Source: Candidatus Limnocylindrales bacterium
GTDB lineage: Bacteria > Moduliflexota > Moduliflexia > Moduliflexales > JAUQPW01
Assembly: GCA_035559535.1 (NCBI GenBank)
Contig: DATMBG010000022.1
Span: 256,568-320,567, forward strand
Length of the DNA stretch: 64,000 nt
Direction of reading: 5' to 3'
Shown here: one piece after another, positions 1 to 64,000 of the stretch
How positions within the stretch are numbered: the stretch's first letter is position 1
How the letters are laid out: each line of letters starts with the position of its first letter
Notes under the pieces: generated by a model
The model's input: the letters and a program-made list of their open reading frames with translations, nothing else
What the model was told of the DNA's origin: nothing
Databases searched by the model: none
Made by a program: the position numbers and the translations under genes

Positions 1-1
1 C

Positions 2-3000
2 ATCAAAGAGGCCCGGCTTAAACAACAGAGTTATATCATTACCGGAGAAGAATATTATCTGGAATCTTATAACCAGGCCGTCAAAGGGGTTAATCAAAAA
101 ATTACATATCTTCTGGCATTAACAGCCGATAATCCCACCCAACAACAGAGAATTGAGGATCTGGTCCTTACGATTACTAAAAAGCTTACTTCGCTTCAGG
201 AATCCATCGACTTGCGAAAGAAGCAGGGGTCGGAAATTGAAAAGCAGGTGGTTTATGCCCATGAGGGAGAGAAGATCACGGCTGATATCCAGAAGATCAT
301 CAGCGAAATAGAGAAGGAAGAGAAGTCCCTGTTGAAAAAGCGGGATCAGGAAATGAAGACCGATGCCAGAAATACAATTTCCGCTGTGACTTTGGGAAGT
401 TTCCTGGCCTTTCTGATCGTCACTTTAGCCGGTTTTATCACCCAGCGAGACATCACCCGGCGCAAGCACGTGGAGGAAAAGTTATATCAGCAGAATACCT
501 ATCTAACGGCTCTCCATGAGACAACGGTTGCCTTGATGAATCGTCTGGAGTTATCCAATTTACTTGAATTTATCGTTAAACGGGCCGGGGATCTATTAAG
601 AACACCCCATGGATTTATTTATCTGGTTGATTCGGAAAAAGATGAAATAATTTTACAAATGGGGACCGGGAACTTTGCACAGTTTCAGGGTCTTCGATTG
701 AAGCCCGGTCAAGCCTTGGCCGGAAGGATCTGGCAAACAGGACAACCTCTGGTTGTAGATAATTATTTCAACTGGTCAGACCGCTTTCCAGATCCCCATC
801 TAGATATTATTCGGGCAGCCGTGGGAGTGCCCCTTAAGTCTGGTTCACAGGTGATGGGGGTGCTGGGTCTGGCCCACCTTGAGGGGGATCGGACTTTTGG
901 AGACGATGAAGTAGTCCTGTTAACCCGTTTTGCCCAACTGGCGGTCATCGCATTGGATAATGCTCGACTGTATGCTTCAGCCCAGCAAGAGTTGAGGGAA
1001 CGTATACAGGCGGAAGAGGCTCTGGCCGAGCGTGCCACCGAGTTGGCTTTTTCGGAAGAAGCCCTGCGGAATCAAACCAGAATCCTGCAATCCATCCTGG
1101 AAAGCATGGGGGATGGGGTCATTGTAGCCGATGAAAAAGGTCAGTTTCTGTTTTTCAACCCGGCAGCAGAAAAAATCCTGGGAATAGGTCAAATAAATAT
1201 AACCCCTGACCAATGGACAACCCAGTACGGTCTCTATCTACCCGATACATTGACACCTTACCCCCCTGAGAGTTTACCCCTGACTCGGGCTATCCGAGGT
1301 GAAGCGGTGGATGCCATAGAGGTATTTGTGCGCCACCCCCAAAGACCAGAAGGTCTTTGGTTGAATGTAACGGCACGACCCTTAAAGGATGAAAAAGGTA
1401 TTTTACGGGGCGGTGTGGCTGTTTTCAGTGATATCACCAAACGTAAACAGGTCGAAGAAGAATGGCGTATGGCCAAAGAAGCTGCTGAAGCTGCGAACCG
1501 GGCTAAAAGTCAATTTCTTGCCAATATGAGCCACGAACTACGGACTCCCCTTAACGCTATCATTGGATTTTCAGAGATTCTCGTAGACCAAATTTTCGGT
1601 CCGCTCAACGATAAACAAATTAAGTATGTCAACAACATCCTCAGCAGTGGTCGCCACCTGCTTCAATTGATCAATGATATCCTAGATTTATCCAAAATTG
1701 AAGCCGGACGCATCCAACTGGAGTTAACTCAAGTCGATGTGGAGACTGTACTCCATCATGTACAAACCATTGTCAAAACCCTTGCTAATAAAAAAGGGAT
1801 CACCCTTACCGTCCAGGTCGAGCAAAGCCCCCTGACCGTTACGGTGGATGAAGCAAAGTTCAAGCAGATTCTCTATAATCTGCTCAGCAATGCCATTAAA
1901 TTCACTCCGGAAGGAGGTCATGTAAAGGTAATCGCTTCGCTAGAAGCAGGAGAAGAAATACAGGTTGGAGAAAGGGAATCCTTGATTTCCTTCCCTACCC
2001 GGTTCATCAAGGTTTCTGTTTCTGACACCGGTATTGGCATCAAACCCGAGGATCAGGAACGAATCTTTAGGGAGTTTGAGCAGGTGGATTCCTCCTATGC
2101 TCGCAAACAGCAGGGCACCGGGTTAGGACTGGCACTAACCCGAAAACTGGTCGAATTACATGGAGGCCAGATCTGGGTGGAAAGTGAAGGCGAGGGCAAA
2201 GGGAGCACCTTTAGCTTTACCCTCCCGCAGGTTCCCAAAAAAACGGATAAATCCCGGCTTATTATTCCTGAACCGGCTTTCATCTATCCCAAATCTGATC
2301 CTCTAAAATCCGACTCATATCCCCTGGTTTTAGTCATAGAGGATGATCTATCCACAAGCGAACTGCTACGCAAGTACCTGACCGAGGCAGGGTACGCCGT
2401 AGCTACGGCATTCAACGGCGAACAGGCCCTTGATTTGGCAAGGAAACTCAAACCCGCTGCAATTACCTTAGACATCCTTCTCCCCGATAAGCATGGGCTA
2501 GAAGTGCTCGCAGAACTGAAATCTCTACCCGACACCCGAGATATTCCTGTAATAGTCGTCTCCATCACCGAAGATCGACAATTGGGTTTCAGTTTGGGAA
2601 TTATGGAATGGTTCGTTAAACCGGTTAACCGAGATCGATTTATCGAGGTGTTGAATAAAGCTAGAATAGCAAGGGGAACGAAAGTCACCACCGTACTCAT
2701 CATCGATGATGAACCTCAGACGGTCGAGCTATTGACAGACATCGCACAAACTCAAGGATACAGGGCTCTGCAGGCTTATACAGGTCGAGAAGGGATTCGT
2801 TTGGCCCGAGAAAAACGTCCTGACATTATCATTGTTGATTTGATAATGCCTGAAATGAACGGATTTGACGTGGTCAAAGAGCTACAGAAAGACGAGGAGA
2901 CTCGAGAGATTTCCATAGTGATATTTACTGCAAAAGAGTTAACCCAAGAAGAACGCAAACAGCTAAACATGAGCGCACAGGGAATCGTTTCGAAATCCAG

Positions 3001-3058
3001 CAGGGAGGATTTGCTTCAAGAATTGGATAAGATAAGAACTTGCTTGAACCAAAGGTAA
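2..3058 (+). CDS. Hybrid sensor histidine kinase (CHASE3-TM-GAF-PAS-HisKA-HATPase-REC-REC), 5'-truncated by the window edge
   Basis: The frame is open from position 2 (IKEARLKQQSYIITGEEYYLESY...LTADNPTQQQR, CHASE3-like). H-box FLANMSHELRTPLN, N-box NLLSNAIKFT, G-boxes DTGIG and GTGLGL, and two receiver domains (VIEDD..TLDILLP; IIDDE..VDLIMP). Confidence 0.93.
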   Translation: MKEARLKQQSYIITGEEYYLESYNQAVKGVNQKITYLLALTADNPTQQQRIEDLVLTITKKLTSLQESIDLRKKQGSEIEKQVVYAHEGEKITADIQKIISEIEKEEKSLLKKRDQEMKTDARNTISAVTLGSFLAFLIVTLAGFITQRDITRRKHVEEKLYQQNTYLTALHETTVALMNRLELSNLLEFIVKRAGDLLRTPHGFIYLVDSEKDEIILQMGTGNFAQFQGLRLKPGQALAGRIWQTGQPLVVDNYFNWSDRFPDPHLDIIRAAVGVPLKSGSQVMGVLGLAHLEGDRTFGDDEVVLLTRFAQLAVIALDNARLYASAQQELRERIQAEEALAERATELAFSEEALRNQTRILQSILESMGDGVIVADEKGQFLFFNPAAEKILGIGQINITPDQWTTQYGLYLPDTLTPYPPESLPLTRAIRGEAVDAIEVFVRHPQRPEGLWLNVTARPLKDEKGILRGGVAVFSDITKRKQVEEEWRMAKEAAEAANRAKSQFLANMSHELRTPLNAIIGFSEILVDQIFGPLNDKQIKYVNNILSSGRHLLQLINDILDLSKIEAGRIQLELTQVDVETVLHHVQTIVKTLANKKGITLTVQVEQSPLTVTVDEAKFKQILYNLLSNAIKFTPEGGHVKVIASLEAGEEIQVGERESLISFPTRFIKVSVSDTGIGIKPEDQERIFREFEQVDSSYARKQQGTGLGLALTRKLVELHGGQIWVESEGEGKGSTFSFTLPQVPKKTDKSRLIIPEPAFIYPKSDPLKSDSYPLVLVIEDDLSTSELLRKYLTEAGYAVATAFNGEQALDLARKLKPAAITLDILLPDKHGLEVLAELKSLPDTRDIPVIVVSITEDRQLGFSLGIMEWFVKPVNRDRFIEVLNKARIARGTKVTTVLIIDDEPQTVELLTDIAQTQGYRALQAYTGREGIRLAREKRPDIIIVDLIMPEMNGFDVVKELQKDEETREISIVIFTAKELTQEERKQLNMSAQGIVSKSSREDLLQELDKIRTCLNQR

Positions 3059-3062
3059 ATCC

Positions 3063-3446
3063 ATGTCTGGTAAGAAAGTGTTAATCATTGAAGACAATCC
3101 CATCAATATGGAATTGGTTACAGATATTTTAACTGTGGCAGGTTATGGGGTATTACAGGCAGAAGATGCAGAGATAGGGATTGCTTTGGCCAAGACCGAG
3201 AAACCGGCCTTGATTTTAATAGATATCAGTTTACCGGGGATGGATGGGCTTGCAGCGACCCGGATTCTAAAACAGGATCCTACCACCAGGAATATTCCCG
3301 TCGTTGCCCTGACCGCCCATGCTATGAAAGGAGATAGGGAGAAAATACTGGCAGCAGGTTGTACCGGGTATATCAGTAAGCCGATAAATACCCGGACACT
3401 TCCGAAAATGATAGCCGATTTTATTGAATCAGTTGAAAGCGTGTGA
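3063..3446 (+). CDS. Single-domain response regulator (DivK/CheY-like)
   Basis: IIEDN, LIDISLPGMDG, ALTAHAM and ISKP receiver motifs; starts 4 bp after the kinase. Confidence 0.92.
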   Translation: MSGKKVLIIEDNPINMELVTDILTVAGYGVLQAEDAEIGIALAKTEKPALILIDISLPGMDGLAATRILKQDPTTRNIPVVALTAHAMKGDREKILAAGCTGYISKPINTRTLPKMIADFIESVESV

Positions 3447-3605
3447 AAAGAACGGCTTGCAGGATGAAAGAACAGGGAGTAAAAAGGTTTTTGTTCTGGG
3501 CTTAATAGCTTAAGTCTTATCCTGGAGTCTTCCTCTGTAGGGTTTAGAGGTACCCTATGAGAATACCCATCTGAAATTCATCATGCTTACTTTTTACTCT
3601 GGAAA

Positions 3606-4790
3606 ATGGAAAATAACCGACTCGGGAGGAAAACTGTGAATAGCACTACTTCAGGTACACCCATGTATCCAACCGGTCATGTGCTGGTGGTGGACGACGA
3701 AGAAAACAATCGCATCCTCCTCAGAGACTTGCTTGAAGCCCAGGGGCATAAAGTCAGCGAGGCAGAAGATGGGGAGCAGGCTTTACAAAAGGTCATGGAG
3801 GGTTCCATAGATGTGGTCCTCCTGGATGTCATGCTTCCTAAACTCGATGGGTTTGAAGTTTGTCGTCGGCTGAAAAGAAATCCTCAAACAGCTCCGATTC
3901 CCGTTCTTCTCATAACCTCTTTAACCGATCGTCAAGATCGATTAACAGGAATAGAAGCAGGAGCCAATGATTTTCTTACCAAACCCATCGATACCCAGGA
4001 CGTCAACCTCCGGGTGCGCAATGCAGTGTATACCAAACAGCTTTTTGACCGTCTACAAGAAAATTACCACCAATTCCAGGAATTAGAGGCCCTACGGGAC
4101 AATTTGACCCACATGATCGTACACGATTTAAGATCCCCCCTCACAGGCATAAAACTTTTCCTGGAAATGCTCCAGAGATCGGCCAGAAAAAAATTAGATG
4201 ACGTAGAAAATCAATATTTAGAACGTGTGCTGAGTAGTATCACAACCTTGATGGAAATGATCAGCTCAGTCCTGGATGTGAGTCGGCTAGAAGTAGGAGA
4301 GATGCCTCTCAATTTGAGCCCGTGCGATTTGAGAAATATAGCCAAGAAAGCGATAGAAACCCTGGGTTATCTGGCGCATCAATACCAGGTCCATCTGGAA
4401 GTGCCACCGGAACCTGTATTACTTTTTTGTGATGCCAATATAATAAGTCGGGTTATTATGAATTTAGTGGGAAATGCTATTATTCACACTCCAAGGGAAG
4501 GAAAGGTATGGGTTAGAGTGGAAGAAAAAGAGGACCAGGCTAAGGTTCTGGTCATAGATACAGGGCCAGGGATTCCCTTAGAGTATCAGGAAAAGATCTT
4601 CGAAAAATTCGGCCAGGTCAAACTGGGGGAACAAAATCGGAAGTACTCGACCGGATTGGGCTTGACATTCTGTAAACTGGCCATCGAAGCCCATGGGGGT
4701 AAAATAGGTGTGGAAAGCAAATTGGGTCAGGGGAGTACCTTTTGGTTTACATTACCGACTAAACCGAAAACTCTCCCGGAGTCTTTCTAA
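3606..4790 (+). CDS. REC-HisKA-HATPase hybrid histidine kinase
   Basis: VVDDE..LLDVMLP..LTKP receiver; IVHDLRSPL H-box; NLVGNA; DTGPG; STGLGL. Start could be 3606, 3636 or 3663. Confidence 0.9.
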   Translation: MENNRLGRKTVNSTTSGTPMYPTGHVLVVDDEENNRILLRDLLEAQGHKVSEAEDGEQALQKVMEGSIDVVLLDVMLPKLDGFEVCRRLKRNPQTAPIPVLLITSLTDRQDRLTGIEAGANDFLTKPIDTQDVNLRVRNAVYTKQLFDRLQENYHQFQELEALRDNLTHMIVHDLRSPLTGIKLFLEMLQRSARKKLDDVENQYLERVLSSITTLMEMISSVLDVSRLEVGEMPLNLSPCDLRNIAKKAIETLGYLAHQYQVHLEVPPEPVLLFCDANIISRVIMNLVGNAIIHTPREGKVWVRVEEKEDQAKVLVIDTGPGIPLEYQEKIFEKFGQVKLGEQNRKYSTGLGLTFCKLAIEAHGGKIGVESKLGQGSTFWFTLPTKPKTLPESF

Positions 4791-4827
4791 ATTTAAAACT
4801 TAAAATTAAGGTGAGAATTTAAAAGCT

Positions 4828-6345
4828 TTGAATTCCGAAATCCTGGCAAATTTGACGGAGCGCCGGTTTCTCCAACTCTGGTATTCCCAGAATCTAAAAA
4901 CCATTAACCTTACCGCTACAGATGGAAGAAAGATCGAAGTTATTCGTCGTGGAAAATGGAACTTTGATACCGGTCCCGATTTTAAATCGGCCCTCCTTCG
5001 CATAGGAAATCAACTTCAGCCGGGTGATGTAGAAGTTCACTTGAGGACTACGGACTGGTATGCCCACCGACACGATAAAGATCCCCATTACAACCAGGTT
5101 ATTCTCCATGTAGTATTGTGGGAAGATTTAAAAAATCCCGTTATCCGACAAGACGGTCAACCGGTTCCTACATTGGTTCTTGAACACTTCTTGAAACCCA
5201 TAGATTTCCAACGCCTCCTTAAACCCTATCTCTCCCCGAGAAGCAGATCCCCACAAATACCCTCTGCTTGCCTGGAGGAAATTAAGATCCTTCCTAAGAA
5301 AAGGTTGATGGAACTCCTTCAAGAAAAGGCCGATCGGCGATTTCAGCAGAAAGTACGACGTTTTGAAGCAAGATACCGGGAGGGTGAAGAGAGAAAATGG
5401 AGAAAAGAACGATCTACCCTTCCCTGCTCTTCCACCTCCTTACCTTCCCCGGATTCCGGCTGGGATCAGCTTATTTACGAAGGATTTCTGGAAGCCCTGG
5501 GATATCCCATCAATAAAAAACCTTTCTTAAAACTGGCACAGCTTCTTCCCCTGGAATCTCTTCGGAATGTTATAACCCGGCGTGGGATGGAAAGTAAAGT
5601 ACTCTGGTTACAGGCCGTTCTTCTAGGGACTGCAGGACTGCTTCCGGCTTCCCTCTCTTCGCCTGTCCTCAAAGTAGCCGATCAGAAGAACTTAGATTTA
5701 GAAACGAAAAGCTACCTTGACGAGATATATTCCCTGTGGGAAATGTTAAAACCCTGCCTGACAGAAGTTCAGATGCAGCCTGAAGAATGGCAATTCTTCA
5801 GAATACGTCCCCTTAATTCCCCCATCAGTCGATTGGCCCGGTTCAGTTTTGTACTGGCAAAGTTACCCTCAAGTTCCTGGATCCACTCCTACGTAACCCA
5901 CTTAACAGATTCGCCGGAATCTTCCTCCTGGAGGGTAGAGACGGTTAAAAAGCTGGAAGCAAGCCTTCGGGTTCCCATTTCCGGATACTGGACCTGTCAT
6001 AATGGCTTTAGCGGCCGCATATCCCCTCCCATCCGCTTTGCCATCGGGTGTAATACCCTTCGGGAAATGGTGATTAATGTTCTTCTTCCGATTCTGTATT
6101 TCTATGCCGAAAAAACGTCCCGATCTCATCTCCAGGAAAGGATCCATCAACTTTATCAGACTTATCCGGCTCCGGCCTATAACAAAGTTACCCGATTTAT
6201 GGACGAGAATCTCTTTCAAGAAGATTCTGCGGAACCGTTCAGGCAAGAGATGGGTTATGCCCGAATCCATCAAGGTCTCATCCAGCTCCATACCGAACTC
6301 TGCCAGATGAAAGGATGTCCGACCTGCCCCTATCGGACGTTTTAA
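4828..6345 (+). CDS. DUF2851 family protein
   Basis: GPDF..A, GDVEVH....W..H.H..DP.YNQVILHVV, W.FFRIRP.N.P, INV.LP, QGLIQL and C-terminal C...C..C, recalled as typical of DUF2851. TTG start uncertain. Confidence 0.75.
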   Translation: MNSEILANLTERRFLQLWYSQNLKTINLTATDGRKIEVIRRGKWNFDTGPDFKSALLRIGNQLQPGDVEVHLRTTDWYAHRHDKDPHYNQVILHVVLWEDLKNPVIRQDGQPVPTLVLEHFLKPIDFQRLLKPYLSPRSRSPQIPSACLEEIKILPKKRLMELLQEKADRRFQQKVRRFEARYREGEERKWRKERSTLPCSSTSLPSPDSGWDQLIYEGFLEALGYPINKKPFLKLAQLLPLESLRNVITRRGMESKVLWLQAVLLGTAGLLPASLSSPVLKVADQKNLDLETKSYLDEIYSLWEMLKPCLTEVQMQPEEWQFFRIRPLNSPISRLARFSFVLAKLPSSSWIHSYVTHLTDSPESSSWRVETVKKLEASLRVPISGYWTCHNGFSGRISPPIRFAIGCNTLREMVINVLLPILYFYAEKTSRSHLQERIHQLYQTYPAPAYNKVTRFMDENLFQEDSAEPFRQEMGYARIHQGLIQLHTELCQMKGCPTCPYRTF

Positions 6346-6430
6346 GAAAGACGGATTTCAATTATTTTTCCTCCTGAACCCTAAACTTTCTGGTTTCTCA
6401 GGTGTCCTATTTATAAAAAAGGAGGAAACC

Positions 6431-8014
6431 ATGAAGACTAAAACCATTTTCATTCCCATCATTTATTTATTCGTTGGGGTCTTTATCTGGAATATTAGCT
6501 TTTTAGAAGGCGCCGAACTACCCCGTGTTCCTTCGAGTACGGCGTTTCAAAGTTTATCCCAAATGGCACGTCCGGAACTCAGGAGACGGACGGAATCTGC
6601 CCTGAGCTCCCGAATAGAGCAAGTGCCGATCAATCCTGCGGTCCGAGGAAATCCTGCGGTCCGAGGAAATCCTCTTCTACCGGAAGTACCGATCTGGAGA
6701 AGTCCCACGCCATTTACCCAAACTGCTCCGGTTCCCATGAGTCGGATCCAATCCAGGGGAACCGGTCGATATGTTCCAGGTGAAATCATTATAAAGTTAC
6801 GACGAGATGCAAATATCCAGGGATTTCGCCAAGGATCACCTTCCTTACGGGCCGGGACCCCGGGTGCCGGTTCTGGATTGGAGAGCTTAAATCGAAGATA
6901 TAGCGTTCGGAGTATGGATAAGCTCTTCCAAGCTCCTGATTTTCGCATTCAGAGTAATGCACCCAGAGGGCTGGAGTTATGGAGAATTTACAGGCTTAGA
7001 TTTCGAAGCGATCTGAATCCGGAGGAGGTGGCCCGGGATTACGAAAGGCTGGCAGAGGTTGAATATGCAGAACCTAATTATATCTACACCATCTCTTTCA
7101 TTCCCAATGATCCCCTCTTTCCAAGGCAATATGCTCTTCAGAGATCCCAAAGTGGAATCGATGCCGTAGAAGCCTGGGATATCGAGACCGGAAGTAGCCG
7201 TATTGTGGTTGGATTATTAGATACCGGCGTGGACTATAACCACGAGGATTTAAAGGGGAGAATTGTGAAGGGTCCTGATTTGGTCAACGAGGATTCGGAT
7301 CCCATGGATGATCAGGGGCACGGAACCCATATTGCAGGGATTATTGCCGCCCGGGGTAATAACGGCAAAGGGGTCGCAGGGGTATGCTGGAGCTGTCGGG
7401 TTATGGCCATTAAAGTAGCAGATGCTTCTGGAGCCTCCACCAACGCCTGGATCGCCCAGGGGCTTGTTTACGCAGTCAACCACGGAGCTCAAATCGTTAA
7501 CCTGAGCCTGGGAGGATTCGATCCGTCTAAGACGTTGGAACAGGCGGTCAGATATGCTAATTCCAGGAGTGTAGTTCTTGTCGCGGCCATCGGTAACGAA
7601 TCTACCAGTCAGGCCGTTTACCCGGCGGCTTATCCTGGGGTTATTGCCGTAGGGGCGACCGATGTGAATGGCAGCCGCGCTTCCTTCTCTAATTATGGGG
7701 ATTACCTGTTCGTGATGGCTCCTGGGGTTTCTATTTACAGTACTTATCGTGGAAATAGCTATCAGGGGTTGAGTGGCACTTCCATGTCCGCAGGCTTTGT
7801 ATCGGGTGTGGCCGCTTTGATTTTATCCAAAAATCCTTCTCTCTCCAGTAGCCAGGTCCGCCGCATCCTGGCGGCTTCTACCGATGATATAGGGACATTC
7901 GGAAAAGATTTCGAAACCGGATATGGCCGTATCAATGCTTTTAAAGCCTTGGGTGGAGGAGCCGTCTCCGTAAGCAATTATCAATTTTTAATAAACAGGT
8001 GGAGGGGGTATTAA
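6431..8014 (+). CDS. Secreted S8 subtilisin/thermitase-like serine protease with prodomain
   Basis: RBS AGGAGG; signal peptide; prodomain YVPGEIIIK...VEYAEPNY; catalytic triad LLDTG, GHGTH, GTSMS; oxyanion AAIGN. Confidence 0.92.
   Translation: MKTKTIFIPIIYLFVGVFIWNISFLEGAELPRVPSSTAFQSLSQMARPELRRRTESALSSRIEQVPINPAVRGNPAVRGNPLLPEVPIWRSPTPFTQTAPVPMSRIQSRGTGRYVPGEIIIKLRRDANIQGFRQGSPSLRAGTPGAGSGLESLNRRYSVRSMDKLFQAPDFRIQSNAPRGLELWRIYRLRFRSDLNPEEVARDYERLAEVEYAEPNYIYTISFIPNDPLFPRQYALQRSQSGIDAVEAWDIETGSSRIVVGLLDTGVDYNHEDLKGRIVKGPDLVNEDSDPMDDQGHGTHIAGIIAARGNNGKGVAGVCWSCRVMAIKVADASGASTNAWIAQGLVYAVNHGAQIVNLSLGGFDPSKTLEQAVRYANSRSVVLVAAIGNESTSQAVYPAAYPGVIAVGATDVNGSRASFSNYGDYLFVMAPGVSIYSTYRGNSYQGLSGTSMSAGFVSGVAALILSKNPSLSSSQVRRILAASTDDIGTFGKDFETGYGRINAFKALGGGAVSVSNYQFLINRWRGY
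6632..6673 (+). repeat. Perfect 18-bp in-frame tandem duplication (NPAVRG x2 + NP)
   Basis: AATCCTGCGGTCCGAGGA occurs twice, followed by AATCCT. Confidence 0.95.
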
Positions 8015-8044
8015 GGACTCCAGGTTAAAAAATTACCCAACGTC

Positions 8045-8100
8045 AGGAGGTCTCTACCGGGATTCTCCCTTAGGGCCTTCAATCCCGATGAGGGTCTCCT
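8045..8100. terminator. Hairpin between convergent genes (possible terminator)
   Basis: AGGAG..CGGGATT pairs with AATCCCG..CTCCT; T-rich sequence follows. Confidence 0.4.
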
Positions 8101-8209
8101 GCTCCTTTTGAAAGGTATCTTTTTATGTAGCATTGTTTCCCCTTCACACTTCAACCCCTTTCCACCCCTTGTTTATCGTCCATTATGTCCCTGCTAACGG
8201 GCAAATTTA

Positions 8210-8998
8210 CTAAATAAACTTTGCACTTACGGAGCCCAAACGGGTAAAGGTAATACGAATATGATTTCCTTTCTTAACTTTAAAATAGCTGGTAATAGAT
8301 CCTGAGATGATAATTTCCCCTGCCCTCAAATAGTCATCAAACTCAACCAGTTTGTTGGCCAGCCAGGCTACGGAATGAGCCGGATTTCCCATGACTTCGG
8401 CTCCGGCCCCGGATGCCACTAGCTCCCCATCGACCTCCAACACTACCCCTTCAAAGCGAAGATTCAGGTTTTGTACCGGAGTTAATTGAGGACCTAAAAC
8501 GATTCCTGCATTAAGGGCATTGAACCCTATCAAATCAACTGCTTTGAAGTGAGATCCTTGCAGGATAATATCCCCGATTTCCATGGCGGGTAAAACTCCC
8601 TCGGTGGCTTGAAGAACCGACAGCGGACTGACGCCGGGGCCCTTTAAATCCTGTTTTAATAAAAAAGCTACTTCGGGTTCAACTAAAGGATTTACAAAGG
8701 CATCTAAAGGAATGGTACTCCCATCCAGGTAAATACCGGGACTCATCAGATGCCCAAAAATGGGCTCATCGATCCCGAACTGGATTCGGGTCGCTTTATT
8801 AGTTAAAGCTATTTTACGGCCAATAACTTTTTGTCCCCGGGTTATGAGTCTTCGAATCCAACCATACTGAACCCGATAGGCATCGTGCTGGCTCATGTTT
8901 CCTAAGAGTCCAGAAAATGTTTCGACCGGTTTTTTAACTTCATAACTCTGGGCTACCTGATTGACAGCTTCTTCTATGAGTTCTGGTGAAAGGGCCAT
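8210..8998 (-). CDS. 2-keto-4-pentenoate hydratase-like protein (MhpD/FAH superfamily)
   Basis: DAYRVQ, GRKIALT, EPIFG, VEPEVAF.LK.DL.GP, G.GAEVMGNP..SVAWLAN, LRAGEIIISGS. Confidence 0.85.
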   Translation of the reverse strand: MALSPELIEEAVNQVAQSYEVKKPVETFSGLLGNMSQHDAYRVQYGWIRRLITRGQKVIGRKIALTNKATRIQFGIDEPIFGHLMSPGIYLDGSTIPLDAFVNPLVEPEVAFLLKQDLKGPGVSPLSVLQATEGVLPAMEIGDIILQGSHFKAVDLIGFNALNAGIVLGPQLTPVQNLNLRFEGVVLEVDGELVASGAGAEVMGNPAHSVAWLANKLVEFDDYLRAGEIIISGSITSYFKVKKGNHIRITFTRLGSVSAKFI

Positions 8999-9142
8999 GA
9001 CTCCCTCCTTTCGTAATTAAAACGGTTTATCTCGGGAAGTAGTTTGGGAAATTGTTTGTCGCGTATTTACTTTATACACGAAACCGGATCCAAGTCAAGC
9101 TTTTGCCACCCACAGAGTTTGTTAGCCATTCCTACTTAACCA

Positions 9143-9171
9143 TTGACAAGGGAGTAGAGGTTATGGATAAT
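9143..9171 (+). promoter_or_regulatory. Sigma70-type promoter
   Basis: TTGACA-N17-GATAAT about 80 bp upstream of the aldo/keto reductase. Confidence 0.6.
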
Positions 9172-9252
9172 AGGGGATGGGAGAGGAGATCTTAAAGTCT
9201 GTGAAGGCCTTGGGGTCTAGCTTCTCATAGATTTTAGGAATCGGATACGATT

Positions 9253-10368
9253 ATGGTATATACTTCGCATGCGACTCCAGAAGGTACAGATACCTATCAG
9301 AAACGCTTTTCGGGGAAATTAGCACCTGGTCATTTTCGACTGCATCAGGGTTGCTGGCTTTCGTCTATTGGGCTCGGTACATACTTAGGTCACCATGATA
9401 TTACCACCGACACTCTTTATCGAGATGCCATCATCCGAGCCCTTGAGTTAGGCTGCAACGTCATTGATACGGCCATTAATTATCGATGTCAACGGAGTGA
9501 ACGGGTCATAGGACAGGCTTTATCCCTTCTTTTTAAAGAGGGACGTCTCAAACGGGAAGAAGTTCTGATCGCTACCAAAGGCGGATTCATCCCTTTTGAT
9601 GGAGAACCTCCGCGAAATCCCCGCGCTTATATCCTGGAGACCTTTGTCAAGCCTGGCATCATCACCTTTGAGGATATCGTAGCAGATTGCCATTGTTTAG
9701 CCCCGCGATACATACAGAACCAATTAGATCGTAGCCTTAAGAATTTAGGCCTGGGATGTGTGGACATCTATTATCTCCACAACCCGGAAACCCAGTTAAG
9801 TGAGGTATCCCGGGAAGAGTTTTACCGTCGCATGAAAGCAGCTTTCCAGGTTTTGGAAGAAAATGTTATCCGGGGTAAAATCCAGTGGTATGGTACCGCA
9901 ACCTGGGATGGATATCGCACTTCTCCCCAGGCCCCCGATTATCTCTCCCTACAGGATCTGGTTGAGCTGGCCAGGGAAGTGGGTGGGGAAACCCATCACT
10001 TTAAGGTGATCCAGCTTCCTTATAATCTGGCCATGGCGGAAGCTTTTACCCATCAGAATCAAGCTGTTGGAGAAGAAGTCCTGTCCGTCTTTGAGGCTGC
10101 ACAGCGGCTGGGTATTACCGTTATGACCAGTGCTTCTATTTACCAAAGTCGATTAGCCCGCAATCTTCCCCCAACCATTTATGGATTTTTTCCAGGCGTT
10201 TTCACCGACGCCCAACGGGCCATCCAGTTTGTTCGCTCTACCCCTGGAGTAACAACCGCTTTAGTCGGCATGAAACAGCGGGCCCATGTAGAGGAAAATC
10301 TCAAAACCGCCCTGACTCCCCCCATGAGCCAGGAAGAATTCATGCGGCTATTCTCGCAGGCCCCCTAA
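9253..10368 (+). CDS. Aldo/keto reductase
   Basis: SSIGLGT, IDTAINY, SE..IG, ATKGG, VDIYYLHNP, QLPYN, LVGM....HVEEN. Confidence 0.9.
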   Translation: MVYTSHATPEGTDTYQKRFSGKLAPGHFRLHQGCWLSSIGLGTYLGHHDITTDTLYRDAIIRALELGCNVIDTAINYRCQRSERVIGQALSLLFKEGRLKREEVLIATKGGFIPFDGEPPRNPRAYILETFVKPGIITFEDIVADCHCLAPRYIQNQLDRSLKNLGLGCVDIYYLHNPETQLSEVSREEFYRRMKAAFQVLEENVIRGKIQWYGTATWDGYRTSPQAPDYLSLQDLVELAREVGGETHHFKVIQLPYNLAMAEAFTHQNQAVGEEVLSVFEAAQRLGITVMTSASIYQSRLARNLPPTIYGFFPGVFTDAQRAIQFVRSTPGVTTALVGMKQRAHVEENLKTALTPPMSQEEFMRLFSQAP

Positions 10369-10369
10369 G

Positions 10370-10452
10370 GGAGGCAGAGACCCGGAGACACGGGGACGCG
10401 GAGATATTTCCCCGGGTCCCTAAGTCCCCGGGTTCCAAACTCCCGGGTCCAA
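10370..10452. repeat. Intergenic octamer-type fold-back repeat (GGAGACAC/GGGGACGC family)
   Basis: CCGGAGACACGGGGACGCGGAGA followed by complementary-type CCCGGGTC/GTCCCCGG units; related to 31850-31935 and 61143-61293. Confidence 0.65.
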
Positions 10453-10454
10453 AA

Positions 10455-11711
10455 TTACCTGACTCGGGCCAGGGTTTTCTCGTTAATTTGGAGGGTTCCA
10501 CACGGGAAAACAACCACACGAGCCTCCTTGCCGTACTCCATTTTGAGGACGTCGATAACTTCTGTCCATTTTTTACAAAAAATTGTGGTATCCGGGTAGC
10601 GGTCGTAGACATCTGCCGGGGATACATGGGGGGAAAAGACGATAAACTTTCGGTTCTCGAACATTTTACCGGCCGGACCCCGGTCATGGGTGCGGATATT
10701 TAACCGCATATTGGTATCTCCCAGGGAGTGAAAGCCACGCCCTTCCGAACTGGCCGTGGTCAGTATAATGGTCCCTCCGGGTCGAATTAAATCCTCACTG
10801 CGATTATCCCAAATATTGAAGGCATTGCTGGCCTGAATAAATTCCGTGTCTTTCGGATAGGCATTAAAAATCCCTATATCAATGGGACCTTCTGGAACCC
10901 TGGTCGCATAGACCTGTCGGGCCAGGGAAACCGCAGCACGATGGGAGGCTACCAGATCTCCAACAAAAACTCCCGAAGTCCCTCCATGGGAATTTCCAAC
11001 TGCATTGATGCTTACATCCAGCCCGACAATTCGGGCTGCTTCTTCCAGATCGGCCCGATGTTCATTTCCTTCGATAAATCCGATCCCACCTATTTTCCCA
11101 ATAAGGGCCGGAGTATGATTGGCCTGAAGCGTTTCTATGCCCGCAACACCTGGTAACACCGCCTTAGCTCCTCCACCGAATCCGGCAATGGGATGAGGGG
11201 TTATGAAGCTGTTACAAACTTTAAGATCGGCTTCATAGAAAGTCCGGTTGATGAAGAGAGGAGTCCCTCGACTGGTTTTTCCCAAATTTACCAGGTTCTC
11301 ATAGGGATGATGGTTGTATACCGGAAAGTTATCCACGATTTCTCGCCCCAGCTTCTTGATGAGATCTTCTCGGGTCATGGGTCGATGAGCTCCAAAGGAC
11401 ATGACAAAGGTAATTTGGGATCGATGAACCCCACCTTCCTCCAGTTGCCGAAGGATAAAAGGAATGAACCGATAGGCCTGGGTAGGACGGGTCAAATCAT
11501 CGGCCGTGATAACCACTCTTTTTTTTCCTCTGGCCAGCTCCCGAATGGTTGGAGTCCCGAGGGGCGACTCAAAAGCCTGCCTAATGGCTTCATCACTGAT
11601 ATCCGGCGCATCCCTCATGGCTGCAACCTGAACATCCCAGGTATCGGGAAAGGTTAATTCGAATTGGGTATTCGCATACCAGGCCCCCCAGGGGATATAG
11701 ACACTTTTCAT
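10455..11711 (-). CDS. larA: LarA-family nickel-pincer (NPN) dependent racemase/epimerase
   Basis: DDLTRPT, GAHR, NH, G.TSRGTP, PHPIAGFGGGAK and ANH motifs; substrate not determinable from sequence. Confidence 0.8.
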   Translation of the reverse strand: MKSVYIPWGAWYANTQFELTFPDTWDVQVAAMRDAPDISDEAIRQAFESPLGTPTIRELARGKKRVVITADDLTRPTQAYRFIPFILRQLEEGGVHRSQITFVMSFGAHRPMTREDLIKKLGREIVDNFPVYNHHPYENLVNLGKTSRGTPLFINRTFYEADLKVCNSFITPHPIAGFGGGAKAVLPGVAGIETLQANHTPALIGKIGGIGFIEGNEHRADLEEAARIVGLDVSINAVGNSHGGTSGVFVGDLVASHRAAVSLARQVYATRVPEGPIDIGIFNAYPKDTEFIQASNAFNIWDNRSEDLIRPGGTIILTTASSEGRGFHSLGDTNMRLNIRTHDRGPAGKMFENRKFIVFSPHVSPADVYDRYPDTTIFCKKWTEVIDVLKMEYGKEARVVVFPCGTLQINEKTLARVR

Positions 11712-11796
11712 GGTTTTCTCCTTTACAAGAGAAGTCGGGAGTCAGGGAATCAGAATCGGAAGATTTTTTACCCTGACTTCTGACTTCTAGGGTTGA

Positions 11797-13284
11797 TTAT
11801 CTCATTACAAACGGATCTGGAACGGTCCCGGAAAGCTCCACCCAGACACTTTTCACCTGGGTATACTCCCTCAATACCTCAGGTCCATTTTCCCGGCCAT
11901 ACCCGCTATTTTTATAACCTCCAAAGGGAGAAGCGAAGGAAATATTTCGGTAAGTATTGATCCAGACCGTTCCTGCCTGGATTTCACGGGCTACCCGGTG
12001 GGCCCTTTGAATATCCTGGGTCCAGATTCCGGCCCCCAGTCCATAAGGAGTATCGTTGGCTAATCGAATGACCTCCTCTTCATCCCGGAAAGTCAGAACA
12101 CTCAAGACCGGTCCGAAGATCTCCTCCTGGGCAATCCGCATATGGTTTTGCACGCCGGTAAAAATTGTCGGCTTGAAGAACCAGCCTTTACGGAGTTCGG
12201 GTTCGGTAGGCGGTTCACCTCCATATACCAATTTGGCTCCTTCTTGTAAACCTATCTCCACATATTTTTTAATCTTATCCAGTTGTTCCTTAAGGGCAAT
12301 GGGACCCATTTCCGTTTCCATTTTGGAAGGATCTCCCATCTTAATTTTTGAAGCTTTATCGATCAGGCGCTCCAGAACCTCTTGATGGATTTTTTCATGG
12401 AGAAAGAGCCGAGATCCGGCAATGCAGGTTTGTCCACTGGCAGCAAATATCCCGGCAATAATTCCGTTGACGGCATTATCCAGGTTTGCATCGGGAAAAA
12501 CAATATTAGGAGACTTCCCACCTAACTCTAAGGAGACCCGAGCCAGGTGATTGGCAGCATTTTTAGCTACCAGTTTTCCGGTTTCCACTCCTCCTGTAAA
12601 GGCAATTTTATTAACCAGATGATGCCGGGTCAGGGCGGCTCCTGCGGTTTCTCCATATCCGGTAACGACATTGACAACACCGGGCGGAAATCCAGCCTGT
12701 TCTATAAGGGGAACCAGTTCAAGGAGGGAAGCAGAGGTATGCTCTGAAGGTTTGATGACAATGGTATTTCCCGTTGCTAAAGCCGGAGCCATCTTCCAAA
12801 ATGTTAATAAAAGGGGAGAGTTCCAGGGTACGATGGCCCCCACCACTCCCAGCGGCTCCCGGAGTGTATAATTAAAGATGTTCGGTTTCTCCAAAGGAAT
12901 AACTTCCCCCATGATTTTATCTGCCCATCCTGCATAATAGTAACACCACTGGGGGATAAGTTTTGTTTGAATCAGCATCTCCCGGATTAACTTTCCGTTA
13001 TCCCGGGTTTCAATCTGTGCCAGTCGCTCGGCATGATCCTTGACCAGATCTCCCAGTTTCCTCAGGAGATTTCCCCGCTCCGTGGGGGTTAATCGCTTCC
13101 AGTCCGGACTCTCGAAAGCCTTCCGGGCCGCCCGAACCGCTCGATCAACATCTTCTTCATCTCCTTCTGCAATCTCGGCCCACACTTCTCCCGTATAGGG
13201 ATTGATAGTTCCAAAAGTCTTTCCAGAGGCGGCTTCCTCCCATTGACCGTTAATATAAAGTTTGTATTTTTTAATCTCAGACAT
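11797..13284 (-). CDS. NAD(P)-dependent aldehyde dehydrogenase
   Basis: PWNSP, KPSE, FTGG, LELGGKSP, catalytic GQTC, EEIFGP and PFGG. Start placed at MSEIKKY. Confidence 0.93.
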   Translation of the reverse strand: MSEIKKYKLYINGQWEEAASGKTFGTINPYTGEVWAEIAEGDEEDVDRAVRAARKAFESPDWKRLTPTERGNLLRKLGDLVKDHAERLAQIETRDNGKLIREMLIQTKLIPQWCYYYAGWADKIMGEVIPLEKPNIFNYTLREPLGVVGAIVPWNSPLLLTFWKMAPALATGNTIVIKPSEHTSASLLELVPLIEQAGFPPGVVNVVTGYGETAGAALTRHHLVNKIAFTGGVETGKLVAKNAANHLARVSLELGGKSPNIVFPDANLDNAVNGIIAGIFAASGQTCIAGSRLFLHEKIHQEVLERLIDKASKIKMGDPSKMETEMGPIALKEQLDKIKKYVEIGLQEGAKLVYGGEPPTEPELRKGWFFKPTIFTGVQNHMRIAQEEIFGPVLSVLTFRDEEEVIRLANDTPYGLGAGIWTQDIQRAHRVAREIQAGTVWINTYRNISFASPFGGYKNSGYGRENGPEVLREYTQVKSVWVELSGTVPDPFVMR

Positions 13285-13733
13285 TCCCATGAACCACAAA
13301 GATACAAAGGTACCAAGACCCCTTTACCCGTAAGAACGATTTTTAAATCCTGTCAGGTCCTGATATCCTGGTACCTTTATGGCTGAGTAATCTGTCCAAA
13401 CGAATTTTATTCTTAACTCCTCAGAATCCTGTTCTTACCGTCAAATTTCAAGGGTGTACTAAACCTATTCTAGGAATTCAACCTCTTCAGGTCAAGGACA
13501 AATTATCCAGGGAAATAGACTTTGATTTGAAAACCTAAGATATATAGGGTTTTAGTTAAAAAGAAAAGGTTTTGCTTGACATCCCTGGGAGAAAAAATCT
13601 AAAAATTAAAAGTGATTATTATCTTTTAGCTTAATAAACTTTTGTTTCTTAACCGTTCAGGTTCTCACCCTCTACCCCTCTCCCACGCTGCAAGAGAGGA
13701 GTAGAAGACGGGGGGCGAAAGGAGCAAAGGGCT

Positions 13734-15506
13734 ATGAGGAGGCAATTTTTTAAACCTAAAAAACTTATGAAAGCTACCCTAAGTTTGGGTATGATATGCT
13801 TTTTGCTGTCTTTTTTCTTTGTTCCCCTGGCCAATTCTGCTGAGGAGGTGAAGAAAAGCGAGAAGAAAAAAGAGGAGGCCACGGCGAAAAAAGAAGAGGT
13901 GAAGCATACCGAAGTCACCGATGAAATGTTACTGAATGCCGGTAAAGATGGAAAAAACTGGTTGATGTATGGCCGTGATTACACGAATCAGCGTTATTCT
14001 CCTTTGAATCAAATCACGACGGCCAATATCGGTAAACTGGTCCCCAAGTGGGTTTTTCAAACGGGGGTGGTCCACTCTTTTGAGAATACCCCCATTGTCG
14101 TGGACGGCGTCATGTACATTACCACACCCTTTAACCATGTATTTGCCATTGATGCCAGAACCGGCAAGCAACTCTGGAAGTATGAACATAAGGAGCCTCC
14201 CACCAGGATTTTCTGTTGCGGACCCAATAACCGAGGGGTTGCAGTTGCTTATGGGAAAGTCTACATGGCTACCCTGGATGCCCGCCTTCTGGCCTTAGAT
14301 CAAAAGACCGGTAAGGTGGTATGGGACGTTGAGACCGGGGATCCTACTGCTGGTTATGGAAATACCATGGCCCCCCTGGTCTATAAAAATATGGTCATTG
14401 TGGGGACCTCCGGGGCGGAATATGGGATTCGTGGCTTTGTAAAGGCTTTTGATGCTAAGGATGGTAAATTGATCTGGACCTGGTACACCATTCCCGAGAA
14501 AGGTTGGGAAGGAGAATGGAAAAAAACGACGCCAGAAGGGGAAGATTTACATCGAGACATTGAAGCTGAGAAGAAAGCCATGGAAAAATATGCAGATGCC
14601 TGGAAGACCGGAGGCGGCTCTGTATGGATGACCCCCGCTCTGGACCCTGAATTGGGGCTGCTGTATGTCTGCGTAGGGAATCCTTCACCGGATCTGGATG
14701 GTTCTGTACGCCCGGGGGATAATCTGTATACCGAATCCATCGTTGCTCTGGATGTAAATAAAGGCGAAATGAAATGGTATTATCAATATCTACCCCATGA
14801 TGTATGGGATCTAGATGCAACCAGTCCGGCTGTTCTATTTGATGTAACGGTCGGAGGAAAAAAAGTGAAAGCGGTGGGTCATGCCGGAAAAACCGGTTGG
14901 GTCTATATTCTGGACAGAACCAACGGAAAATTGATTAAGAAATCCGATGCCTTTGTACCTCAAGAGAATATGTTTGCCCCCCCTACCGAAAAGGGAACCC
15001 GCATGCTTCCCGGAGCAAACGGAGGATCAGAGTGGAGTCCCATGGCTTACAGCCCTCAAACCCAAATGGTCTACGTTGCCGGACTCCATCAACCCATGCA
15101 TTATATCGTCCATACAGCCCCCCTGGAAAAGGGTAAGCTCTGGCTGGGGAGTGCTTTTATTGCAGCTCCTGGAGAGGAAAAAGATCAGTATGGAACCTTC
15201 ACGGCTATCAATGTGAATACAGGAAAAATTGTCTGGCAGCATAAAACGGAACAACCCTTGATAGGAGGATCCCTGGCTACCGCCGGAGGTTTAGTCTTCA
15301 CCGGCGAAGGAAATGGTTATTTCAACGCCTTTGACGCAAAAACCGGGAAACTTTTGTGGCGATTCCAATGTGGAGCCGGGGTTAATGCAGCTCCTATATC
15401 CTTTGAGGTAGATGGTCAACAGATGATCGCGGTAGCCGCCGGAGGAAATTTCCAGTTGGGCTTCCCCTATGGGGATGCCATCTTCGTTTTTGGCCTGTCT
15501 AAATAA
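13734..15506 (+). CDS. Periplasmic PQQ-dependent alcohol dehydrogenase (methanol/ethanol type I family), probably lanthanide-binding
   Basis: Signal peptide; W..YGRDY..QRYSPL.QI; vicinal CCG; GAEYG; GNPSP; PHDVWDLD; Trp-docking beta-propeller repeats; no heme CxxCH. Confidence 0.9.
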   Translation: MRRQFFKPKKLMKATLSLGMICFLLSFFFVPLANSAEEVKKSEKKKEEATAKKEEVKHTEVTDEMLLNAGKDGKNWLMYGRDYTNQRYSPLNQITTANIGKLVPKWVFQTGVVHSFENTPIVVDGVMYITTPFNHVFAIDARTGKQLWKYEHKEPPTRIFCCGPNNRGVAVAYGKVYMATLDARLLALDQKTGKVVWDVETGDPTAGYGNTMAPLVYKNMVIVGTSGAEYGIRGFVKAFDAKDGKLIWTWYTIPEKGWEGEWKKTTPEGEDLHRDIEAEKKAMEKYADAWKTGGGSVWMTPALDPELGLLYVCVGNPSPDLDGSVRPGDNLYTESIVALDVNKGEMKWYYQYLPHDVWDLDATSPAVLFDVTVGGKKVKAVGHAGKTGWVYILDRTNGKLIKKSDAFVPQENMFAPPTEKGTRMLPGANGGSEWSPMAYSPQTQMVYVAGLHQPMHYIVHTAPLEKGKLWLGSAFIAAPGEEKDQYGTFTAINVNTGKIVWQHKTEQPLIGGSLATAGGLVFTGEGNGYFNAFDAKTGKLLWRFQCGAGVNAAPISFEVDGQQMIAVAAGGNFQLGFPYGDAIFVFGLSK

Positions 15507-15532
15507 TAAAATTCAGCTCGTTTAAGTTAAAA

Positions 15533-15584
15533 AACTAAAGTCGTTGCTACAAAAAATTAGGTGGCAACGACTTTAGTTATTTTT
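15533..15584 (+). terminator. Strong hairpin plus T-tract after the PQQ dehydrogenase (terminator or REP-like)
   Basis: AACTAAAGTCGTTGCTAC pairs with GTGGCAACGACTTTAGTT (18-bp stem, one G-U), followed by ATTTTT. Confidence 0.7.
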
Positions 15585-15607
15585 AGATTTTTAGACCGAT
15601 AAAAAAA

Positions 15608-16189
15608 ATGAATAGTGAAAAACGCCGGCAGAGATTACGTTTGGTAAAGATGTTACTTTGGGTAGGACTTGGAGCGGTTTTCTTTAAAATCTCCATAACA
15701 TTTGGGGAAGAAGCCTCAGAGCTGGAAAAACTGGGATGGAAATCCCAGTGGATGACCGTCGATCCTGAAAAAAAATTTGTCTCCTTTGAAATCATCGGGG
15801 GTTATAATGGAGCCAATGGGACTTTTAATTTCAACGGTTTTTACGAAGGAGAACTTACTCTGACGGTCCCATTAAACTGGCAGGTCGAGATAAAATATAC
15901 GACTAAAAGTGCCTATAAACCCCATAGTGCCGCCATCATTAAAGAGACCGATCCTCTACCGGAAGAAGGCGGAGCCGTTGCCTTCAGAGGAGCGACCACG
16001 GTCAAATTAATCCAGGGTCTCCATGCTAATGAATCTGATACCTTTACCTTTGTGGTAGACAAACCTGGGAAATACCTGCTCTTTTGTGGAGTGACCGGGC
16101 ATGGTCGAGGGGGCATGTGGGATTATTTTGTCGTATCCGAGACGGCCAATCGCCCCACGGTTCATATTGAAAATAAAACAAAAAAGTAG
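15608..16189 (+). CDS. Membrane-anchored sulfocyanin/rusticyanin-like blue copper protein
   Basis: N-terminal hydrophobic segment; FNFNG; PHS (first His ligand); C-x4-H-x4-M loop CGVTGHGRGGM. Confidence 0.8.
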   Translation: MNSEKRRQRLRLVKMLLWVGLGAVFFKISITFGEEASELEKLGWKSQWMTVDPEKKFVSFEIIGGYNGANGTFNFNGFYEGELTLTVPLNWQVEIKYTTKSAYKPHSAAIIKETDPLPEEGGAVAFRGATTVKLIQGLHANESDTFTFVVDKPGKYLLFCGVTGHGRGGMWDYFVVSETANRPTVHIENKTKK

Positions 16190-16195
16190 TCAAAG

Positions 16196-16777
16196 ATGGT
16201 TTCAGCCATACTCTTAGCAGCGGGTGAATCTAAACGGATGGGCCGGCCAAAACAACTTCTTCTGGTTGACGGCCAGCCGATTGTGGTTCAATCTTTGCGA
16301 AATCTTATCGCCTCTCAGGTAGACGAAGTCATTCTGGTCCTGGGTTATTACGCAGAACTGATTCTGGCGGAAGTTCAGCGATATTTCCAGAAGGGTTTTA
16401 AGATCGTTGTGAATCCCTACTATCGAGAAGGAATGAGCCGATCCTTACAAGAAGGTTTAAAGCAGGTAAATAAGGAATCGGAAGCCGTTCTCATTGCCCT
16501 GGCAGACCAGCCTTTTGTAGAAACTCAATCCCTTAACAAAATCATTCAGGCTTATCACAACACCCCCTACGGTATTATCGTACCGACTTATGGGGGACGG
16601 CGAGGAAACCCGGTCCTCCTCAGTTTAAAGTATAGACAGGAAATGGAATCTTTAACCGGAGATGTGGGATGTCGGGAGATCCTGAAACGTTACCGGGAAG
16701 ACATATTGGAAGTTGAGGTGGATTCTCCTGGGATCTTAAAGGACATAGATACTCCGGTAGATTATCAGTCCCTGTAG
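16196..16777 (+). CDS. mocA: MocA-like molybdenum cofactor cytidylyltransferase / NTP transferase
   Basis: ILLAAGES.RMG.PKQLL, GMS.SL..G, LADQP, GNPV, L.GD.G, DIDTP.DY. Confidence 0.8.
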   Translation: MVSAILLAAGESKRMGRPKQLLLVDGQPIVVQSLRNLIASQVDEVILVLGYYAELILAEVQRYFQKGFKIVVNPYYREGMSRSLQEGLKQVNKESEAVLIALADQPFVETQSLNKIIQAYHNTPYGIIVPTYGGRRGNPVLLSLKYRQEMESLTGDVGCREILKRYREDILEVEVDSPGILKDIDTPVDYQSL

Positions 16778-17129
16778 AGCTAATACTGTTTCCCCCTTGA
16801 AACCTCCCTGAACCCTAGGAGCAGCCCGCAGGGGTTGCTCCTTATGCATCCAGTTAAGGATTAGACTTGGGGTCCAGAACCCCCTTGACCTCCATAAACG
16901 CCAGGATAAGAATATCGGCCATGGTGGGGCGACCTGTTAATAGTTCTTATGTAGATAACAGGTTCTTTTTTCCCCCTCTCCCGAAGCTTCGGAAGAGGGG
17001 GGAGGGGATGAAGGAAAAATATCAAATTTAACTCTACACAGTATGACCGTTTAGGCGACGCTTCCACAAGGAAGCATTTTAAACCATCCTTCTTTAAATT
17101 AAATTATTTATCTATCCGGTGGTTTTCGC

Positions 17130-17158
17130 TTGACCCTATTTTTTTCCTAGCCCATAAT
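17130..17158 (+). promoter_or_regulatory. Sigma70-type promoter for the a2M-pbpC operon
   Basis: TTGACC-N17-CATAAT; RBS AGGAG before the ATG at 17238. Confidence 0.5.
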
Positions 17159-17237
17159 CTTTTTAAATTGAAGATTTTTTCCGGCCAGAAAGAAAACCCC
17201 TTGCCATCAGAATATAAAATCTACAGGAGATACAGAT

Positions 17238-20200
17238 ATGTTTAAACGACTTTTTATTGTTTTACTTTTCGTTGGAGGTTCATCCGGTCTTACTCTTACC
17301 GTTGCCCAACAAGATACCGCCCAGTTTAACAAAAACCCGGAACCCCTCAAGCTTTTGAGTATCACTCCTTCTGGAGAGGATGTTCCGGTCGGTCGTCAAG
17401 TTGTGTTCCAGTTCAATCGCCCGGTCGTGCCCGTGGGTCGGATGGACCGGAAAGCCGAAGAGATTCCTATTACCATCGAACCAAATCTGGCCTGTGAATG
17501 GCGGTGGTTGAATACCTCTGCTTTAGCCTGTCAGTTGGGAGAGAAAACGGCGATGGCTCCGGCTACACGTTACAAAATAACTGTACGGCCTGGAATCAAA
17601 ACCGAAGATGGCTCTACTCTGGCGGAAGAAGTCACCCATACCTTTATCACCCAACGTCCGAAAATTATCAATACCTGGTTTCAAACCTGGAAATCTCCTG
17701 GAACTCCGGAGATTCGGATTACCTTTGATCAACCTGTTACCCAGGACTCCGTGTCCCGGCACCTGTACTTCCAGACAGAAAAAGGTCAACGTCAAGCCTT
17801 GAGGGCTACGGAATCCCAGGACTCTGAACAGAATAGGGAAGAAGAAACCTTCCCGGAGGAAGGGCCGGGGGGGGAACAAATTGTCCGGGAAGCACCGGAT
17901 CGCAAGGGTCTGGATTGGGTAGTAAGCCCTCTTGAGGAACTGCCGCAAGATGCACGCATAGAACTTTACGTGGAGCCCGGTATTGTATCCAGGTCAGGAC
18001 CCGAACCCGGAGTCGAGAACCGGCTGGTGGTTGAATTCTATACTTTTCCGCCCTTTCGTTTTCTGGGTGTGCATTGTACAACCAATCAGGGAGAGGAAAT
18101 AAAGATTCCGGCCACGGGGGATCCGGCTCTTCAGAAACCCCAGACATCGGGTGCAGTCGGGACTCCTTCTATGAAATGCAATCCTGTGAAGGGTGTCCGC
18201 CTGGCGTTTTCCTCTCCGGTCATCAAGGAAGCCGTCAAGGCGGGTTTGCAGGTAACTCCGGATTTGGCAGGTGGTCGAAAAGATTATGATCCGTGGGAGA
18301 GTGTTGTTTCTTACTCTCGTCTATCCCAGCTCCATCAGAAAGGAGCTGAATATGAGATTTACCTGCCGGGCATTCTGAAAGCCAATGCGGTTTATCATCT
18401 CCAGGCTGATCCAGATCAAATCCAGGATGAATTCGGACGCCCGCTCAGTGAAGCCATTTCTATGAAATTTGCTACCAACCACCGACCCCCCCATTATCAC
18501 CTGGAACATCCCATTTCCGTTTTAGAGAAAAACGTCGAAACCCATGTACCTATCATCATAACCAATCTAGATGCCATCCATCTGAGCTACGAAACCTTAA
18601 CCGTCCAGGGTAAAAAACCGGAACAGAAGAAAACCCTTACCCCTTACAAGGTACGGAACATCGCCTATCCCTTCCCACTCAAGATACGGGAATTGATTCC
18701 CGGTGGTTCCGGAGCCATCCAGGGAACTTTGAAAACTACCCCTTCCGTGACCGACGAGGAAGGCAAGCCGCGTTGGTTCTTTTCCCAGGTCACACCCTTT
18801 GATGTTCACGTTAAGATAGGACACTACAACACTTTAGTTTGGATCACGCGATTTGATACCGGATTACCTGTGGAAGGGGTTCGCGTACAGGTCTATGAAG
18901 ATCAATTCGGCTCCTTTGCAGAGAACCCGAAAATACTTGCAGAGGCCGTAACCAATGCAGACGGCATTGCCATGCTGGCCGGTACAGGCAAGCTAGACCC
19001 GGAATTGAAGTTAATCGATCAATGGGACCAATTTCAACCCCATTTGTTTGTACGGGTTCAGAAAGACGATGACATGGCTTTGGTCCCTCTAATCTATGAT
19101 TTCCAGGTCCAATCTTATGGCGCCCATGAGGAATATATCTTTGCCGACATGAGGCGCCGTTATGGGCATATTCAGGCCTGGGGAACGACGGCACAGGGAA
19201 TCTATAAGGTCGGAGATACGGTGCAGTACAAATTTTACGTACGGGATCAAAGTAACGAACATTTTATCCCGGCTCCTCGTAAAGGATACTCCTTACAGGT
19301 CATAGACCCCACCGGTAAGGTAGTACACGAGGTTAAGGAACTGGTTCTATCCGACTTTGGGGCTTATGACGGTGAATTTCTATTGCCTCAGACCGGGGCA
19401 GTCGGCTGGTATCGCTTTGTTTTATCTGCCGTCTTTAACCCAAAGCAACCCGATGATAAAATGTCCTGGGAACCGATGCGGGTGTTGGTTAGTGACTTTA
19501 CACCGGCTCCTTTTCGGGTGACCACCGATCTGAATGGAGCTCTATTCCAACCGGGGGATACGGTTCAGGTAACAACGCAGGCTAAACTCCACGCCGGTGG
19601 CCCCTATGCAAATGCCCCGGCGCGTATTACGGCTTTTGTACGAGGTCGTCCTTTACTCCCCCAAGACCCACAAGCCAAAGGTTTTTATTTTGATGTTTCC
19701 CAGGGGGCAGATACCGAAACCTTATACCAAACCGAGGGTTTTGTGAACGATCAAGGGGTTCTGGAAACCCAATTTACCGTTCCTCAGGCCCAGATTCTCT
19801 ACGGTCAGTTAAAGGTTGAAAGCACTGTACGAGATGATCGGGGGAAAGATATAGCCAATGTCGCAACGGCCGGCTATGTCGGTCGGGATCGCTACGTAGG
19901 CGTCCATCAGGCAGATTGGGTGTTAGCCGCTGGTAAACCGGTCCAGCTCCAGACATTGGTCGTTAATGAACAGGGGATTGTCGTAGCCGGTACAGAAATT
20001 CAAATCAAAGTAGAACATCTTCAGACCAAAGCTGCCCGGGTCAAAGGAGCCGGTAATGCCTATCTGACGAATTATGTCCATGAGTGGATCTCCGTTGCCG
20101 GGTGCACACTGGCTTCAGAAACCAAACCGGTTGTCTGTGAATTTACACCTCCAGCCCCTGGGACTTACAAAATGACGGCCAGTATATCGGATACTAAAGG

Positions 20201-23135
20201 CCGTAAGCACAGCAGTAGCCTCGAACGCTGGGCCGTCGGTAAAGGAGAAGTATTGTGGGAGACCACCCCGGAAAATACGTTGAATATCTTTCCTGAGAAG
20301 AGCGAATACAAAGTTGGTGAAACTGCTCGCTTCCTGGTTCAGAACCCTTATCCGGGAGCTAAAGCCCTCATCACGATAGAACGCTATGGGGTACAGAAAA
20401 GCTGGATCGAGACTTTCAACGATAGTGCCGTCATTGTAGAATTTCCCATCGGTCCCGATCAGATTCCGGGCTTTTATCTATCGGTGGTCGTTCTCTCCCC
20501 GCGGGTAGATAAACCCTTGGATGAAAATCAGGTGGATCTGGGCAAACCTGCTTTCCGTATGGGATATGTTCAGGTACCGGTGAAGGATACTTATAAAGAA
20601 CTCCTGGTCGAGGTCAAACCCCGACAGGAAGTGTACAAGCCCCGTGAAGTGGCTACAGTCGATCTATACGTCCGTACCCGTGCAGAAACGACTAGTCAGT
20701 CGCCCTTACCACCCATAGAACTTGCGGTGACCGTGCTTGATGAGGCTGTATTTGACTTGCTTAAGCATGGAAAAGCTTATTTTGATCCTTACAACGGTTT
20801 TTATTATTTAAACCCTCCGGATCCCCTCGATTTGAGAAATTATAACCTGCTCACTCAGTTGATTGGTCGACAAAAGTTTGAGAAGAAGGGAGCCAATACC
20901 GGTGGAGATGGGGGATTGGGCCTGGATTTGCGTTCTGTATTTAAGTTCGTCAGCTACTGGAATCCGTCTCTTAAGCCCGATGCCAACGGCAAAGCAACCA
21001 TTCAATTCAAGCTCCCGGATAATTTGACCGGATGGCGGGTGTTTGTCCTGGCAGTAACACCCGAAGATCAGATGGGACTGGGGGATGGCCACTTCAAAGT
21101 TAACCAGGCTACGGAGATACGTCCCGCCCTCCCCAACCAGGTTACCGAAGGAGATAATTTCCAGGCCGGCTTCACTATTATGAACCGTACCGACATGAAG
21201 CGAACCCTGGAGGTTACCATTACCGCGGAAGGTCCCATTCAGGCTACCGAACCCGTGCATCACCGGCTGGAAGCCGAACCTTATAAACGCTATGTAGTTA
21301 GAATGCCTCTACAAACCGTAGGTGAGGGTGAAATCAAGTTCAGGGTACTTGCAGGGGATAATGTGGATCGAGATGGTTTAAAAGCTTCTTTAACGGTGCG
21401 TAAACGTCAGGCCCTGGAGGCAGTGGCCACCTACGGTACCACGATTTCCAATGAAGTTAAAGAAACCCTGGAGTTTCCCAAGGATATACATACAGATGTC
21501 GGTTATGTGAGTGTTGTGGCTGCACCTACAGTCCTGGGTCATTTAGAAGGGGCCTTTCAATATATGCGGGATTATCCTTATATCTGTTGGGAACAGATCC
21601 TTTCCAAGGGGGTGATGGCTGCCCATTATCTTCCTCTCAAGCCCTATCTCTCGGATACTTTCCACTGGGAGGAGAGCCGGGGTTTACCGGAACGGACTCT
21701 CCAACTGGCAGCCAACTATCAGGCCCCCAATGGAGGGATGACCTATTATATCCCACAGGATGAATATGCAAGTCCTTATCTGAGCGCCTATACGGCCCTT
21801 GCTTTCAACTGGTTACGGGCGAAGGGTTACCAAATTCCACAACAGGTGGAAGGCCCCCTCCATAACTACTTACTCGAACTCTTGCGTAAAGATGGGATGC
21901 CGGACTTTTATTCTAAAGGGATGGCTTCTACGGTTCGTGCCGTGGCCCTTGCTGCTCTATCCGGTCACAATAAAATCAATCTTTCCGATCTGCAACGCTA
22001 TCAGGGCCATGTCCGTGAGATGAGCCTGTTCGGTAAAGCCCATTACCTGATCGCCCTGACTCAGGTTCCCGGCACACTGAACCTGCAGTCCCAGGTCGTG
22101 ACTATGATCCGGGCCCATGCCAATGAAACAGGGGGCAAATTGATTTTTACAGAAACCCTGGATGACGGTTTCCAACGTATTCTGGAATCCTCTTTGCGAA
22201 CCCAATGTTCAATTCTCAGTGCCTTCCTGGCTTACGAGGATCAAAAAATAGAAGCCGGTTCGAAATCCACCCTTATCGGAGATATACCGTTTAAACTCGT
22301 CCGCCTGATTACCCAAACCCGCAAAAACCGGGGTCATTGGGAAAATACCCAGGAAAATATGTTCTGTATGAATGCCCTGGTCGATTTCAGCCGGGTCTAT
22401 GAGAAGGATAAACCCAAACTGACATTACAAGCCTTTCTGGACAATGAAAAACTTGGTCAGGTCCAATTCCAGGATTTTAGAGATCAGCCCGTAGACTTTC
22501 AACGCCCCCTTCAACCCAGCGATCCGGGCCGCAAGGCTACCATTACCTTAGATCGGGAAGGCACGGGTCGCATCTACTACGCAACCCGGCTGTTTTATTC
22601 CCCCTCTGAACCGAAAGTACAACCCATTAACTCCGGCATCGAAGTCTATCGAGAATACAGCGTAGAACGTAACGGCGCCTGGGTCTTACTCCAAAACCCC
22701 ATGCAAATCAAAACCGGTGAACTCGTTCGGGTTGATTTATATATCTCCCTCCCCGCCGCCCGTAATTTTGTAGTGGTGGAGGATCCGGTCCCCGGAGGCC
22801 TGGAACCCGTCAACCGGGATCTCGCAACGGCTTCTACTGTAGATGCAGCCAAAGCCACCTTTACCTACCCTAAGGATTCTTTCTTTTTCCGATATGATGA
22901 CTGGAGATATTTTGGCTATACCCTCTGGAGCTTCTATCATCGGGAATTTCGCCACCATGCTGTGCGTTTCTATTCAGAGTATCTACCGGCCGGGCGATAT
23001 ATACTGTCTTACGTAGCCCAAGCCATTGCACCCGGTGAGTTTACGGTTATGCCTCTACACGCGGAAGAGATGTATGACCCTGACGTTTTCGGACAAGGGA
23101 TACCGGCTACGTTGCGGGTGAATGGGGCTCCGTAA
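17238..23135 (+). CDS. Bacterial alpha-2-macroglobulin
   Basis: 1965 aa; MG domains, LPDNLTGWR, thioester motif YPYICWEQ, DPVPGGLE; followed by pbpC as in the known yfhM-pbpC pairing. Confidence 0.93.
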   Translation: MFKRLFIVLLFVGGSSGLTLTVAQQDTAQFNKNPEPLKLLSITPSGEDVPVGRQVVFQFNRPVVPVGRMDRKAEEIPITIEPNLACEWRWLNTSALACQLGEKTAMAPATRYKITVRPGIKTEDGSTLAEEVTHTFITQRPKIINTWFQTWKSPGTPEIRITFDQPVTQDSVSRHLYFQTEKGQRQALRATESQDSEQNREEETFPEEGPGGEQIVREAPDRKGLDWVVSPLEELPQDARIELYVEPGIVSRSGPEPGVENRLVVEFYTFPPFRFLGVHCTTNQGEEIKIPATGDPALQKPQTSGAVGTPSMKCNPVKGVRLAFSSPVIKEAVKAGLQVTPDLAGGRKDYDPWESVVSYSRLSQLHQKGAEYEIYLPGILKANAVYHLQADPDQIQDEFGRPLSEAISMKFATNHRPPHYHLEHPISVLEKNVETHVPIIITNLDAIHLSYETLTVQGKKPEQKKTLTPYKVRNIAYPFPLKIRELIPGGSGAIQGTLKTTPSVTDEEGKPRWFFSQVTPFDVHVKIGHYNTLVWITRFDTGLPVEGVRVQVYEDQFGSFAENPKILAEAVTNADGIAMLAGTGKLDPELKLIDQWDQFQPHLFVRVQKDDDMALVPLIYDFQVQSYGAHEEYIFADMRRRYGHIQAWGTTAQGIYKVGDTVQYKFYVRDQSNEHFIPAPRKGYSLQVIDPTGKVVHEVKELVLSDFGAYDGEFLLPQTGAVGWYRFVLSAVFNPKQPDDKMSWEPMRVLVSDFTPAPFRVTTDLNGALFQPGDTVQVTTQAKLHAGGPYANAPARITAFVRGRPLLPQDPQAKGFYFDVSQGADTETLYQTEGFVNDQGVLETQFTVPQAQILYGQLKVESTVRDDRGKDIANVATAGYVGRDRYVGVHQADWVLAAGKPVQLQTLVVNEQGIVVAGTEIQIKVEHLQTKAARVKGAGNAYLTNYVHEWISVAGCTLASETKPVVCEFTPPAPGTYKMTASISDTKGRKHSSSLERWAVGKGEVLWETTPENTLNIFPEKSEYKVGETARFLVQNPYPGAKALITIERYGVQKSWIETFNDSAVIVEFPIGPDQIPGFYLSVVVLSPRVDKPLDENQVDLGKPAFRMGYVQVPVKDTYKELLVEVKPRQEVYKPREVATVDLYVRTRAETTSQSPLPPIELAVTVLDEAVFDLLKHGKAYFDPYNGFYYLNPPDPLDLRNYNLLTQLIGRQKFEKKGANTGGDGGLGLDLRSVFKFVSYWNPSLKPDANGKATIQFKLPDNLTGWRVFVLAVTPEDQMGLGDGHFKVNQATEIRPALPNQVTEGDNFQAGFTIMNRTDMKRTLEVTITAEGPIQATEPVHHRLEAEPYKRYVVRMPLQTVGEGEIKFRVLAGDNVDRDGLKASLTVRKRQALEAVATYGTTISNEVKETLEFPKDIHTDVGYVSVVAAPTVLGHLEGAFQYMRDYPYICWEQILSKGVMAAHYLPLKPYLSDTFHWEESRGLPERTLQLAANYQAPNGGMTYYIPQDEYASPYLSAYTALAFNWLRAKGYQIPQQVEGPLHNYLLELLRKDGMPDFYSKGMASTVRAVALAALSGHNKINLSDLQRYQGHVREMSLFGKAHYLIALTQVPGTLNLQSQVVTMIRAHANETGGKLIFTETLDDGFQRILESSLRTQCSILSAFLAYEDQKIEAGSKSTLIGDIPFKLVRLITQTRKNRGHWENTQENMFCMNALVDFSRVYEKDKPKLTLQAFLDNEKLGQVQFQDFRDQPVDFQRPLQPSDPGRKATITLDREGTGRIYYATRLFYSPSEPKVQPINSGIEVYREYSVERNGAWVLLQNPMQIKTGELVRVDLYISLPAARNFVVVEDPVPGGLEPVNRDLATASTVDAAKATFTYPKDSFFFRYDDWRYFGYTLWSFYHREFRHHAVRFYSEYLPAGRYILSYVAQAIAPGEFTVMPLHAEEMYDPDVFGQGIPATLRVNGAP

Positions 23136-23149
23136 TGATCTGGATTTTA

Positions 23150-23251
23150 GAGGGATATGGGAGTATAGGGGTAGGGAAGTGTGGGGGGTGTGGAAGTGTG
23201 GGAGTATGGGGGTGTGGGAGTTTATTTTTTTACTCCCACACTTCCATACCC
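23150..23251. repeat. Intergenic octamer tandem/inverted repeat (GGGAGTRT family)
   Basis: GGGAGTAT/GGAAGTGT/GGGGGTGT units followed by complementary ACTCCCAC/ACTTCCAT units. Confidence 0.85.
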
Positions 23252-23265
23252 TTTTTATACGGATA

Positions 23266-25566
23266 ATGGATAAACGAAAAATATTTTTCTTTCTGGTTAT
23301 CCTTCTCCTGGCTATGGGTTTGTTTATCTGGAAAACGTGGGTTGACCTGCTTCCGCTGCCGGAATCTCTTACCCCGGATACGTTGGGTCTCCGTAGGGTT
23401 CAAGTTTTAGACCGTCGAGGCATTCCGCTTTCGGTTACTTTCCAGAACCCCTGGAATCTTCACCAGATAATTCCCCTCCATAAGATTCCTACCTTTCTCC
23501 AACAGGCCTTTATCCTGGCCGAGGACAAACGGTTTTATTTACATAGGGGTGTGGACTGGAAGGCCCGGCTGCATGCATGGGTTCAAAATCTGAAGGCATT
23601 TCGAGCGGTGCGTGGGGCAAGTACCATAACCGAACAGGTAGTCCGCATGCTGCATCCGCGTCCACGTACCTTATGGTCACGCTGGTTGGAAGGGATTGAA
23701 GCATCACGGTTGGAAAAACGGTTTTCCAAAGCTACCATCCTGGAATTTTACCTTAATCAAGTTCCCTATGCCCGTCAACGACGGGGTGTAGCTCAGGCGG
23801 CATACGATTATTTTGATCGGGATCTGGATACGCTCAGTGCCAAGGAGATGCTGGCATTGGCCGTATTGGTACGGGCACCCAGTCGATTGGATTTGAATCG
23901 GGGTACAGATCAAATTCAAAAACCCCTCACCCGCCTGGCCCATCGCATGTACACGGCGAAACTGATCTCCACCGACGTGTATCAGAATATTCTCCAGGAG
24001 AAGCTGGTGCTTAGAGAACCTACTCTTCCAGTTCAGGCAAGCCATTTTATCCAATATGTCCGTCATCTGGATCTTCCAACCTCCGGGTTACAAAATGGGC
24101 GTCTGCATACCACCCTGGATGCTTCGCTTCAGAAACGTGTCCAGGATATTCTGGATCAACGACTTCTGACTTTGCGCTCCCAACAGGTAACCGACGGGGC
24201 CATTTTGGTCGTGGATCATCTCTCAGATCAGGTGTTGGCCTGGGTCAATGGAGGTTCATTTTTGGCCGACACGGCTGGGAGTCAGATCGATGCGATCCTT
24301 ACGCCTCGACAACCCGGGTCGACGTTGAAACCTTTCCTTTATGCCATGGCCCTGGAAAAAGGTTGGACGGCGGCAACATTGATCCAAGACTCTCCCCTGT
24401 CACAACCTGTTGGTCTGGGACTGCATAATTTCCACAATTACAGTCAGCAATATTATGGACCTCTCCGGCTTCGGGAGGCTTTGGGGAACTCCCTCAATAT
24501 CCCGGCGGTACGGACGATTCAATTTGTAGGAGTCCAGTCCTTCCTGGAACGTTTACATGAACTCGGTTTCTCCAGTTTAACCCGATCTTCAGATTTTTAT
24601 GGGGAGGGTCTGGCGCTGGGTAATGGAGAAGTCACGTTATTTGAATTGGTTCAGGCTTATGCCACCCTGGCTCGGGGAGGGGTATTTCGTCCCCTGAAGG
24701 TACTCCTTGAAGAAATAGTTCCAGCCGAACCTCCCCGACGGATATATGGCAAAGAAGTCAGCTCGCTCATTGCCGACATTCTTTCCGATCCCCAGGCCAG
24801 ACGGTTGGAATTTGGGGAGGGTCATTTATTACGATTCCCAGTTCAGACGGCTGTAAAGACCGGCACTTCTACCGATTATCGAGATGCCTGGGCCATAGGT
24901 TTCTCTTACCGTTATACGGTAGGGGTATGGATGGGGAATCTGGATCGTCGATCCATGGATGCGGTTACCGGATCTACAGGTCCTGCCCTGGTATTACGTG
25001 GAGTATTTGCCGAACTTAACCGGTATGAAGAATCCCGGCCTCTTTTCCGAAGCCCCCAACTCACTCCTGTTAAAATTTGTCGTGTGAGCGGGCAACTTGC
25101 TACCCCCAACTGTCCAACCCTTCTGGAATGGTTTGAGCCCCATAAAAGGCCTGCACAACGCTGTCCTTTGCATTCAGCCCCCTCCTGGGAGGTGAAGGAA
25201 ACCCTCGATGAACCGGAAAGAACTCCGGATAAAGAGGAAACAACCCCGGTAAAGTTAGAAAGGAAACCGGTCAGGAACGACCTGGAGCTTATCTACCTGT
25301 TACGCCCGACCCCTGGGCTCCAACTGGCTATGGATCCCCGGATTCCCGATGAGCTGGAAGCCTTTCCTTTCCAGTTACCCGAAGGGATTCAAGCCGTAAA
25401 AGTAGATTGGATCGTGGATAAGCAACTGGTAGGTTCGACTTCCCAGGGGGAACGCCAGTTTCTATGGCCTCTGTCCCGAGGAATCCACAAAGCTCAGGCC
25501 AGGGTGTGGTTGAAAGAACAAACCGATCCCGTTGAAACCCCTGAAGTGGAATTTGTAGTGAAGTAA
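23266..25566 (+). CDS. pbpC: Penicillin-binding protein 1C
   Basis: EDKRF..H.GVD, GASTITEQ, QPGSTLKPF, SLN, KTGT. The start is moved to MDKRK because the upstream part of the ORF is repeat-derived. Confidence 0.92.
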   Translation: MDKRKIFFFLVILLLAMGLFIWKTWVDLLPLPESLTPDTLGLRRVQVLDRRGIPLSVTFQNPWNLHQIIPLHKIPTFLQQAFILAEDKRFYLHRGVDWKARLHAWVQNLKAFRAVRGASTITEQVVRMLHPRPRTLWSRWLEGIEASRLEKRFSKATILEFYLNQVPYARQRRGVAQAAYDYFDRDLDTLSAKEMLALAVLVRAPSRLDLNRGTDQIQKPLTRLAHRMYTAKLISTDVYQNILQEKLVLREPTLPVQASHFIQYVRHLDLPTSGLQNGRLHTTLDASLQKRVQDILDQRLLTLRSQQVTDGAILVVDHLSDQVLAWVNGGSFLADTAGSQIDAILTPRQPGSTLKPFLYAMALEKGWTAATLIQDSPLSQPVGLGLHNFHNYSQQYYGPLRLREALGNSLNIPAVRTIQFVGVQSFLERLHELGFSSLTRSSDFYGEGLALGNGEVTLFELVQAYATLARGGVFRPLKVLLEEIVPAEPPRRIYGKEVSSLIADILSDPQARRLEFGEGHLLRFPVQTAVKTGTSTDYRDAWAIGFSYRYTVGVWMGNLDRRSMDAVTGSTGPALVLRGVFAELNRYEESRPLFRSPQLTPVKICRVSGQLATPNCPTLLEWFEPHKRPAQRCPLHSAPSWEVKETLDEPERTPDKEETTPVKLERKPVRNDLELIYLLRPTPGLQLAMDPRIPDELEAFPFQLPEGIQAVKVDWIVDKQLVGSTSQGERQFLWPLSRGIHKAQARVWLKEQTDPVETPEVEFVVK

Positions 25567-25689
25567 AAAATAGGATATCTTCTGGAGTCTAAGAACCCAT
25601 TGCGTTTATCAGGCAGGGCAGGTTTGAAACTCGCCTCTCTGTAGGGGGACGGAAAAACCGATGGGTATAAAAAGATGCCGTTAAAAGAT

Positions 25690-25740
25690 AGAACCCGTGG
25701 GCGGGAATCCTCTACCGACCGCCCACAGGTTTCTGTTTTT
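25690..25740. terminator. Hairpin terminator between convergent genes
   Basis: GAACCCGTGGGCGG pairs with CCGCCCACAGGTTTC, then a T-tract. Confidence 0.6.
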
Positions 25741-25761
25741 ACTTCAGGGGACTATCTATCA

Positions 25762-26883
25762 TCAGGTGATATGGGCTCCCTGGGTTTCCACGTAAACCGC
25801 ATAGAGGGACTGGCTGGCCGTCATGAAGAGTCGATTTCGATAGGTACCTCCAAACACCAGGTTGGAGCATATTTCAGGCAATCTTATGATTCCAATTCGC
25901 TCCCCATTGGGGGCAAAGATATGCACGCCATCGTAACCGTCGCCAACCCAGCCCATACCGGCCCAAATATTACCATCCACATCGGCCCGGATACCATCGG
26001 CGAAACCCGCTTTGCCTTCATAAGTTGTTGAGGTAAACTCTTTGCCATTGGCCAGCTTGACGTTATCCACTACATCCCAGACCTTGATGTTTTTAGGAGC
26101 ATCGGGATAATGGGAGGCACCGGTATCAACGACATAGAGTTTTTTATAATCTGGAGAGAAGCATAAGCCATTGGGTTTAAAAATCTCGTCGGTGACCTTC
26201 TCGACATTTCCAGATTTGGGATCGATCCGATAGACCGCTTCCTTTTGAAAAGGCTGAGGAGAGCCGGTATTTCCTTTGCGCCAGTTACTTTCATAACCGA
26301 CCAAAGCTCCATAACCTGGATCGGTGAACCAAATTCCGCCGTCCGGATGAACTACAATATCATTGGGGCCGTTGAGGGGTTTCCCATTGGCCTTATCGGC
26401 AAGGACCGTGATGGTCCCGTTATTCTCATAGCGGACCACGCGCCGTGTCCCGTGCTCACAGGCAAGCTGCCTGCCCTGCCAATCGAAGGTATTGCCGTTG
26501 CTGTTATTAGAGGGATATCGAAATCTGCGAGAAACATGACCGTCTTCCTCAATCCAGCGGAGTTGCTCATCATTGGGGATATCGCTCCAGATTAAATAAC
26601 GACCCAGTCCATTCCAGGCCGGACCTTCTGCCCACAGGGTACCGGTATAGAGCCTTTGAATCGGCGTGTTACCTATCTTGGCTTTAAACCGTTTGTCCAG
26701 GGCAACAATATCCGGATCGGGATAACGTGTGGGTTCTGCCTCCGGACCAAAATTTCGAGCAAATGCCACAGGATCCATGGAAGTAATGGCGGCTATAGCC
26801 GCTGCCGCCTTCATAAAGGCCCGGCGTGTCATCAGCTTGCGTTCTTGCTGCTCATGCAGAATTTCTTCTTTATCTTTTTTCAT
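25762..26883 (-). CDS. Tat-exported SMP-30/gluconolactonase family protein
   Basis: TRRAFMK twin-arginine signal; WAEGP, SDIP, SNG, NGPND, PNG, ADG motifs. Confidence 0.9.
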   Translation of the reverse strand: MKKDKEEILHEQQERKLMTRRAFMKAAAAIAAITSMDPVAFARNFGPEAEPTRYPDPDIVALDKRFKAKIGNTPIQRLYTGTLWAEGPAWNGLGRYLIWSDIPNDEQLRWIEEDGHVSRRFRYPSNNSNGNTFDWQGRQLACEHGTRRVVRYENNGTITVLADKANGKPLNGPNDIVVHPDGGIWFTDPGYGALVGYESNWRKGNTGSPQPFQKEAVYRIDPKSGNVEKVTDEIFKPNGLCFSPDYKKLYVVDTGASHYPDAPKNIKVWDVVDNVKLANGKEFTSTTYEGKAGFADGIRADVDGNIWAGMGWVGDGYDGVHIFAPNGERIGIIRLPEICSNLVFGGTYRNRLFMTASQSLYAVYVETQGAHIT

Positions 26884-27324
26884 CGCTTTACCCTCCTCTG
26901 TTTTTTAATTCGGGTTTCCCTCCTGTATTTAACAGGGCGGTTTCTTTATCCACCCTAAAACTACAAAGAAATAATTATAAACAAAGCAAACGAGGGATAA
27001 TGATTAGGGTAGCAACAGTTATCCAATATAACCGTTGCTAGTATTTTAGGGTATTTAAGGATTGAAATAAAGTCAAGAAGATTTAAAAGAAATTTACTTG
27101 CAGCCCGATATAAGCGCGAAGTACCGTTGGATGGCCTTTTAGCCTCAACGGGGTGATCTGTTTATAAAAACTATCTTCCCTGTCTTTAGCTCCGGATCCC
27201 CTGAACAAGCCAGCCTGTCAGGCGGACAGGTCGCTTCTCCAAAGATTGATTGTTGAAGGATAAGCTTGACTCTCAACAGGCCCCTCTTACAGCTATTCTG
27301 ATATCGAAACCTTAGAAAAGAACT

Positions 27325-28167
27325 TTAAGATTCCAGCATAAACCGCATGATCACTTTTCCGATTCTGATTTCAGCTCCAGGCTCCAATTTGACTTTTTTT
27401 ATGGAAGTTTCATTCACATAAGTGCCGGTGCTGCTGTTGGCATCCTCGATATAATAGCGTTCCTTGTCATAGTGGATGATGGCATGTCGGTCGGAAATAT
27501 CCAACATGTCTGCGGGAAAGCGAATATCTGCCAGGGGACTTCGGCCCAGGATGGTTTTATGAAAGATCAAACTAAACTTCTTCCCTTTCATGGGTTCCCC
27601 ACTTAAAACTTCCAGGAATGCCGTCGGTTTACCGGTTGGAGGTCTCAAGGAACCGGGTTTTTCATCTCTGGCCTTTAATTCCGGATTTTTTTCCTTCTTC
27701 ACCCGCCTGCCTTCACCCTTTCTTTTACTAACAGAAGCAGACGACAGGAGTTTTTCGGGAGTTTTTCCGGATTTCTTGAAAGGAGGTAAAACTTTTGGTT
27801 CCTGAGCCGGTTTAATTTCTTGCGGGCTAACCGGGGGAAGCAGATCTATGGCAAAATGGGTGGTAAGAGTTCTATCCTCGACAAAAGAAATAGAAATAGG
27901 CGTGGTGATGAGTTTATACCCTTTTTCCAATACCCGTTGATTCAACTGATACGTCAACTGTTCTTGAAGACGGGGCAGTGTTGGAGAAAGTTGTTGAAAA
28001 TTTTTTGGATGCAATCGAATTTTATAGGCATGGGGAACATAGGTTTCTGTAGGTAATATCCACATATACCTTTCCATATGCTCTTCCAGGGCTTTTTTGA
28101 GCTGCTCGGGGTAAAACTCGGATTTACCAGATATCCATAAGAGAATATTCTTTAAAAAGTTCTTCAT
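27325..28167 (-). CDS. FhaA-like protein (DUF3662-like N-terminal domain plus C-terminal FHA domain)
   Basis: FHA motifs ILGRS, ISDRHA, S.TGTYVN; N-terminal VPHAYKIRLH...GYKL...ISF resembles the FhaA N-terminal domain. Confidence 0.75.
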   Translation of the reverse strand: MKNFLKNILLWISGKSEFYPEQLKKALEEHMERYMWILPTETYVPHAYKIRLHPKNFQQLSPTLPRLQEQLTYQLNQRVLEKGYKLITTPISISFVEDRTLTTHFAIDLLPPVSPQEIKPAQEPKVLPPFKKSGKTPEKLLSSASVSKRKGEGRRVKKEKNPELKARDEKPGSLRPPTGKPTAFLEVLSGEPMKGKKFSLIFHKTILGRSPLADIRFPADMLDISDRHAIIHYDKERYYIEDANSSTGTYVNETSIKKVKLEPGAEIRIGKVIMRFMLES

Positions 28168-28307
28168 ATTTTATGGCGCGTCCTTTACGATTAAGGCCTG
28201 AGTAGAAAAGTTAAATCGAATAAAATGCTAGCAAAAGTTATACCGAATCTTTTATAATCCGTCAAGCTTTTTCTATTAGAAAAGGTTGTTTCCAGAGAAA
28301 ATAAAAG

Positions 28308-28337
28308 TTGACTTTCCCCCTTTGGGCTTCATATAAT
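28308..28337 (+). promoter_or_regulatory. Sigma70-type promoter upstream of sdhA
   Basis: TTGACT-N18-TATAAT. Confidence 0.6.
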
Positions 28338-28533
28338 TCATAAAGATTTATCCACCTGAACAGAGGTACACCGGACCCTAAGGATAAGACCGTAAGTGAC
28401 AAAGTCACAAATCCCTGCAAAGACCGGGCAGGTGACAGAAAAGGTTTCAGGTTCTTTTGATCTCGAGGAGGGACCGGGGTGATACCTTCCGGGTTTTGGG
28501 GGTTTGGTGACTTTGGAGCCGGAAAAACGGAAG

Positions 28534-30270
28534 ATGAAAAATCCTAAGATAGCTATTGTAGGGGGTGGCCTGGCCGGCCTTATGTCTGCCATTAAGCTGG
28601 CCGAGAAAGGATATGCCTTGAGTCTTTTTTCCCTTGTACCGGTTAAACGTTCCCATTCGGTGTGTGCCCAAGGAGGGATCAATGCCGCCAAAAATATCAA
28701 AGGGGAGGGAGATTCTCCCTGGCAGCATTTTGAGGATACCATCTATGGAGGGGATTTTTTAGCTAATCAGCCTCCAGTCAAAGGGATGTGCGAAGCAGGC
28801 CCGGGAATTATCGATCTGCTGGACCGCATGGGGGTTATGTTCAACCGAACCCCGGAAGGTTTGATCGATATGCGTCGATTTGGTGGGACTAAATACAATC
28901 GGGCAGCTTTTGCAGGTACGACCACCGGTCAGCAGCTTTTATATGCTTTGGACGAGCAGGTGCGCCGGTATGAGGCAGCCGGACTGATTAAAAAATATGA
29001 GGGTTGGGATTTCCTATCCGCTGTCATCGATGAAGCGGGAATTTGTCGAGGGCTCTGTGCCATGAACTTAACGACCCTGGAAGTTCGAACTTTTCCGGCA
29101 GATGCAGTTGTGCTGGCCACCGGAGGGATCGGGTATATTTTTGGTAAGAGTACCAATTCCATCATTTGCAATGGGAGTGCTGCCAGTGCCGTTTATCAAC
29201 AAGGGGCCTATTATGCAAACGGTGAGTTCATCCAGATCCATCCTTCGACCATCCCTGGAGAGGATAAACTCCGTCTCATTTCAGAATCCGTTCGGAGCGA
29301 AGGGGGACGGTTATGGACGTATAAAGATGGAAAACCCTGGTATTTCCTGGAGGAATGGCACCCAGAGTACAAAAATCTGGTTCCTCGAGACATTGCCTCC
29401 CGGGCTATTTATAAGGTCTGTTACGAGTTAAAGCTGGGGATCCAGGGAAAAAATCTGGTTTACCTGGATATCACCCATCTGGATCCCCAGCTTATCGAGA
29501 CGAGACTGGGAGGAGTGGTGGAAATCTACCAGAAATTTATGGGAGAAGACCCCCGGAAGGTCCCCATGAAGATTTTTCCCGGTATGCATTACTCCATGGG
29601 CGGGCTCTGGGTGGATTATAATCAGATGACAAATATCCCGGGACTCTTTGCCGTAGGGGAATGTGAATATCAATATCATGGAGCCAATCGATTAGGAGCT
29701 AATTCCCTTTTATCCTGCTTTTACGGGGGAATGATCATCGGAAGATCCGTGGTGGAATATACAACCGGATTACAATCCGGAGTAGAAAGTGTTTCCTCTA
29801 CGGTATTTGAGCGTGAACTGAAACGTCAGCAGCAAATAAACGATCAGCTCCTCCGTTCTGCCGATGGCCCTGAAAATCCTTATCAAATCCACAAAGAAAT
29901 GGGAGAGTGGATGACCCAGCATGTAACCGTTATTCGCTATAACAAGAACCTTCAAGAAACCGATCATAAACTCCAGGAACTCCTGGATCGATATAAAAAA
30001 ATCGGATTAAACGATCGCGGGAACTGGGCAAATCCTTCCCTTCCCTTTGCACGTCAGTTATACAATATGCTTCAACTCGCCCGTGCCATTACCATCAGTG
30101 CACTGGCCCGTAACGAAAGCCGGGGGGCCCATTATAAACCTGAATTCCCCAACCGGGATGACGAAAACTGGCTCAAAACTACCAAGGCCCGCTTCACTCC
30201 CCATGGACCTGAATTAAGTTATGAGCCGGTGGATGTGTCGTTAATTAAACCGAGACCGAGGAAGTATTAA
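28534..30270 (+). CDS. sdhA: Succinate dehydrogenase/fumarate reductase flavoprotein (Bacillus-type)
   Basis: GGGLAG, RSHSVCAQGGIN (FAD-His), EFIQIHP, SESVR.EG, HYSMGG, HGANRLGANSL, ESRGAH. Confidence 0.95.
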   Translation: MKNPKIAIVGGGLAGLMSAIKLAEKGYALSLFSLVPVKRSHSVCAQGGINAAKNIKGEGDSPWQHFEDTIYGGDFLANQPPVKGMCEAGPGIIDLLDRMGVMFNRTPEGLIDMRRFGGTKYNRAAFAGTTTGQQLLYALDEQVRRYEAAGLIKKYEGWDFLSAVIDEAGICRGLCAMNLTTLEVRTFPADAVVLATGGIGYIFGKSTNSIICNGSAASAVYQQGAYYANGEFIQIHPSTIPGEDKLRLISESVRSEGGRLWTYKDGKPWYFLEEWHPEYKNLVPRDIASRAIYKVCYELKLGIQGKNLVYLDITHLDPQLIETRLGGVVEIYQKFMGEDPRKVPMKIFPGMHYSMGGLWVDYNQMTNIPGLFAVGECEYQYHGANRLGANSLLSCFYGGMIIGRSVVEYTTGLQSGVESVSSTVFERELKRQQQINDQLLRSADGPENPYQIHKEMGEWMTQHVTVIRYNKNLQETDHKLQELLDRYKKIGLNDRGNWANPSLPFARQLYNMLQLARAITISALARNESRGAHYKPEFPNRDDENWLKTTKARFTPHGPELSYEPVDVSLIKPRPRKY

Positions 30271-30313
30271 CCCTATTCCCCCTTAACCCTAACCAGATAA
30301 TAATCCATCGTGC

Positions 30314-31063
30314 ATGGAGACAAAGACGGTATATCTAAAAATTAAACGGCAAAGGAGACCTGAGGAGGCACCCTATTGGGAGGAATTTGAAATTCCTTAT
30401 CGACCCAATATGAACGTGATCATAGCCCTGCAAGATATTCAGAAAAATCCGGTTACCCGGCAAGGACAGAAGACAACGCCGGTTGTCTGGGATTGTAATT
30501 GTTTGGAAGAAGTCTGCGGGGCCTGTTCGATGATCATTAACGGTCAGGTCAGACAGGCCTGTTCGACTCTGATCGATAAACTCTATCAACCCATTGTCCT
30601 GGCACCCATGACCAAATTCCCGGTTATTCGGGACCTGCTGGTGGACCGGAGCCGCATGTTCGAGAGTCTAAAAAAAATAAAAGGCTGGATTCCCATTGAT
30701 GGGACCTATGATTTGGGACCGGGTCCCAGAATGGCCGAATCTGAACGGCGTAAAGCCTATGACTTTTCCCGATGCATGACCTGTGGCTGTTGCCTGGAGG
30801 TCTGTCCACAGGTAAATCCCTTATCTGAATTTATGGGCCCGGCTGCATTGGGACAGGTCCGGTTATTTAATACCCACCCAACCGGACAAATGAACCAAGC
30901 AGAACGATGGGAAGCTATTATGGGACCCGATGGTATTGTCAATTGTAGTAACGATCAAAATTGTGTGAAAGCCTGTCCGAAAAATATCCCTTTAACCGAA
31001 GCCATTGCAGAGCTTAACCGGGACCTGACATTCTACGGTATCTTAGGATTATTGAGGAGATAA
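30314..31063 (+). CDS. sdhB: Succinate dehydrogenase iron-sulfur subunit
   Basis: CLEEVCGAC...QAC; CMTCGCCLEVCP; CSNDQNCVKACP. Confidence 0.95.
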   Translation: METKTVYLKIKRQRRPEEAPYWEEFEIPYRPNMNVIIALQDIQKNPVTRQGQKTTPVVWDCNCLEEVCGACSMIINGQVRQACSTLIDKLYQPIVLAPMTKFPVIRDLLVDRSRMFESLKKIKGWIPIDGTYDLGPGPRMAESERRKAYDFSRCMTCGCCLEVCPQVNPLSEFMGPAALGQVRLFNTHPTGQMNQAERWEAIMGPDGIVNCSNDQNCVKACPKNIPLTEAIAELNRDLTFYGILGLLRR

Positions 31064-31251
31064 CCGACTTGACCGGTGTAAGGATTCTAAATATCCAACG
31101 ACAGATAAGTAAGTCAACCTATCAGAAATTGTAAAAACTGAAAGGATTCCCCTGAATGGCCGATTCCCTATAGAAGCTACAAAGTAAAGAAGAGTTGAAT
31201 CCTGGAAAATAGGTTCTTCGTACTTTTGTAGTAGATTACCTGTGAAAGACT

Positions 31252-31836
31252 ATGTCTCGAAAAACCACAGATCCCAAACGAATACCTCCGGGCCAAACGG
31301 TTACGGAGAAATTTCCTGTACTTCATGTAGGTTCTATTCCAACCTTCGATGAAAAAACCTGGGATTTCCGGGTTACCGGACTTGTAGAAAACCCAATACG
31401 ACTGACCTGGAGTGAGTTTCTTCAACTTCCCAAAGTAACTATTATCAGCGATTTCCATTGTGTAACGACCTGGAGTCGCTTCGATAACGTTTGGGAAGGG
31501 GTTAGTTTCAGATATCTTGCAGATCTGGTTAAGCCGAAACCGGAAGCCCGGTATGTTGTGACCGATGATGGGAGGGGTTATACTGCCAATCTTCCCCTGG
31601 AGGTTTTGATGGATGAGGACGTTCTGTTTGCTTACAAACACGACGGTCAGCCCCTAGCCCCTGAACATGGAGGCCCCCTTCGATTGGTGGTTCCTAAAAG
31701 GTATGCCTGGAAATCTACCAAATGGGTTCGCGGGGTTCGCTTCCTCCAGGAAGATGAACCGGGTTACTGGGAAGTTAGAGGGTATAGTAATACAGCCGAT
31801 CCCTGGACAGAAGATCGATTCAGCCAGGGCTGGTAA
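31252..31836 (+). CDS. Sulfite oxidase-like molybdopterin oxidoreductase (YuiH-like)
   Basis: PPGQ, DFHCVT.WS, W.GV, HGGPLRLVVP..Y.WKS.KW, GYWE.RGY. Confidence 0.88.
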   Translation: MSRKTTDPKRIPPGQTVTEKFPVLHVGSIPTFDEKTWDFRVTGLVENPIRLTWSEFLQLPKVTIISDFHCVTTWSRFDNVWEGVSFRYLADLVKPKPEARYVVTDDGRGYTANLPLEVLMDEDVLFAYKHDGQPLAPEHGGPLRLVVPKRYAWKSTKWVRGVRFLQEDEPGYWEVRGYSNTADPWTEDRFSQGW

Positions 31837-31944
31837 TACAAAGAGGCAGGATATTAGATACACGAGAATACGGGGACAGGGAGGTTATTTCCTCGTCTCC
31901 ATGTCCTCGCATTGTTTATGACTTATATCCCCGCGTCGGAAATT

Positions 31945-32310
31945 TTATCGCGGATTGGCGGGTACCCATACCTGATGTTGGGGAATCCACTGACCATTAA
32001 CCCACTGACCAGGAACTGTGACCCAATAACCAGCCCCGGGGTTGTAAGTAGAATAACCTAAAGTTGGATTACCGTATTGACCGTATCTTTGCTGATCATA
32101 TTTATCCATGGCATTTCCGATCACAGCCCCGGTTAACCCACCTAATGCCGTACCGATTAAAGTACTCTGTGTATCATGGCCAATGGCCTGTCCAGCCAGA
32201 GCTCCAGCCCCAGCACCTATGGCAGCTCCGGTTTCCGTTCGATACCCGGCACAACCCGCCGTCCACAACAAAAGACCTATAACCAGTAAAATTAAACCTG
32301 GCTTTTTCAT
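31945..32310 (-). CDS. Glycine-zipper lipoprotein
   Basis: Lipobox TAGC; GAAIGAGAGALAG...GTALGGLTGAVIG; C-terminal WVTVPGQW..GQWIP. Confidence 0.8.
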   Translation of the reverse strand: MKKPGLILLVIGLLLWTAGCAGYRTETGAAIGAGAGALAGQAIGHDTQSTLIGTALGGLTGAVIGNAMDKYDQQRYGQYGNPTLGYSTYNPGAGYWVTVPGQWVNGQWIPQHQVWVPANPR

Positions 32311-32734
32311 GTTATCTCATCTCCTTTATCTTAGATGCTAGAAAAGCCTTAGCCCAACTGGATCCTTTTAACCCTTGGCTTCTCTAACTTCTAATTCCTA
32401 TATTAATATAAGCGATTATTTCCAACCCGCAAGGAGTATACCATCCATTGAGATTTATCTCTCCAAACAAGGAAGACGTTGCCAAAATAAAAAAGTTGCA
32501 AAAATTCTTGAAACTCTCCTAAAAAAATCTTCAAGGTGAATACGAAATTCCCATTGACAAAACCTATTTTTATAAGGAAAATCCAGGGGTAAAAATCAAA
32601 TTCATCCACACCTTGTTTCCAGGCCGGAACCTCACAGAGGATAACCGGAAGGATTCAACTCTTTTTCACATTCTTAAGTCAACAACCCGGGGCCCTGCCT
32701 GGAGCTGAGAACAGGGAAGAAGGAAAGAATTTGC

Positions 32735-34246
32735 ATGCTAAATTTGGAGTCTATTCCAAGCTCGTTCCATAGCTTTTTTCTGGGAAGTTATAGCCTGACT
32801 CTGATAAGTATTTTTTTCTTTAGCTTTATTATATTCTTCGGTCAGGCCCGTTGGATTTCCCGGCTTAAATTTATTTTATTATCGATTCTGGTCTGGTTTA
32901 CACTGTTTATAGGTTTCTACCCCCTGGTCAGAGATAACTTCCAACTGAATCGTTACTTTGAACTGTACCTGATTTCTTATTTGTTTGCATTTATTTTCAT
33001 GCTTCACCAGGTCAATTACCGGAATTATGCACTTTTTCCCCTGATAACTTTACTCAACGGAACCGGACTTCTCTTACTCTATCGCTTGAGTTATTTTTCT
33101 CATCTGAACACGCAAAAAGAGTTCAGCAAACAGGCTTTATTTTCGGCGGTTGGACTTTTTTTTATGGTTTTAACCACCTGGACCCTTAAGGTAACCCTTC
33201 AGGTCGATGTACACAGGGATAGCTTTGCCTTGTTAAAACCCCCCAAACTGGATCTAGTCCTGGGCTGGATCATTAACCACCTGATATTTAATAACTTTGT
33301 GTCTTATCACTTCTGGCTCATTATCACGCTTATTTTATTGACAATTCCCATTATCTTTGGAACAGGCATGCGGATCACTTTAAGTGGGGTTCAGTTTCAA
33401 CCCAGTGAGTTTGTTAAAGTTACGTTTATTTTTTACCTTACCTATCATTTGGTTAAATATCGAGAAAAGATCGGAGGATGGGAAACACCTCTTCGCCAAC
33501 GGTTAGGATTTCTTATCTTTCCCCTAATAACCTTATCTTTACCTTTTGCTGGTTATGTTCTCCAAAAGGATTTTGGACCTTTGATGCTCTATTCGTTGGT
33601 GTTGATGGCCATGTTCTTTGTCGGAACATCTCGGATATTTGAGGTTGCTTTCATCATAAGTCTTTTTACCCTGATTATTTACGTGTATAATACTTTCTCC
33701 TCGGTTATCAATGCCGTTATACCAAAATACGCTTCGATTATTGTGGATCGGATCAATATCTGGCAAAATCCCTGGTTGCACACAAAGGGTGAGCAAATTG
33801 TTCGTTCTTTATGGGCCATTAAAGAGGGAGGGCTCTGGGGAACAGGCCTGGGGGCTGGACATCCTGAATTTTTTCCTTCTGAGGTTCAGCATGACTTTAT
33901 TTTTACCTTAATGACCCATGAATTAGGCCTGTTGGGTGGTTTCTTGATCATCCTGGCTTATATTGGTTTTTGTCTTTTGGGGATCCGAATTGCCTTTGCA
34001 AACCGTAAAGATTATACCTGGAATGCTAAATGGGCTGAACTTCGACTTATCCTTGCCTTGGGATGTACTTTGATTATTTTTGTCCAAGCCATGATTAATA
34101 TCGGTGGGGTTATCAATTTTAGCTTGATGACCGGGATCACCTTACCTTTCGTAAGTTATGGAGGGACTTCCATTATGGTGAGTTATATCGTGGTAGGGAT
34201 ATTATTGTTTTGTTCCCTCAGCCGAAGGGAGTTTACTTTCGTTTAA
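32735..34246 (+). CDS. SEDS family protein (FtsW/RodA/SpoVE)
   Basis: Multi-TM protein; FQPSEFVK, QKDFG, GG..G.GLG.G, HDFIF....E.G, TGITLPFVSYGGTS. Confidence 0.9.
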   Translation: MLNLESIPSSFHSFFLGSYSLTLISIFFFSFIIFFGQARWISRLKFILLSILVWFTLFIGFYPLVRDNFQLNRYFELYLISYLFAFIFMLHQVNYRNYALFPLITLLNGTGLLLLYRLSYFSHLNTQKEFSKQALFSAVGLFFMVLTTWTLKVTLQVDVHRDSFALLKPPKLDLVLGWIINHLIFNNFVSYHFWLIITLILLTIPIIFGTGMRITLSGVQFQPSEFVKVTFIFYLTYHLVKYREKIGGWETPLRQRLGFLIFPLITLSLPFAGYVLQKDFGPLMLYSLVLMAMFFVGTSRIFEVAFIISLFTLIIYVYNTFSSVINAVIPKYASIIVDRINIWQNPWLHTKGEQIVRSLWAIKEGGLWGTGLGAGHPEFFPSEVQHDFIFTLMTHELGLLGGFLIILAYIGFCLLGIRIAFANRKDYTWNAKWAELRLILALGCTLIIFVQAMINIGGVINFSLMTGITLPFVSYGGTSIMVSYIVVGILLFCSLSRREFTFV

Positions 34247-34322
34247 CCGTTTGAGAATATTTTTTTCTTGATCTTCGTCTTGTTTACGCCTATTATAATT
34301 TATAACCTTAATCAGGAGTTCT

Positions 34323-35930
34323 ATGCTGGATCATAATATCCTCATAGTTGGAACAGATCCCAGTGTGGTCGGTTTACTGAACATCCATCTGGAGGAAGAG
34401 GGGTTTTCAGTTTCCATTTCCGATAATATCCCCGATAGTCTTTCTTACCTGGAAAGAAAGAAGTTCGATCTGGTGGTGTTAGATCTTACGGAACTGGGAG
34501 CCGAACTTTATCACAGGGTCGGGAGTAATCCTGAAACCGCGGACATTCCTTTTATTTTATTGAATCCCTGGGGGGAAAAAATCTCCTTTACCCCCCGTTC
34601 TCGAGATCACATTGTGGAAGATATGAACATGGAGGAGATTGTAGGCAAGGTCAAAGATCTTCTCCATATTACCCAGGAACTGCAAAAATCGAATTCTAAA
34701 CCGTCTGTTAAAGTCCAGGAACCGGAAAGTGCACCTGCAGAACTTCCCATAACAGTGGAAGATGGGGTTGTGTTTAAAGGATGTCTGGAGAAAATAAGGA
34801 TCGATGAGATTTTAAGAGGCCTCTCCCTGATGGGAAAGAGTGGTAAACTTCTGGTCACGTATGGAGAGCGAAAGGGCTTTCTTTACTTTACGCAAGGTCA
34901 TGTGGTCCATGCAGTGACCGGAAATTTAAAAGGGGAAAAGGCGGTATACCGGCTCCTCCTCTGGCATAAGGGACAATTTTTATTTGATCCCCAGACCATC
35001 TTAATAGAACAAAACATCCATACTCCCACGGAGACCCTTCTCATCGAATGCTCTCGACGTCTGGATCAATACAAACACCTGCTTACCCAGCTTCCCTCTT
35101 TAGAAACACGGATCGAGACGTTATCCCTGAGCCAGCTTAAGTCCTTAAACTCCCAGGAGATGAAGATTTTGAGTATAGCCAACCGTCAGCCGACCCTTCT
35201 ACGCCTTATCGAGACATGTCCCCTGGATGATGGAATTACCCTTCAGATCGTAGCCCGGTTCTACAAGCAGAAGGTCATCGGTCCGGTAGAAGAAGAGGAA
35301 GAAGAAGCTACCCAAGCAATCCCATCCCCGGAACCTACAGCGGCTTTAGAGGGTAACCTGAAAGAGATTAATATTGGGGAAGTCATTCAAATTCTGGTAC
35401 TAAGCCGGAAGGAAGGAAGGCTTCTGGTTGCCTGGGAGGATCGTAAAGGGGAAGTTTACATCCAGAATGGAAACATTACCTATGCGACGGTCGAGCGTCT
35501 CAAAGGGGAGAGTGCCGTCTACCGGCTCCTAACCTGGCGAGAAGGAAAATTTCGCTTTGACACCGGGGTTACCCTAAAGGGTCGTAACGTTCAAAAATCC
35601 CTGGAAAGTATCTTCTTCGAAGGTCTGGATATTTTAGAAGAATATAAGCGGTTTATGGAACAATTCCCTTCCCTGACGGCTTACGTGGAGGTTATCTCGG
35701 TTACGGGTCAAGAAAAGATCACACCAGATGAGGCAAAGATTCTAAAAGTCGTTAATGAATCGGATACCCTCCAGGATATTATTCACCACAGTCCCTTTGA
35801 AGATCTCAAGACGCTCAAAATTTTGAGTAAGCTTTATTCGGATCGTATCATCGGAATAAGTAAAGGGGCACCGGATAAAAAGTCCCAATCGGTTAATTAT
35901 GATCAAATCGCAGATGATTTGTTTGGATAA
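34323..35930 (+). CDS. Degenerate receiver domain plus two DUF4388 (PATAN-like) domains
   Basis: N-terminal REC-like fold; two repeats of G.L....I.E....L....K.G.L.V.....G..Y...G....A......GE.AVYRLL.W..G.F.F. Confidence 0.8.
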   Translation: MLDHNILIVGTDPSVVGLLNIHLEEEGFSVSISDNIPDSLSYLERKKFDLVVLDLTELGAELYHRVGSNPETADIPFILLNPWGEKISFTPRSRDHIVEDMNMEEIVGKVKDLLHITQELQKSNSKPSVKVQEPESAPAELPITVEDGVVFKGCLEKIRIDEILRGLSLMGKSGKLLVTYGERKGFLYFTQGHVVHAVTGNLKGEKAVYRLLLWHKGQFLFDPQTILIEQNIHTPTETLLIECSRRLDQYKHLLTQLPSLETRIETLSLSQLKSLNSQEMKILSIANRQPTLLRLIETCPLDDGITLQIVARFYKQKVIGPVEEEEEEATQAIPSPEPTAALEGNLKEINIGEVIQILVLSRKEGRLLVAWEDRKGEVYIQNGNITYATVERLKGESAVYRLLTWREGKFRFDTGVTLKGRNVQKSLESIFFEGLDILEEYKRFMEQFPSLTAYVEVISVTGQEKITPDEAKILKVVNESDTLQDIIHHSPFEDLKTLKILSKLYSDRIIGISKGAPDKKSQSVNYDQIADDLFG

Positions 35931-36041
35931 CTAACCCTCAGTTGTCCGTTGCTGTCGGGCCATGGAGAAAGGCACAGTAAATATTCGCTTCCAGATATGT
36001 GAAGTCTCCATGGCTTACTAGATAACGGACCCTAGACAGCT

Positions 36042-36314
36042 ATGTCAGGAGTTGTATCCTTTAAAAAGGGTGAAGAAGGAAGTGACAATCACAAAGTATT
36101 GGAGTTAATTTTTGAAACGGCCAGTGAGTTAGTACCTAAAATTGTTGATAATGTAACCAAAACCTTGAATCGTTCCAGTTTCACCATCAAATGCACGGCC
36201 GAATATAATAAAGACGATGAGCTGGTGATTAAGGTCAGCGGAGCCTGTTCGCTCCCGACAGAAACCATCGAGCGAAAAGGAGAGATTCTCGAAGGTAAAT
36301 TGAAGCTATGGTAG
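36042..36314 (+). CDS. Hypothetical protein (90 aa)
   Basis: Fills the gap between co-oriented genes with protein-like composition; no motif recognised. Confidence 0.6.
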   Translation: MSGVVSFKKGEEGSDNHKVLELIFETASELVPKIVDNVTKTLNRSSFTIKCTAEYNKDDELVIKVSGACSLPTETIERKGEILEGKLKLW

Positions 36315-36431
36315 ATCAATAAAACGTAATGGGTAATGCGTAATAGATAAAAAATGACCGGTTATTTAAGGAACTCTAAGCAGGTGTTACCATTACGTTT
36401 TACCTGTTACGTTTTACAGCCTACGTAGTTC

Positions 36432-37661
36432 ATGGATTATCCAAAACTGCGTTACATTAATGCATTCCCCGTAGAGCATGAAGGGCAAAACCTGATTTGT
36501 ATTCAAGACCCTGCAGGTTTTTGTGAAAAAGTTTTTTTTGTTTCCTATCCCCTTTTTACCTTAATGGCTTTTTTTGATGGTCAGCACTCCATTCGGGATA
36601 TTCAGGTAGAATACATGCGCCGCTATGGGGAACTTCTCTATAAGGAAAACATTGTGGCGTTGATTAACGAGTTGGATAATCACTTACTGCTGGAGAGTGA
36701 GCGATTTGAGGCCCATCGCAAGAAATTAGAGAATGAATTCAGGCAGTTAACGTATCGTCCGGCGGCCCTGGCCGGAAAGAGTTACGAAGCGGATCCCGTT
36801 CGTTTGGAGAATCAACTACTCAGCTTTTTTACCTCTCCGGAGGGGCCCGGCCCCATCCCGGAGACTAAACCTTCAAGAACCCTCAAAGGGGTCATAGCTC
36901 CCCATGTGGATCTTCGAAACGGGGGACCCTGTTTTGCCTGGGCCTATCAAGAAATCCAGACCTGCTCAGAAGCCGATCTTTTTATCATCTTTGGTACGGC
37001 CCATAACCCAACCAGGGGGTTTTTTACCCTTACCACGAAGGATTTTGAAACCCCTCTGGGAACCGTGGAAACCGATAAAGAGTTCATCCAGGAATTGGAA
37101 AAAAAATATCCCTACGACCTTTATCAAGACGAATTAAATCATAAAACCGAACACTCGGTTGAATTCCAGGTTGTGTTCCTTCGCTATCTTTACCGGAACC
37201 GCCGACCCATCAAAATCCTCCCCATCCTCTGTGGTTCCCTCCATGAACTCATTGTAACCGGGGTTAATCCCATGACGGTTCCGGAAGTGAAGGATTTTAT
37301 TCAAGCTCTCCGGGAGGTCATCACAGCCCGGTCTTCTAAAGTTTGCATGATCGCCGGAGCCGATCTGAGTCACATTGGTCCCCGTTACGGAGACCCTGAA
37401 GCACCTTCCCAGGCTTTCCGTAAATACATTGCCCGGGAAGACCTTTCTATGCTTCAGCAGATCGAACAGCTAAGCCTGGAAGGATTTTTTCAATCTATTC
37501 ACAAAGATCATAACAAGCGTAGAATTTGCGGAGTGGCTCCGATTTATGCCTTATTGGCTTCCCTGGATGCCTCCCAGGGTAAGCTCCTTAAATATGATCA
37601 GACCATCATAGATCCTGTAACGCAATCGGTCGTCAGCTTCGCCAGTATGGCTTTCTATTAA
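36432..37661 (+). CDS. MEMO1 family (AmmeMemoRadiSam protein B) with N-terminal extension
   Basis: RPAALAG.SY, APHVD, GTAH, F.TPLG, EHSVEFQ, ADLSHIG, ICG..P. Confidence 0.88.
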   Translation: MDYPKLRYINAFPVEHEGQNLICIQDPAGFCEKVFFVSYPLFTLMAFFDGQHSIRDIQVEYMRRYGELLYKENIVALINELDNHLLLESERFEAHRKKLENEFRQLTYRPAALAGKSYEADPVRLENQLLSFFTSPEGPGPIPETKPSRTLKGVIAPHVDLRNGGPCFAWAYQEIQTCSEADLFIIFGTAHNPTRGFFTLTTKDFETPLGTVETDKEFIQELEKKYPYDLYQDELNHKTEHSVEFQVVFLRYLYRNRRPIKILPILCGSLHELIVTGVNPMTVPEVKDFIQALREVITARSSKVCMIAGADLSHIGPRYGDPEAPSQAFRKYIAREDLSMLQQIEQLSLEGFFQSIHKDHNKRRICGVAPIYALLASLDASQGKLLKYDQTIIDPVTQSVVSFASMAFY

Positions 37662-37695
37662 ACCCTGGAGGGTGAAAGGCCGTTATTTAAAAGCT

Positions 37696-38784
37696 ATGAA
37701 CTATCAAATCGCCGTAATTCCCGGAGATGGAATTGGTCCTGAAGTTATTAACGAAGGAATTAAAGTGATAGAGGCTGTTCAGCGCCGTATTCCTGGATTA
37801 AGTTTGAAATTTACCCGCTATAAGGCCGGAGCCGACTGCTATCGGGAAACCGGAATTCCTTTCCCAAAGGAAGCTTACAAAGCCTGTATAGAAGCCGATG
37901 CAATTTATTTGGGAGCCGTTGGTTATCCCGATGTTCTCATGCCGGACGGGACAGAAATAGCCGGAGAGGTCGTCTTGAAACTTCGCTTCGATCTGGATCT
38001 TTATGCCGGGGTCCGTCCCATTAAATTGTATCCGGGTATTGACTCCGTTCTTAAAGGTCGAACTGCAGGGGACATCGATTATGTCATTTTAAGAGAAAAC
38101 ACGGAAGGATTGTACGCTTCCCGGGGAGGTGGAAACCTTTTAAGAGGGGAAGTAACCACCGATACCATGGTTTTGACCCGTAAGGGGACCGAACGGATTA
38201 TCCGATATGCCTTTGAATTGGCGAAAAAGCGAAAAGGGGCACCTAAGGATGGGAGAAAGCGAGTAACCTGCGTGGATAAGGCCAATGTTCTTAAAAGCTA
38301 TGCCTTTTTCCGAAAAATCTATCATGAAGTTGCCAGAGATTATCCGGATATAGATCGAGATTATGCCTACATTGATGCCATGGTTCTCTGGATGAACCAG
38401 ATACCTGAACACTACGATGTTATCGTCACTGAAAATATGTTCGGGGATATCATTTCGGACCTGGCTGCCAGCACCGTAGGCGGCATGGGTATGGCCCCTT
38501 CTGGAGATATCGGCGACCATCACGCGGTTTTTCAACCCTCCCATGGAACGGCCCCGACCCTGGCCGGAAAAGGAATTGCCAACCCCCTTGCAACCATCTT
38601 ATCCGGGAGTATGATGCTGGAGTGGCTGGGTTCCCGGCATCGAGATGCTCAGGCCCTTGAGGCCGCCCAGAAAATTGAGGAAGCCGTTACCCGGGTTCTG
38701 GCCGAAGGAAAAGTCCGAACTCCAGATATCGGGGGAAGTGCAAAAACCTGGGAAGTGGGAGACGCCATTGTAGAAAGACTTTGA
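37696..38784 (+). CDS. Isocitrate/isopropylmalate/tartrate dehydrogenase family protein
   Basis: [47 protein letters not shown]. Confidence 0.9.
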
Positions 38785-38804
38785 GAAAAAAGGAGGGATA
38801 GGTC

Positions 38805-38900
38805 ATGAAAGAGTTTGTAGCCGTTGTTCTCGGTCTTTTGATGGGGAGTACTATTGTACTTGTCAGTATTTCTATTGGATACCTGATAGCCTCTCACTGA
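38805..38900 (+). CDS. Small single-TM protein, 31 aa (MKEFVAVVLGLLMGSTIVLVSISIGYLIASH)
   Basis: Strong RBS AGGAGG 8 nt before the ATG; fully hydrophobic core; below the length cutoff of the ORF track. Confidence 0.55.
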   Translation: MKEFVAVVLGLLMGSTIVLVSISIGYLIASH

Positions 38901-38928
38901 GGAAAGAGATGGGATTAAAAAAAGGGAA

Positions 38929-39004
<76 letters not shown>

Positions 39005-39049
39005 ATACTTTTTGAAAACAACCAGTACTCTATTTATTTGACCGGTATT

Positions 39050-39709
39050 CTACGTTTCCCAGCCGTACTTTCCGAGCAGTTTTACAAAGGTACATTGGCA
39101 AATCTTCTGGACTTCGAAGGTATCGCCTTTTTTTGTAAAAACCTTCAGGTGTTGTAATAATTTATTTCCAATGGGAATAACCAGTCGACCCCCATCGACC
39201 AATTGTTCCAGAAGGGGTTTCGGGAGGTTTGGAGCACTGGCCGTAACGATGATCCCGTTATAAGGGGCATGTTCTTTCCAACCCAGGGTTCCATCGCCAA
39301 CCTTAATAAGAACGTTATAGTATCTTAAATAATCCAAAATTTTCCAGGCCTTTGTAGCCAGAGAGGGGAGACGTTCTATGGAAAAAACCTGATAAGCCAG
39401 TTCTGCCAGAACAGCCGTCTGATAGGCAGAACCAGTCCCGATTTCTAAAATGCGGTCTTCGGGATCTATCTTCAAAGCCTGGGTCATGACTCCCACCATA
39501 TAAGGTTGGGAAATCGTCTGGTTTTCTCCTATAGGAAGGGGGTAATCATCATAGGCCCGATCTTGAAGTGCCTCCTCTACAAACAAATGCCTGGGGACTT
39601 TGGTCATTGCCGCAAGGACTCGGGCATCTTGAATTCCTCTCTGTATAAGCTGCTCCTCCACCATACGTTTCCGTGCTTTTTCAAAATCTACAATGGATAA
39701 CCCGATCAT
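39050..39709 (-). CDS. pcm: Protein-L-isoaspartate O-methyltransferase
   Basis: VPRHLFV, QTISQPY, LEIGTGS.YQ, GDG..GW...APY, GGRLVIP. Confidence 0.95.
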   Translation of the reverse strand: MIGLSIVDFEKARKRMVEEQLIQRGIQDARVLAAMTKVPRHLFVEEALQDRAYDDYPLPIGENQTISQPYMVGVMTQALKIDPEDRILEIGTGSAYQTAVLAELAYQVFSIERLPSLATKAWKILDYLRYYNVLIKVGDGTLGWKEHAPYNGIIVTASAPNLPKPLLEQLVDGGRLVIPIGNKLLQHLKVFTKKGDTFEVQKICQCTFVKLLGKYGWET

Positions 39710-39748
39710 TTTATCCTTTTTTTTAATCTATCCGGTCCTAAAAGTAAG

Positions 39749-39825
<77 letters not shown>

Positions 39826-39998
39826 ATAGAGTAATAGATTGGTGCTACCTCTGTAAAGCTATTTTAGGGTACACATCATACATTAAGTTGGTATTTTTAT
39901 CCTGTCAAGTTCTTGCATTCCAAAATCTAGGGAATTAAATTTATTTGTCCGGTAAGATTTAGCTTTACAATTTTGAGTCCCGATGATAATTTCACCTT

Positions 39999-42305
39999 AT
40001 GCCCGGGCCGATGATCCGCAAATTTCTGATTGTCTTTTCTATTTTCCTCTCTATAGGTGCAGGGGCGGCGGGAGGTATGCTCTATCTTTATTTACAAGAT
40101 TTACCTCCCATATCAAAGCTCGAGGAGTTCGAGCCAAGTCTTATTACCAGGGTATATTCCGAAGAAGGGGAGTTAATCGGAGAATTTTTTGAAGAAAGGC
40201 GTATTTTAGTCAATTATGCCGATATTCCTAAGAACCTGATCAATGCCACCATTGCCAAGGAAGATCGGAGATTTTATCAACATCACGGTATTGACTTTTA
40301 CGGAATTGCCCGGGCAGCCCTCGCCAACCTTAAATCCGGTAAGTCTAAAGAAGGCGCCAGCACCATTACCCAGCAATTGGCCCGGGTTTTGTTTTTAACC
40401 CCCGAAAAAAGGCTTGAACGGAAAATTAAAGAAATATTGCTGGCCCTTCAAATCGAAAAGAGGTACTCCAAAGAGGAGATTCTTCGTCTTTATTTTAACC
40501 AAATCTACTATGGTCACGGGGCCTATGGGGTAGAAGCGGCCGCACAAACTTATTTTAACAAAAGCGTTAAAGACTTAACCCTTGCAGAATGTGCCATGTT
40601 GGCGGGTCTTCCGAGATCTCCCAGGTATTACTCCCCCATCCTTTATCCAGAACGGGCCAAACAGCGACGAAAACAAGTCCTTGACTGGATGGTTAAAGAA
40701 GGGAAAATCTCAGAGGAAGAAGCCAGAAAGGCTGCGGAAGAACCTTTCAAGCAGAGAGTAGGACCTGTTCAAAAGCAAATCAATAAAGCTCCTTACTTTG
40801 TGGAATACGTTCGTCAGTATCTGGAGGATAAGTACGAGAGCCAGGCGGTTCATCGAAGTGGACTCAACGTTTATACCACCCTCAACTTAAAAATGCAGGA
40901 AGCCGCAGTGAAAGCTCTACAACAAGGACTTCGGGATCTGGATAAACGGCAGGGGTTCAGACCCCTCAAGCGGGATAAAACGGAGGAGGAATTGAAGGCG
41001 GAGCTGGAGAAAATCCGGGAAGAGGAATGGGCTTCACCTCCCGAGATAAATCAGGTTCTTCACGGAATCGTAAAAGACGTCACGCCTAAGAAAGCAACGG
41101 TTCAAATGGGGAATTACGTGGGTTCACTACCCCGGGAACGAATAGCTTGGACGGGTAGAACCTTGGAAGCTGTTCTTAAACCCAACGATCTCATTCTGGT
41201 CAAAGTCGTGGGAAAAGATGAGAAAACCGGTGAATTTATTCTGGCTTATGATCAAGAACCTCTGGTGGAGGGTGCTTTATTGGCCTTAGATCCCAGGACG
41301 GGTGCTATTAAGGCCATGGTCGGAGGTTATGATTTTTATGAAAGCAAGTTCAACCGGGCGACGCAGGCCCTACGGCAACCGGGCTCGGCCTTTAAGCCTT
41401 TTATCTATACAACCGCCATCGAAAAAGGATATACGCCCGCCTCTAAAATTGAAGACTCCCCCTTTGTTCTTACTGATCCTCAAACCGGTAAGGAATGGCA
41501 GCCAGAAAATTATACCCACCGATACTACGGACCTACCACGCTTCGGGTGGCCCTGGAACAATCCCGAAATGTCGTCGCCGCCAAGCTCTTGATGAAGGTG
41601 GGGATCCGTCATGTGATCGATACAGCCCGAAGAATGGGCATCACCAGTGTTTTAAGTCCTTATCCTTCCCTCGCTCTGGGCAGTTCTGAAGTAACTCTGT
41701 TGGAAATGGTCTCAGCCTACAGCATTTTCGCCAACCAGGGTATCTTGATGGAACCCATCTTTATAACCAAAATTACCGATCGGAACGGTAAAGTTATCGA
41801 GGAAAATATGGGAAGGGCCCAAGAAGTTCTCTCCGAATCTACCGCTGCCATCATGGTTTCTATGCTGAAAGGAGTTATTGAAAGAGGGACGGCTAAAAAA
41901 GCCAAAGTTCTTAATCGACCTCTGGCCGGTAAGACCGGAACCACCAACGATTATACCGATGCCTGGTTTATCGGTTTTTCTCCAAACCTTGTCGCAGGGG
42001 TCTGGGTCGGGTTTGACGAAAAGAAAAAGCTGGGCAAAGATGAAACCGGAGGAAAAGCCGCCCTTCCTATCTGGATCGCCTTCATGAAAGAAGCTCTGGC
42101 CGAAGAACCGGTTGAGGATTTTCCCATTCCAGATAGTGTCAGAGTTGTCAAGATGGATGCAGTATCCGGCCTGTTAGCCAACGGAGCCTGCGAAGGAAAT
42201 ATGGTCCTTCAGGCTTTTAAAAAGGGAACCGAGCCTAAAGAATTTTGTGGTTACAGCTTTGAACCTGAGGATTTTTCTAACGCAACCTCCTACGAAGCGG
42301 ACTGA
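39999..42305 (+). CDS. mrcA: Penicillin-binding protein 1A
   Basis: EDRRF..H.G.D, GASTITQQLAR, RKIKE, OB insert, QPGSAFKP, SRN, KTGT. Confidence 0.93.
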   Translation: MPGPMIRKFLIVFSIFLSIGAGAAGGMLYLYLQDLPPISKLEEFEPSLITRVYSEEGELIGEFFEERRILVNYADIPKNLINATIAKEDRRFYQHHGIDFYGIARAALANLKSGKSKEGASTITQQLARVLFLTPEKRLERKIKEILLALQIEKRYSKEEILRLYFNQIYYGHGAYGVEAAAQTYFNKSVKDLTLAECAMLAGLPRSPRYYSPILYPERAKQRRKQVLDWMVKEGKISEEEARKAAEEPFKQRVGPVQKQINKAPYFVEYVRQYLEDKYESQAVHRSGLNVYTTLNLKMQEAAVKALQQGLRDLDKRQGFRPLKRDKTEEELKAELEKIREEEWASPPEINQVLHGIVKDVTPKKATVQMGNYVGSLPRERIAWTGRTLEAVLKPNDLILVKVVGKDEKTGEFILAYDQEPLVEGALLALDPRTGAIKAMVGGYDFYESKFNRATQALRQPGSAFKPFIYTTAIEKGYTPASKIEDSPFVLTDPQTGKEWQPENYTHRYYGPTTLRVALEQSRNVVAAKLLMKVGIRHVIDTARRMGITSVLSPYPSLALGSSEVTLLEMVSAYSIFANQGILMEPIFITKITDRNGKVIEENMGRAQEVLSESTAAIMVSMLKGVIERGTAKKAKVLNRPLAGKTGTTNDYTDAWFIGFSPNLVAGVWVGFDEKKKLGKDETGGKAALPIWIAFMKEALAEEPVEDFPIPDSVRVVKMDAVSGLLANGACEGNMVLQAFKKGTEPKEFCGYSFEPEDFSNATSYEAD

Positions 42306-42310
42306 TCAAA

Positions 42311-42411
42311 GTATAGAAGTGTGGGAGTGTGGGAGTGTGGGGGTATGGGAGTGTGGAAAGTAAAGTGTTCATACTCCCATACCCCCACACTCCCACACTC
42401 CCATACCCCCA
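42311..42411. repeat. Intergenic octamer tandem/inverted repeat (GGGAGTRT family)
   Basis: GTGTGGGA/GTATGGGA units followed by ATACTCCC/ACACTCCC units forming a long fold-back between convergent genes. Confidence 0.9.
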
Positions 42412-42459
42412 TTACTTTCCCTAGTCCTTCATGGATAAAATCCATAACTTCCGAGCTTT

Positions 42460-43461
<1,002 letters not shown>

Positions 43462-43483
43462 CTAACCTTCCTATTTAGCGTAA

Positions 43484-43612
43484 GGAGTATAGGCGTGGGG
43501 AAGTGTGGGAGTATGGGGGTATGAACACTTTACTTTCCACACTTCCATACCCCCGCACTCCCACACTTCCATACTCCCATACTTCCATGCTCCCCTACTT
43601 CCACACGCCCCT
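43484..43612. repeat. Intergenic octamer tandem/inverted repeat (GGGAGTRT family)
   Basis: GGAAGTGT/GGGAGTAT/GGGGGTAT units, then about 9 ACTTCCAC/ACTCCCAT-type units. Confidence 0.9.
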
Positions 43613-43619
43613 ACCGCCT

Positions 43620-44870
43620 TTATCCTTTGTTAAATTCTGGATATAGAGGAAACTGGGAACACAATTCTCGGACCTCCCCGGCGACTCTCTTTTGCAGATC
43701 CACGTTGGTAACATCCTGAAGCACAGCAGCAATCCATCTTGCGATCTGGATACATTCTGCTTCTTTCATGCCTCGCGTGGTGATAGCGGGGGTTCCGATC
43801 CGAATACCACTGGTTACGAAGGGGCTCTGGGTTTCAAAGGGTACCGTATTTTTATTAACCGTAATTCCCGCCTGGTCTAAAGCCTTTTCTGCCTCCTTAC
43901 CGGTTAGATTTTTATTGGTCAGATTGACCAACATCAGATGATTATCGGTACCTCCGGAGACGAGTCGAAATCCATGCCGCTTGAGCTCTTCGGCCATAGC
44001 CTTGGCATTTTTTACAATCTGCTCTTGATATTTGCGGAACTCCTCGGTCATGGCTTCTTTCAAAGCCACGGCCTTGGCCGCAATGACATGCATTAAGGGT
44101 CCTCCCTGCATTCCAGGAAAAACATTTTTATCGATGATCTGGGCAAATTCCTGTTTGCAGAGAATCATCCCACCCCGGGGACCTCGAAGGGTTTTATGGG
44201 TCGTTGTAGTAACAAATTCCGAATAGGGGATAGGACTTGGATGCATCTTACCTACAATTAGTCCGGCGATATGGGCAATATCCGCCATTACATAGGCTCC
44301 AACTTCATCGGCGATTTCCCGGAATTTTGCAAAATCGATGATTCGGGGATAAGCACTGGCCCCTACAACGATCAGCCTGGGTCTATACTCCCTGGCCAGA
44401 TCGCGAACCTGCTTGAAATCGATCTGTTCGGTTTCCTTATCCACTCCGTAAAAAACCACCTGGAAATATTTTCCCGAAAAGTTAACCGGACTCCCATGGG
44501 TCAAATGCCCACCGTGGGATAAGTTCATCCCCAGAATGGTATCGCCGGGTTTTAATACGGCAAAATAGACTTCCATGTTAGCTTGAGATCCCGAGTGGGG
44601 TTGTACGTTCACATGATCGGCTCCGAAGAGTTGCTTGGCACGCTGAATGGCCAAACTTTCGGCTATGTCCACAAACTCACATCCCCCGTAATATCGTTTC
44701 CCCGGGTAACCCTCTGCATATTTATTGGTCATAATGGATCCCTGGGCCTCCAATACCGCCGGGCTCGTAAAGTTTTCCGATGCTATCAACTCCAGTTTCG
44801 TACGCTGTCTTTCGATTTCCCGCTCTATAGCCGTTGCAATCTCCGGATCAACTTCCCTTAAAAATTTCAT
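43620..44870 (-). CDS. glyA: Serine hydroxymethyltransferase
   Basis: [43 protein letters not shown]. Confidence 0.97.
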
Positions 44871-44970
44871 CTCTATCCCTTATCTCTTGTCCATTGTCCG
44901 TTTTTCATTGTAGGAGCAAGGGATCGGTCACCTGCCTTACAACGAATCCCGGACTACAGACAACAGATCA

Positions 44971-45420
44971 TCACATATTTTCTTCTATAAGTTTTTCAAT
45001 TTTTTCTAACCTTTTAGAATGTCGCCCGCCTTCAAATTCCGTACTCAGCCAGATTTTTACCATCTCCCGGGCCAATCCTTTACCCACCACCCGACCCCCC
45101 ATAATCAAAATATTGGCATCGTTATGTTCCCGGCTCATGCGGGCTGTATAGAGGTCCTGACAAAGGGCTGCCCGAACCCCCTTTAACCTTCCGGCGACAA
45201 TGGACATACCGATTCCCGTTCCACAAATGAGAATACCCCGATCTACCTCTTTTCTGGCAACAGACCGGGCCACTTTAATCCCGAAATCGGGATAATCTAC
45301 CGACCGGGTATCATAAGTTCCATGGTCGATAACTTCATGACCTCCCAGCTCTTTAAGATAAGCTTTAATTTCTTCTTTGAGCTCAAAGCCTGCATGGTCA
45401 CTTCCAATAGCTATTTTCAT
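44971..45420 (-). CDS. rpiB: Ribose-5-phosphate isomerase B
   Basis: [30 protein letters not shown]. Confidence 0.95.
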
Positions 45421-45578
45421 ATTCTAAAGGATACCCACAGCCCTGAGGACTGTCAAGAGTTTTAATCGTTGTCCGTGTAAAAGGACTACAGGGATTGAAA
45501 CGAGATATACCCGGGTCCTTTTTAACAGGCAAAAGAAGAATTCCCTTTACCTCCCCTACACGCCAGGTCAAGCTGAAA

Positions 45579-45628
45579 AGCCCCTCAGGGGCGAACTGTC
45601 GGTAGCCTCCGATGTAAATCGGGGGATT
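45579..45628. repeat. REP-like palindromic element
   Basis: AGCCCCTCAGGGGC and GTAGCCTCCGATGTAAATCGGGGG hairpins; no transposase adjacent. Confidence 0.5.
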
Positions 45629-45903
45629 CAATCATTCAGAATTTTTTCAAGCTCCGTGGCAGCGGCCTGTTAACTGGAGGGGGGATGGGGGGTGTTCAGA
45701 CAGAAAAAGTGACACCTACTAAATTGGTATAGTTACCCGACATCCATTTTTGTTGACAGGCGCCTCAAAATATGGGAAAAAATAAAAGAAGAGGTCCCAT
45801 AATCCTTGTCAGGCTGTAGGACGGTTACACAGCTTCTTCACCTCCTGATTTTCCTTCCCCTAAGCAAGGGCGAGGGGAACAGGAGATAAGGGAGGCAATT
45901 TCG

Positions 45904-46836
45904 ATGAGGAAGGAGAACATGACCTTGGCCTTGCCGCTTGTCATAAGGGAATCTCAAGGTCTTTATCGTTCCAAGATCCCCATTGGCTGTACAAGAACCT
46001 GCTTGTGCCCATCCAATCATATAAACTGCCTGACGGCAAAGGAGTGGATCAAATGCCAGCTTGGGATTTGGCAATTCTTTTATGAGGGTGGGGATATTCG
46101 TGACAAAAACGTCCATCCGGCGACATTCCCGATTGCCCTTTCCAAAAGGGTCATCGGTCTCTTTACACACGAAGGTGAACTTGTCCTCGACCCATTCGTA
46201 GGAAGTGGTACGACCCTTGTGACGGCAAGAGATTTGAATCGAAATGCCATAGGCTTTGACCTCCAAGAAAAGTATATTAATCTTTGCATTGAACGCCTGG
46301 CTTCTGGTAATTTGTTCAACCGTGCTCAACAATTAGCCGTTCAAGATGATGCAAGAAACATCCCGGCCTACCTGAACCCCGAAACGGTCAGTCTGATTTG
46401 GACCTCTCCACCTTATGCTAATCTATTAAATAGAAAACGCCTCAATAAATCCAGACGTGACCGACGCAATGAACAGTTTGGAAGGATCGAACAGTACTCA
46501 CAAGATCCGCGGGACTTAGGCACCATGCCCCTTGAAGAGTATACGAAAGCTATGGGGGACATTTTCGAAGCCTTGCTGCCTTTGCTCAGACCCAAGGCGC
46601 ATTGCGTTATCAACGTCCCGGACATGTGGTGGGAAGATCGGCGTATCACCCTTCACGTTGCTCTCATTGAAGAGTTACGAAAGCGAGGGTATGAACTCAG
46701 GAATATCATCATTTGGGATAAAACGAATATTGTGAACAAGATAGGTATATTCGGTTGGCCGAGCAATTATATTACTATGGGGACAACGTTTGAGTATCTC
46801 TTGGATTTCTGGAGGCCACCGAATGGAACTCTATAA
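45904..46836 (+). CDS. Orphan DNA methyltransferase (N4-C/N6-A family, SPPY catalytic motif)
   Basis: HPATFP, motif I LDPFVGSGTT, then motif IV WTSPPY; N-terminal CTRTCLCPSNHINC. The true start may be downstream of 45904. Confidence 0.88.
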   Translation: MRKENMTLALPLVIRESQGLYRSKIPIGCTRTCLCPSNHINCLTAKEWIKCQLGIWQFFYEGGDIRDKNVHPATFPIALSKRVIGLFTHEGELVLDPFVGSGTTLVTARDLNRNAIGFDLQEKYINLCIERLASGNLFNRAQQLAVQDDARNIPAYLNPETVSLIWTSPPYANLLNRKRLNKSRRDRRNEQFGRIEQYSQDPRDLGTMPLEEYTKAMGDIFEALLPLLRPKAHCVINVPDMWWEDRRITLHVALIEELRKRGYELRNIIIWDKTNIVNKIGIFGWPSNYITMGTTFEYLLDFWRPPNGTL

Positions 46837-46894
46837 AAGATGAACTGATAGACATAGGGCTTTGTTTACTTAGTTTTACTTGACTTTTAAACGG

Positions 46895-47040
46895 CCCTCA
46901 CCCCCGGCCCCTCTAACCTCCCCCTCACCCTCTCCACTTGTGGAGAGGAGGTGGGGGGGGTTAGGGGGGATTAGGGAGTTGATCTGGGGATTTGCCGGCT
47001 CCCCTCTCCCACGCTGTGGGAGAGGGGCCGGGGGGAGGGG
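46895..47040. repeat. Nested CCCCTC/GAGGGG REP-like palindrome
   Basis: Outer arms CCCTCACCCCCGGCCCCTCT and AGAGGGGCCGGGGGGAGGG enclose inner hairpins; CCCCTCTCCCACGCTG is also at 13675-13690. Confidence 0.8.
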
Positions 47041-47080
47041 AAATCAGACAGCTTTTTCAATAAAATCATAGGGAGAGAAT

Positions 47081-47503
47081 ATGGAGAGAAAAAACATATC
47101 AACGGGAACTCCTTGGGAACCGATAGTAGGATATTCCCGGGCCGTCCGGATAGGGCCCTTTGTCCACATATCGGGAACGACCGCCACCGATGAAACCGGT
47201 CGAATCATAGGCCTGGGGGATCCTTACGCCCAGACCGTCCAGGCCCTTCGAAATATTGAATCAGCTCTACGCCAGGCCGGAGCCGGCTTAAAGGATGTGG
47301 TTCGTACCCGGATTTATGTGGTCAATATCCAGGATTGGGAGAAAATCGGGAAAGCCCATGGAGAATTCTTCCGTGAAATTCGACCGGCTACCAGTATGGT
47401 AGAAGTAAGCCGATTAATTGCTCCGGAGATGCTGGTGGAGATCGAAGCAGATGCTTTTATTTCAGAAGGAGGGCAGGAAGGGTCTTCTGCCGAGACACTT
47501 TAA
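47081..47503 (+). CDS. RidA/Rid family protein
   Basis: [33 protein letters not shown]. Confidence 0.9.
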
Positions 47504-47630
47504 GCTGCCTTTATAAATTGCAGGATTTATCAGAAATCCTGACCGGGGATGGCCACCTTCGGCAGGCGGGTTTTTGGGCGTTGGGGCTCGAAGATACGTC
47601 TGAAGGGGCGGACATCCAGAAATGAGATCC

Positions 47631-49307
47631 ATGTACGACCTCATCAAGTTAAATGAACTTAAAAAAGCTAAAGAAACCTGGGAAACTAACCTATCCAAGA
47701 AACTCGCACAGACGCCTGAAAGGAAAAAAGAATTTAAGACTCCCTCCGGGATTGAAATGAAGCGGGTTTTTACCCCGGAAGATATCCAGGATCTGGACTA
47801 TCTGGAAAATCTAAACTTCCCCGGCAGTTACCCTTTTACCCGAGGCGTTCAGCCGACCATGTACCGGGGACGGCTCTGGACCATGCGGCAATATGCCGGA
47901 TTTGCCACGGCAGAGGAGTCCAATAAACGTTACCGGTATCTGCTGGAACAGGGCCAGACCGGATTAAGTATCGCTTTCGATCTTCCCACCCAGATGGGAT
48001 ATGATTCTGATGATCCTCGGGCTTTTGGAGAAGTGGGAAAAGTCGGGGTAGCTATTGATTCTCTGGAAGATATGGAAATTTTATTGAAGGGAATCCCTTT
48101 AGATAAGGTCAGCACTTCTATGACCATCAACTCCACAGCAGCTATTCTTTTAGCTATGTATATCGCCGTAGCAGAAAAGCAGGGGGTTCCCTCGGAAAAA
48201 CTGCGGGGAACGATTCAGAACGATTTACTGAAAGAATATATTGCCCGAGGTACCTATATTTACCCCCCGGAACCCTCCATGCGGATTATTACCGACATCT
48301 TTGCCTTTGCCAAAGACCACGTTCCCAATTGGAACACCATCAGCATCAGCGGGTACCATATTCGGGAAGCCGGAGCCACGGCAGTTCAAGAAGTTGCTTT
48401 TACCTTAGCCAACGGAATTGCTTACGTAGAAGCAGCTCTCAAAGCGGGTCTGGCGGTAGATGATTTTGCTCCTCAACTCTCATTTTTCTTTAATGTCCAC
48501 AATAACTTCCTGGAAGAAGTAGCCAAGTTTCGGGCAGCTCGAAGGATGTGGGCCAGGATTATGAAAGAGCGTTTCAAAGCCCAAGATCCGAGGTCCATGA
48601 TGCTACGATTCCATGCCCAAACGGCCGGAAGTTCTCTGACGGCGCAGCAGCCAGATAATAATGTAGTACGGGTAGCTTTACAGGCCCTGGCAGCTGTTTT
48701 CGGTGGTGCCCAATCCCTCCATACCAATTCCCGAGATGAAGCTTTGGCCCTTCCCACCGAAGACTCTGTACGTATCGCCCTGAGAACGCAACAAATCATT
48801 GCTTATGAAACAGGCGTGGCGGATACCGTTGATCCCCTGGCCGGTTCTTACACCATAGAAGCCCTTACCTGTGAAATTGAAACACGGGCCTGGGCCTACC
48901 TTCATAAAATCGATGAGCTGGGAGGTATGATCCGGGCCATCGAATCCGGATATGTCCAGAGGGAAATCCAGGAAAGTGCCTACCAGTACCAAAAAAGTAT
49001 TGAAAATAAAGAACAAATTATCGTAGGGGTTAATGAGTTTGTCATGGAAGAACGGATACCCTTTGAGATTCTCAAACTCGATCCGGAGTTGGAAAAAGCC
49101 CAGGTGCGGCGGGTTCAAGAGCTCCGGAAGCGTCGAGATAATGAAGCGGTTAAATCGGCTCTAACCCGTTTAAAACAGGTCGCCCAGGGAACCGATAACC
49201 TCATGCCTGCAATCCTGGATGCGGTTAAATGCTATACCACCCTGGGAGAGATCTCCCATGCTTTACGGGAAGTGTTTGGAGAGTATCACGAATCGATTGT
49301 ATTTTAA
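47631..49307 (+). CDS. Methylmalonyl-CoA mutase, substrate-binding (large) subunit
   Basis: PFTRG...[12 protein letters not shown] (Tyr specificity residue), [20 protein letters not shown]; no DxHxxG B12-binding domain. Alternative start at 47622. Confidence 0.92.
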
Positions 49308-49382
49308 GGGGAATATTGTCTATGGCCCGAGGTCCAGGGTTGATAGGACCTCCCATGGACCACGGATCATAGACCACAGACC

Positions 49383-50324
49383 ATTAAACAGAGTTTTACC
49401 CTTCGCGTTCTCGATTCAGATGCCCATCAACGGTTGGATACCTTCCTTGCCCACCGGTCCGATGTATCTTTATCCCGATCCCAGGCTGCAAAACTTATTA
49501 AACAGGAGCGGGTTCGGGTGAACGGCCGTCCGGTAAAGCCCAGTTACGAAGTGCAGGTAGGAGATTGGATTGAGGTAGATCTGCCGGAACCGGAACCGCT
49601 GGAACTCGTTCCCGAAGAAATCCCTTTAGATATTCTCTATGAAGATGAAGCCCTTATCGTTTTGAACAAACCGGCGGGCCTGGTGGTGCATCCGGCACCT
49701 GGACACCCAAAAGGAACCCTTGTCCATGCCTTACTGGCCCATTGCCAGAATCTTTCGGGGATCGGAGGGGTCCAAAGACCCGGTATTGTCCATCGACTGG
49801 ATCGAGATACTTCCGGAGTTATGCTGATAGCTAAAACTGATCAGGCCCATCAAAGCCTTTCTACCCAACTGAAGAATCGGGAGATCATCAAGGAATATCT
49901 GGCCGTTGTTCATGGAATTTTTAAAGATAAAAAAGGGACTCTTTCCACAGTGATCGGACGGCATACCCATGATCGTAAGAAAATGTCCGTCTTTACCCGG
50001 CAGGGTCGTCCGGCCGTTACTTCCTATGAAGTGATTGAAGAATTTCCCAATTATTCGCTGGTGAAAATCCAGATCCACACCGGACGTACCCATCAAATCC
50101 GGGTCCATATGAAATATCTGAACCATCCTGTGGTAGGAGATCCTTTGTATGGAAGAGGTGCTAAAGATCAGGCCCTTATCCAGCGCCAGGCCCTCCATGC
50201 AAAACGTATCACTTTTAAACATCCGGTAACCGATCACCCCCTGGAGTTTGTGGCACCCCTACCGCAAGATATGAAAAATCTCCTTGAAAAGCTGCGAGCC
50301 TCATATGGAACTCAATCTCATTAA
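49383..50324 (+). CDS. rluD: RluD-type (RluA family) pseudouridine synthase with S4 domain; probable ATT start
   Basis: RLD..L....SRS, NKPAGLVVHP, HRLDRDTSG, TGRTHQIRVH, GDPLYG, RQALHA. The first canonical start (TTG 49434) falls inside RLD. Confidence 0.88.
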   Translation: MKQSFTLRVLDSDAHQRLDTFLAHRSDVSLSRSQAAKLIKQERVRVNGRPVKPSYEVQVGDWIEVDLPEPEPLELVPEEIPLDILYEDEALIVLNKPAGLVVHPAPGHPKGTLVHALLAHCQNLSGIGGVQRPGIVHRLDRDTSGVMLIAKTDQAHQSLSTQLKNREIIKEYLAVVHGIFKDKKGTLSTVIGRHTHDRKKMSVFTRQGRPAVTSYEVIEEFPNYSLVKIQIHTGRTHQIRVHMKYLNHPVVGDPLYGRGAKDQALIQRQALHAKRITFKHPVTDHPLEFVAPLPQDMKNLLEKLRASYGTQSH

Positions 50325-51630
50325 ATTTAGAGTCGGTGGAGTAGATTTTGGAATTTCCGTTGAGGAAGTCCAGGAGGTTATCTTCTATCCTAAACTGCGC
50401 CCATTACCAAGACCTCTACCCCCTGTTAAAGGGGTCTTCGAATTTCGCAATAGCCTGATCCTTCTCGTGGATCTACGGAAAAGATTGGGATTAGACTTTA
50501 CCGGTTTAACACGCAATACCCGGGTGATTGTAGCCAGATTAACCCAGGGACTTACGGGAATACTCGTGGAATCCCTCTCAGACTTCAAACGTATATCAAC
50601 AGAGTCTCTCCTCCCTCCCATTCCTTTGGCCGGATTCGGTGAAGACCTTTTGAAGGGAATTTATTTACAGGACGATGAGATGATCCTGCTTCCCGATTTT
50701 AATAAGATTCTATTTTCATTTATCCGGATCCAGTTGTCACCTCCCAGCCTCTTCGATCGGATAGCCCTTCGACATAAATTTAATAAAGGTCCGTTAACTT
50801 CGATCCTGGAAGAAATTTATACCCACCGGCAGATACCTTTTTCGACGACGCAGGCCAAGATACTTGCCAGATCCCTGGATCTGCCTGTTACCCAACTTTG
50901 TAAAATAACCTCCTTCTATCAGCGGTTTCATCCTATCTCCCCTCCCATTGAGTCCCTTGAAAGCCCGAGAATAGCCCAATTTGGGGATCAGGAATATCTC
51001 CAGCTTTCTCAACGTTTAGAAGAAGAGGAAAGAAAAGGAAAATTAAACCTTCTGGAGATAGAATCCCATAAGGAATCCCAAGATCTTATGGAGAGATGGG
51101 ATAGTTTCCTGGATAGAAATCCCTTTGACTTACCAAAGCCGGGCCCTAAGCAAGAAGCAAGGAACAAGACGCGAAGTTTTCTTGCTTCCCACCTCTTACC
51201 CCTGGTCACGGATTCTGGGAAGCAAATCCCTTTAACCCGATATAGAGATTTGGCCCGGAGACTGGATCTACCTACCCCCCAACTTGCGCATTTTATCTCC
51301 TTCTATAAAGGAAGTAGGGACAGGAAAATGAGCAAAGAGGATAAAGGGGAGGCCGCTGAGGTTAAATCGAAACCTGAGCTTTCTGTTAAGACCCTTTCGG
51401 AAGATCTTTTATCCGATAAGAACCAACCCTTACCGGAGGTACTTTATACCATTCTGGACCGACAAGGCTCTATCACCCCTGAAGATATTCGATTTATCAG
51501 TCGGGTTCGAAACCTTCCTGCCACGCAAGTCTACAAACTGGTTTCCTTTTTGTACGGGACGGAGGTCATTTTGAAAACAGAAAACTTGACAAGGAACCCG
51601 CAGGCAGTAGATAATGCCGGCTATAAATAA
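50305..51630 (+). CDS. CheW domain fused to three NuoE/HydC N-terminal-like helical repeats
   Basis: CheW: F.VG..DFGI.V..V.EVI....L..LP......GV..FR..LI.LVDLR..LG. Repeats end in LARSLDLPVTQLCKITSFY, LARRLDLPTPQLAHFISFY and ISRVRNLPATQVYKLVSFLY. Confidence 0.75.
   Translation: MELNLIKFRVGGVDFGISVEEVQEVIFYPKLRPLPRPLPPVKGVFEFRNSLILLVDLRKRLGLDFTGLTRNTRVIVARLTQGLTGILVESLSDFKRISTESLLPPIPLAGFGEDLLKGIYLQDDEMILLPDFNKILFSFIRIQLSPPSLFDRIALRHKFNKGPLTSILEEIYTHRQIPFSTTQAKILARSLDLPVTQLCKITSFYQRFHPISPPIESLESPRIAQFGDQEYLQLSQRLEEEERKGKLNLLEIESHKESQDLMERWDSFLDRNPFDLPKPGPKQEARNKTRSFLASHLLPLVTDSGKQIPLTRYRDLARRLDLPTPQLAHFISFYKGSRDRKMSKEDKGEAAEVKSKPELSVKTLSEDLLSDKNQPLPEVLYTILDRQGSITPEDIRFISRVRNLPATQVYKLVSFLYGTEVILKTENLTRNPQAVDNAGYK
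51586..51615 (+). promoter_or_regulatory. Possible internal sigma70 promoter at the end of the CheW fusion gene
   Basis: TTGACA-N18-GATAAT. Confidence 0.35.
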
Positions 51631-51665
51631 AAGGAAGATATTTCTCAAAAGTTCAGGTATTCTGA

Positions 51666-51866
51666 AAGCAGATTTTAAAATTTTGGGGTGAAAGACATCC
51701 GGGGAGCGAGGGAAATTTATTTCCGGTTCTGAATAAGATAAAAAAGGAATCAGGATCTCTGACCCTGGATGAGGCTAAACATGTGGCTTCTTTACAAGAT
51801 ATTTCCCATGTCCGGCTTCATAAGCTTCTCATAGTTTATAACGTAAGCGTCCCTATGGAACGTTGA
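51666..51866 (+). other. Open frame lacking a canonical start, encoding a fourth NuoE-N-like repeat (small CDS or pseudogene fragment)
   Basis: Translates as KQILKFWGERHPGSEGNLFPVLNKIKKESGSLTLDEAKHVASLQDISHVRLHKLLIVYNVSVPMER*; possible ATT start at 51672. Confidence 0.5.
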
Positions 51867-51895
51867 ACGTTAGATGAACGGTCATTACGCTGATT

Positions 51896-53680
51896 GTGAA
51901 AACCCTTACCGATAAATGTTGTTCAAAATGCTGGGACAGTGAACTCCAACGCTGTCCGGTTTTTACAGAGTGCCAACCTCAACGGCCTTTGTCCCACTGT
52001 CATACAGATGAGGCTTGTATTCGTCAGCGTGAGGAGGTTGTCACCCGACTCCGGTATGGAGCCGGAACTTTGATTCGGGTTGGAGTGGGCACTTGCGGTC
52101 AACAGGCAGGAGCTTCTTCGGTATTGGGAGCTATTTTCATAGAACTTCAACGACGAAATCTTTCCCATGTAAGCCTTTCGATAACGGGATGTCTGGGAAA
52201 TTGCTTCCAGGAAGTTGTGGTTTCCATTTCTCATCCTAAATACCCCACCGTTCTTTACACCCAGGTAAGTGAAGACAGGGTTCCGTATTTGATTTCCGAG
52301 CACATCGAAAAAAAGCGTATTGCCCGGGATTTGGTTTTAGCTCAACTGGAGGAGCCCGGGAAAAAGCCTTTAGGTCATGTTCCGGTCTTCAAAAATCTAG
52401 ATTTTTTCCGAAAGCAGATCTGGCGCGTCTCAGAACGTTGTGGGCATATGGATCCTGAAAGCCTGGACGACTTTTTGTTGCATGGAGGTTTTCTAGGTCT
52501 TTCTAAAACCATCAGAGAAGCTAAGCCGCCGGACCTGTTGAAATTGCTTAAAGAATCTAAGTTAAAGGGTCGTGGGGGGTCTGGAGAAGATGTGGCCGAT
52601 AAATGGGCCCGCGTGGCTGCTGCAGATGGAGAGGAAAAATATATCATCTGTAATGCCCATGAAGGAGATCCGGCCTCCTTTAAGGATCGAAGGTTACTGG
52701 AAAGTGATCCCCTGGGGGTCATAGAGGCTATGACCCTGGCCGGATATACCGTTGGAGCCGGAAAAGGGATTATCTTTCTGAACCCCAGGTATGAACTGGC
52801 TAAAAAACGCTTAGAACTGGCCCTTACGAAGGCACGGGCCTTTAATTACCTGGGGAAAGAAATTCTCGGCTCGAACTTTTCTTTTGATATCGAGATTCGA
52901 TTATCCCCAGGAGATTACCTGTCGGGAGAGGAAACTTCTTTGGTTACTTTCCTGGAAGGTAAAGCCGGGGTTAGAAGGGTCCCACCTCCCTTAACCAGCC
53001 AGGGTCTGTGGAATCTTCCTACGTTGATCCACAACGTAGAAACCCTCTTGAACATACCCCTTTTGGTGGTCAAAGGGGTTGATTGGTTTCGTGAACAGGG
53101 TACCGGGAACAGTCCGGGAACTCGATGCTGGACCTTATCCGGATGCCTTCAACGGAGGGGGATCGTAGAAGCTCCCGTCGGTATTTCGATTCAAGATCTG
53201 CTGGATATGGGGGGTGGGGCCCTGCCCGGGAAGAAAATTAAAGCCGTTCATGTGGGGGGATATGTGGGAGGTTATCTGCCGGAGAGTCTGTTTCAGACTC
53301 CTTTAGACGACGTGTCCCTGAAAAAATCAGGTATTAGCTTGGGAATCGGATCTCTGGTAGCCCTGGAGGAAACCACGTGTATGGTTCATAAGACCTGGCA
53401 AGACGCTCTTTTTACGGCTAAAGAAGAGTGTGGTCAGTGTACCCCGGGGCGGGAAGGCTCTTATCAGATATCTCGATTTCTGGAGAAAATCTGCCGGGGA
53501 AGAGGAGTCCGAAGTGATCTTCAGAAGCTCAAAGAAATTGCTTTCTATATGCGGGAGGCTTCCATGTGCGCTTATGGGCGCTTTTCCCCTGGACTTATAT
53601 CCAGCTCTCTGGAGTATTTCCACTCTGAGTATGAGGAGCATTTGCAGAAGCACTGCCCGGCAGGGGTTTGTTTTAAATAA
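51896..53680 (+). CDS. HydB/NuoF-like flavo-Fe-S subunit with degenerate NADH/FMN motifs
   Basis: Cys-rich N-terminus, thioredoxin-like GTCG..GCLGNC, KGRGGSG, CNAHEGDP, GEET, HNVET, CGQCTPGREG, EH...CPAGVC; no C-terminal 2x[4Fe-4S] domain. Confidence 0.85.
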   Translation: MKTLTDKCCSKCWDSELQRCPVFTECQPQRPLSHCHTDEACIRQREEVVTRLRYGAGTLIRVGVGTCGQQAGASSVLGAIFIELQRRNLSHVSLSITGCLGNCFQEVVVSISHPKYPTVLYTQVSEDRVPYLISEHIEKKRIARDLVLAQLEEPGKKPLGHVPVFKNLDFFRKQIWRVSERCGHMDPESLDDFLLHGGFLGLSKTIREAKPPDLLKLLKESKLKGRGGSGEDVADKWARVAAADGEEKYIICNAHEGDPASFKDRRLLESDPLGVIEAMTLAGYTVGAGKGIIFLNPRYELAKKRLELALTKARAFNYLGKEILGSNFSFDIEIRLSPGDYLSGEETSLVTFLEGKAGVRRVPPPLTSQGLWNLPTLIHNVETLLNIPLLVVKGVDWFREQGTGNSPGTRCWTLSGCLQRRGIVEAPVGISIQDLLDMGGGALPGKKIKAVHVGGYVGGYLPESLFQTPLDDVSLKKSGISLGIGSLVALEETTCMVHKTWQDALFTAKEECGQCTPGREGSYQISRFLEKICRGRGVRSDLQKLKEIAFYMREASMCAYGRFSPGLISSSLEYFHSEYEEHLQKHCPAGVCFK

Positions 53681-53689
53681 GAGGGGAAA

Positions 53690-55438
53690 ATGGATCTCAT
53701 TTCGATTCTTATCGATAACCGGGAAATTCAGATTCCCAGAGGAATTACGGTTTTAGAAGCGGCTGAATCCCTGGATATTAAAATTCCTGCACTATGTGTT
53801 TCCCCAGGCTGGGGAACGTCCGGTTTTTGTCGAAGTTGCGTGGTAGAGGTGGAAGGAGAGGATTACCTTCCCATAGCCTGTAGTCTGCCCGTTCAAGAAG
53901 GGATGGTTATCAAAACGAACTCCCCCAGAGTACTTGAATCCCGTAGATTAACGGTGGAATTGCTCCTTGCCCGCCATACCATGGATTGTGCTGTCTGTTA
54001 TCGAAATGGCAGGTGTTCTCTCCAAGATCTGGCAAATACCTACGGAATCAAGGAATCTCGATTTCTTACCCGAGAGAAACCCCTGGAAATCGATGATAAA
54101 AGTCCGGCCATTGTGCATAATCCCAACCGCTGTATTCTATGTGGTTTATGTGTTCAGGCCTGTTGCGATATCCAAACCGTTTCGGTGATTGATTTTGCCC
54201 ATCGAGGATTCGACCGGGTCGTGGAACCGGCCTTCGGACAGAGTCTTAATGAGGTGGAATGTGTTGCCTGTGGGCAGTGCATCCAGATCTGTCCGGTAGA
54301 ATCTTTCTATGAAAAAAGCGAGATCGATAAAGTAAGGGAAGCCCTGAGAGATCCCCATAAAGAGGTTGTGGCGTTTTTATCTCCTTCGGTGCCGCTCTCT
54401 ATCGGAGAAGAGTTTGGAATCGAGCCCGGAAAGTCTCTCTCCGGAGAAGTTATAAAGGCCTTGAAAATGGCCGGTTTTAAGAAGGTTTTTGATACCGCTC
54501 TGGGGGCCGATTTGGTAATCATGGAAGAAGCTTATGAGCTGTTAACCCGCTGGAATTCGGGTAAAAGTCTCCCTCTGATAACCTCCTGTAGTCCGGAGTG
54601 GGTCAAGTTCGTCGAGCACTTTTATCCGGAACTCTTACCTCATCTCTGTCCTACCAAATCCCCCCAGCAGATCATGGGAACTTTAGCCAAGACCTATTTT
54701 GCCGAGATTACGAAGATAGATTTGAAAAATCTCTTTACGGTTTCTATAACTCCTTGTACGGCTGAGAAGTTTGAGCGGACCCGACCGGAGTTAAATATCC
54801 AGGGTTTTCCGGATATAGATGCCTGTTTAACCGTCAAAGAGGTAGCCCGCCTCATTCGGATGACCCTGGGAAACCCTTTTCCCGATATCGGCTCCGAAGA
54901 GTTTGATCAACCCTTCGAGGTCTCATCGGGAGCAGGAGTTATATTCGGAGTGGCCGGGGGGGTCATGGAAGGTGTGCTGAGGACTCTGTACGAGCTTAAA
55001 GTCGGTAAGAAGTTGAAATCGGTAGCTTTTGAGAATATCCGGGAAGAAGTCAGAACTTCTTACAGCGGAGGCCTTCGGGAAGTGGAGGTTCAAGTAGGAA
55101 ATGAAACCCTTCAGGTTGCTGTGGTGCACGGATTAGGAAATGCCAGAAGGATATTGGAGGCCCTTCGATCCGGGAAGAGCCGGTATCATTTTATCGAAGT
55201 AAAAGGATGCCCCAACGGCTGTGCTCAGGGGGGCGGTCAACCTATTCCAGCTACCCTTGAAATTATTCAGGCTCGAGAACGCGGCCTTTATCTAGAGGAT
55301 GAAAAAAGAAAAATCCGTAAAGCCCATGAAAATCCCAGAATCAAAGAACTTTATGAAAAATTTTTTAAAAAACCCGCCAGTCCCACGGCCAGAAAATTCC
55401 TACACACGGAGTTTACGCCGCGGGAACACCATCTCTAA
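53690..55438 (+). CDS. [FeFe]-hydrogenase HydA-like subunit with atypical H-cluster motifs
   Basis: 2Fe-2S (PALC..CRSC..AC), His-ligated HxxxCxxCx5C, two CxxCxxCxxxC motifs, TSCSPEW / TPCTAEKFE / EVKGCPNGCAQGGGQP, small-subunit-like RKAHENP..LHT. Confidence 0.88.
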   Translation: MDLISILIDNREIQIPRGITVLEAAESLDIKIPALCVSPGWGTSGFCRSCVVEVEGEDYLPIACSLPVQEGMVIKTNSPRVLESRRLTVELLLARHTMDCAVCYRNGRCSLQDLANTYGIKESRFLTREKPLEIDDKSPAIVHNPNRCILCGLCVQACCDIQTVSVIDFAHRGFDRVVEPAFGQSLNEVECVACGQCIQICPVESFYEKSEIDKVREALRDPHKEVVAFLSPSVPLSIGEEFGIEPGKSLSGEVIKALKMAGFKKVFDTALGADLVIMEEAYELLTRWNSGKSLPLITSCSPEWVKFVEHFYPELLPHLCPTKSPQQIMGTLAKTYFAEITKIDLKNLFTVSITPCTAEKFERTRPELNIQGFPDIDACLTVKEVARLIRMTLGNPFPDIGSEEFDQPFEVSSGAGVIFGVAGGVMEGVLRTLYELKVGKKLKSVAFENIREEVRTSYSGGLREVEVQVGNETLQVAVVHGLGNARRILEALRSGKSRYHFIEVKGCPNGCAQGGGQPIPATLEIIQARERGLYLEDEKRKIRKAHENPRIKELYEKFFKKPASPTARKFLHTEFTPREHHL

Positions 55439-55636
55439 AAAATCTTTAAAAACCATCTTGTAAAAGTGTTGAAAGTTTATGTAATTTTATCTATCATTTC
55501 CTCCTCTTGTTCCTGAAATTTTACCTTCTGTCAAACGAGACGTTTAACCTACCTGGGTTAACTCAAGGACGGGTAAAAGAAGTTGAATACCTTTTAGCGG
55601 AGGAAATTTTCTTCTACCAATCTGGAGAATAGAAAC

Positions 55637-56341
55637 GTGCTGATAGTTGATAAAATTTGTGTTTTCTATGGAGATATACAAGCCCTATGGGAAGTTTCTT
55701 TTCAGGTGAGGGAAGGGGAAATTGTCGCTCTGGTAGGAGCCAACGGAGCCGGCAAAACAACCATTTTGAAGACCCTGGTAGGGATTCTGCGTGCGGCGTC
55801 TGGAACCATTACCTTTCAAGATGAAGATATCACCCACGAGTCGACCCATAAAATCGTCGAAAAAGGAATTTCTTTAATTCCTGAAGGGCGTAAACTTTTT
55901 CCTCAAATGTCGGTCTACGAGAATCTGGAAATGGGGGCTTATTCCCAACGGGCCAGGAGTAAAAAAAATGAGATGCTCGCCCGAGTTTTTAGATTGTTTC
56001 CCATTTTAGAAGAGCGAAAAACTCAGCCGGCTGGAACCCTTAGCGGAGGAGAGCAACAGATGGTTGCCATTGGCAGAGGGTTAATGGCACTTCCCAAACT
56101 TCTGCTTATCGATGAACCTTCTCTGGGATTAGCACCTAGGATTGTTAAAGAGCTTTTTCAAGTCATTCAGGAGATTAATCAACAAGGAGTGACTATTCTT
56201 TTGGTAGAGCAGAATGTCCATCAGGCTCTGAAAATCGCTCATCGAGCCTATATACTGGAAACCGGTCATATTACCCTGGAAGGGAAAGGAGCCGAGCTCC
56301 TTCAGAATGATTATATAAAGACGGCCTATTTAGGATTGTAA
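55637..56341 (+). CDS. livF: Branched-chain amino acid ABC transporter ATPase (LivF-like)
   Basis: GANGAGKTT, PEGR, LSGGEQQM, DEPSLGLAP, VEQN. Confidence 0.92.
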   Translation: MLIVDKICVFYGDIQALWEVSFQVREGEIVALVGANGAGKTTILKTLVGILRAASGTITFQDEDITHESTHKIVEKGISLIPEGRKLFPQMSVYENLEMGAYSQRARSKKNEMLARVFRLFPILEERKTQPAGTLSGGEQQMVAIGRGLMALPKLLLIDEPSLGLAPRIVKELFQVIQEINQQGVTILLVEQNVHQALKIAHRAYILETGHITLEGKGAELLQNDYIKTAYLGL

Positions 56342-56428
56342 ATACAGAGGCAAGAGGCAAGAAGCCAGGGTTTTAGAGGCTGATCTGGCTTACCATAGGC
56401 TTCTGGCTCTTTGTTTCTCGAGAAAATC

Positions 56429-57667
56429 ATGGATCGAAGAACCTTTCTTAAGGGCACAGGTGCTTTAGGGATTATAGCTGTTGTTCAGGGGTTTCCTGCC
56501 CTGGTTCGAGGGGCCGGGCAAGAAATTAAAATCGGCGCGACACATCCGTTAACCGGACCCTTGGCCGATATTGGTCAGTCTTGCCGCAGAGGGATGTTGT
56601 TGGCTGTAGAGAAAATTAACGCTGAGGGCGGGATTAAATCCCTAGGAGGTGCTCCACTGAAACTACTAGAGGGGGATGATCAGGCCAGGCCGGAGGTTGG
56701 GATTGCCGAAACAGAACGGCTTATTCGAGAAGGAGCCGTCGCACTGACTGGTCCTTTTACCAGTCAGGTGGCTATGGCAGCCACCCAGGTTGCAGAGCAA
56801 CATCAGATCCCTTATGTCGTCAGTATCGGTGCAGCCGATCAAATTACGGAACGGGGGTTTAAGTATACCTTCCGAATCTTCGTTACCACCGATACCATCG
56901 GTCAGGATGTAATTAAATATATCGTAAAACTTTCGGAAGTGACCCACATACCCATTAAAACGGCGGTATTAATCCATACCAATGACTTGTTCGGCAAAGT
57001 TCAATCGGATAAAGTGATAGAACATTTAAAAAAAGCAGGCTCTCCCTTTGAAATTGTAGAACGAATTTCCTACGACTATACCTCCAAAGATCTGAGTGTA
57101 GAGGTGGCCAGGGCAAAGGCTGCTAAACCCGACGTGCTCCTTCCCATCTCTCGACTCCAGGATGCCATCCTCATCACCCGGGAGATGTTCAAACAGAGAT
57201 TCGAGGTAAAGGGAATTATCGGTGCCCCCAGTCCGGGCCATTATGAAACAGAATATATCAAATCCCTGGGTAAACTGGCAGAGTATACCCTGGATGCCGC
57301 TCCCTGGTATAATGTCAAAGATCCTAAAGTACAGGCCATATCCACCGAGTTTGAGAAAAAATTTAATAAATTCTTTGATCTCAACGCCGCTTATAGTTAC
57401 GATGCCATTCTGGTTATCGCAGATGCTCTGGAACGGGCGGCATCTACAGAGCCTGACAAACTGGTCGAAGCCTTGAGAGCTACCCGGTTAAACAGTCATC
57501 TCATGATTTCCAGAGGACCTATCCAATTCGATGAAAAAGGAAATAATATCAACGCAGGTCTTTCTTTTTTCCAAATTCAGGAAGGTCGGGTCAAGGTCAT
57601 CTTTCCGGAGGAATATGCAGAGGCCAAAGTCGTTTTTCCGGTTCCCCTATGGAGTGAGAGAAAGTAG
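56429..57667 (+). CDS. Tat-exported HAAT/LivJ-type ABC substrate-binding protein
   Basis: MDRRTFLK twin-arginine signal; IKIG...PLTG.LA..G; IN.EGG; ITERGFKYTFR. Confidence 0.88.
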   Translation: MDRRTFLKGTGALGIIAVVQGFPALVRGAGQEIKIGATHPLTGPLADIGQSCRRGMLLAVEKINAEGGIKSLGGAPLKLLEGDDQARPEVGIAETERLIREGAVALTGPFTSQVAMAATQVAEQHQIPYVVSIGAADQITERGFKYTFRIFVTTDTIGQDVIKYIVKLSEVTHIPIKTAVLIHTNDLFGKVQSDKVIEHLKKAGSPFEIVERISYDYTSKDLSVEVARAKAAKPDVLLPISRLQDAILITREMFKQRFEVKGIIGAPSPGHYETEYIKSLGKLAEYTLDAAPWYNVKDPKVQAISTEFEKKFNKFFDLNAAYSYDAILVIADALERAASTEPDKLVEALRATRLNSHLMISRGPIQFDEKGNNINAGLSFFQIQEGRVKVIFPEEYAEAKVVFPVPLWSERK

Positions 57668-57816
57668 TATTTCCTCCATAAGGCAAATGATAACCTCTTG
57701 CTGACCACGAAAATTATCGTAGCCAAACTCCGAACGGAGCAGTTGAAGGGGATGTTCAGGCCTATTTAGTTATTTATACCCTTTATGGGTCCTACCGGCC
57801 GGGATAAAATGAGTCC

Positions 57817-58416
57817 TTAAATTTCCCGCCGTCCCTCTAAAGCCCTGGCCATGGTTACTTCGTCGGCATATTCTAAATCTCCACCCACCGGAATTCCATG
57901 GGCAATTCGGGTAATCTTAATGCCTAAGGGTTTCAGGAGTCTGGAAATGTACATGGCTGTCGCTTCCCCTTCCACATTGGGATTGGTAGCTAAAATAATC
58001 TCATTACGACTCTCTCGTTGAATCCTGTTGAGTAAACTTTTGATCTGAATATCATCCGGGCCAACTCCTTCCAAGGGGGAGAGAGAGCCCATGAGAACAT
58101 GATAGACACCTTTATACCCCCCTGTTTTTTCAATAGCCAGAAGATCATTGGGCTCTTCAACCACACAGATGACTTTTCGATCTCGTCGGGGATCTGAACA
58201 AATATTACACAGTTCCTTTTCTGTAAGATTCCCACACTCAGAGCAATATCCTATTTTCTCCTTAAGATCAATCAGAGCCTTGGCCAGACGTCGTACGTCT
58301 TCTACGGGCATTTTAAGGAGAAAAAAGGTTAATCTTTGGGCAGTTTTTTCTCCGATTCCAGGGAGTTTGACCAATTCGTCGATAAGCTTTGCAACCGACT
58401 CTGTATAACGAGCCAC
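57817..58416 (-). CDS. recR: Recombination mediator RecR
   Basis: LPGIG.KTAQRL, C..C......[29 protein letters not shown] start at 58416. Confidence 0.96.
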
Positions 58417-58499
58417 TGGCTGGTAGATAGTAAGTGGAGTAAGTAGTGAGTAGTAAATCATGAGCAGGAAAGTACCGACTACTTACCTCCTACTCACTT

Positions 58500-58835
58500 T
58501 TAAGAAGTAAGTCCGGGTATTTTGATCCCACCGGTTAATTTAGACATTTCTTCGGCCATCATTTCCCGGCTTTTCTCAATGGCCTGATTTACGGCGGCAA
58601 CAATTAAATCTTGAAGCATTTCTATATCATTCAGACTGATCACCCCCGGATCGATTCGAATAGACTTGATTTCTTGCTTTCCATTGGCTATCACCGTAAC
58701 CATACCACCACCCGCAGAACCTTCTACCGTTTTATTGGCCAGTTCCTCTTGTAATTGAGCCATGCGGGCCTGGACTTCTTGAAGCTGCTTCATCACGTTT
58801 CCGAGGTTTCCGAGATTTCCTATTCCTTTAAACAT
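58500..58835 (-). CDS. ybaB: YbaB/EbfC nucleoid-associated protein
   Basis: GSAGGGMV.V..NG, LQDLIVAA.N.A; lies between dnaX and recR. Confidence 0.94.
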   Translation of the reverse strand: MFKGIGNLGNLGNVMKQLQEVQARMAQLQEELANKTVEGSAGGGMVTVIANGKQEIKSIRIDPGVISLNDIEMLQDLIVAAVNQAIEKSREMMAEEMSKLTGGIKIPGLTS

Positions 58836-58865
58836 AATATCTGTCCTCCATTCTTATGGGGTTAA

Positions 58866-60722
58866 TCATTGGGGAGCCTTTCCATCAAACAATTGTAAGA
58901 TCTTTTTAAGGACCTTCTGCTCGTCATCTTCCAACATTGTTGGATCCGAGGTAGAAACCTGGGATCGTTCCCCCACTGGGGAATTTACTTCTACGGAAGG
59001 TTGAATGACTGAAGGGACCGGTCTGGCAAACTTTCCGTTCTCTCTGGGAATATCCTGCTCTTCTTTAAGGAAAGTTACTTTAATTTTAGGGGTTATCTTG
59101 AATTCTTCATGTAAAATATCCCGAATAATCTTCAAACTATCAGGTTCCTCAACCTTCTCTTTGGCAAAACTGGAATTTTTACTAAATCCGATAACAATGG
59201 CTTCTGGAGATACCTCAATCACCTGACCTTTTCTTAAAGTAGAATTCAGAGAAGGTTTGATTTTCTCCGTTCTGGCCAGAATACGTTCCCACACATCCCC
59301 TACCGGTTCCGAATCTTTTTCATCCCCCGGCGATGCCGAACGATCTTCCCCTCCGACCAGGATTTCTTCCGATTTCTCGACCACTCCGGTTTCCATAGGA
59401 GGGGGCGGTTCTACCGGTTCTTCCTGTTTGGGTACCTTCATTTTCTCAGATAAAAGGGGCTTTTCCAGGACAGGAGGCTGGGATGGTCTGGAGCGAGAAC
59501 TCCACTCCCTGAAGAGATCCAGGGAATTTTCTGAACCTTTCGGGGGTTCTAAATCTAAAGAGCCTTCGGAGGCCAGCTTTTCTTCCAGTTGCTGAATTTT
59601 CTCTAGGAGGCTTTCTACAGGTTGAAGAGAAGCGAGCTGGCCTGCACGGATTAAAGCCATTTCTAAAACAAACCGGGGATAAGAAGTACGTTTTAACTCC
59701 GATTCGGTTTCCAGCAAGAATTTAAAAATTTGCTGGAGTTCCTGGAGAGAGACCTTCTGAGCCTGTTCTTGTAATTTTTGAAGATCCAGAGAGATATCCT
59801 CGATAAAGGTATGGGGATCGGGAATCAGCTTTACCACGATCAAATTGCGGAAGTACTCGATGAGTTCTTTACAAAACTGTCCTAAATCATATCCGCGAAG
59901 CGTCAAATCTTCTACGAGTTGAAAAATCTCCCGGGTTTTTTTAGATAAAATAACCTCGGCAAAAAGCCTTAAAGTTTCCTGACCGATAACTCCCAATAGA
60001 GCACGAACATCTTCCTGGTGGACCTGAGTTCCGCTATACGAGATGATCTGATCGAGAAGGCTTTGGGCATCCCGCATACTCCCCTCGGCGGCTTTGGCGA
60101 TATAAACCAGGCTTTGGTCATCTATCTGGACGGATTCCGATTCTGCGATATGTTTCAGGCTTGCCGTAAGCTCTTTTAGCGAAACCCTTCGAAAATCGAA
60201 CCGTTGACAGCGGGAGAGGATGGTAACCGGGATTTTATGAACATCGGTGGTAGCCAGGATGAAAACCACGTGTTTAGGAGGTTCTTCCAACGTCTTCAGG
60301 AGTGCATTAAAAGCCTCGCGGGTTAGCATGTGGACTTCATCGATGATGTAGACCTTATAACGGAATTTGGCAGGAGCGTATTTAACACTCTCACGAAGTT
60401 CCCGGATTTCATCGATTCCCCGATTGGAGGCGCCGTCGATTTCAAGGACGTCCACCGAAATCCCCTGTTTAATTTCTAAGCAGGCCTCACAGTTATCACA
60501 GGGAACAGGAGTCGGTTTCTCTTCCTTTTGGCAATTAAGTGCTTTGGCCAGAATACGGGCGGTGGTTGTTTTTCCAACTCCTCGAGTTCCTGAGAACAGG
60601 AAAGCATGGGCAATACGTCCACCAGAAATTGCATTTTTTAGCGTTTGGGTTACGTGACTCTGCCCGATAACCTCATCAAATTGTTGGGGACGCCATTTCC
60701 GGGCAATAACTTCGTAAGACAT
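58866..60722 (-). CDS. dnaX: DNA polymerase III subunit gamma/tau
   Basis: Y..IARKWRPQ.F, GTRGVGKTT, EIDGASN, IIDEVHML, LKTLEEPP, SRC; start placed at MSYEV. Confidence 0.96.
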   Translation of the reverse strand: MSYEVIARKWRPQQFDEVIGQSHVTQTLKNAISGGRIAHAFLFSGTRGVGKTTTARILAKALNCQKEEKPTPVPCDNCEACLEIKQGISVDVLEIDGASNRGIDEIRELRESVKYAPAKFRYKVYIIDEVHMLTREAFNALLKTLEEPPKHVVFILATTDVHKIPVTILSRCQRFDFRRVSLKELTASLKHIAESESVQIDDQSLVYIAKAAEGSMRDAQSLLDQIISYSGTQVHQEDVRALLGVIGQETLRLFAEVILSKKTREIFQLVEDLTLRGYDLGQFCKELIEYFRNLIVVKLIPDPHTFIEDISLDLQKLQEQAQKVSLQELQQIFKFLLETESELKRTSYPRFVLEMALIRAGQLASLQPVESLLEKIQQLEEKLASEGSLDLEPPKGSENSLDLFREWSSRSRPSQPPVLEKPLLSEKMKVPKQEEPVEPPPPMETGVVEKSEEILVGGEDRSASPGDEKDSEPVGDVWERILARTEKIKPSLNSTLRKGQVIEVSPEAIVIGFSKNSSFAKEKVEEPDSLKIIRDILHEEFKITPKIKVTFLKEEQDIPRENGKFARPVPSVIQPSVEVNSPVGERSQVSTSDPTMLEDDEQKVLKKILQLFDGKAPQ

Positions 60723-60773
60723 GATGAAACTAAGAAACCCGTTTTTCTCCCTCTGGAGCCATGCAGACGCGAA

Positions 60774-60801
60774 GTAAGGGCGCAATGCCTTGCGCCCCTA
60801 C
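60774..60801. repeat. GTAG-type REP-like palindrome (copy 1)
   Basis: GTAAGGGCGCAATGCCTTGCGCCCCTAC; a related copy with the loop inverted is at 62500-62527. Confidence 0.75.
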
Positions 60802-60863
60802 CATTTTTATCGGCATGGATCTCCAGGGTAAAAAACGGGTTTTTCGGATAGTTTCAGTTTAGA

Positions 60864-61134
60864 GACCGTGCACCCAACCTTCGAATACCACTCCCCTGCG
60901 TTACAGTCTACAGTTAGCTCCGGTCAGGCACCCCCACGGCACACGAGAAAATCTCCTTAAGGCTGCTTCCGTCAGGACCTGACCTGGTTCGGAGCATCTC
61001 GTCGCGTGGGACCCAACCATCAACACCACTTATAGACTGTCTGACCAGAAGAATGGGACCCTCGGGTTGGGAATTAAACCCCGCTAAGCGGATTTCGGGT
61101 ACAGGGCACCGCTACCTCCCCGTCTAGCACGGTC
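60864..61134 (-). ncRNA. ffs: Large (Alu-domain, Bacillus-type) signal recognition particle RNA
   Basis: Reverse complement starts GACCGTGCTAGACGGGGAGGTAGCGGTGCCCTGTACC; helix 8 CAGGTCCTGACGGAAGCAGC; ends pair (GACCGTGC/GCACGGTC); about 271 nt; upstream of dnaX. Confidence 0.93.
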
Positions 61135-61142
61135 AACCGTAA

Positions 61143-61293
61143 AGTCTCGGAGACACAGGGGTATCGTCAGATGCGTCTCTAGACACGGGGTTTTAGGACG
61201 CGGGGACTGAGAGACACGGAGATGCGGGGAAATATCCTGCATCTCCGTGTCCTAAAACCCCTCGTCCCTCAAGTCCCCGCATCCCCCGGTCCG
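61143..61293. repeat. Intergenic octamer-type fold-back repeat (GGAGACAC/GGGGACGC family)
   Basis: GGACGCGGGGACTGAGAGACACGGAGATGCGGG pairs with CCTGCATCTCCGTGTC...AGTCCCCGCATCC. Confidence 0.8.
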
Positions 61294-61294
61294 G

Positions 61295-61388
<94 letters not shown>

Positions 61389-61501
61389 GGGAACTTCTCA
61401 GTGACCCTTTGCTTTCGTATAAGGTCTCTTATCAATATACATCTTTATCTTTTTTGGTGCGAGGAGAATTCTTTATCTTCTCCCCAATATTTAAAAGAGC
61501 A

Positions 61502-61589
61502 CGGAGAGGGGGGGATTCGAACCCCCGAGGGACATAAAATCCCTAATGACTTTCGAGGCCATCCCGTTCAACCACTCCGGCACCTCTCC
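61502..61589 (-). tRNA. tRNA-Ser(CGA)
   Basis: Anticodon arm ATGGC-CT-CGA-AA-GTCAT, long variable arm; CCA not encoded. Confidence 0.93.
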
Positions 61590-61633
61590 AGGGAAAAATC
61601 AAAAGTAGAACCAACCTGTATCTCGCCCCAGGC

Positions 61634-62110
61634 TTAACCCTTCCAAGACCCTACCGGGCGGAGGGTTTTAAAAAAAGTCTTTAAAATCTCGCTACAGGCC
61701 GCCTCCAGGATTCCGGAAGTGACTTCGATTTGATGATTTAACCGGGGGTCTTGAGCGAGGTTGTAAAGGGATCCTACTGCTCCTGCCTTGGGATCTGAGA
61801 CCCCATACACGAGATGCTGGATGCGAGCTAAAATTAACGCCCCCACACACATGCTACAGGGCTCCAAAGTTACATAAACGGTTGCATGGGGTAGCCGCCA
61901 GGAATTCAACTTCCGACAGGCTTCCCGGAGAGCCAGCACCTCTGCATGGGCCGTAGGGTCCTGTAGGGCTTCTCGTTGATTATGACCTTTTCCTACTATC
62001 TGACCTTCGACGACTACAAGGGCTCCTACGGGTACTTCACCTTCTTTGAAGGCCAGCCCGGCCTCTTGAAGGGCCAGGCGCATAAACTCTTCATGCCGAT
62101 GATTTTCCAT
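61634..62110 (-). CDS. tadA: tRNA-specific adenosine deaminase
   Basis: EVPVGA, DPTAHAE, TLEPCSMC, DPKAGA, LNH. Confidence 0.96.
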   Translation of the reverse strand: MENHRHEEFMRLALQEAGLAFKEGEVPVGALVVVEGQIVGKGHNQREALQDPTAHAEVLALREACRKLNSWRLPHATVYVTLEPCSMCVGALILARIQHLVYGVSDPKAGAVGSLYNLAQDPRLNHQIEVTSGILEAACSEILKTFFKTLRPVGSWKG

Positions 62111-62206
62111 AAAATCTACTTTTACTCCTACAGCACCTTATCTTTAAGAGTCGGCAGGACCTTCTGGAGCGTATCGAAGAAGGTAATACCCAGAGTAGAA
62201 AAGAAA

Positions 62207-62280
62207 TGCGCCCAGGAGGAGTCGAACCCCCAGCCTACAGATCCGTAGTCTGTTGCTCTATCCAATTGAGCTATGGGCGC
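62207..62280 (-). tRNA. tRNA-Arg(ACG)
   Basis: GCGCCCATAGCTCAATTGGATAGAGC-AACAGA-CT-ACG-GA-TCTGT...GGTTCGACTCC. Confidence 0.95.
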
Positions 62281-62297
62281 ACGACACAAACAAATTC

Positions 62298-62389
<92 letters not shown>

Positions 62390-62499
62390 CAGCCCCTCCC
62401 TCTCCCTCCCCGTATACGGGGAGGGCTGGGGTGGGACGCTGTTAAACTAACAATATATATTTTAATTGAAAACCCGATTTATTTCAACCTTTGTTTTAA

Positions 62500-62527
62500 G
62501 TACGGGCGCAAGGCATTGCGCCCCTAC
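62500..62527. repeat. GTAG-type REP-like palindrome (copy 2)
   Basis: GTACGGGCGCAAGGCATTGCGCCCCTAC. Confidence 0.75.
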
Positions 62528-62568
62528 CGGGTTCTGATCTCACAGCAATAAATTCTAAAATTTATAGG

Positions 62569-62655
62569 CGGAGAGGGAGGGATTCGAACCCCCGGACCTC
62601 GTAAAAGGTCTGCGGTTTTCAAGACCGCCCCGTTCGGCCACTCCGGCACCTCTCC
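62569..62655 (-). tRNA. tRNA-Ser(TGA)
   Basis: Anticodon arm GCGGT-CT-TGA-AA-ACCGC, long variable arm; starts 3 nt after the serS stop codon. Confidence 0.94.
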
Positions 62656-62658
62656 GAT

Positions 62659-63981
<1,323 letters not shown>

Positions 63982-64000
63982 CTAATCTAGGATAGATATC

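Follow-up and report, generated by a model that had tools for sequence, protein, structure and literature searches.

A candidate hydrogenase-derived Fe-S sensor unit with a CheW fusion in the hydC position

Closest described systems and the proposed unit

That a protein with a redox cofactor can report metabolic or gas status to a signaling kinase is a concept embodied by Aer, a receptor of the FAD-PAS type that has a kinase-control module of its own, and by the regulatory [NiFe]-hydrogenases HupUV/HoxBC, HupUV being a true hydrogenase that signals to a histidine kinase. To our knowledge, CheW fusions and Fe-S pseudo-enzymes play no part in either Aer or HupUV. CheV, a coupling protein of chemosensory arrays in which CheW is fused to a receiver domain, joins CheW to a further module with the potential to modulate coupling. 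Eukaryotic Nar1/NARFL are homologous to HydA; they retain Fe-S clusters and have no known [2Fe] subcluster or maturases. Also among the systems closest to the locus described here are the trimeric NADH-/ferredoxin-dependent [FeFe]-hydrogenases HydABC (group A3, "group A6" at NCBI), represented by T. kivui 8a6t, A. woodii 7q4v, and T. maritima 7p5h. In the published accounts (Katsyv 2023, PMC10021017; Nfn-Bfu paper, PMC12018979), HydC/BfuC consists of an N-terminal four-helix bundle beside the interface between HydB and HydA as well as a mobile thioredoxin-like domain, and ferredoxin docks on HydB's C-terminal domain. Finally, group C putative sensory [FeFe]-hydrogenases (HydS of T. maritima and others) are proposed to sense rather than turn over substrate. 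According to PMC10055695, HydS differs at positions M353 and M497 and conserves the Cys ligands along with the residues hydrogen bonding the [2Fe] cofactor. Uptake of [2Fe] and a PAS domain are further features of HydS.

Our locus occupies positions 50305-55438 of the window, the whole 64,000-nucleotide stretch that was analyzed, and comprises three co-oriented ORFs (50305..51630, 51896..53680, and 53690..55438; these and all features below are on the + strand). Their hydC-hydB-hydA order, proposed in a first-pass annotation and borne out by the ORF coordinates and Pfam domains, is that of HydABC. While the trio shares with HydS the notion of a sensing hydrogenase homologue and changed M353 and M497 positions, its HydA-like clade descends from trimeric group A enzymes and not from group C, has lost the pocket Lys of L2, and would signal through CheW; a Pfam scan of the three proteins revealed no PAS domain. 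Nar1/NARFL, in contrast to the trio, are eukaryotic, monomeric, active in cytosolic Fe-S assembly, and not known to have a HydB-like partner or CheW. Our search of the literature found no description of such a system beyond one passing remark from 2015.

We propose, with a probability of about one half, that the products of the three genes form an Fe-S sensor of redox state or of a gas that derives from a hydrogenase and is not catalytic. It would be cytoplasmic and tethered to chemosensory arrays via CheW, and sensing, rather than hydrogen production, would be its probable role. The HydB/HydA-like modules would be anchored by one or more of the helical repeats, and the CheW domain would insert into a CheA/receptor array or pair with a CheA P5 domain, so that a redox change in the Fe-S chain could alter kinase output. 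The redox state might be set by the low-potential electron pool of the cell, or by an oxidant (O2, NO, or another) reaching the opened H-cluster site, and these strictly fermentative, gliding filaments would thereby perform energy, redox, or oxygen taxis. That this would occur without a classical MCP, as first suggested, is pure inference.

A CheW domain followed by HydC-like helical repeats

The hydC slot is occupied by a 441-aa protein (50305..51630) composed of a genuine CheW domain and, after it, HydC/NuoE N-terminal four-helix bundles, three or four in number across the family and three in the window. In solved complexes, this bundle of HydC/BfuC is held fixed close to where HydB and HydA meet. 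The CheW domain (residues 6-136, 50320..50712) matches PF01584 over profile positions 3-134 of 138 (E 7.5e-25, 87.6 bits), aligns with E. coli CheW (8c5v_E, E 6.8e-12) and with 2qdl_A (E 6.9e-13), and keeps the V-D-L-R-x-R-x-G stretch of the former. Its model (pLDDT 82-89) adopts the CheW fold, superposing on TtCheW with an rmsd of 2.0 Å over 139 residues (Z 19.1). The protein thus resembles the CheW/CheV coupling proteins in having a full CheW domain; unlike in CheV, the extra module consists of NuoE-type bundles rather than a receiver domain, and, unlike for both, the gene lies outside any che cluster.

The first repeat, R1 (residues 162-210, 50788..50934), was delineated by alignments, by a weak NCBIfam match to the N-terminal part of FdsG (residues 151-209), and by model helices at 149-203; of the repeats, it shows the strongest conservation across both families. 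Between it and R2 (residues 292-337, 51178..51315, from alignments and model) lies a conserved G-D-x-x-Y-L-x-L-S motif (50983..51009), in which G227, D228, and Y231 are invariant in 26 sequences. The clearest likeness to the NuoE N-terminal bundle is displayed by R3 (residues 373-421, 51421..51567), where PF01257 (2Fe-2S_thioredx) scores 26.2 bits against a cut-off of 24.8, with only its positions 11-54, that is, the N-terminal helices, aligned to residues 372-415, and where the N-terminal part of HoxE matches weakly (371-416). The R3 model (VIA) superposes on FdsG 6vw8_A with an rmsd of 1.8 Å over 59 residues (Z 7.4; Foldseek prob 0.99), and on five further NuoE-family chains across the same range, model residues 360-422, including E. 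coli NuoE 7awt_E (Z 6.2), NfnC 9n5v_C (Z 6.0), and Aquifex NuoE 6hl2_A (Z 6.0). The models of R1 and R2, by contrast, gave unspecific matches to generic three-helix folds, which counts against the sensor proposal; the repeat models are of modest confidence (pLDDT 57-78 in one, mean 53 in the other). The expected NuoE N-terminal fold was recovered in the model for R3 and not for R1 and R2. The 2Fe-2S motif is absent from the protein, which has a single Cys (residue 199), and the Pfam/NCBIfam scan likewise confirms the original description of a CheW fused to HydC/NuoE N-terminal-like repeats without that motif. Unlike in HydABC, there is thus no thioredoxin-like 2Fe-2S domain, and the helical bundle is multiplied and fused to CheW.

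Remodeled sites in the HydA-like and HydB-like proteins

The 582-aa HydA-like protein (53690..55438; Fe_hyd_lg_C, Fe_hyd_SSU, Fer2_4, NADH-G_4Fe-4S_3, Fer4) aligns end to end with T. kivui HydA1, to which it is closest (8a6t_A, E 1.7e-163). Every accessory-cluster Cys and His is kept, as initially read, in the 2Fe-2S site (53795-53881), the His-ligated 4Fe-4S site (53975-54016), and the two further 4Fe-4S sites (54131-54292). The H-cluster pocket, on the other hand, is remodeled. Of the diiron-pocket changes first noted, those in L2 (54749-54775; Thr for Met and Glu for Lys) and L3 (55196-55243; Lys-Gly for Met-Ala/Cys) stand. The one in L1 (54581-54601) does not, since its TSCSPEW is normal for the closest active hydrogenases: A. 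woodii HydA1 (7q4v_A) has TSC[S/C/R]P, and of the 120 database relatives that lie nearest, the canonical ones (87/87) have it too, nearly always as TSCSPGW. The APAVR stretch is also changed. T-P-C-x-A-E-K is the L2 sequence, and K-G-C-P the L3 sequence, of all 40 altered HydA, which group in a single clade (support 1.0); its stem measures 0.62, compared with 0.083 for the median branch. In the f2-type members (32/32), neither L1 Cys remains.

The 594-aa HydB/NuoF-like protein (51896..53680; Complex1_51K and NADH_4Fe-4S) aligns over residues 58-592 with HydB/NfnB/HoxF. Relative to HydB from solved structures and from databases, changes affect the FMN loop (52568-52606), the NADE box (here NAHEG, 52649-52690), the NADH-site Cys, and the third Cys of N3 (here CxxCxxG, 53429-53458), in agreement with the altered NADH/FMN motifs seen at the outset; the KDR box and the GEET part of the NADH site are retained. 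The protein is not full length as had been assumed, for it is missing the C-terminal 2x[4Fe-4S] domain (58-61 residues) that canonical HydB carries and on which ferredoxin docks, and has gained an N-terminal CCxxC prefix (51917..52018) whose seven Cys and one His are conserved in both families (NF040902, NuoF_pre_CCxxC, 32.7 bits, under the cut-off of 45). The altered HydB rows, seven from the loci and 34 of the 65 database rows examined, share NAHEG and CxxCxxG and lack the C-terminal tail as well as GFPTG in the FMN loop, save for P0156 in the N3 motif and fragments missing a given region.

Judged by their sequences, then, the HydA-like and HydB-like proteins are hydrogenase descendants that have lost their catalytic sites and keep the accessory Fe-S cluster chain. 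Because the motifs are common to all altered HydA and to the altered HydB rows, these states are fixed rather than random, and the residues holding the [2Fe] subcluster and FMN, together with the ferredoxin-docking domain, have been lost in a fixed, selected way.

Distribution, selection, and competing explanations

The trio is universal in our sample of its little-known bacterial phylum, being syntenic in 9/9 genomes with all three ORFs intact, and is restricted to that phylum. The fusion gene thus adjoins the altered hydB/hydA genes throughout, as had been anticipated. Named cluster members are Ca. Moduliflexus, Ca. Vecturithrix, and KSB3, and identity to the window falls to 32-38% (CheW fusion), 45-48% (HydB-like), and 51-54% (HydA-like). 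The fusion family has 32 representatives among 1.84 billion, in one architecture only; in full-length representatives the repeat-region match begins at about residue 141, behind a CheW-sized N terminus. The genes are under purifying selection (dN/dS 0.08-0.17), with values against the related locus L018 of 0.173 for the whole fusion gene, 0.085 for its CheW domain, 0.116 for the HydB-like gene, and 0.076 for the HydA-like gene, and of 0.035 and 0.077 for neighboring genes.

In the window's genome (G000, 95.8% complete), the HydA-like gene is the only Fe_hyd_lg_C gene, and HydE (best 47.5 bits, cut-off 254.6), HydF (103.9, cut-off 325.55), and HydG (24.7, cut-off 312.15) all stay below threshold, so that the predicted lack of hydEFG holds there and sets this genome apart from HydABC bearers. 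G001 and G008 also carry a single Fe_hyd_lg_C copy each, with no HydG match in either and no HydF match in G008. The unit appears independent of hydrogenase maturases. Counting against the sensor proposal, 3/9 genomes have maturases (HydF in G002 and G003, HydG in G006), and an H-cluster is possible there. Moreover, since G004 and G007 carry further Fe_hyd_lg_C genes without HydF/HydG matches, a lack of maturase matches is no clean predictor in this phylum; the further copies in G007 have canonical L1-L3, and no G004 copy passed the motif filter. Canonical-motif paralogues coexist with the altered HydA in G006 and G007, and the altered copy therefore has a separate, retained function. As for chemosensory partners, CheW domains were matched 17 times in the genome of the window; six of these matches fall in open frames as long as a CheA (645-1013 aa), and the one of these six that was scanned (C51) is an HMM-confirmed CheA. 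The fusion occurs in cheA-rich genomes as expected, although no che gene adjoins the trio in the window or related loci, which weakens the sensor proposal. The original interpretation is accordingly supported in part, by synteny, cheA-rich genomes, the missing hydEFG in the window's genome, and the R3 fold, and not by R1 and R2. A search for RNA data gave no hits.

Four other explanations were weighed. The HydA/HydB-like pair might still be an enzyme or electron-transfer module of unknown chemistry that employs the retained Fe-S chain and a remodeled site, with the CheW-repeat protein only scaffolding or localizing it, for example to the cell pole or array, and taking no part in signaling. Intact and constrained ligands for five clusters in the HydA-like protein, the persisting GEET and KDR elements, and an invariant new His (NAHEG), Lys (L3), and Glu (L2), suggestive of a new site rather than plain loss, speak for this. 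Nevertheless, it seems unlikely to us: once the docking domain, the FMN loop, and the third Cys of N3 are gone, there is no recognizable substrate entry or exit, and we know of no role for CheW domains outside CheA-type pathways. Co-option of the CheW fold to play a structural role within a self-contained complex, replacing the HydC thioredoxin-like domain with no link to chemotaxis, would fit the absence of adjacent che genes and the operon-like string behind rluD in which the gene sits at every locus examined. It is nonetheless decidedly improbable given a full-length, constrained CheW domain that matches TtCheW so closely, keeps the V-D-L-R-x-R-x-G stretch, and lies at the end of the protein opposite to where a HydC thioredoxin-like domain is expected.

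A slow, sensory-type true hydrogenase that senses H2 in a manner akin to HydS, with an unusual H-cluster matured by HydEFG where present or by an unknown route, is a very doubtful alternative. In its favor, the other three Cys of [4Fe-4S]H persist, L1 has the TSCSP of active A. woodii HydA1, maturases occur in three genomes, and, according to PMC10055695, M353 and M497 are changed in HydS too and Thr at the M353 position is found in the active enzyme CpII as well, a point that also tells against the sensor proposal. However, all 40 members have replaced the L2 Lys by Glu and the L3 Met by Lys, in contrast to the conserved ligands and cofactor contacts of sensory hydrogenases; f2-type members have no L1 Cys; the NCBIfam A6 model scores 706.7, under its cut-off of 765; and G000, G001, and G008 retain the unit with no other HydA and no HydG match, HydE and HydF being absent from G000 as well and HydF unmatched in G008. 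That the trio is a decaying hydABC remnant devoid of present function is scarcely credible. While many cofactor motifs are lost and the window's fourth repeat is a pseudogene with three lesions, intact ORFs across deep divergence, the low dN/dS, and changed residues invariant within the clade already contradict it.

That fourth repeat accounts for what had been taken for a 266-bp intergenic gap (51631-51895). Three-frame translations and alignment to the intact R4 of L018 identify a remnant (51631..51866) cut off by a TAA (51628-51630), a 1-nt deletion, and a TGA (51663-51665), and a profile matches it, internal TGA included, at E 1.9e-6. A contig from another study spans 51619-51786 with 0 differences to the window. 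Since R4 is present in 19/19 f2-type proteins and yet lost here, the window's copy, otherwise intact and constrained, may work differently or less well. At the other end of the fusion gene, an RluD-like pseudouridine synthase gene (49434..50324, recognized from motifs in its translation) overlaps the start by 20 nt and is possibly part of the same operon; the same kind of gene lies directly upstream of the trio in related loci L033-L038.

The CheW fusion and its helical repeats

The trio consists of three co-oriented ORFs on the + strand, arranged as in hydC-hydB-hydA: a CheW fusion of 441 aa (50305..51630), a NuoF/HydB homologue of 594 aa with Complex1_51K and NADH_4Fe-4S domains (51896..53680), and a complete HydA-type protein of 582 aa (53690..55438). 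HMM scans agree with the three-gene anatomy proposed in the first-pass annotation; three points needed correction, namely the L1 motif of the HydA-like protein, the length of the HydB-like protein and the 266-bp gap. Residues 6-136 of the fusion correspond to a full CheW domain (PF01584, E 7.5e-25, 87.6 bits, profile positions 3-134 of 138), which matches Escherichia coli CheW at E 6.8e-12 and has TtCheW as its top match (Z 19.1) when an AF2 model is submitted to an all-against-all structure search; the NCBIfam CheW equivalog scores 41.1, under its cut-off of 260. Further along, residues 372-415 weakly match PF01257, but only at its profile positions 11-54, where NuoE-type proteins have their N-terminal helices; weak NCBIfam matches to FdsG (residues 151-209) and HoxE (371-416) are likewise confined to N-terminal helices. 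Since the fusion contains a single Cys, it has no 2Fe-2S site, and the HydC-type thioredoxin-like domain with its four [2Fe-2S] Cys is absent. The fusion thus is what had been described, a CheW joined to NuoE-N-like repeats devoid of a 2Fe-2S motif.

Whether the repeats adopt the NuoE N-terminal fold was answered positively for R3. The AF2 model of the whole fusion has an overall pLDDT of 64, with 82-89 in the CheW domain and 57-78 in the repeats. In this model, residues 360-422, which span R3, superpose on the N-terminal domain of FdsG with a Z of 7.4 and an rmsd of 1.8 Å over 59 residues (VIA), followed by those of E. coli NuoE (Z 6.2), Aquifex NuoE (Z 6.0) and NfnC (Z 6.0, over NfnC residues 3-64), after which the same search places three further NuoE-type chains on residues 360-422. 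R3 is therefore predicted, on the model, to be a NuoE/HydC N-terminal four-helix bundle. For R1 and R2 the structure search returned generic three-helix folds only, and because these fold matches are unspecific, their putative assignment rests on the sequence pattern common to the repeats. A profile of 28 repeat copies matches FdsG (6vw7_A) in its N-terminal helices at E 0.0057 and, weakly, Thermotoga maritima HydC at E 0.8. With a repeats-only AF2 model (mean pLDDT 53), Foldseek found no match in the PDB at E <= 0.001; it gave local NuoE-family matches with a probability of 0.99, of which only the compact ones were used, as soft support. Two reports on solved complexes (PMC10021017, PMC12018979) describe the HydC/BfuC bundle as fixed near the HydB/HydA interface, with a thioredoxin-like domain that swings. 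Complex prediction with the HydB-like protein (45-row alignment) and residues 140-441 of the fusion (26-row alignment) gave ipSAE values of 0.12 and 0.06, where the mark is 0.32; this outcome speaks neither for nor against binding.

Of six close homologues of the fusion, three exceed it by ~80 residues and have a fourth repeat. In the window, this R4 can still be made out within the 266-bp gap, disabled by three lesions (TAA at 51628, a 1-nt deletion, and TGA at 51663); the family profile matches the remnant at E 1.9e-6. The loss is real, since a contig from another study spans 51619-51786 with 0 differences to the window, and an independent protein, 93% identical to the fusion, likewise stops at residue 441. 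In read data, X7 and X8 cover only small parts, with 90-99% likeness, and do not inform on the lesions. Across an alignment of 26 sequences, R4 occurs in every one of the 19 f2-type proteins, which belong to the sister family, and in three of the seven f1-type proteins.

Altered motifs in the HydB-like and HydA-like proteins

The HydB-like protein is recognized by PF01512 (E 2e-31) and PF10589 (E 1.6e-21) and scores 332.9 with TIGR01959, under the cut-off of 558.65. We compared it with 65 of 119 database matches, 34 altered and 31 canonical, and with the loci examined. At the FMN-loop position the window has GRGGSGEDVADKW and at the NADE-box position CNAHEGDPAS, whereas the canonical motifs, as found in the 31 canonical rows and in 7t2r_B, are RGRGG[AG]GFPTGxKW and CNADEGDPGA. 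None of the altered rows (the 34, those of the loci and that of the window) retains GFPTG within the FMN loop; in all of them NAHEG replaces NADEG and the Cys of the CGEET box is gone, while the FMN and NADH motifs are nearly unchanged throughout the 31 canonical rows. The NADH/FMN motifs are thus altered, as had been reported from the sequence. In altered rows that span the N3 site, its third Cys is a Gly (CGQCTPGREG in the window), with the exception of one row, P0156, which has Asp; f2-type proteins possess an extra Cys two residues past the fourth N3 ligand, which is absent in the window. The first-pass annotation was mistaken in calling the protein full length, because it has 0 residues past the last shared motif, where most canonical HydB rows carry a 58-61-residue, ferredoxin-like 2x[4Fe-4S] tail. 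At the other end, residues 8-41 (window 51917..52018) form a Cys-rich prefix with seven Cys and one His, conserved in full-length altered members and absent from the 31 canonical rows compared, which scores 32.7 with the NCBI NuoF_pre_CCxxC model (cut-off 45) and is a possible extra metal site.

As for the HydA-like protein, its closest structures are Thermoanaerobacter kivui HydA1 (8a6t_A, E 1.7e-163) and Acetobacterium woodii HydA1 (7q4v_A). Homology to the H-domain is evident from PF02906 (Fe_hyd_lg_C, E 3.2e-79) and PF02256 (small-subunit domain, E 4.2e-19); TIGR02512 scores 432.6, over its cut-off of 405.95, and NF040763 (FeFe_hydrog_A6) scores 706.7, under its cut-off of 765. The four accessory clusters retain every Cys/His ligand, as claimed earlier; at the [4Fe-4S]H site, three Cys are also retained. 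We aligned the protein with the best 120 database matches and seven orthologues from related genomes and found an altered H-cluster pocket in 33 of the 120, in the window and in the seven loci. The canonical pocket of the other 87 reads M-P-C-x-x-K-K at L2 and M-[ACTSG]-C-P at L3 in every case, and many of these rows bear the name "NADH-dependent [FeFe] hydrogenase, group A6." In the altered pocket, L2 is T-P-C-T/S-A-E-K, that is, Met is replaced by Thr and the pocket Lys by Glu, and L3 is K-G-C-P, with Lys-Gly in place of Met-Ala/Cys; the window and all 40 clade members have both. The APAVR stretch is changed as well. The alteration proposed for the pocket therefore stands for L2 and L3 but not for L1. 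Judged by its sequence, the L1 of the window, TSCSPEW, is no sign of inactivation, since the same type (TSCSPGW) occurs in canonical A6 rows and in the active A. woodii HydA1; f2-type orthologues have SSSSPAW or SSASPAW and have lost both L1 Cys. In a tree of top matches only, arbitrarily rooted, the 40 altered HydA proteins form one clade on a long stem (support 1.0), with two sub-clades that correspond to the two L1 types. Across these alignments, the altered HydA and HydB sites behave as fixed character states, not scattered damage.

Distribution, selection and maturases

A word search of 5.8 billion proteins returned six full-length homologues of the CheW fusion, and a profile search of 1.84 billion returned 32 family representatives, of which the full-length ones share one layout. 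Named proteins in the clusters derive from Ca. Moduliflexus flocculans, Ca. Vecturithrix and "candidate division KSB3." By profile search, the repeat region is present in nine of the nine phylum genomes examined, that of the window (G000) included; one of them, G002, was missed by a search with the repeat region of the window alone, was found by the profile, and its synteny was then confirmed. In all nine, the CheW fusion precedes the HydB-like and HydA-like genes, so the fusion does stay beside its hyd-like neighbors, the check that the first-pass annotation had called for. In a scan of genome contigs, L018 was the single true relative; the other five were matches to CheW only, one of them a 499-aa protein with three tandem CheW domains from a Caldatribacterium MAG contig (L019, 9834..11333, +), which bears no relation to the repeats. 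A scan of metagenome contigs gave a single, unrelated, CheW-level match only. Between the window and L018, a single pair, dN/dS is 0.173 for the fusion (0.085 for the CheW domain, 0.214 for the repeats), 0.116 for the HydB-like gene and 0.076 for the HydA-like gene; two neighboring housekeeping genes gave 0.035 and 0.077. The trio is real, conserved and phylum-specific.

The expectation that the trio would occur without hydEFG held for G000 but not throughout the phylum. In G000 (95.8% complete, 58 contigs), the best scores for HydE (47.5 bits, cut-off 254.6), HydF (103.9 bits, cut-off 325.55) and HydG (24.7 bits, cut-off 312.15) all fall short, and these maturases are likely absent; its one Fe_hyd_lg_C gene is the HydA-like gene of the trio. 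G001 and G008 similarly have the altered HydA copy only, with no match in the HydG search for either or in the HydF search for G008. HydG is present in G006, and HydF in G002 and G003. G006 and G007 each have two extra Fe_hyd_lg_C copies (L041 and L042 in G007) with canonical L1-L3; for G004, the one copy retrieved (L045) did not pass the motif filter. HydF and HydG searches found no match in G004 or in G007, a single 7.3-Mb contig, despite these further Fe_hyd_lg_C genes, so that maturase matches have to be read with caution across this phylum. Either the maturases escaped detection or these enzymes follow a different maturation route. The distribution over the nine genomes points to a universal altered trio, with true hydrogenases and maturases that come and go.

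Proposed role, candidate kinase and gene neighborhood

At the level of sequence, the data support the trio being a neofunctionalized, non-catalytic HydABC derivative whose small subunit would have turned into a CheW-borne tether. From the CheW domain, from the surviving Fe-S wire and from three losses (FMN, [2Fe] pocket and ferredoxin-docking domain), we infer that it may sense redox state or an oxidant and modulate a CheA. The mechanism suggested earlier, a HydABC-like complex reworked as a CheW-coupled redox sensor, is plausible, and none of the present results refutes it. In its fullest form, to which we give roughly one chance in three, array input would bypass transmembrane receptors: a pseudo-hydrogenase stripped down to its Fe-S wire and to a former H-cluster site that has been opened, hung in up to four copies on the CheW adaptor via multiplied HydC anchoring bundles, would report low-potential redox state, or O2/H2-linked oxidation, straight to CheA.

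Known sensory [FeFe]-hydrogenases (PMC10055695, PMC8924675) belong to group C, carry a PAS domain and keep their cofactor site intact. The HydA-like protein differs from group C HydS on both counts, since it has no PAS match (Pfam, E <= 0.1) and its L2 Lys is replaced by Glu, whereas HydS keeps the H-cluster ligands and cofactor-bonding residues. Full-text searches gave no account of a CheW/NuoE-type fusion or of the trio. The KSB3 genome paper of Sekiguchi et al. 2015 notes only that some hydrogenase genes adjoin signal-transduction genes and may act in signaling and chemotaxis; its Fig. S11 may show the locus.

If the proposed role is true, the trio would be the first known case of an entire enzyme complex turned into a CheW-borne sensor, and a trait that marks the KSB3/Moduliflexota phylum. 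A complete metabolic complex, HydABC, would have become a signaling device, with a fixed loss of its catalytic cofactors and with its small subunit joined to CheW, the universal adaptor of chemotaxis. It would also represent a new route into chemosensory arrays, via CheW and not a receptor, and offer hydrogenase research a natural, constrained bacterial H-domain without a [2Fe] site. The altered genes carry the public names "iron-only hydrogenase group A" and "NADH-quinone oxidoreductase subunit F," and because such names sit on the only [FeFe]-hydrogenase-like genes of two genomes of the phylum, H2 metabolism would be misinferred. Phylum members cause filamentous bulking in anaerobic wastewater reactors, according to PMC4312070, which gives their navigation some practical interest.

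No che genes adjoin the trio in the window or related loci. G000 has 17 CheW-domain matches, six of them in long, CheA-sized frames. One is an orphan CheA of 1005 aa on contig C51 (L039, 6205..9222, +), with no adjacent che genes, in which an N-terminal NMT1/THI5-like (solute-binding-type) domain is followed by Hpt, P2, dimerization, HATPase and CheW/P5 domains. Its orthologues (~1000-1025 aa, 58-96% identity) occur in all nine phylum genomes, a distribution as universal as that of the trio, so co-occurrence does not single it out as the partner.

An RluD-like pseudouridine synthase gene (window 49434..50324) lies directly upstream of the CheW fusion in all loci read (the window and L033-L038) and, in the window, the two genes share 20 nt, suggesting a conserved operon with translational coupling. 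Promoter and terminator counts in 49200-55700 are not above those of shuffles. The region contains a near-consensus sigma-70-like site (51586..51615, +; TTGACA, 18 nt, GATAAT; 11/12), in a count not above shuffles, within the last codons of the CheW-fusion gene and upstream of the HydB-like gene. Elsewhere in the window, an ORF at 45904..46836 (+), whose translation resembles a DNA methyltransferase, overlaps an antisense ORF of 164 aa.

Follow-up and report, generated by a model that had tools for sequence, protein, structure and literature searches.

The HydA-like gene in the window, the whole 64,000-nucleotide stretch analyzed here, raises the question of whether a protein built like an [FeFe]-hydrogenase still acts as one when the pocket of its catalytic cluster has been exchanged. 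The first-pass annotation had singled out substitutions in two of the H-cluster motifs, P2 and P3, and had proposed that the protein binds a [4Fe-4S] cluster at the H site but probably no 2Fe subcluster. The features of the gene, and of the cassette to which it belongs, are collected in Table 1.

Table 1. Positions of the cassette features and their upstream neighbor within the window
Feature	Position	Strand	Details
rluD-type pseudouridine synthase	49434..50324	+	Pfam PseudoU_synth_2, S4; conserved upstream neighbor
HydC remnant	50284..51630	+	CheW (residues 13-143) and three NuoE/HydC N-terminal helical repeats; Pfam
Untranslated remnant of fourth helical repeat	51631..51895	+	TAA at 51628-51630 plus 1-nt deletion
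HydB-like (NuoF-like) protein	51896..53680	+	Pfam Complex1_51K, NADH_4Fe-4S; rebuilt cofactor sites, C-terminal 2x[4Fe-4S] domain absent
Cys-rich CCxxC prefix domain of HydB-like protein	51896..52051	+	Residues 1-52; NF040902 NuoF_pre_CCxxC 32.7 bits, below cut-off of 45
Altered FMN loop GRGGSGEDVADKW	52568..52606	+	Canonical GRGG[AG]GFPTGxKW
NAHEG at nucleotide/FMN site	52652..52666	+	Replaces canonical NADEG; alignment
N3-cluster motif CGQCTPG	53429..53449	+	Gly instead of third Cys of canonical CxxCxxC
HydA-like protein	53690..55438	+	582 aa; accessory Fe-S ligands all kept, H-cluster pocket rebuilt
P1/L1 motif TSCSPEW	54581..54601	+	Alignment, nearest-protein comparison
P2/L2 motif TPCTAEKFE	54749..54775	+	Residues 354-362; M353T and K358E (CpI numbering)
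P3/L3 motif EVKGCPNGCAQGGGQP	55196..55243	+	Residues 503-518; M497K (CpI numbering)

The H-cluster pocket of the HydA-like protein

The HydA-like gene is an intact frame encoding a full-length HydA homologue. Pfam searches of the protein found Fer2_4, NADH-G_4Fe-4S_3, Fer4, Fe_hyd_lg_C, and Fe_hyd_SSU, with no PAS domain among the matches, and the H domain was recognized by Fe_hyd_lg_C (E = 3.2e-79, residues 224-515) and Fe_hyd_SSU (4.2e-19). Among solved structures, the protein matched HydA1 of T. kivui (8a6t_A, 1.7e-163) and of A. woodii (7q4v_A, 1.8e-148), to which it is 41-42% identical, as well as CpI (approximately 1e-122), and the alignments to both HydA1 and CpI had zero gaps at the motifs. 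An AlphaFold2 model had a mean pLDDT of 77.1, with H-domain blocks mostly above 85, and Foldseek gave the model TM scores of 0.80 to 0.83 to HydA1 (8a6t_A, 0.81) and CpI (0.82). The best database matches were all bacterial group A, and the group A profile TIGR02512 scored 432.6, above its cut-off of 405.95. The score for NCBIfam NF040763, the NADH-dependent [FeFe] hydrogenase group A6, was 706.7 bits and fell under the curated cut-off of 765, while canonical HydA paralogues from KSB3 scored 895.6 and 838.2.

The P2 motif aligned without gaps to the canonical MPC..KK[FY]E and P3 to E.M.C..GC, such that P2 departs from the L2 consensus MPCxxKxxE and P3 from the L3 consensus ExMxCxxGCxxGGGQP. PMC10147833 describes K358, P324, and Q325 as touching the distal CN, M353 as touching the bridging CO, and M497 as lying 3.7 Å from the adt amine. 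One way in which the loss of K358 could be only apparent, raised in the first-pass annotation, is if the adjacent Lys takes over its role. The Lys that follows the P2 Glu aligns with CpI K359, however, and is found in canonical enzymes too, and thus it is neither a shifted K358 nor a stand-in for it. The P1 motif differs from the L1 consensus TSCCPxW but does not discriminate, as TSCSPGW is present in 86 of the 120 nearest matches and in HydA1 of A. woodii. Being common among canonical relatives, TSCSP in P1 was rejected as a mark of lost function.

Conservation was read from a 28-row alignment of related variant proteins. The cysteines C356, C507, and C511 of P2 and P3, stated earlier to remain, are indeed invariant, as are all of the Cys and His ligands of the accessory clusters. 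Also invariant are E359, K505, G506, and the surrounding motif, and position 354 is nearly always Thr, with Ser in a few members; the replacements E359, K505, and Thr/Ser 354 are held in sequences down to approximately 52% identity. Residues corresponding to CpI E279, R286, and P324 persist across the clade, and the window protein additionally has counterparts of E282, Q325, and F417. The retention of several catalytic-site residues is unexpected for a pocket that was merely filled in and leaves scope for chemistry there; it also weighs against the explanation that we favor below. The pattern of ligands suggests that the HydA-like protein still carries a [4Fe-4S] cluster at the H site along with its chain of accessory Fe-S clusters.

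Distribution of the variant and of hydrogenase maturases

Of the 120 database proteins nearest to it, 31 carry the altered motif [TS]PCTAEKFE, which is accompanied by E[IV]KGCPxGC in 30 of them, the remaining one being a 377-residue fragment. A variant HydA was present in all nine KSB3/Moduliflexota genomes examined (1013 to 1093 bits) and a canonical HydA in six of the nine (569 to 605 bits). The altered P2 and P3 motifs are real, and recurrence in 31/120 proteins and 9/9 genomes rules out the sequencing errors that had been raised as a possible source. In a tree, the variant clade was monophyletic (29 rows, SH-aLRT of 99, stem length of 0.32) and lay apart from the canonical KSB3 paralogues. 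Origin by recent duplication of those paralogues was rejected, as the two are not sisters. Within the clade, 23 of 31 proteins have a cysteine-free P1, and the window's own subclade retains the residue. Compared with a 95%-identical relative, the HydA-like gene had a dN/dS of 0.076, with values of 0.116 for the HydB-like gene and 0.077 for a neighboring ABC ATPase. We conclude that the replacements M353T/S, K358E, and M497K define a phylum-wide clade.

The window's genome (95.76% complete) gave only one Fe_hyd_lg_C match and has a single HydA. The check for hydE, hydF, and hydG that had been called for was made with profile searches, in which control genomes did give matches: neither HydE, HydF, nor HydG was found above cut-off in the window's genome, the best scores being 47.5, 103.9, and 24.7 bits where the cut-offs were 254.6, 325.55, and 312.15, respectively. 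HydG was detected in only three of the nine phylum genomes, and two genomes besides the window's (G001 and G004) have the variant HydA alone and no maturases. With HydEFG absent from the genome and purifying selection acting in maturase-free genomes, the earlier view that a 2Fe subcluster is probably missing holds up, and both the subcluster and H2 turnover are very unlikely. Maturase absence is no clean discriminator in this phylum, as a canonical HydA occurs without HydG in G002/G013 (96% complete, HydE and HydF likewise absent) and in G011 (97% complete). The same canonical HydA genes without HydG are a further point to be set against our favored explanation.

The Nar1/NARF proteins of eukaryotes fold like hydrogenases and have a [4Fe-4S] site but no 2Fe subcluster, and the first-pass annotation had suggested a Nar1-like non-hydrogenase. 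The non-hydrogenase half of that suggestion stands, and the likeness to Nar1 is one of analogy: the protein nests among bacterial M3-type group A enzymes of the HydABC type, and none of the searches made here turned up Nar1 as a relative. We conclude that the HydA-like protein is very likely a non-hydrogenase with a new function.

Members of the clade are automatically annotated as "iron-only hydrogenase group A," and so metabolic reconstructions would wrongly credit them with H2 metabolism. The genomes at risk are those like the window's, without a catalytic hydrogenase or maturases. Hydrogenase surveys usually drop sequences that lack the L1 to L3 motifs, as PMC6085437 states for Hyt. [quoted passage not shown]

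Rebuilt HydB- and HydC-like neighbors

The cassette has the order hydC-hydB-hydA-like, with the HydA-like gene last, in 8/8 related loci, and an rluD-type gene lies 5′ of it in the same 8/8, its end overlapping the start of the upstream CheW-fusion gene in the window by 41 nt. The surroundings are housekeeping genes in all loci examined, with rho and rluD upstream and, downstream, either the gene of an ABC transporter or that of an epimerase together with nrdD/nrdR. A che-operon context was rejected, as no che operon was present around the cassette at any of these loci; the position of the cassette amid housekeeping genes, outside any che operon, is an observation against a sensory role.

The HydC remnant is a fusion in which a CheW domain precedes HydC-type helical repeats. 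The CheW domain scored 87.6 bits in Pfam (7.7e-25; gathering score of 23.5), its signature is intact, and it aligned over its full length with stand-alone CheW proteins of the window's genome, although the fusion reached only 41.6 bits against a cut-off of 260 for the CheW equivalog. The 2Fe-2S_thioredx model matched only at profile positions 11 to 54 of 145, and the Cys-bearing, thioredoxin-like [2Fe-2S] domain that marks HydC was absent by Pfam and by comparison with relatives, which share the architecture of CheW plus helical repeats. One copy of the fusion adjoins the variant hydA in all nine phylum genomes. Fusions of CheW to three or four such repeats numbered only 11, all inside the variant clade, and set the neighbor apart from an ordinary CheW; as far as the literature was searched, no CheW-HydC fusion has been described. 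In the window, DNA alignment with the related locus L013 indicated that the fourth repeat is cut off relative to a 527-residue relative. The short form also occurs in P0121, P0124, and P0126, and a contig from an independent sequencing run (X2) had 0 differences over 51619-51786. Contigs of that run were identical over parts of the cassette, with P2 and P3 outside their coverage.

The HydB-like protein was compared with 7t2r_B and 9n5u_B by PDB alignment and with an alignment of nine variant and two canonical KSB3 HydB proteins. It scored 332.9 bits for nuoF_fam, versus 512 for a canonical KSB3 HydB, and the canonical features, namely the FMN loop, NADEG, the third N3 Cys, and the C-terminal 2x[4Fe-4S] domain, are each changed or absent. 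GFPTG was kept in none of the nine variant proteins. The replacements are themselves conserved: C8, C9, C12, C20, C26, C35, C41, and H36 of the prefix domain and H255, where both canonical KSB3 proteins have Asp, were invariant in 8/8 rows, and G518, at the position of the lost N3 Cys, was also invariant. Judged by its motifs, the HydB-like protein may no longer bind FMN, and the loss of the canonical FMN loop and of one N3 Cys makes the usual NADH entry point doubtful. The four-helix bundle of HydC is located at the HydB/HydA interface (PMC10021017). A predicted complex of HydB-like residues 1 to 594 with CheW-fusion residues 140 to 448 had a score of 0.00, which speaks neither for nor against binding.

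A proposed redox input to chemosensory arrays and its rivals

A pocket that is both rebuilt and conserved, a rebuilt HydB-like partner, and a CheW fusion together point to what is probably a redox-sensing complex rather than an H2-making enzyme, and the rebuilding of both neighbors, HydC as a CheW fusion, points to signaling. We therefore favor an explanation in which the cassette encodes a maturase-independent, HydABC-derived Fe-S complex that feeds redox information to chemosensory arrays, and we put the probability of this explanation as a whole at about one half. For one of its parts, that the cassette is a CheW-coupled sensor, our support is tentative. An M3-type HydA paralogue has had its diiron pocket rebuilt (M353T/S, K358E, and M497K, with the P1 Cys mostly lost) and then fixed by purifying selection, and it needs no HydEFG. 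In HydB, the canonical FMN loop is gone, as are one N3 Cys and the ferredoxin-like C terminus, and the CCxxC prefix has been gained. HydC is without its [2Fe-2S] domain and bears CheW ahead of the repeats of the helical docking unit. The three proteins may assemble as a HydABC-like complex, in which the redox state of the Fe-S chain, or a ligand at the rebuilt pocket, would act through the CheW domain on CheA and receptor arrays. The window's genome encodes at least eight receptors and approximately 15 frames with a CheW domain, some of CheA length. We infer that chemosensory signaling would in this way receive redox or energy information from the cytoplasm, which, if the CheW link is true, would be a new route for redox information into chemotaxis-like arrays. 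The cassette is also a clean natural experiment, showing which residues of the second sphere change once the diiron site has been abandoned but the fold, the Fe-S chain, and some of the proton path are preserved.

The closest known systems share some features with the cassette and differ in others. Like HydA of HydABC (M3-type group A of T. kivui and A. woodii), the window protein has the domain order, fold, and accessory Fe-S ligands, a C-B-A gene order, and a TSCSP in P1 as in A. woodii. Unlike it, the window protein carries M353T, K358E, and M497K, scores below the A6 cut-off, and comes with rebuilt partners and no maturases. HydS of groups C and D is likewise hydrogenase derived, and signaling has been proposed for it instead of metabolism (PMC10407848). 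HydS nevertheless retains its H-cluster and turns over H2, and group C bears a C-terminal PAS domain alongside retained H-cluster motifs, a combination that the window protein does not have. Its L2 and L3 motifs are altered, its genome is free of maturases, and the signaling domain is the CheW of its HydC-like neighbor.

A bolder version of the favored explanation, which we regard as rather doubtful, is that the entire HydABC has turned into a receptor-independent chemosensory input. Here the Fe-S chain and a maturase-free H site lined by the conserved Glu and Lys, with what may be a three-Cys [4Fe-4S] cluster in most members, would read the cellular redox state or a small ligand, and the CheW domain on HydC helices would plug directly into the CheA/receptor arrays of these filamentous bacteria.

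Alternatively, the HydA-like protein might be an electron-transfer or scaffold subunit only, with the catalytic partner elsewhere, a Glu359-Lys505 salt bridge as filler in the empty pocket, and CheW as a mere adaptor. We think this unlikely, although the salt bridge itself, first proposed in the first-pass annotation, is plausible. The analogy is to Nar1 and to HylA of HylABC-FdhF2, the latter described in PMC6085437 as lacking L1 to L3 and thought to transfer electrons; like the window protein, HylA is related to HydA and sits in a HydABC-like module but lacks a working H-cluster site (PMC6085437). The accessory ligands and three H-site cysteines of the window protein are invariant, and its genome has no maturases. 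But HylA has none of L1 to L3 (PMC6085437), whereas the window motifs were swapped for a conserved alternative, and residues held so strictly as E359, K505, and a Thr or Ser at 354, down to about 52% identity, are not what a simple filler leads one to expect. Moreover, HylA works with the formate dehydrogenase FdhF2, whereas no gene for a formate dehydrogenase, molybdopterin oxidoreductase, or other catalytic subunit adjoins the cassette in the window or at three distant loci, HydB and HydC are rebuilt, and NADH entry through the altered HydB-like protein is doubtful.

A new enzyme or ligand sensor would make more of the same residues: a small molecule might be bound by the H-site [4Fe-4S] cluster, Glu359 and Lys505 might act together in binding or in acid-base chemistry, and the Fe-S chain would feed in electrons. 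The invariance of E359, K505, G506, and the nearby motif, the near invariance of T354, the kept counterparts of CpI E279, R286, and P324, and the 23/31 proteins without a P1 cysteine are all consistent with such a site. Nonetheless, no substrate-related genes are conserved near the cassette in the loci examined, catalysis alone leaves the conserved CheW fusion unexplained, and the P1 cysteine is kept in the window's own subclade, and we judge this possibility distinctly unlikely. In the subclade without the P1 cysteine, the cluster might be held by just three Cys residues.

Continued function as an [FeFe]-hydrogenase or as a sensor of H2, with a second coordination sphere of an unusual kind, would fit the complete hydrogenase fold, the TIGR02512 score, and the presence of HydG in three of nine genomes. 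It is very improbable given that HydEFG is absent from the window's genome and two other variant-only genomes, that an acidic residue has taken the place of the distal-CN Lys and neither pocket Met is retained, and that most members have no P1 cysteine and the PAS domain is absent. Decay of the gene, or errors of sequencing or assembly behind the replacements, can practically be dismissed, for although the upstream CheW-fusion gene differs from a relative by a stop codon and the deletion of 1 nt, the HydA-like frame is intact and under purifying selection, 31 proteins and nine genomes share identical motifs, and the upstream truncation was itself reproduced in the independent run and recurs in other members.

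Motifs and pocket of the HydA-like protein

The HydA-like protein contains, in order, Fer2_4, a His-ligated NADH-G_4Fe-4S_3, two Fer4, Fe_hyd_lg_C (3.2e-79) and Fe_hyd_SSU domains, which is the order found in M3-type [FeFe]-hydrogenases. A phmmer search against PDB sequences ranked T. kivui HydA1 first (8a6t_A, 1.7e-163), followed by A. woodii HydA1 (7q4v_A, 1.8e-148) and then CpI (about 1e-122), and the three H-cluster motifs, P1 to P3 (L1 to L3), were ungapped in alignments to the HydA1 proteins and CpI. The first-pass annotation had read a rewired H-cluster pocket, and the alignments confirmed that reading at its exact coordinates: P2 at 54749 is TPCTAEKFE where the canonical motif is MPC(I/T)(G/A/S)KK(F/Y)E, and P3 at 55196 is EVKGCPNGCAQGGGQP where the canonical motif is E(V/L)MAC(P/H)GGC. 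In CpI numbering, the changes are M353T, K358E and M497K. In the description of CpI in PMC10147833, M353 touches the bridging CO, M497 is 3.7 A from the adt amine, and the distal CN is contacted by K358, P324 and Q325. The Lys following the P2 Glu could in principle have assumed the role of K358 but aligns instead with CpI K359, which is canonical too, and therefore is not a displaced K358. P1 reads TSCSPEW. Because TSCSPGW is common among the 120 nearest proteins (86/120) and also occurs in A. woodii HydA1, TSCSP at P1 is non-discriminating, and this form of P1 was recorded previously (PMC3787301).

A structure model of the protein had a mean pLDDT of 77.1 (most blocks of the H-domain exceeded 85) and aligned with HydA1 and CpI at TM 0.81-0.83. 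We conclude that, to judge from the model, the hydrogenase fold is retained. Every ligand of the accessory clusters is kept, as are three or four of the H-site cysteines, but the three residues by which the diiron subcluster is held have been swapped for a fixed alternative set.

Features of the cassette
Feature	Coordinates	Strand	Description
CheW-fusion gene	50284-51630		first in cassette; CheW domain 7.7e-25
Fourth HydC-type repeat remnant	51631-51895		TAA (51628-51630) and 1-nt deletion relative to 527-aa relative
HydB-like protein	51896-53680		aligned with bifurcating NuoF-type subunits
Cys-rich CCxxC prefix	51896-52051		added on HydB-like protein; kept in 8/8 aligned relatives
HydA-like protein	53690..55438	+	582-aa ORF

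Conservation and distribution of the variant clade

The motif [TS]PCTAEKFE was present in 31 of the 120 best H-domain matches, and 30 of these 31 also had E[IV]KGCPxGC, the remaining one being a 377-aa fragment. At P1, six of the 31 carried TSCSPEW as in the window (69-93% identity over the searched H-domain), 23 lacked any cysteine ([SA][SA][SA]SPAW), and two were unmatched by the search pattern. In a 28-row alignment of the window protein with 27 of the 31 (P0003, P0010 and the partial P0025 and P0027 were omitted), P355, C356, T357, A358, E359, K360, F361 and E362 were invariant, as were E503, K505, G506, C507, P508, G510, C511 and every Cys or His that ligates one of the four accessory clusters. 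Compared with the 95%-identical relative L013, dN/dS was 0.076 for the HydA-like protein, 0.116 for the HydB-like protein and 0.077 for a neighboring ABC ATPase. Recurrence, invariance and the low dN/dS together rule out sequencing error, which the first-pass annotation had raised, or decay as the source of the replacements.

A tree of 96 rows was built from the window protein, 28 variants, 4 canonical KSB3 paralogues, 13 hand-picked A6 matches and 50 representatives (540-640 aa). The variants formed a single clade of 29 rows (SH-aLRT 99, stem 0.32) with two subclades, one of 6 rows with TSCSPEW and one of 23 rows without the P1 cysteine. Its sister was P0143, likewise non-canonical, and the canonical KSB3 paralogues were placed elsewhere.

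A profile search over 1.84 billion cluster representatives found one clade member, P0130, at 1060 bits, with the next protein at 643 bits. Within the 150 top-scoring representatives, Glu occupied the K358 position twice and Lys the M497 position once, and about 20 more had other non-canonical P2 or P3 motifs. Examples are TSCLASKFE, TPCLARKYE with EVTSC, and SPCTAEKEE with EWMAC (P0143, P0148, P0171, P0181, P0199, P0223 and others). The H-site seems to have been lost or rebuilt several times among M3-type HydA proteins. The highest score in the search, 1929 bits, belonged to P0129, in which seven HydA-like stretches occur along 4122 aa.

A scan for the variant motifs across prokaryotic species, each represented by one genome, gave 8 loci; the labels of six are Moduliflexus, Vecturithrix or candidate division KSB3, and L013 is labeled only "bacterium." The scan loci UASB14 and UASB270 are unclassified bacteria by label and appear in PMC4312070 as KSB3 genomes. 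Within the phylum, each of the 9 genomes examined had one copy of the variant (1013-1093 bits), and 6 of the 9 had canonical HydA paralogues (569-605 bits).

Rebuilt partner subunits

The HydB-like protein matched 7t2r_B (7e-129) and A. woodii HydB (8e-118), and its differences from bifurcating NuoF-type subunits and two canonical KSB3 HydB proteins are conserved. The FMN loop GRGG[AG]GFPTGxKW has become GRGGSGEDVADKW, with GFPTG retained in none of 9 variant HydB proteins; NADEG has become NAHEG, with the His invariant; GAGAF[IV]CGEETAL has become SPGDYLSGEETSL; and in the N3 motif CxxCxxC an invariant Gly takes the place of the third cysteine. Moreover, the C-terminal 2x[4Fe-4S] domain is missing from this protein, and the cysteines of its N-terminal thioredoxin-like domain are retained only in the window's subclade. 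The CCxxC prefix matched NCBIfam NF040902 (NuoF_pre_CCxxC) below the cut-off.

In the CheW-fusion protein, the CheW domain precedes three repeats whose similarity to the NuoE/HydC model is confined to that model's N-terminal helical section, and no [2Fe-2S] domain was found. The HydC helical bundle is located at the HydB/HydA interface in the HydABC structure of PMC10021017. Full-length relatives contain a fourth helical repeat; a contig from an independent run spans the truncation site with zero differences, and the same short form recurs in three other members of the clade. All nine phylum genomes had one copy of the fusion adjoining variant hydA, and the 11 CheW-HydC-type fusions found in word-limited database searches were all inside the variant clade. 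The fusion's CheW domain aligned from end to end with free-standing CheW proteins of the window's genome, which encodes no fewer than 8 receptors and roughly 15 frames with a CheW domain. Upstream of the HydB-like gene, and still inside the last part of the CheW-fusion gene, is a sigma-70-like site at 51586-51615 (TTGACA, 18 nt, GATAAT; 11/12 positions), such sites being no more numerous in the region than in shuffled sequence.

The order rluD, CheW-fusion gene, NuoF-like gene, variant hydA was found in 8/8 related loci and corresponds to hydC-hydB-hydA. The cassette is surrounded by housekeeping genes, not che genes. In loci from the phylum's other family (L014, L017 and L019), rho lies upstream, and NAD-dependent epimerase, NrdD-like reductase, NrdR and class II ribonucleotide reductase genes lie 3′ of the cassette; that neighborhood is likewise housekeeping and is conserved.

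Maturases and functional assignment

The single Fe_hyd_lg_C match in the window's genome (5.6 Mb, 95.76% complete) was the HydA-like protein, and a check for hydE/F/G, which the first-pass annotation had proposed, found no HydE, HydG or HydF above cut-off there, with control genomes positive. Genomes G001 and G004 likewise had variant HydA only, and no maturases were found in them. G003 and G005 had the variant, two canonical paralogues and a hydEFG cluster, and HydG was present in 3 of 9 phylum genomes. Maturase absence alone is not decisive in this phylum, because canonical HydA was present without HydE, HydF or HydG in G002/G013 (96% complete) and without HydG in G011 (97% complete). The canonical paralogues of these genomes (L021, L027, L033 and L034) read TSCCPGW or TSCSPGW, MPC..KK.E and E.M.C. 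The variant is universal and constrained and the maturases are patchy, which supports its independence from them. We conclude that the variant HydA persists without maturases.

The H-site would probably hold a [4Fe-4S] cluster and no 2Fe subcluster. The P2 Glu would repel a cyanide ligand; it may pair with the new Lys as a closed salt bridge inside the emptied pocket, an idea of the first-pass annotation that is reasonable. By analogy to HylA and Nar1, the protein is best read as a non-hydrogenase that descends from a hydrogenase. The earlier interpretation is partly supported: the persistence without maturases and the departures at L2 and L3 uphold the non-hydrogenase reading, and the proposed likeness to Nar1 stands as an analogy. 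The protein belongs to none of HylA, Nar1 and HydS: HylA has an Fdh partner and group C HydS a PAS domain, and the HydA-like protein has neither.

A signaling role is possible by analogy to HydS. The three cassette proteins would assemble as a HydABC-like complex, and through the CheW domain this complex could report redox state or a ligand to chemosensory arrays. Sekiguchi et al. raised in one sentence the general possibility of a signaling role for KSB3 "hydrogenase genes" (PMC4312070). The sensor model is weakened by the location of the cassette among housekeeping rather than che genes, and the proton-path residues retained in the pocket leave room for real chemistry there, which also counts against it. 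The protein is very unlikely to be a catalytic group A hydrogenase: it departs from that group at L2 and L3, and its genome lacks the maturases. It scored above the broad group A subfamily cut-off of NCBIfam (432.6; cut-off, 405.95) and below the group A6 cut-off (706.7; cut-off, 765), with canonical KSB3 paralogues at 895.6 and 838.2. The new elements are the conserved alternative pocket, the CheW graft, and the concerted way in which each of the three HydABC subunits has been rebuilt.

Elsewhere in the window, a sulfocyanin-like cupredoxin gene comes after one for a PQQ-dependent dehydrogenase (13734-16186), and succinate dehydrogenase genes lie at 28504-31060; these hint at a metabolism beyond the strict fermentation of described KSB3 members. 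At 17238-25563, a gene for a 1965-aa bacterial alpha-2-macroglobulin stands immediately before one for a bifunctional transglycosylase/transpeptidase.
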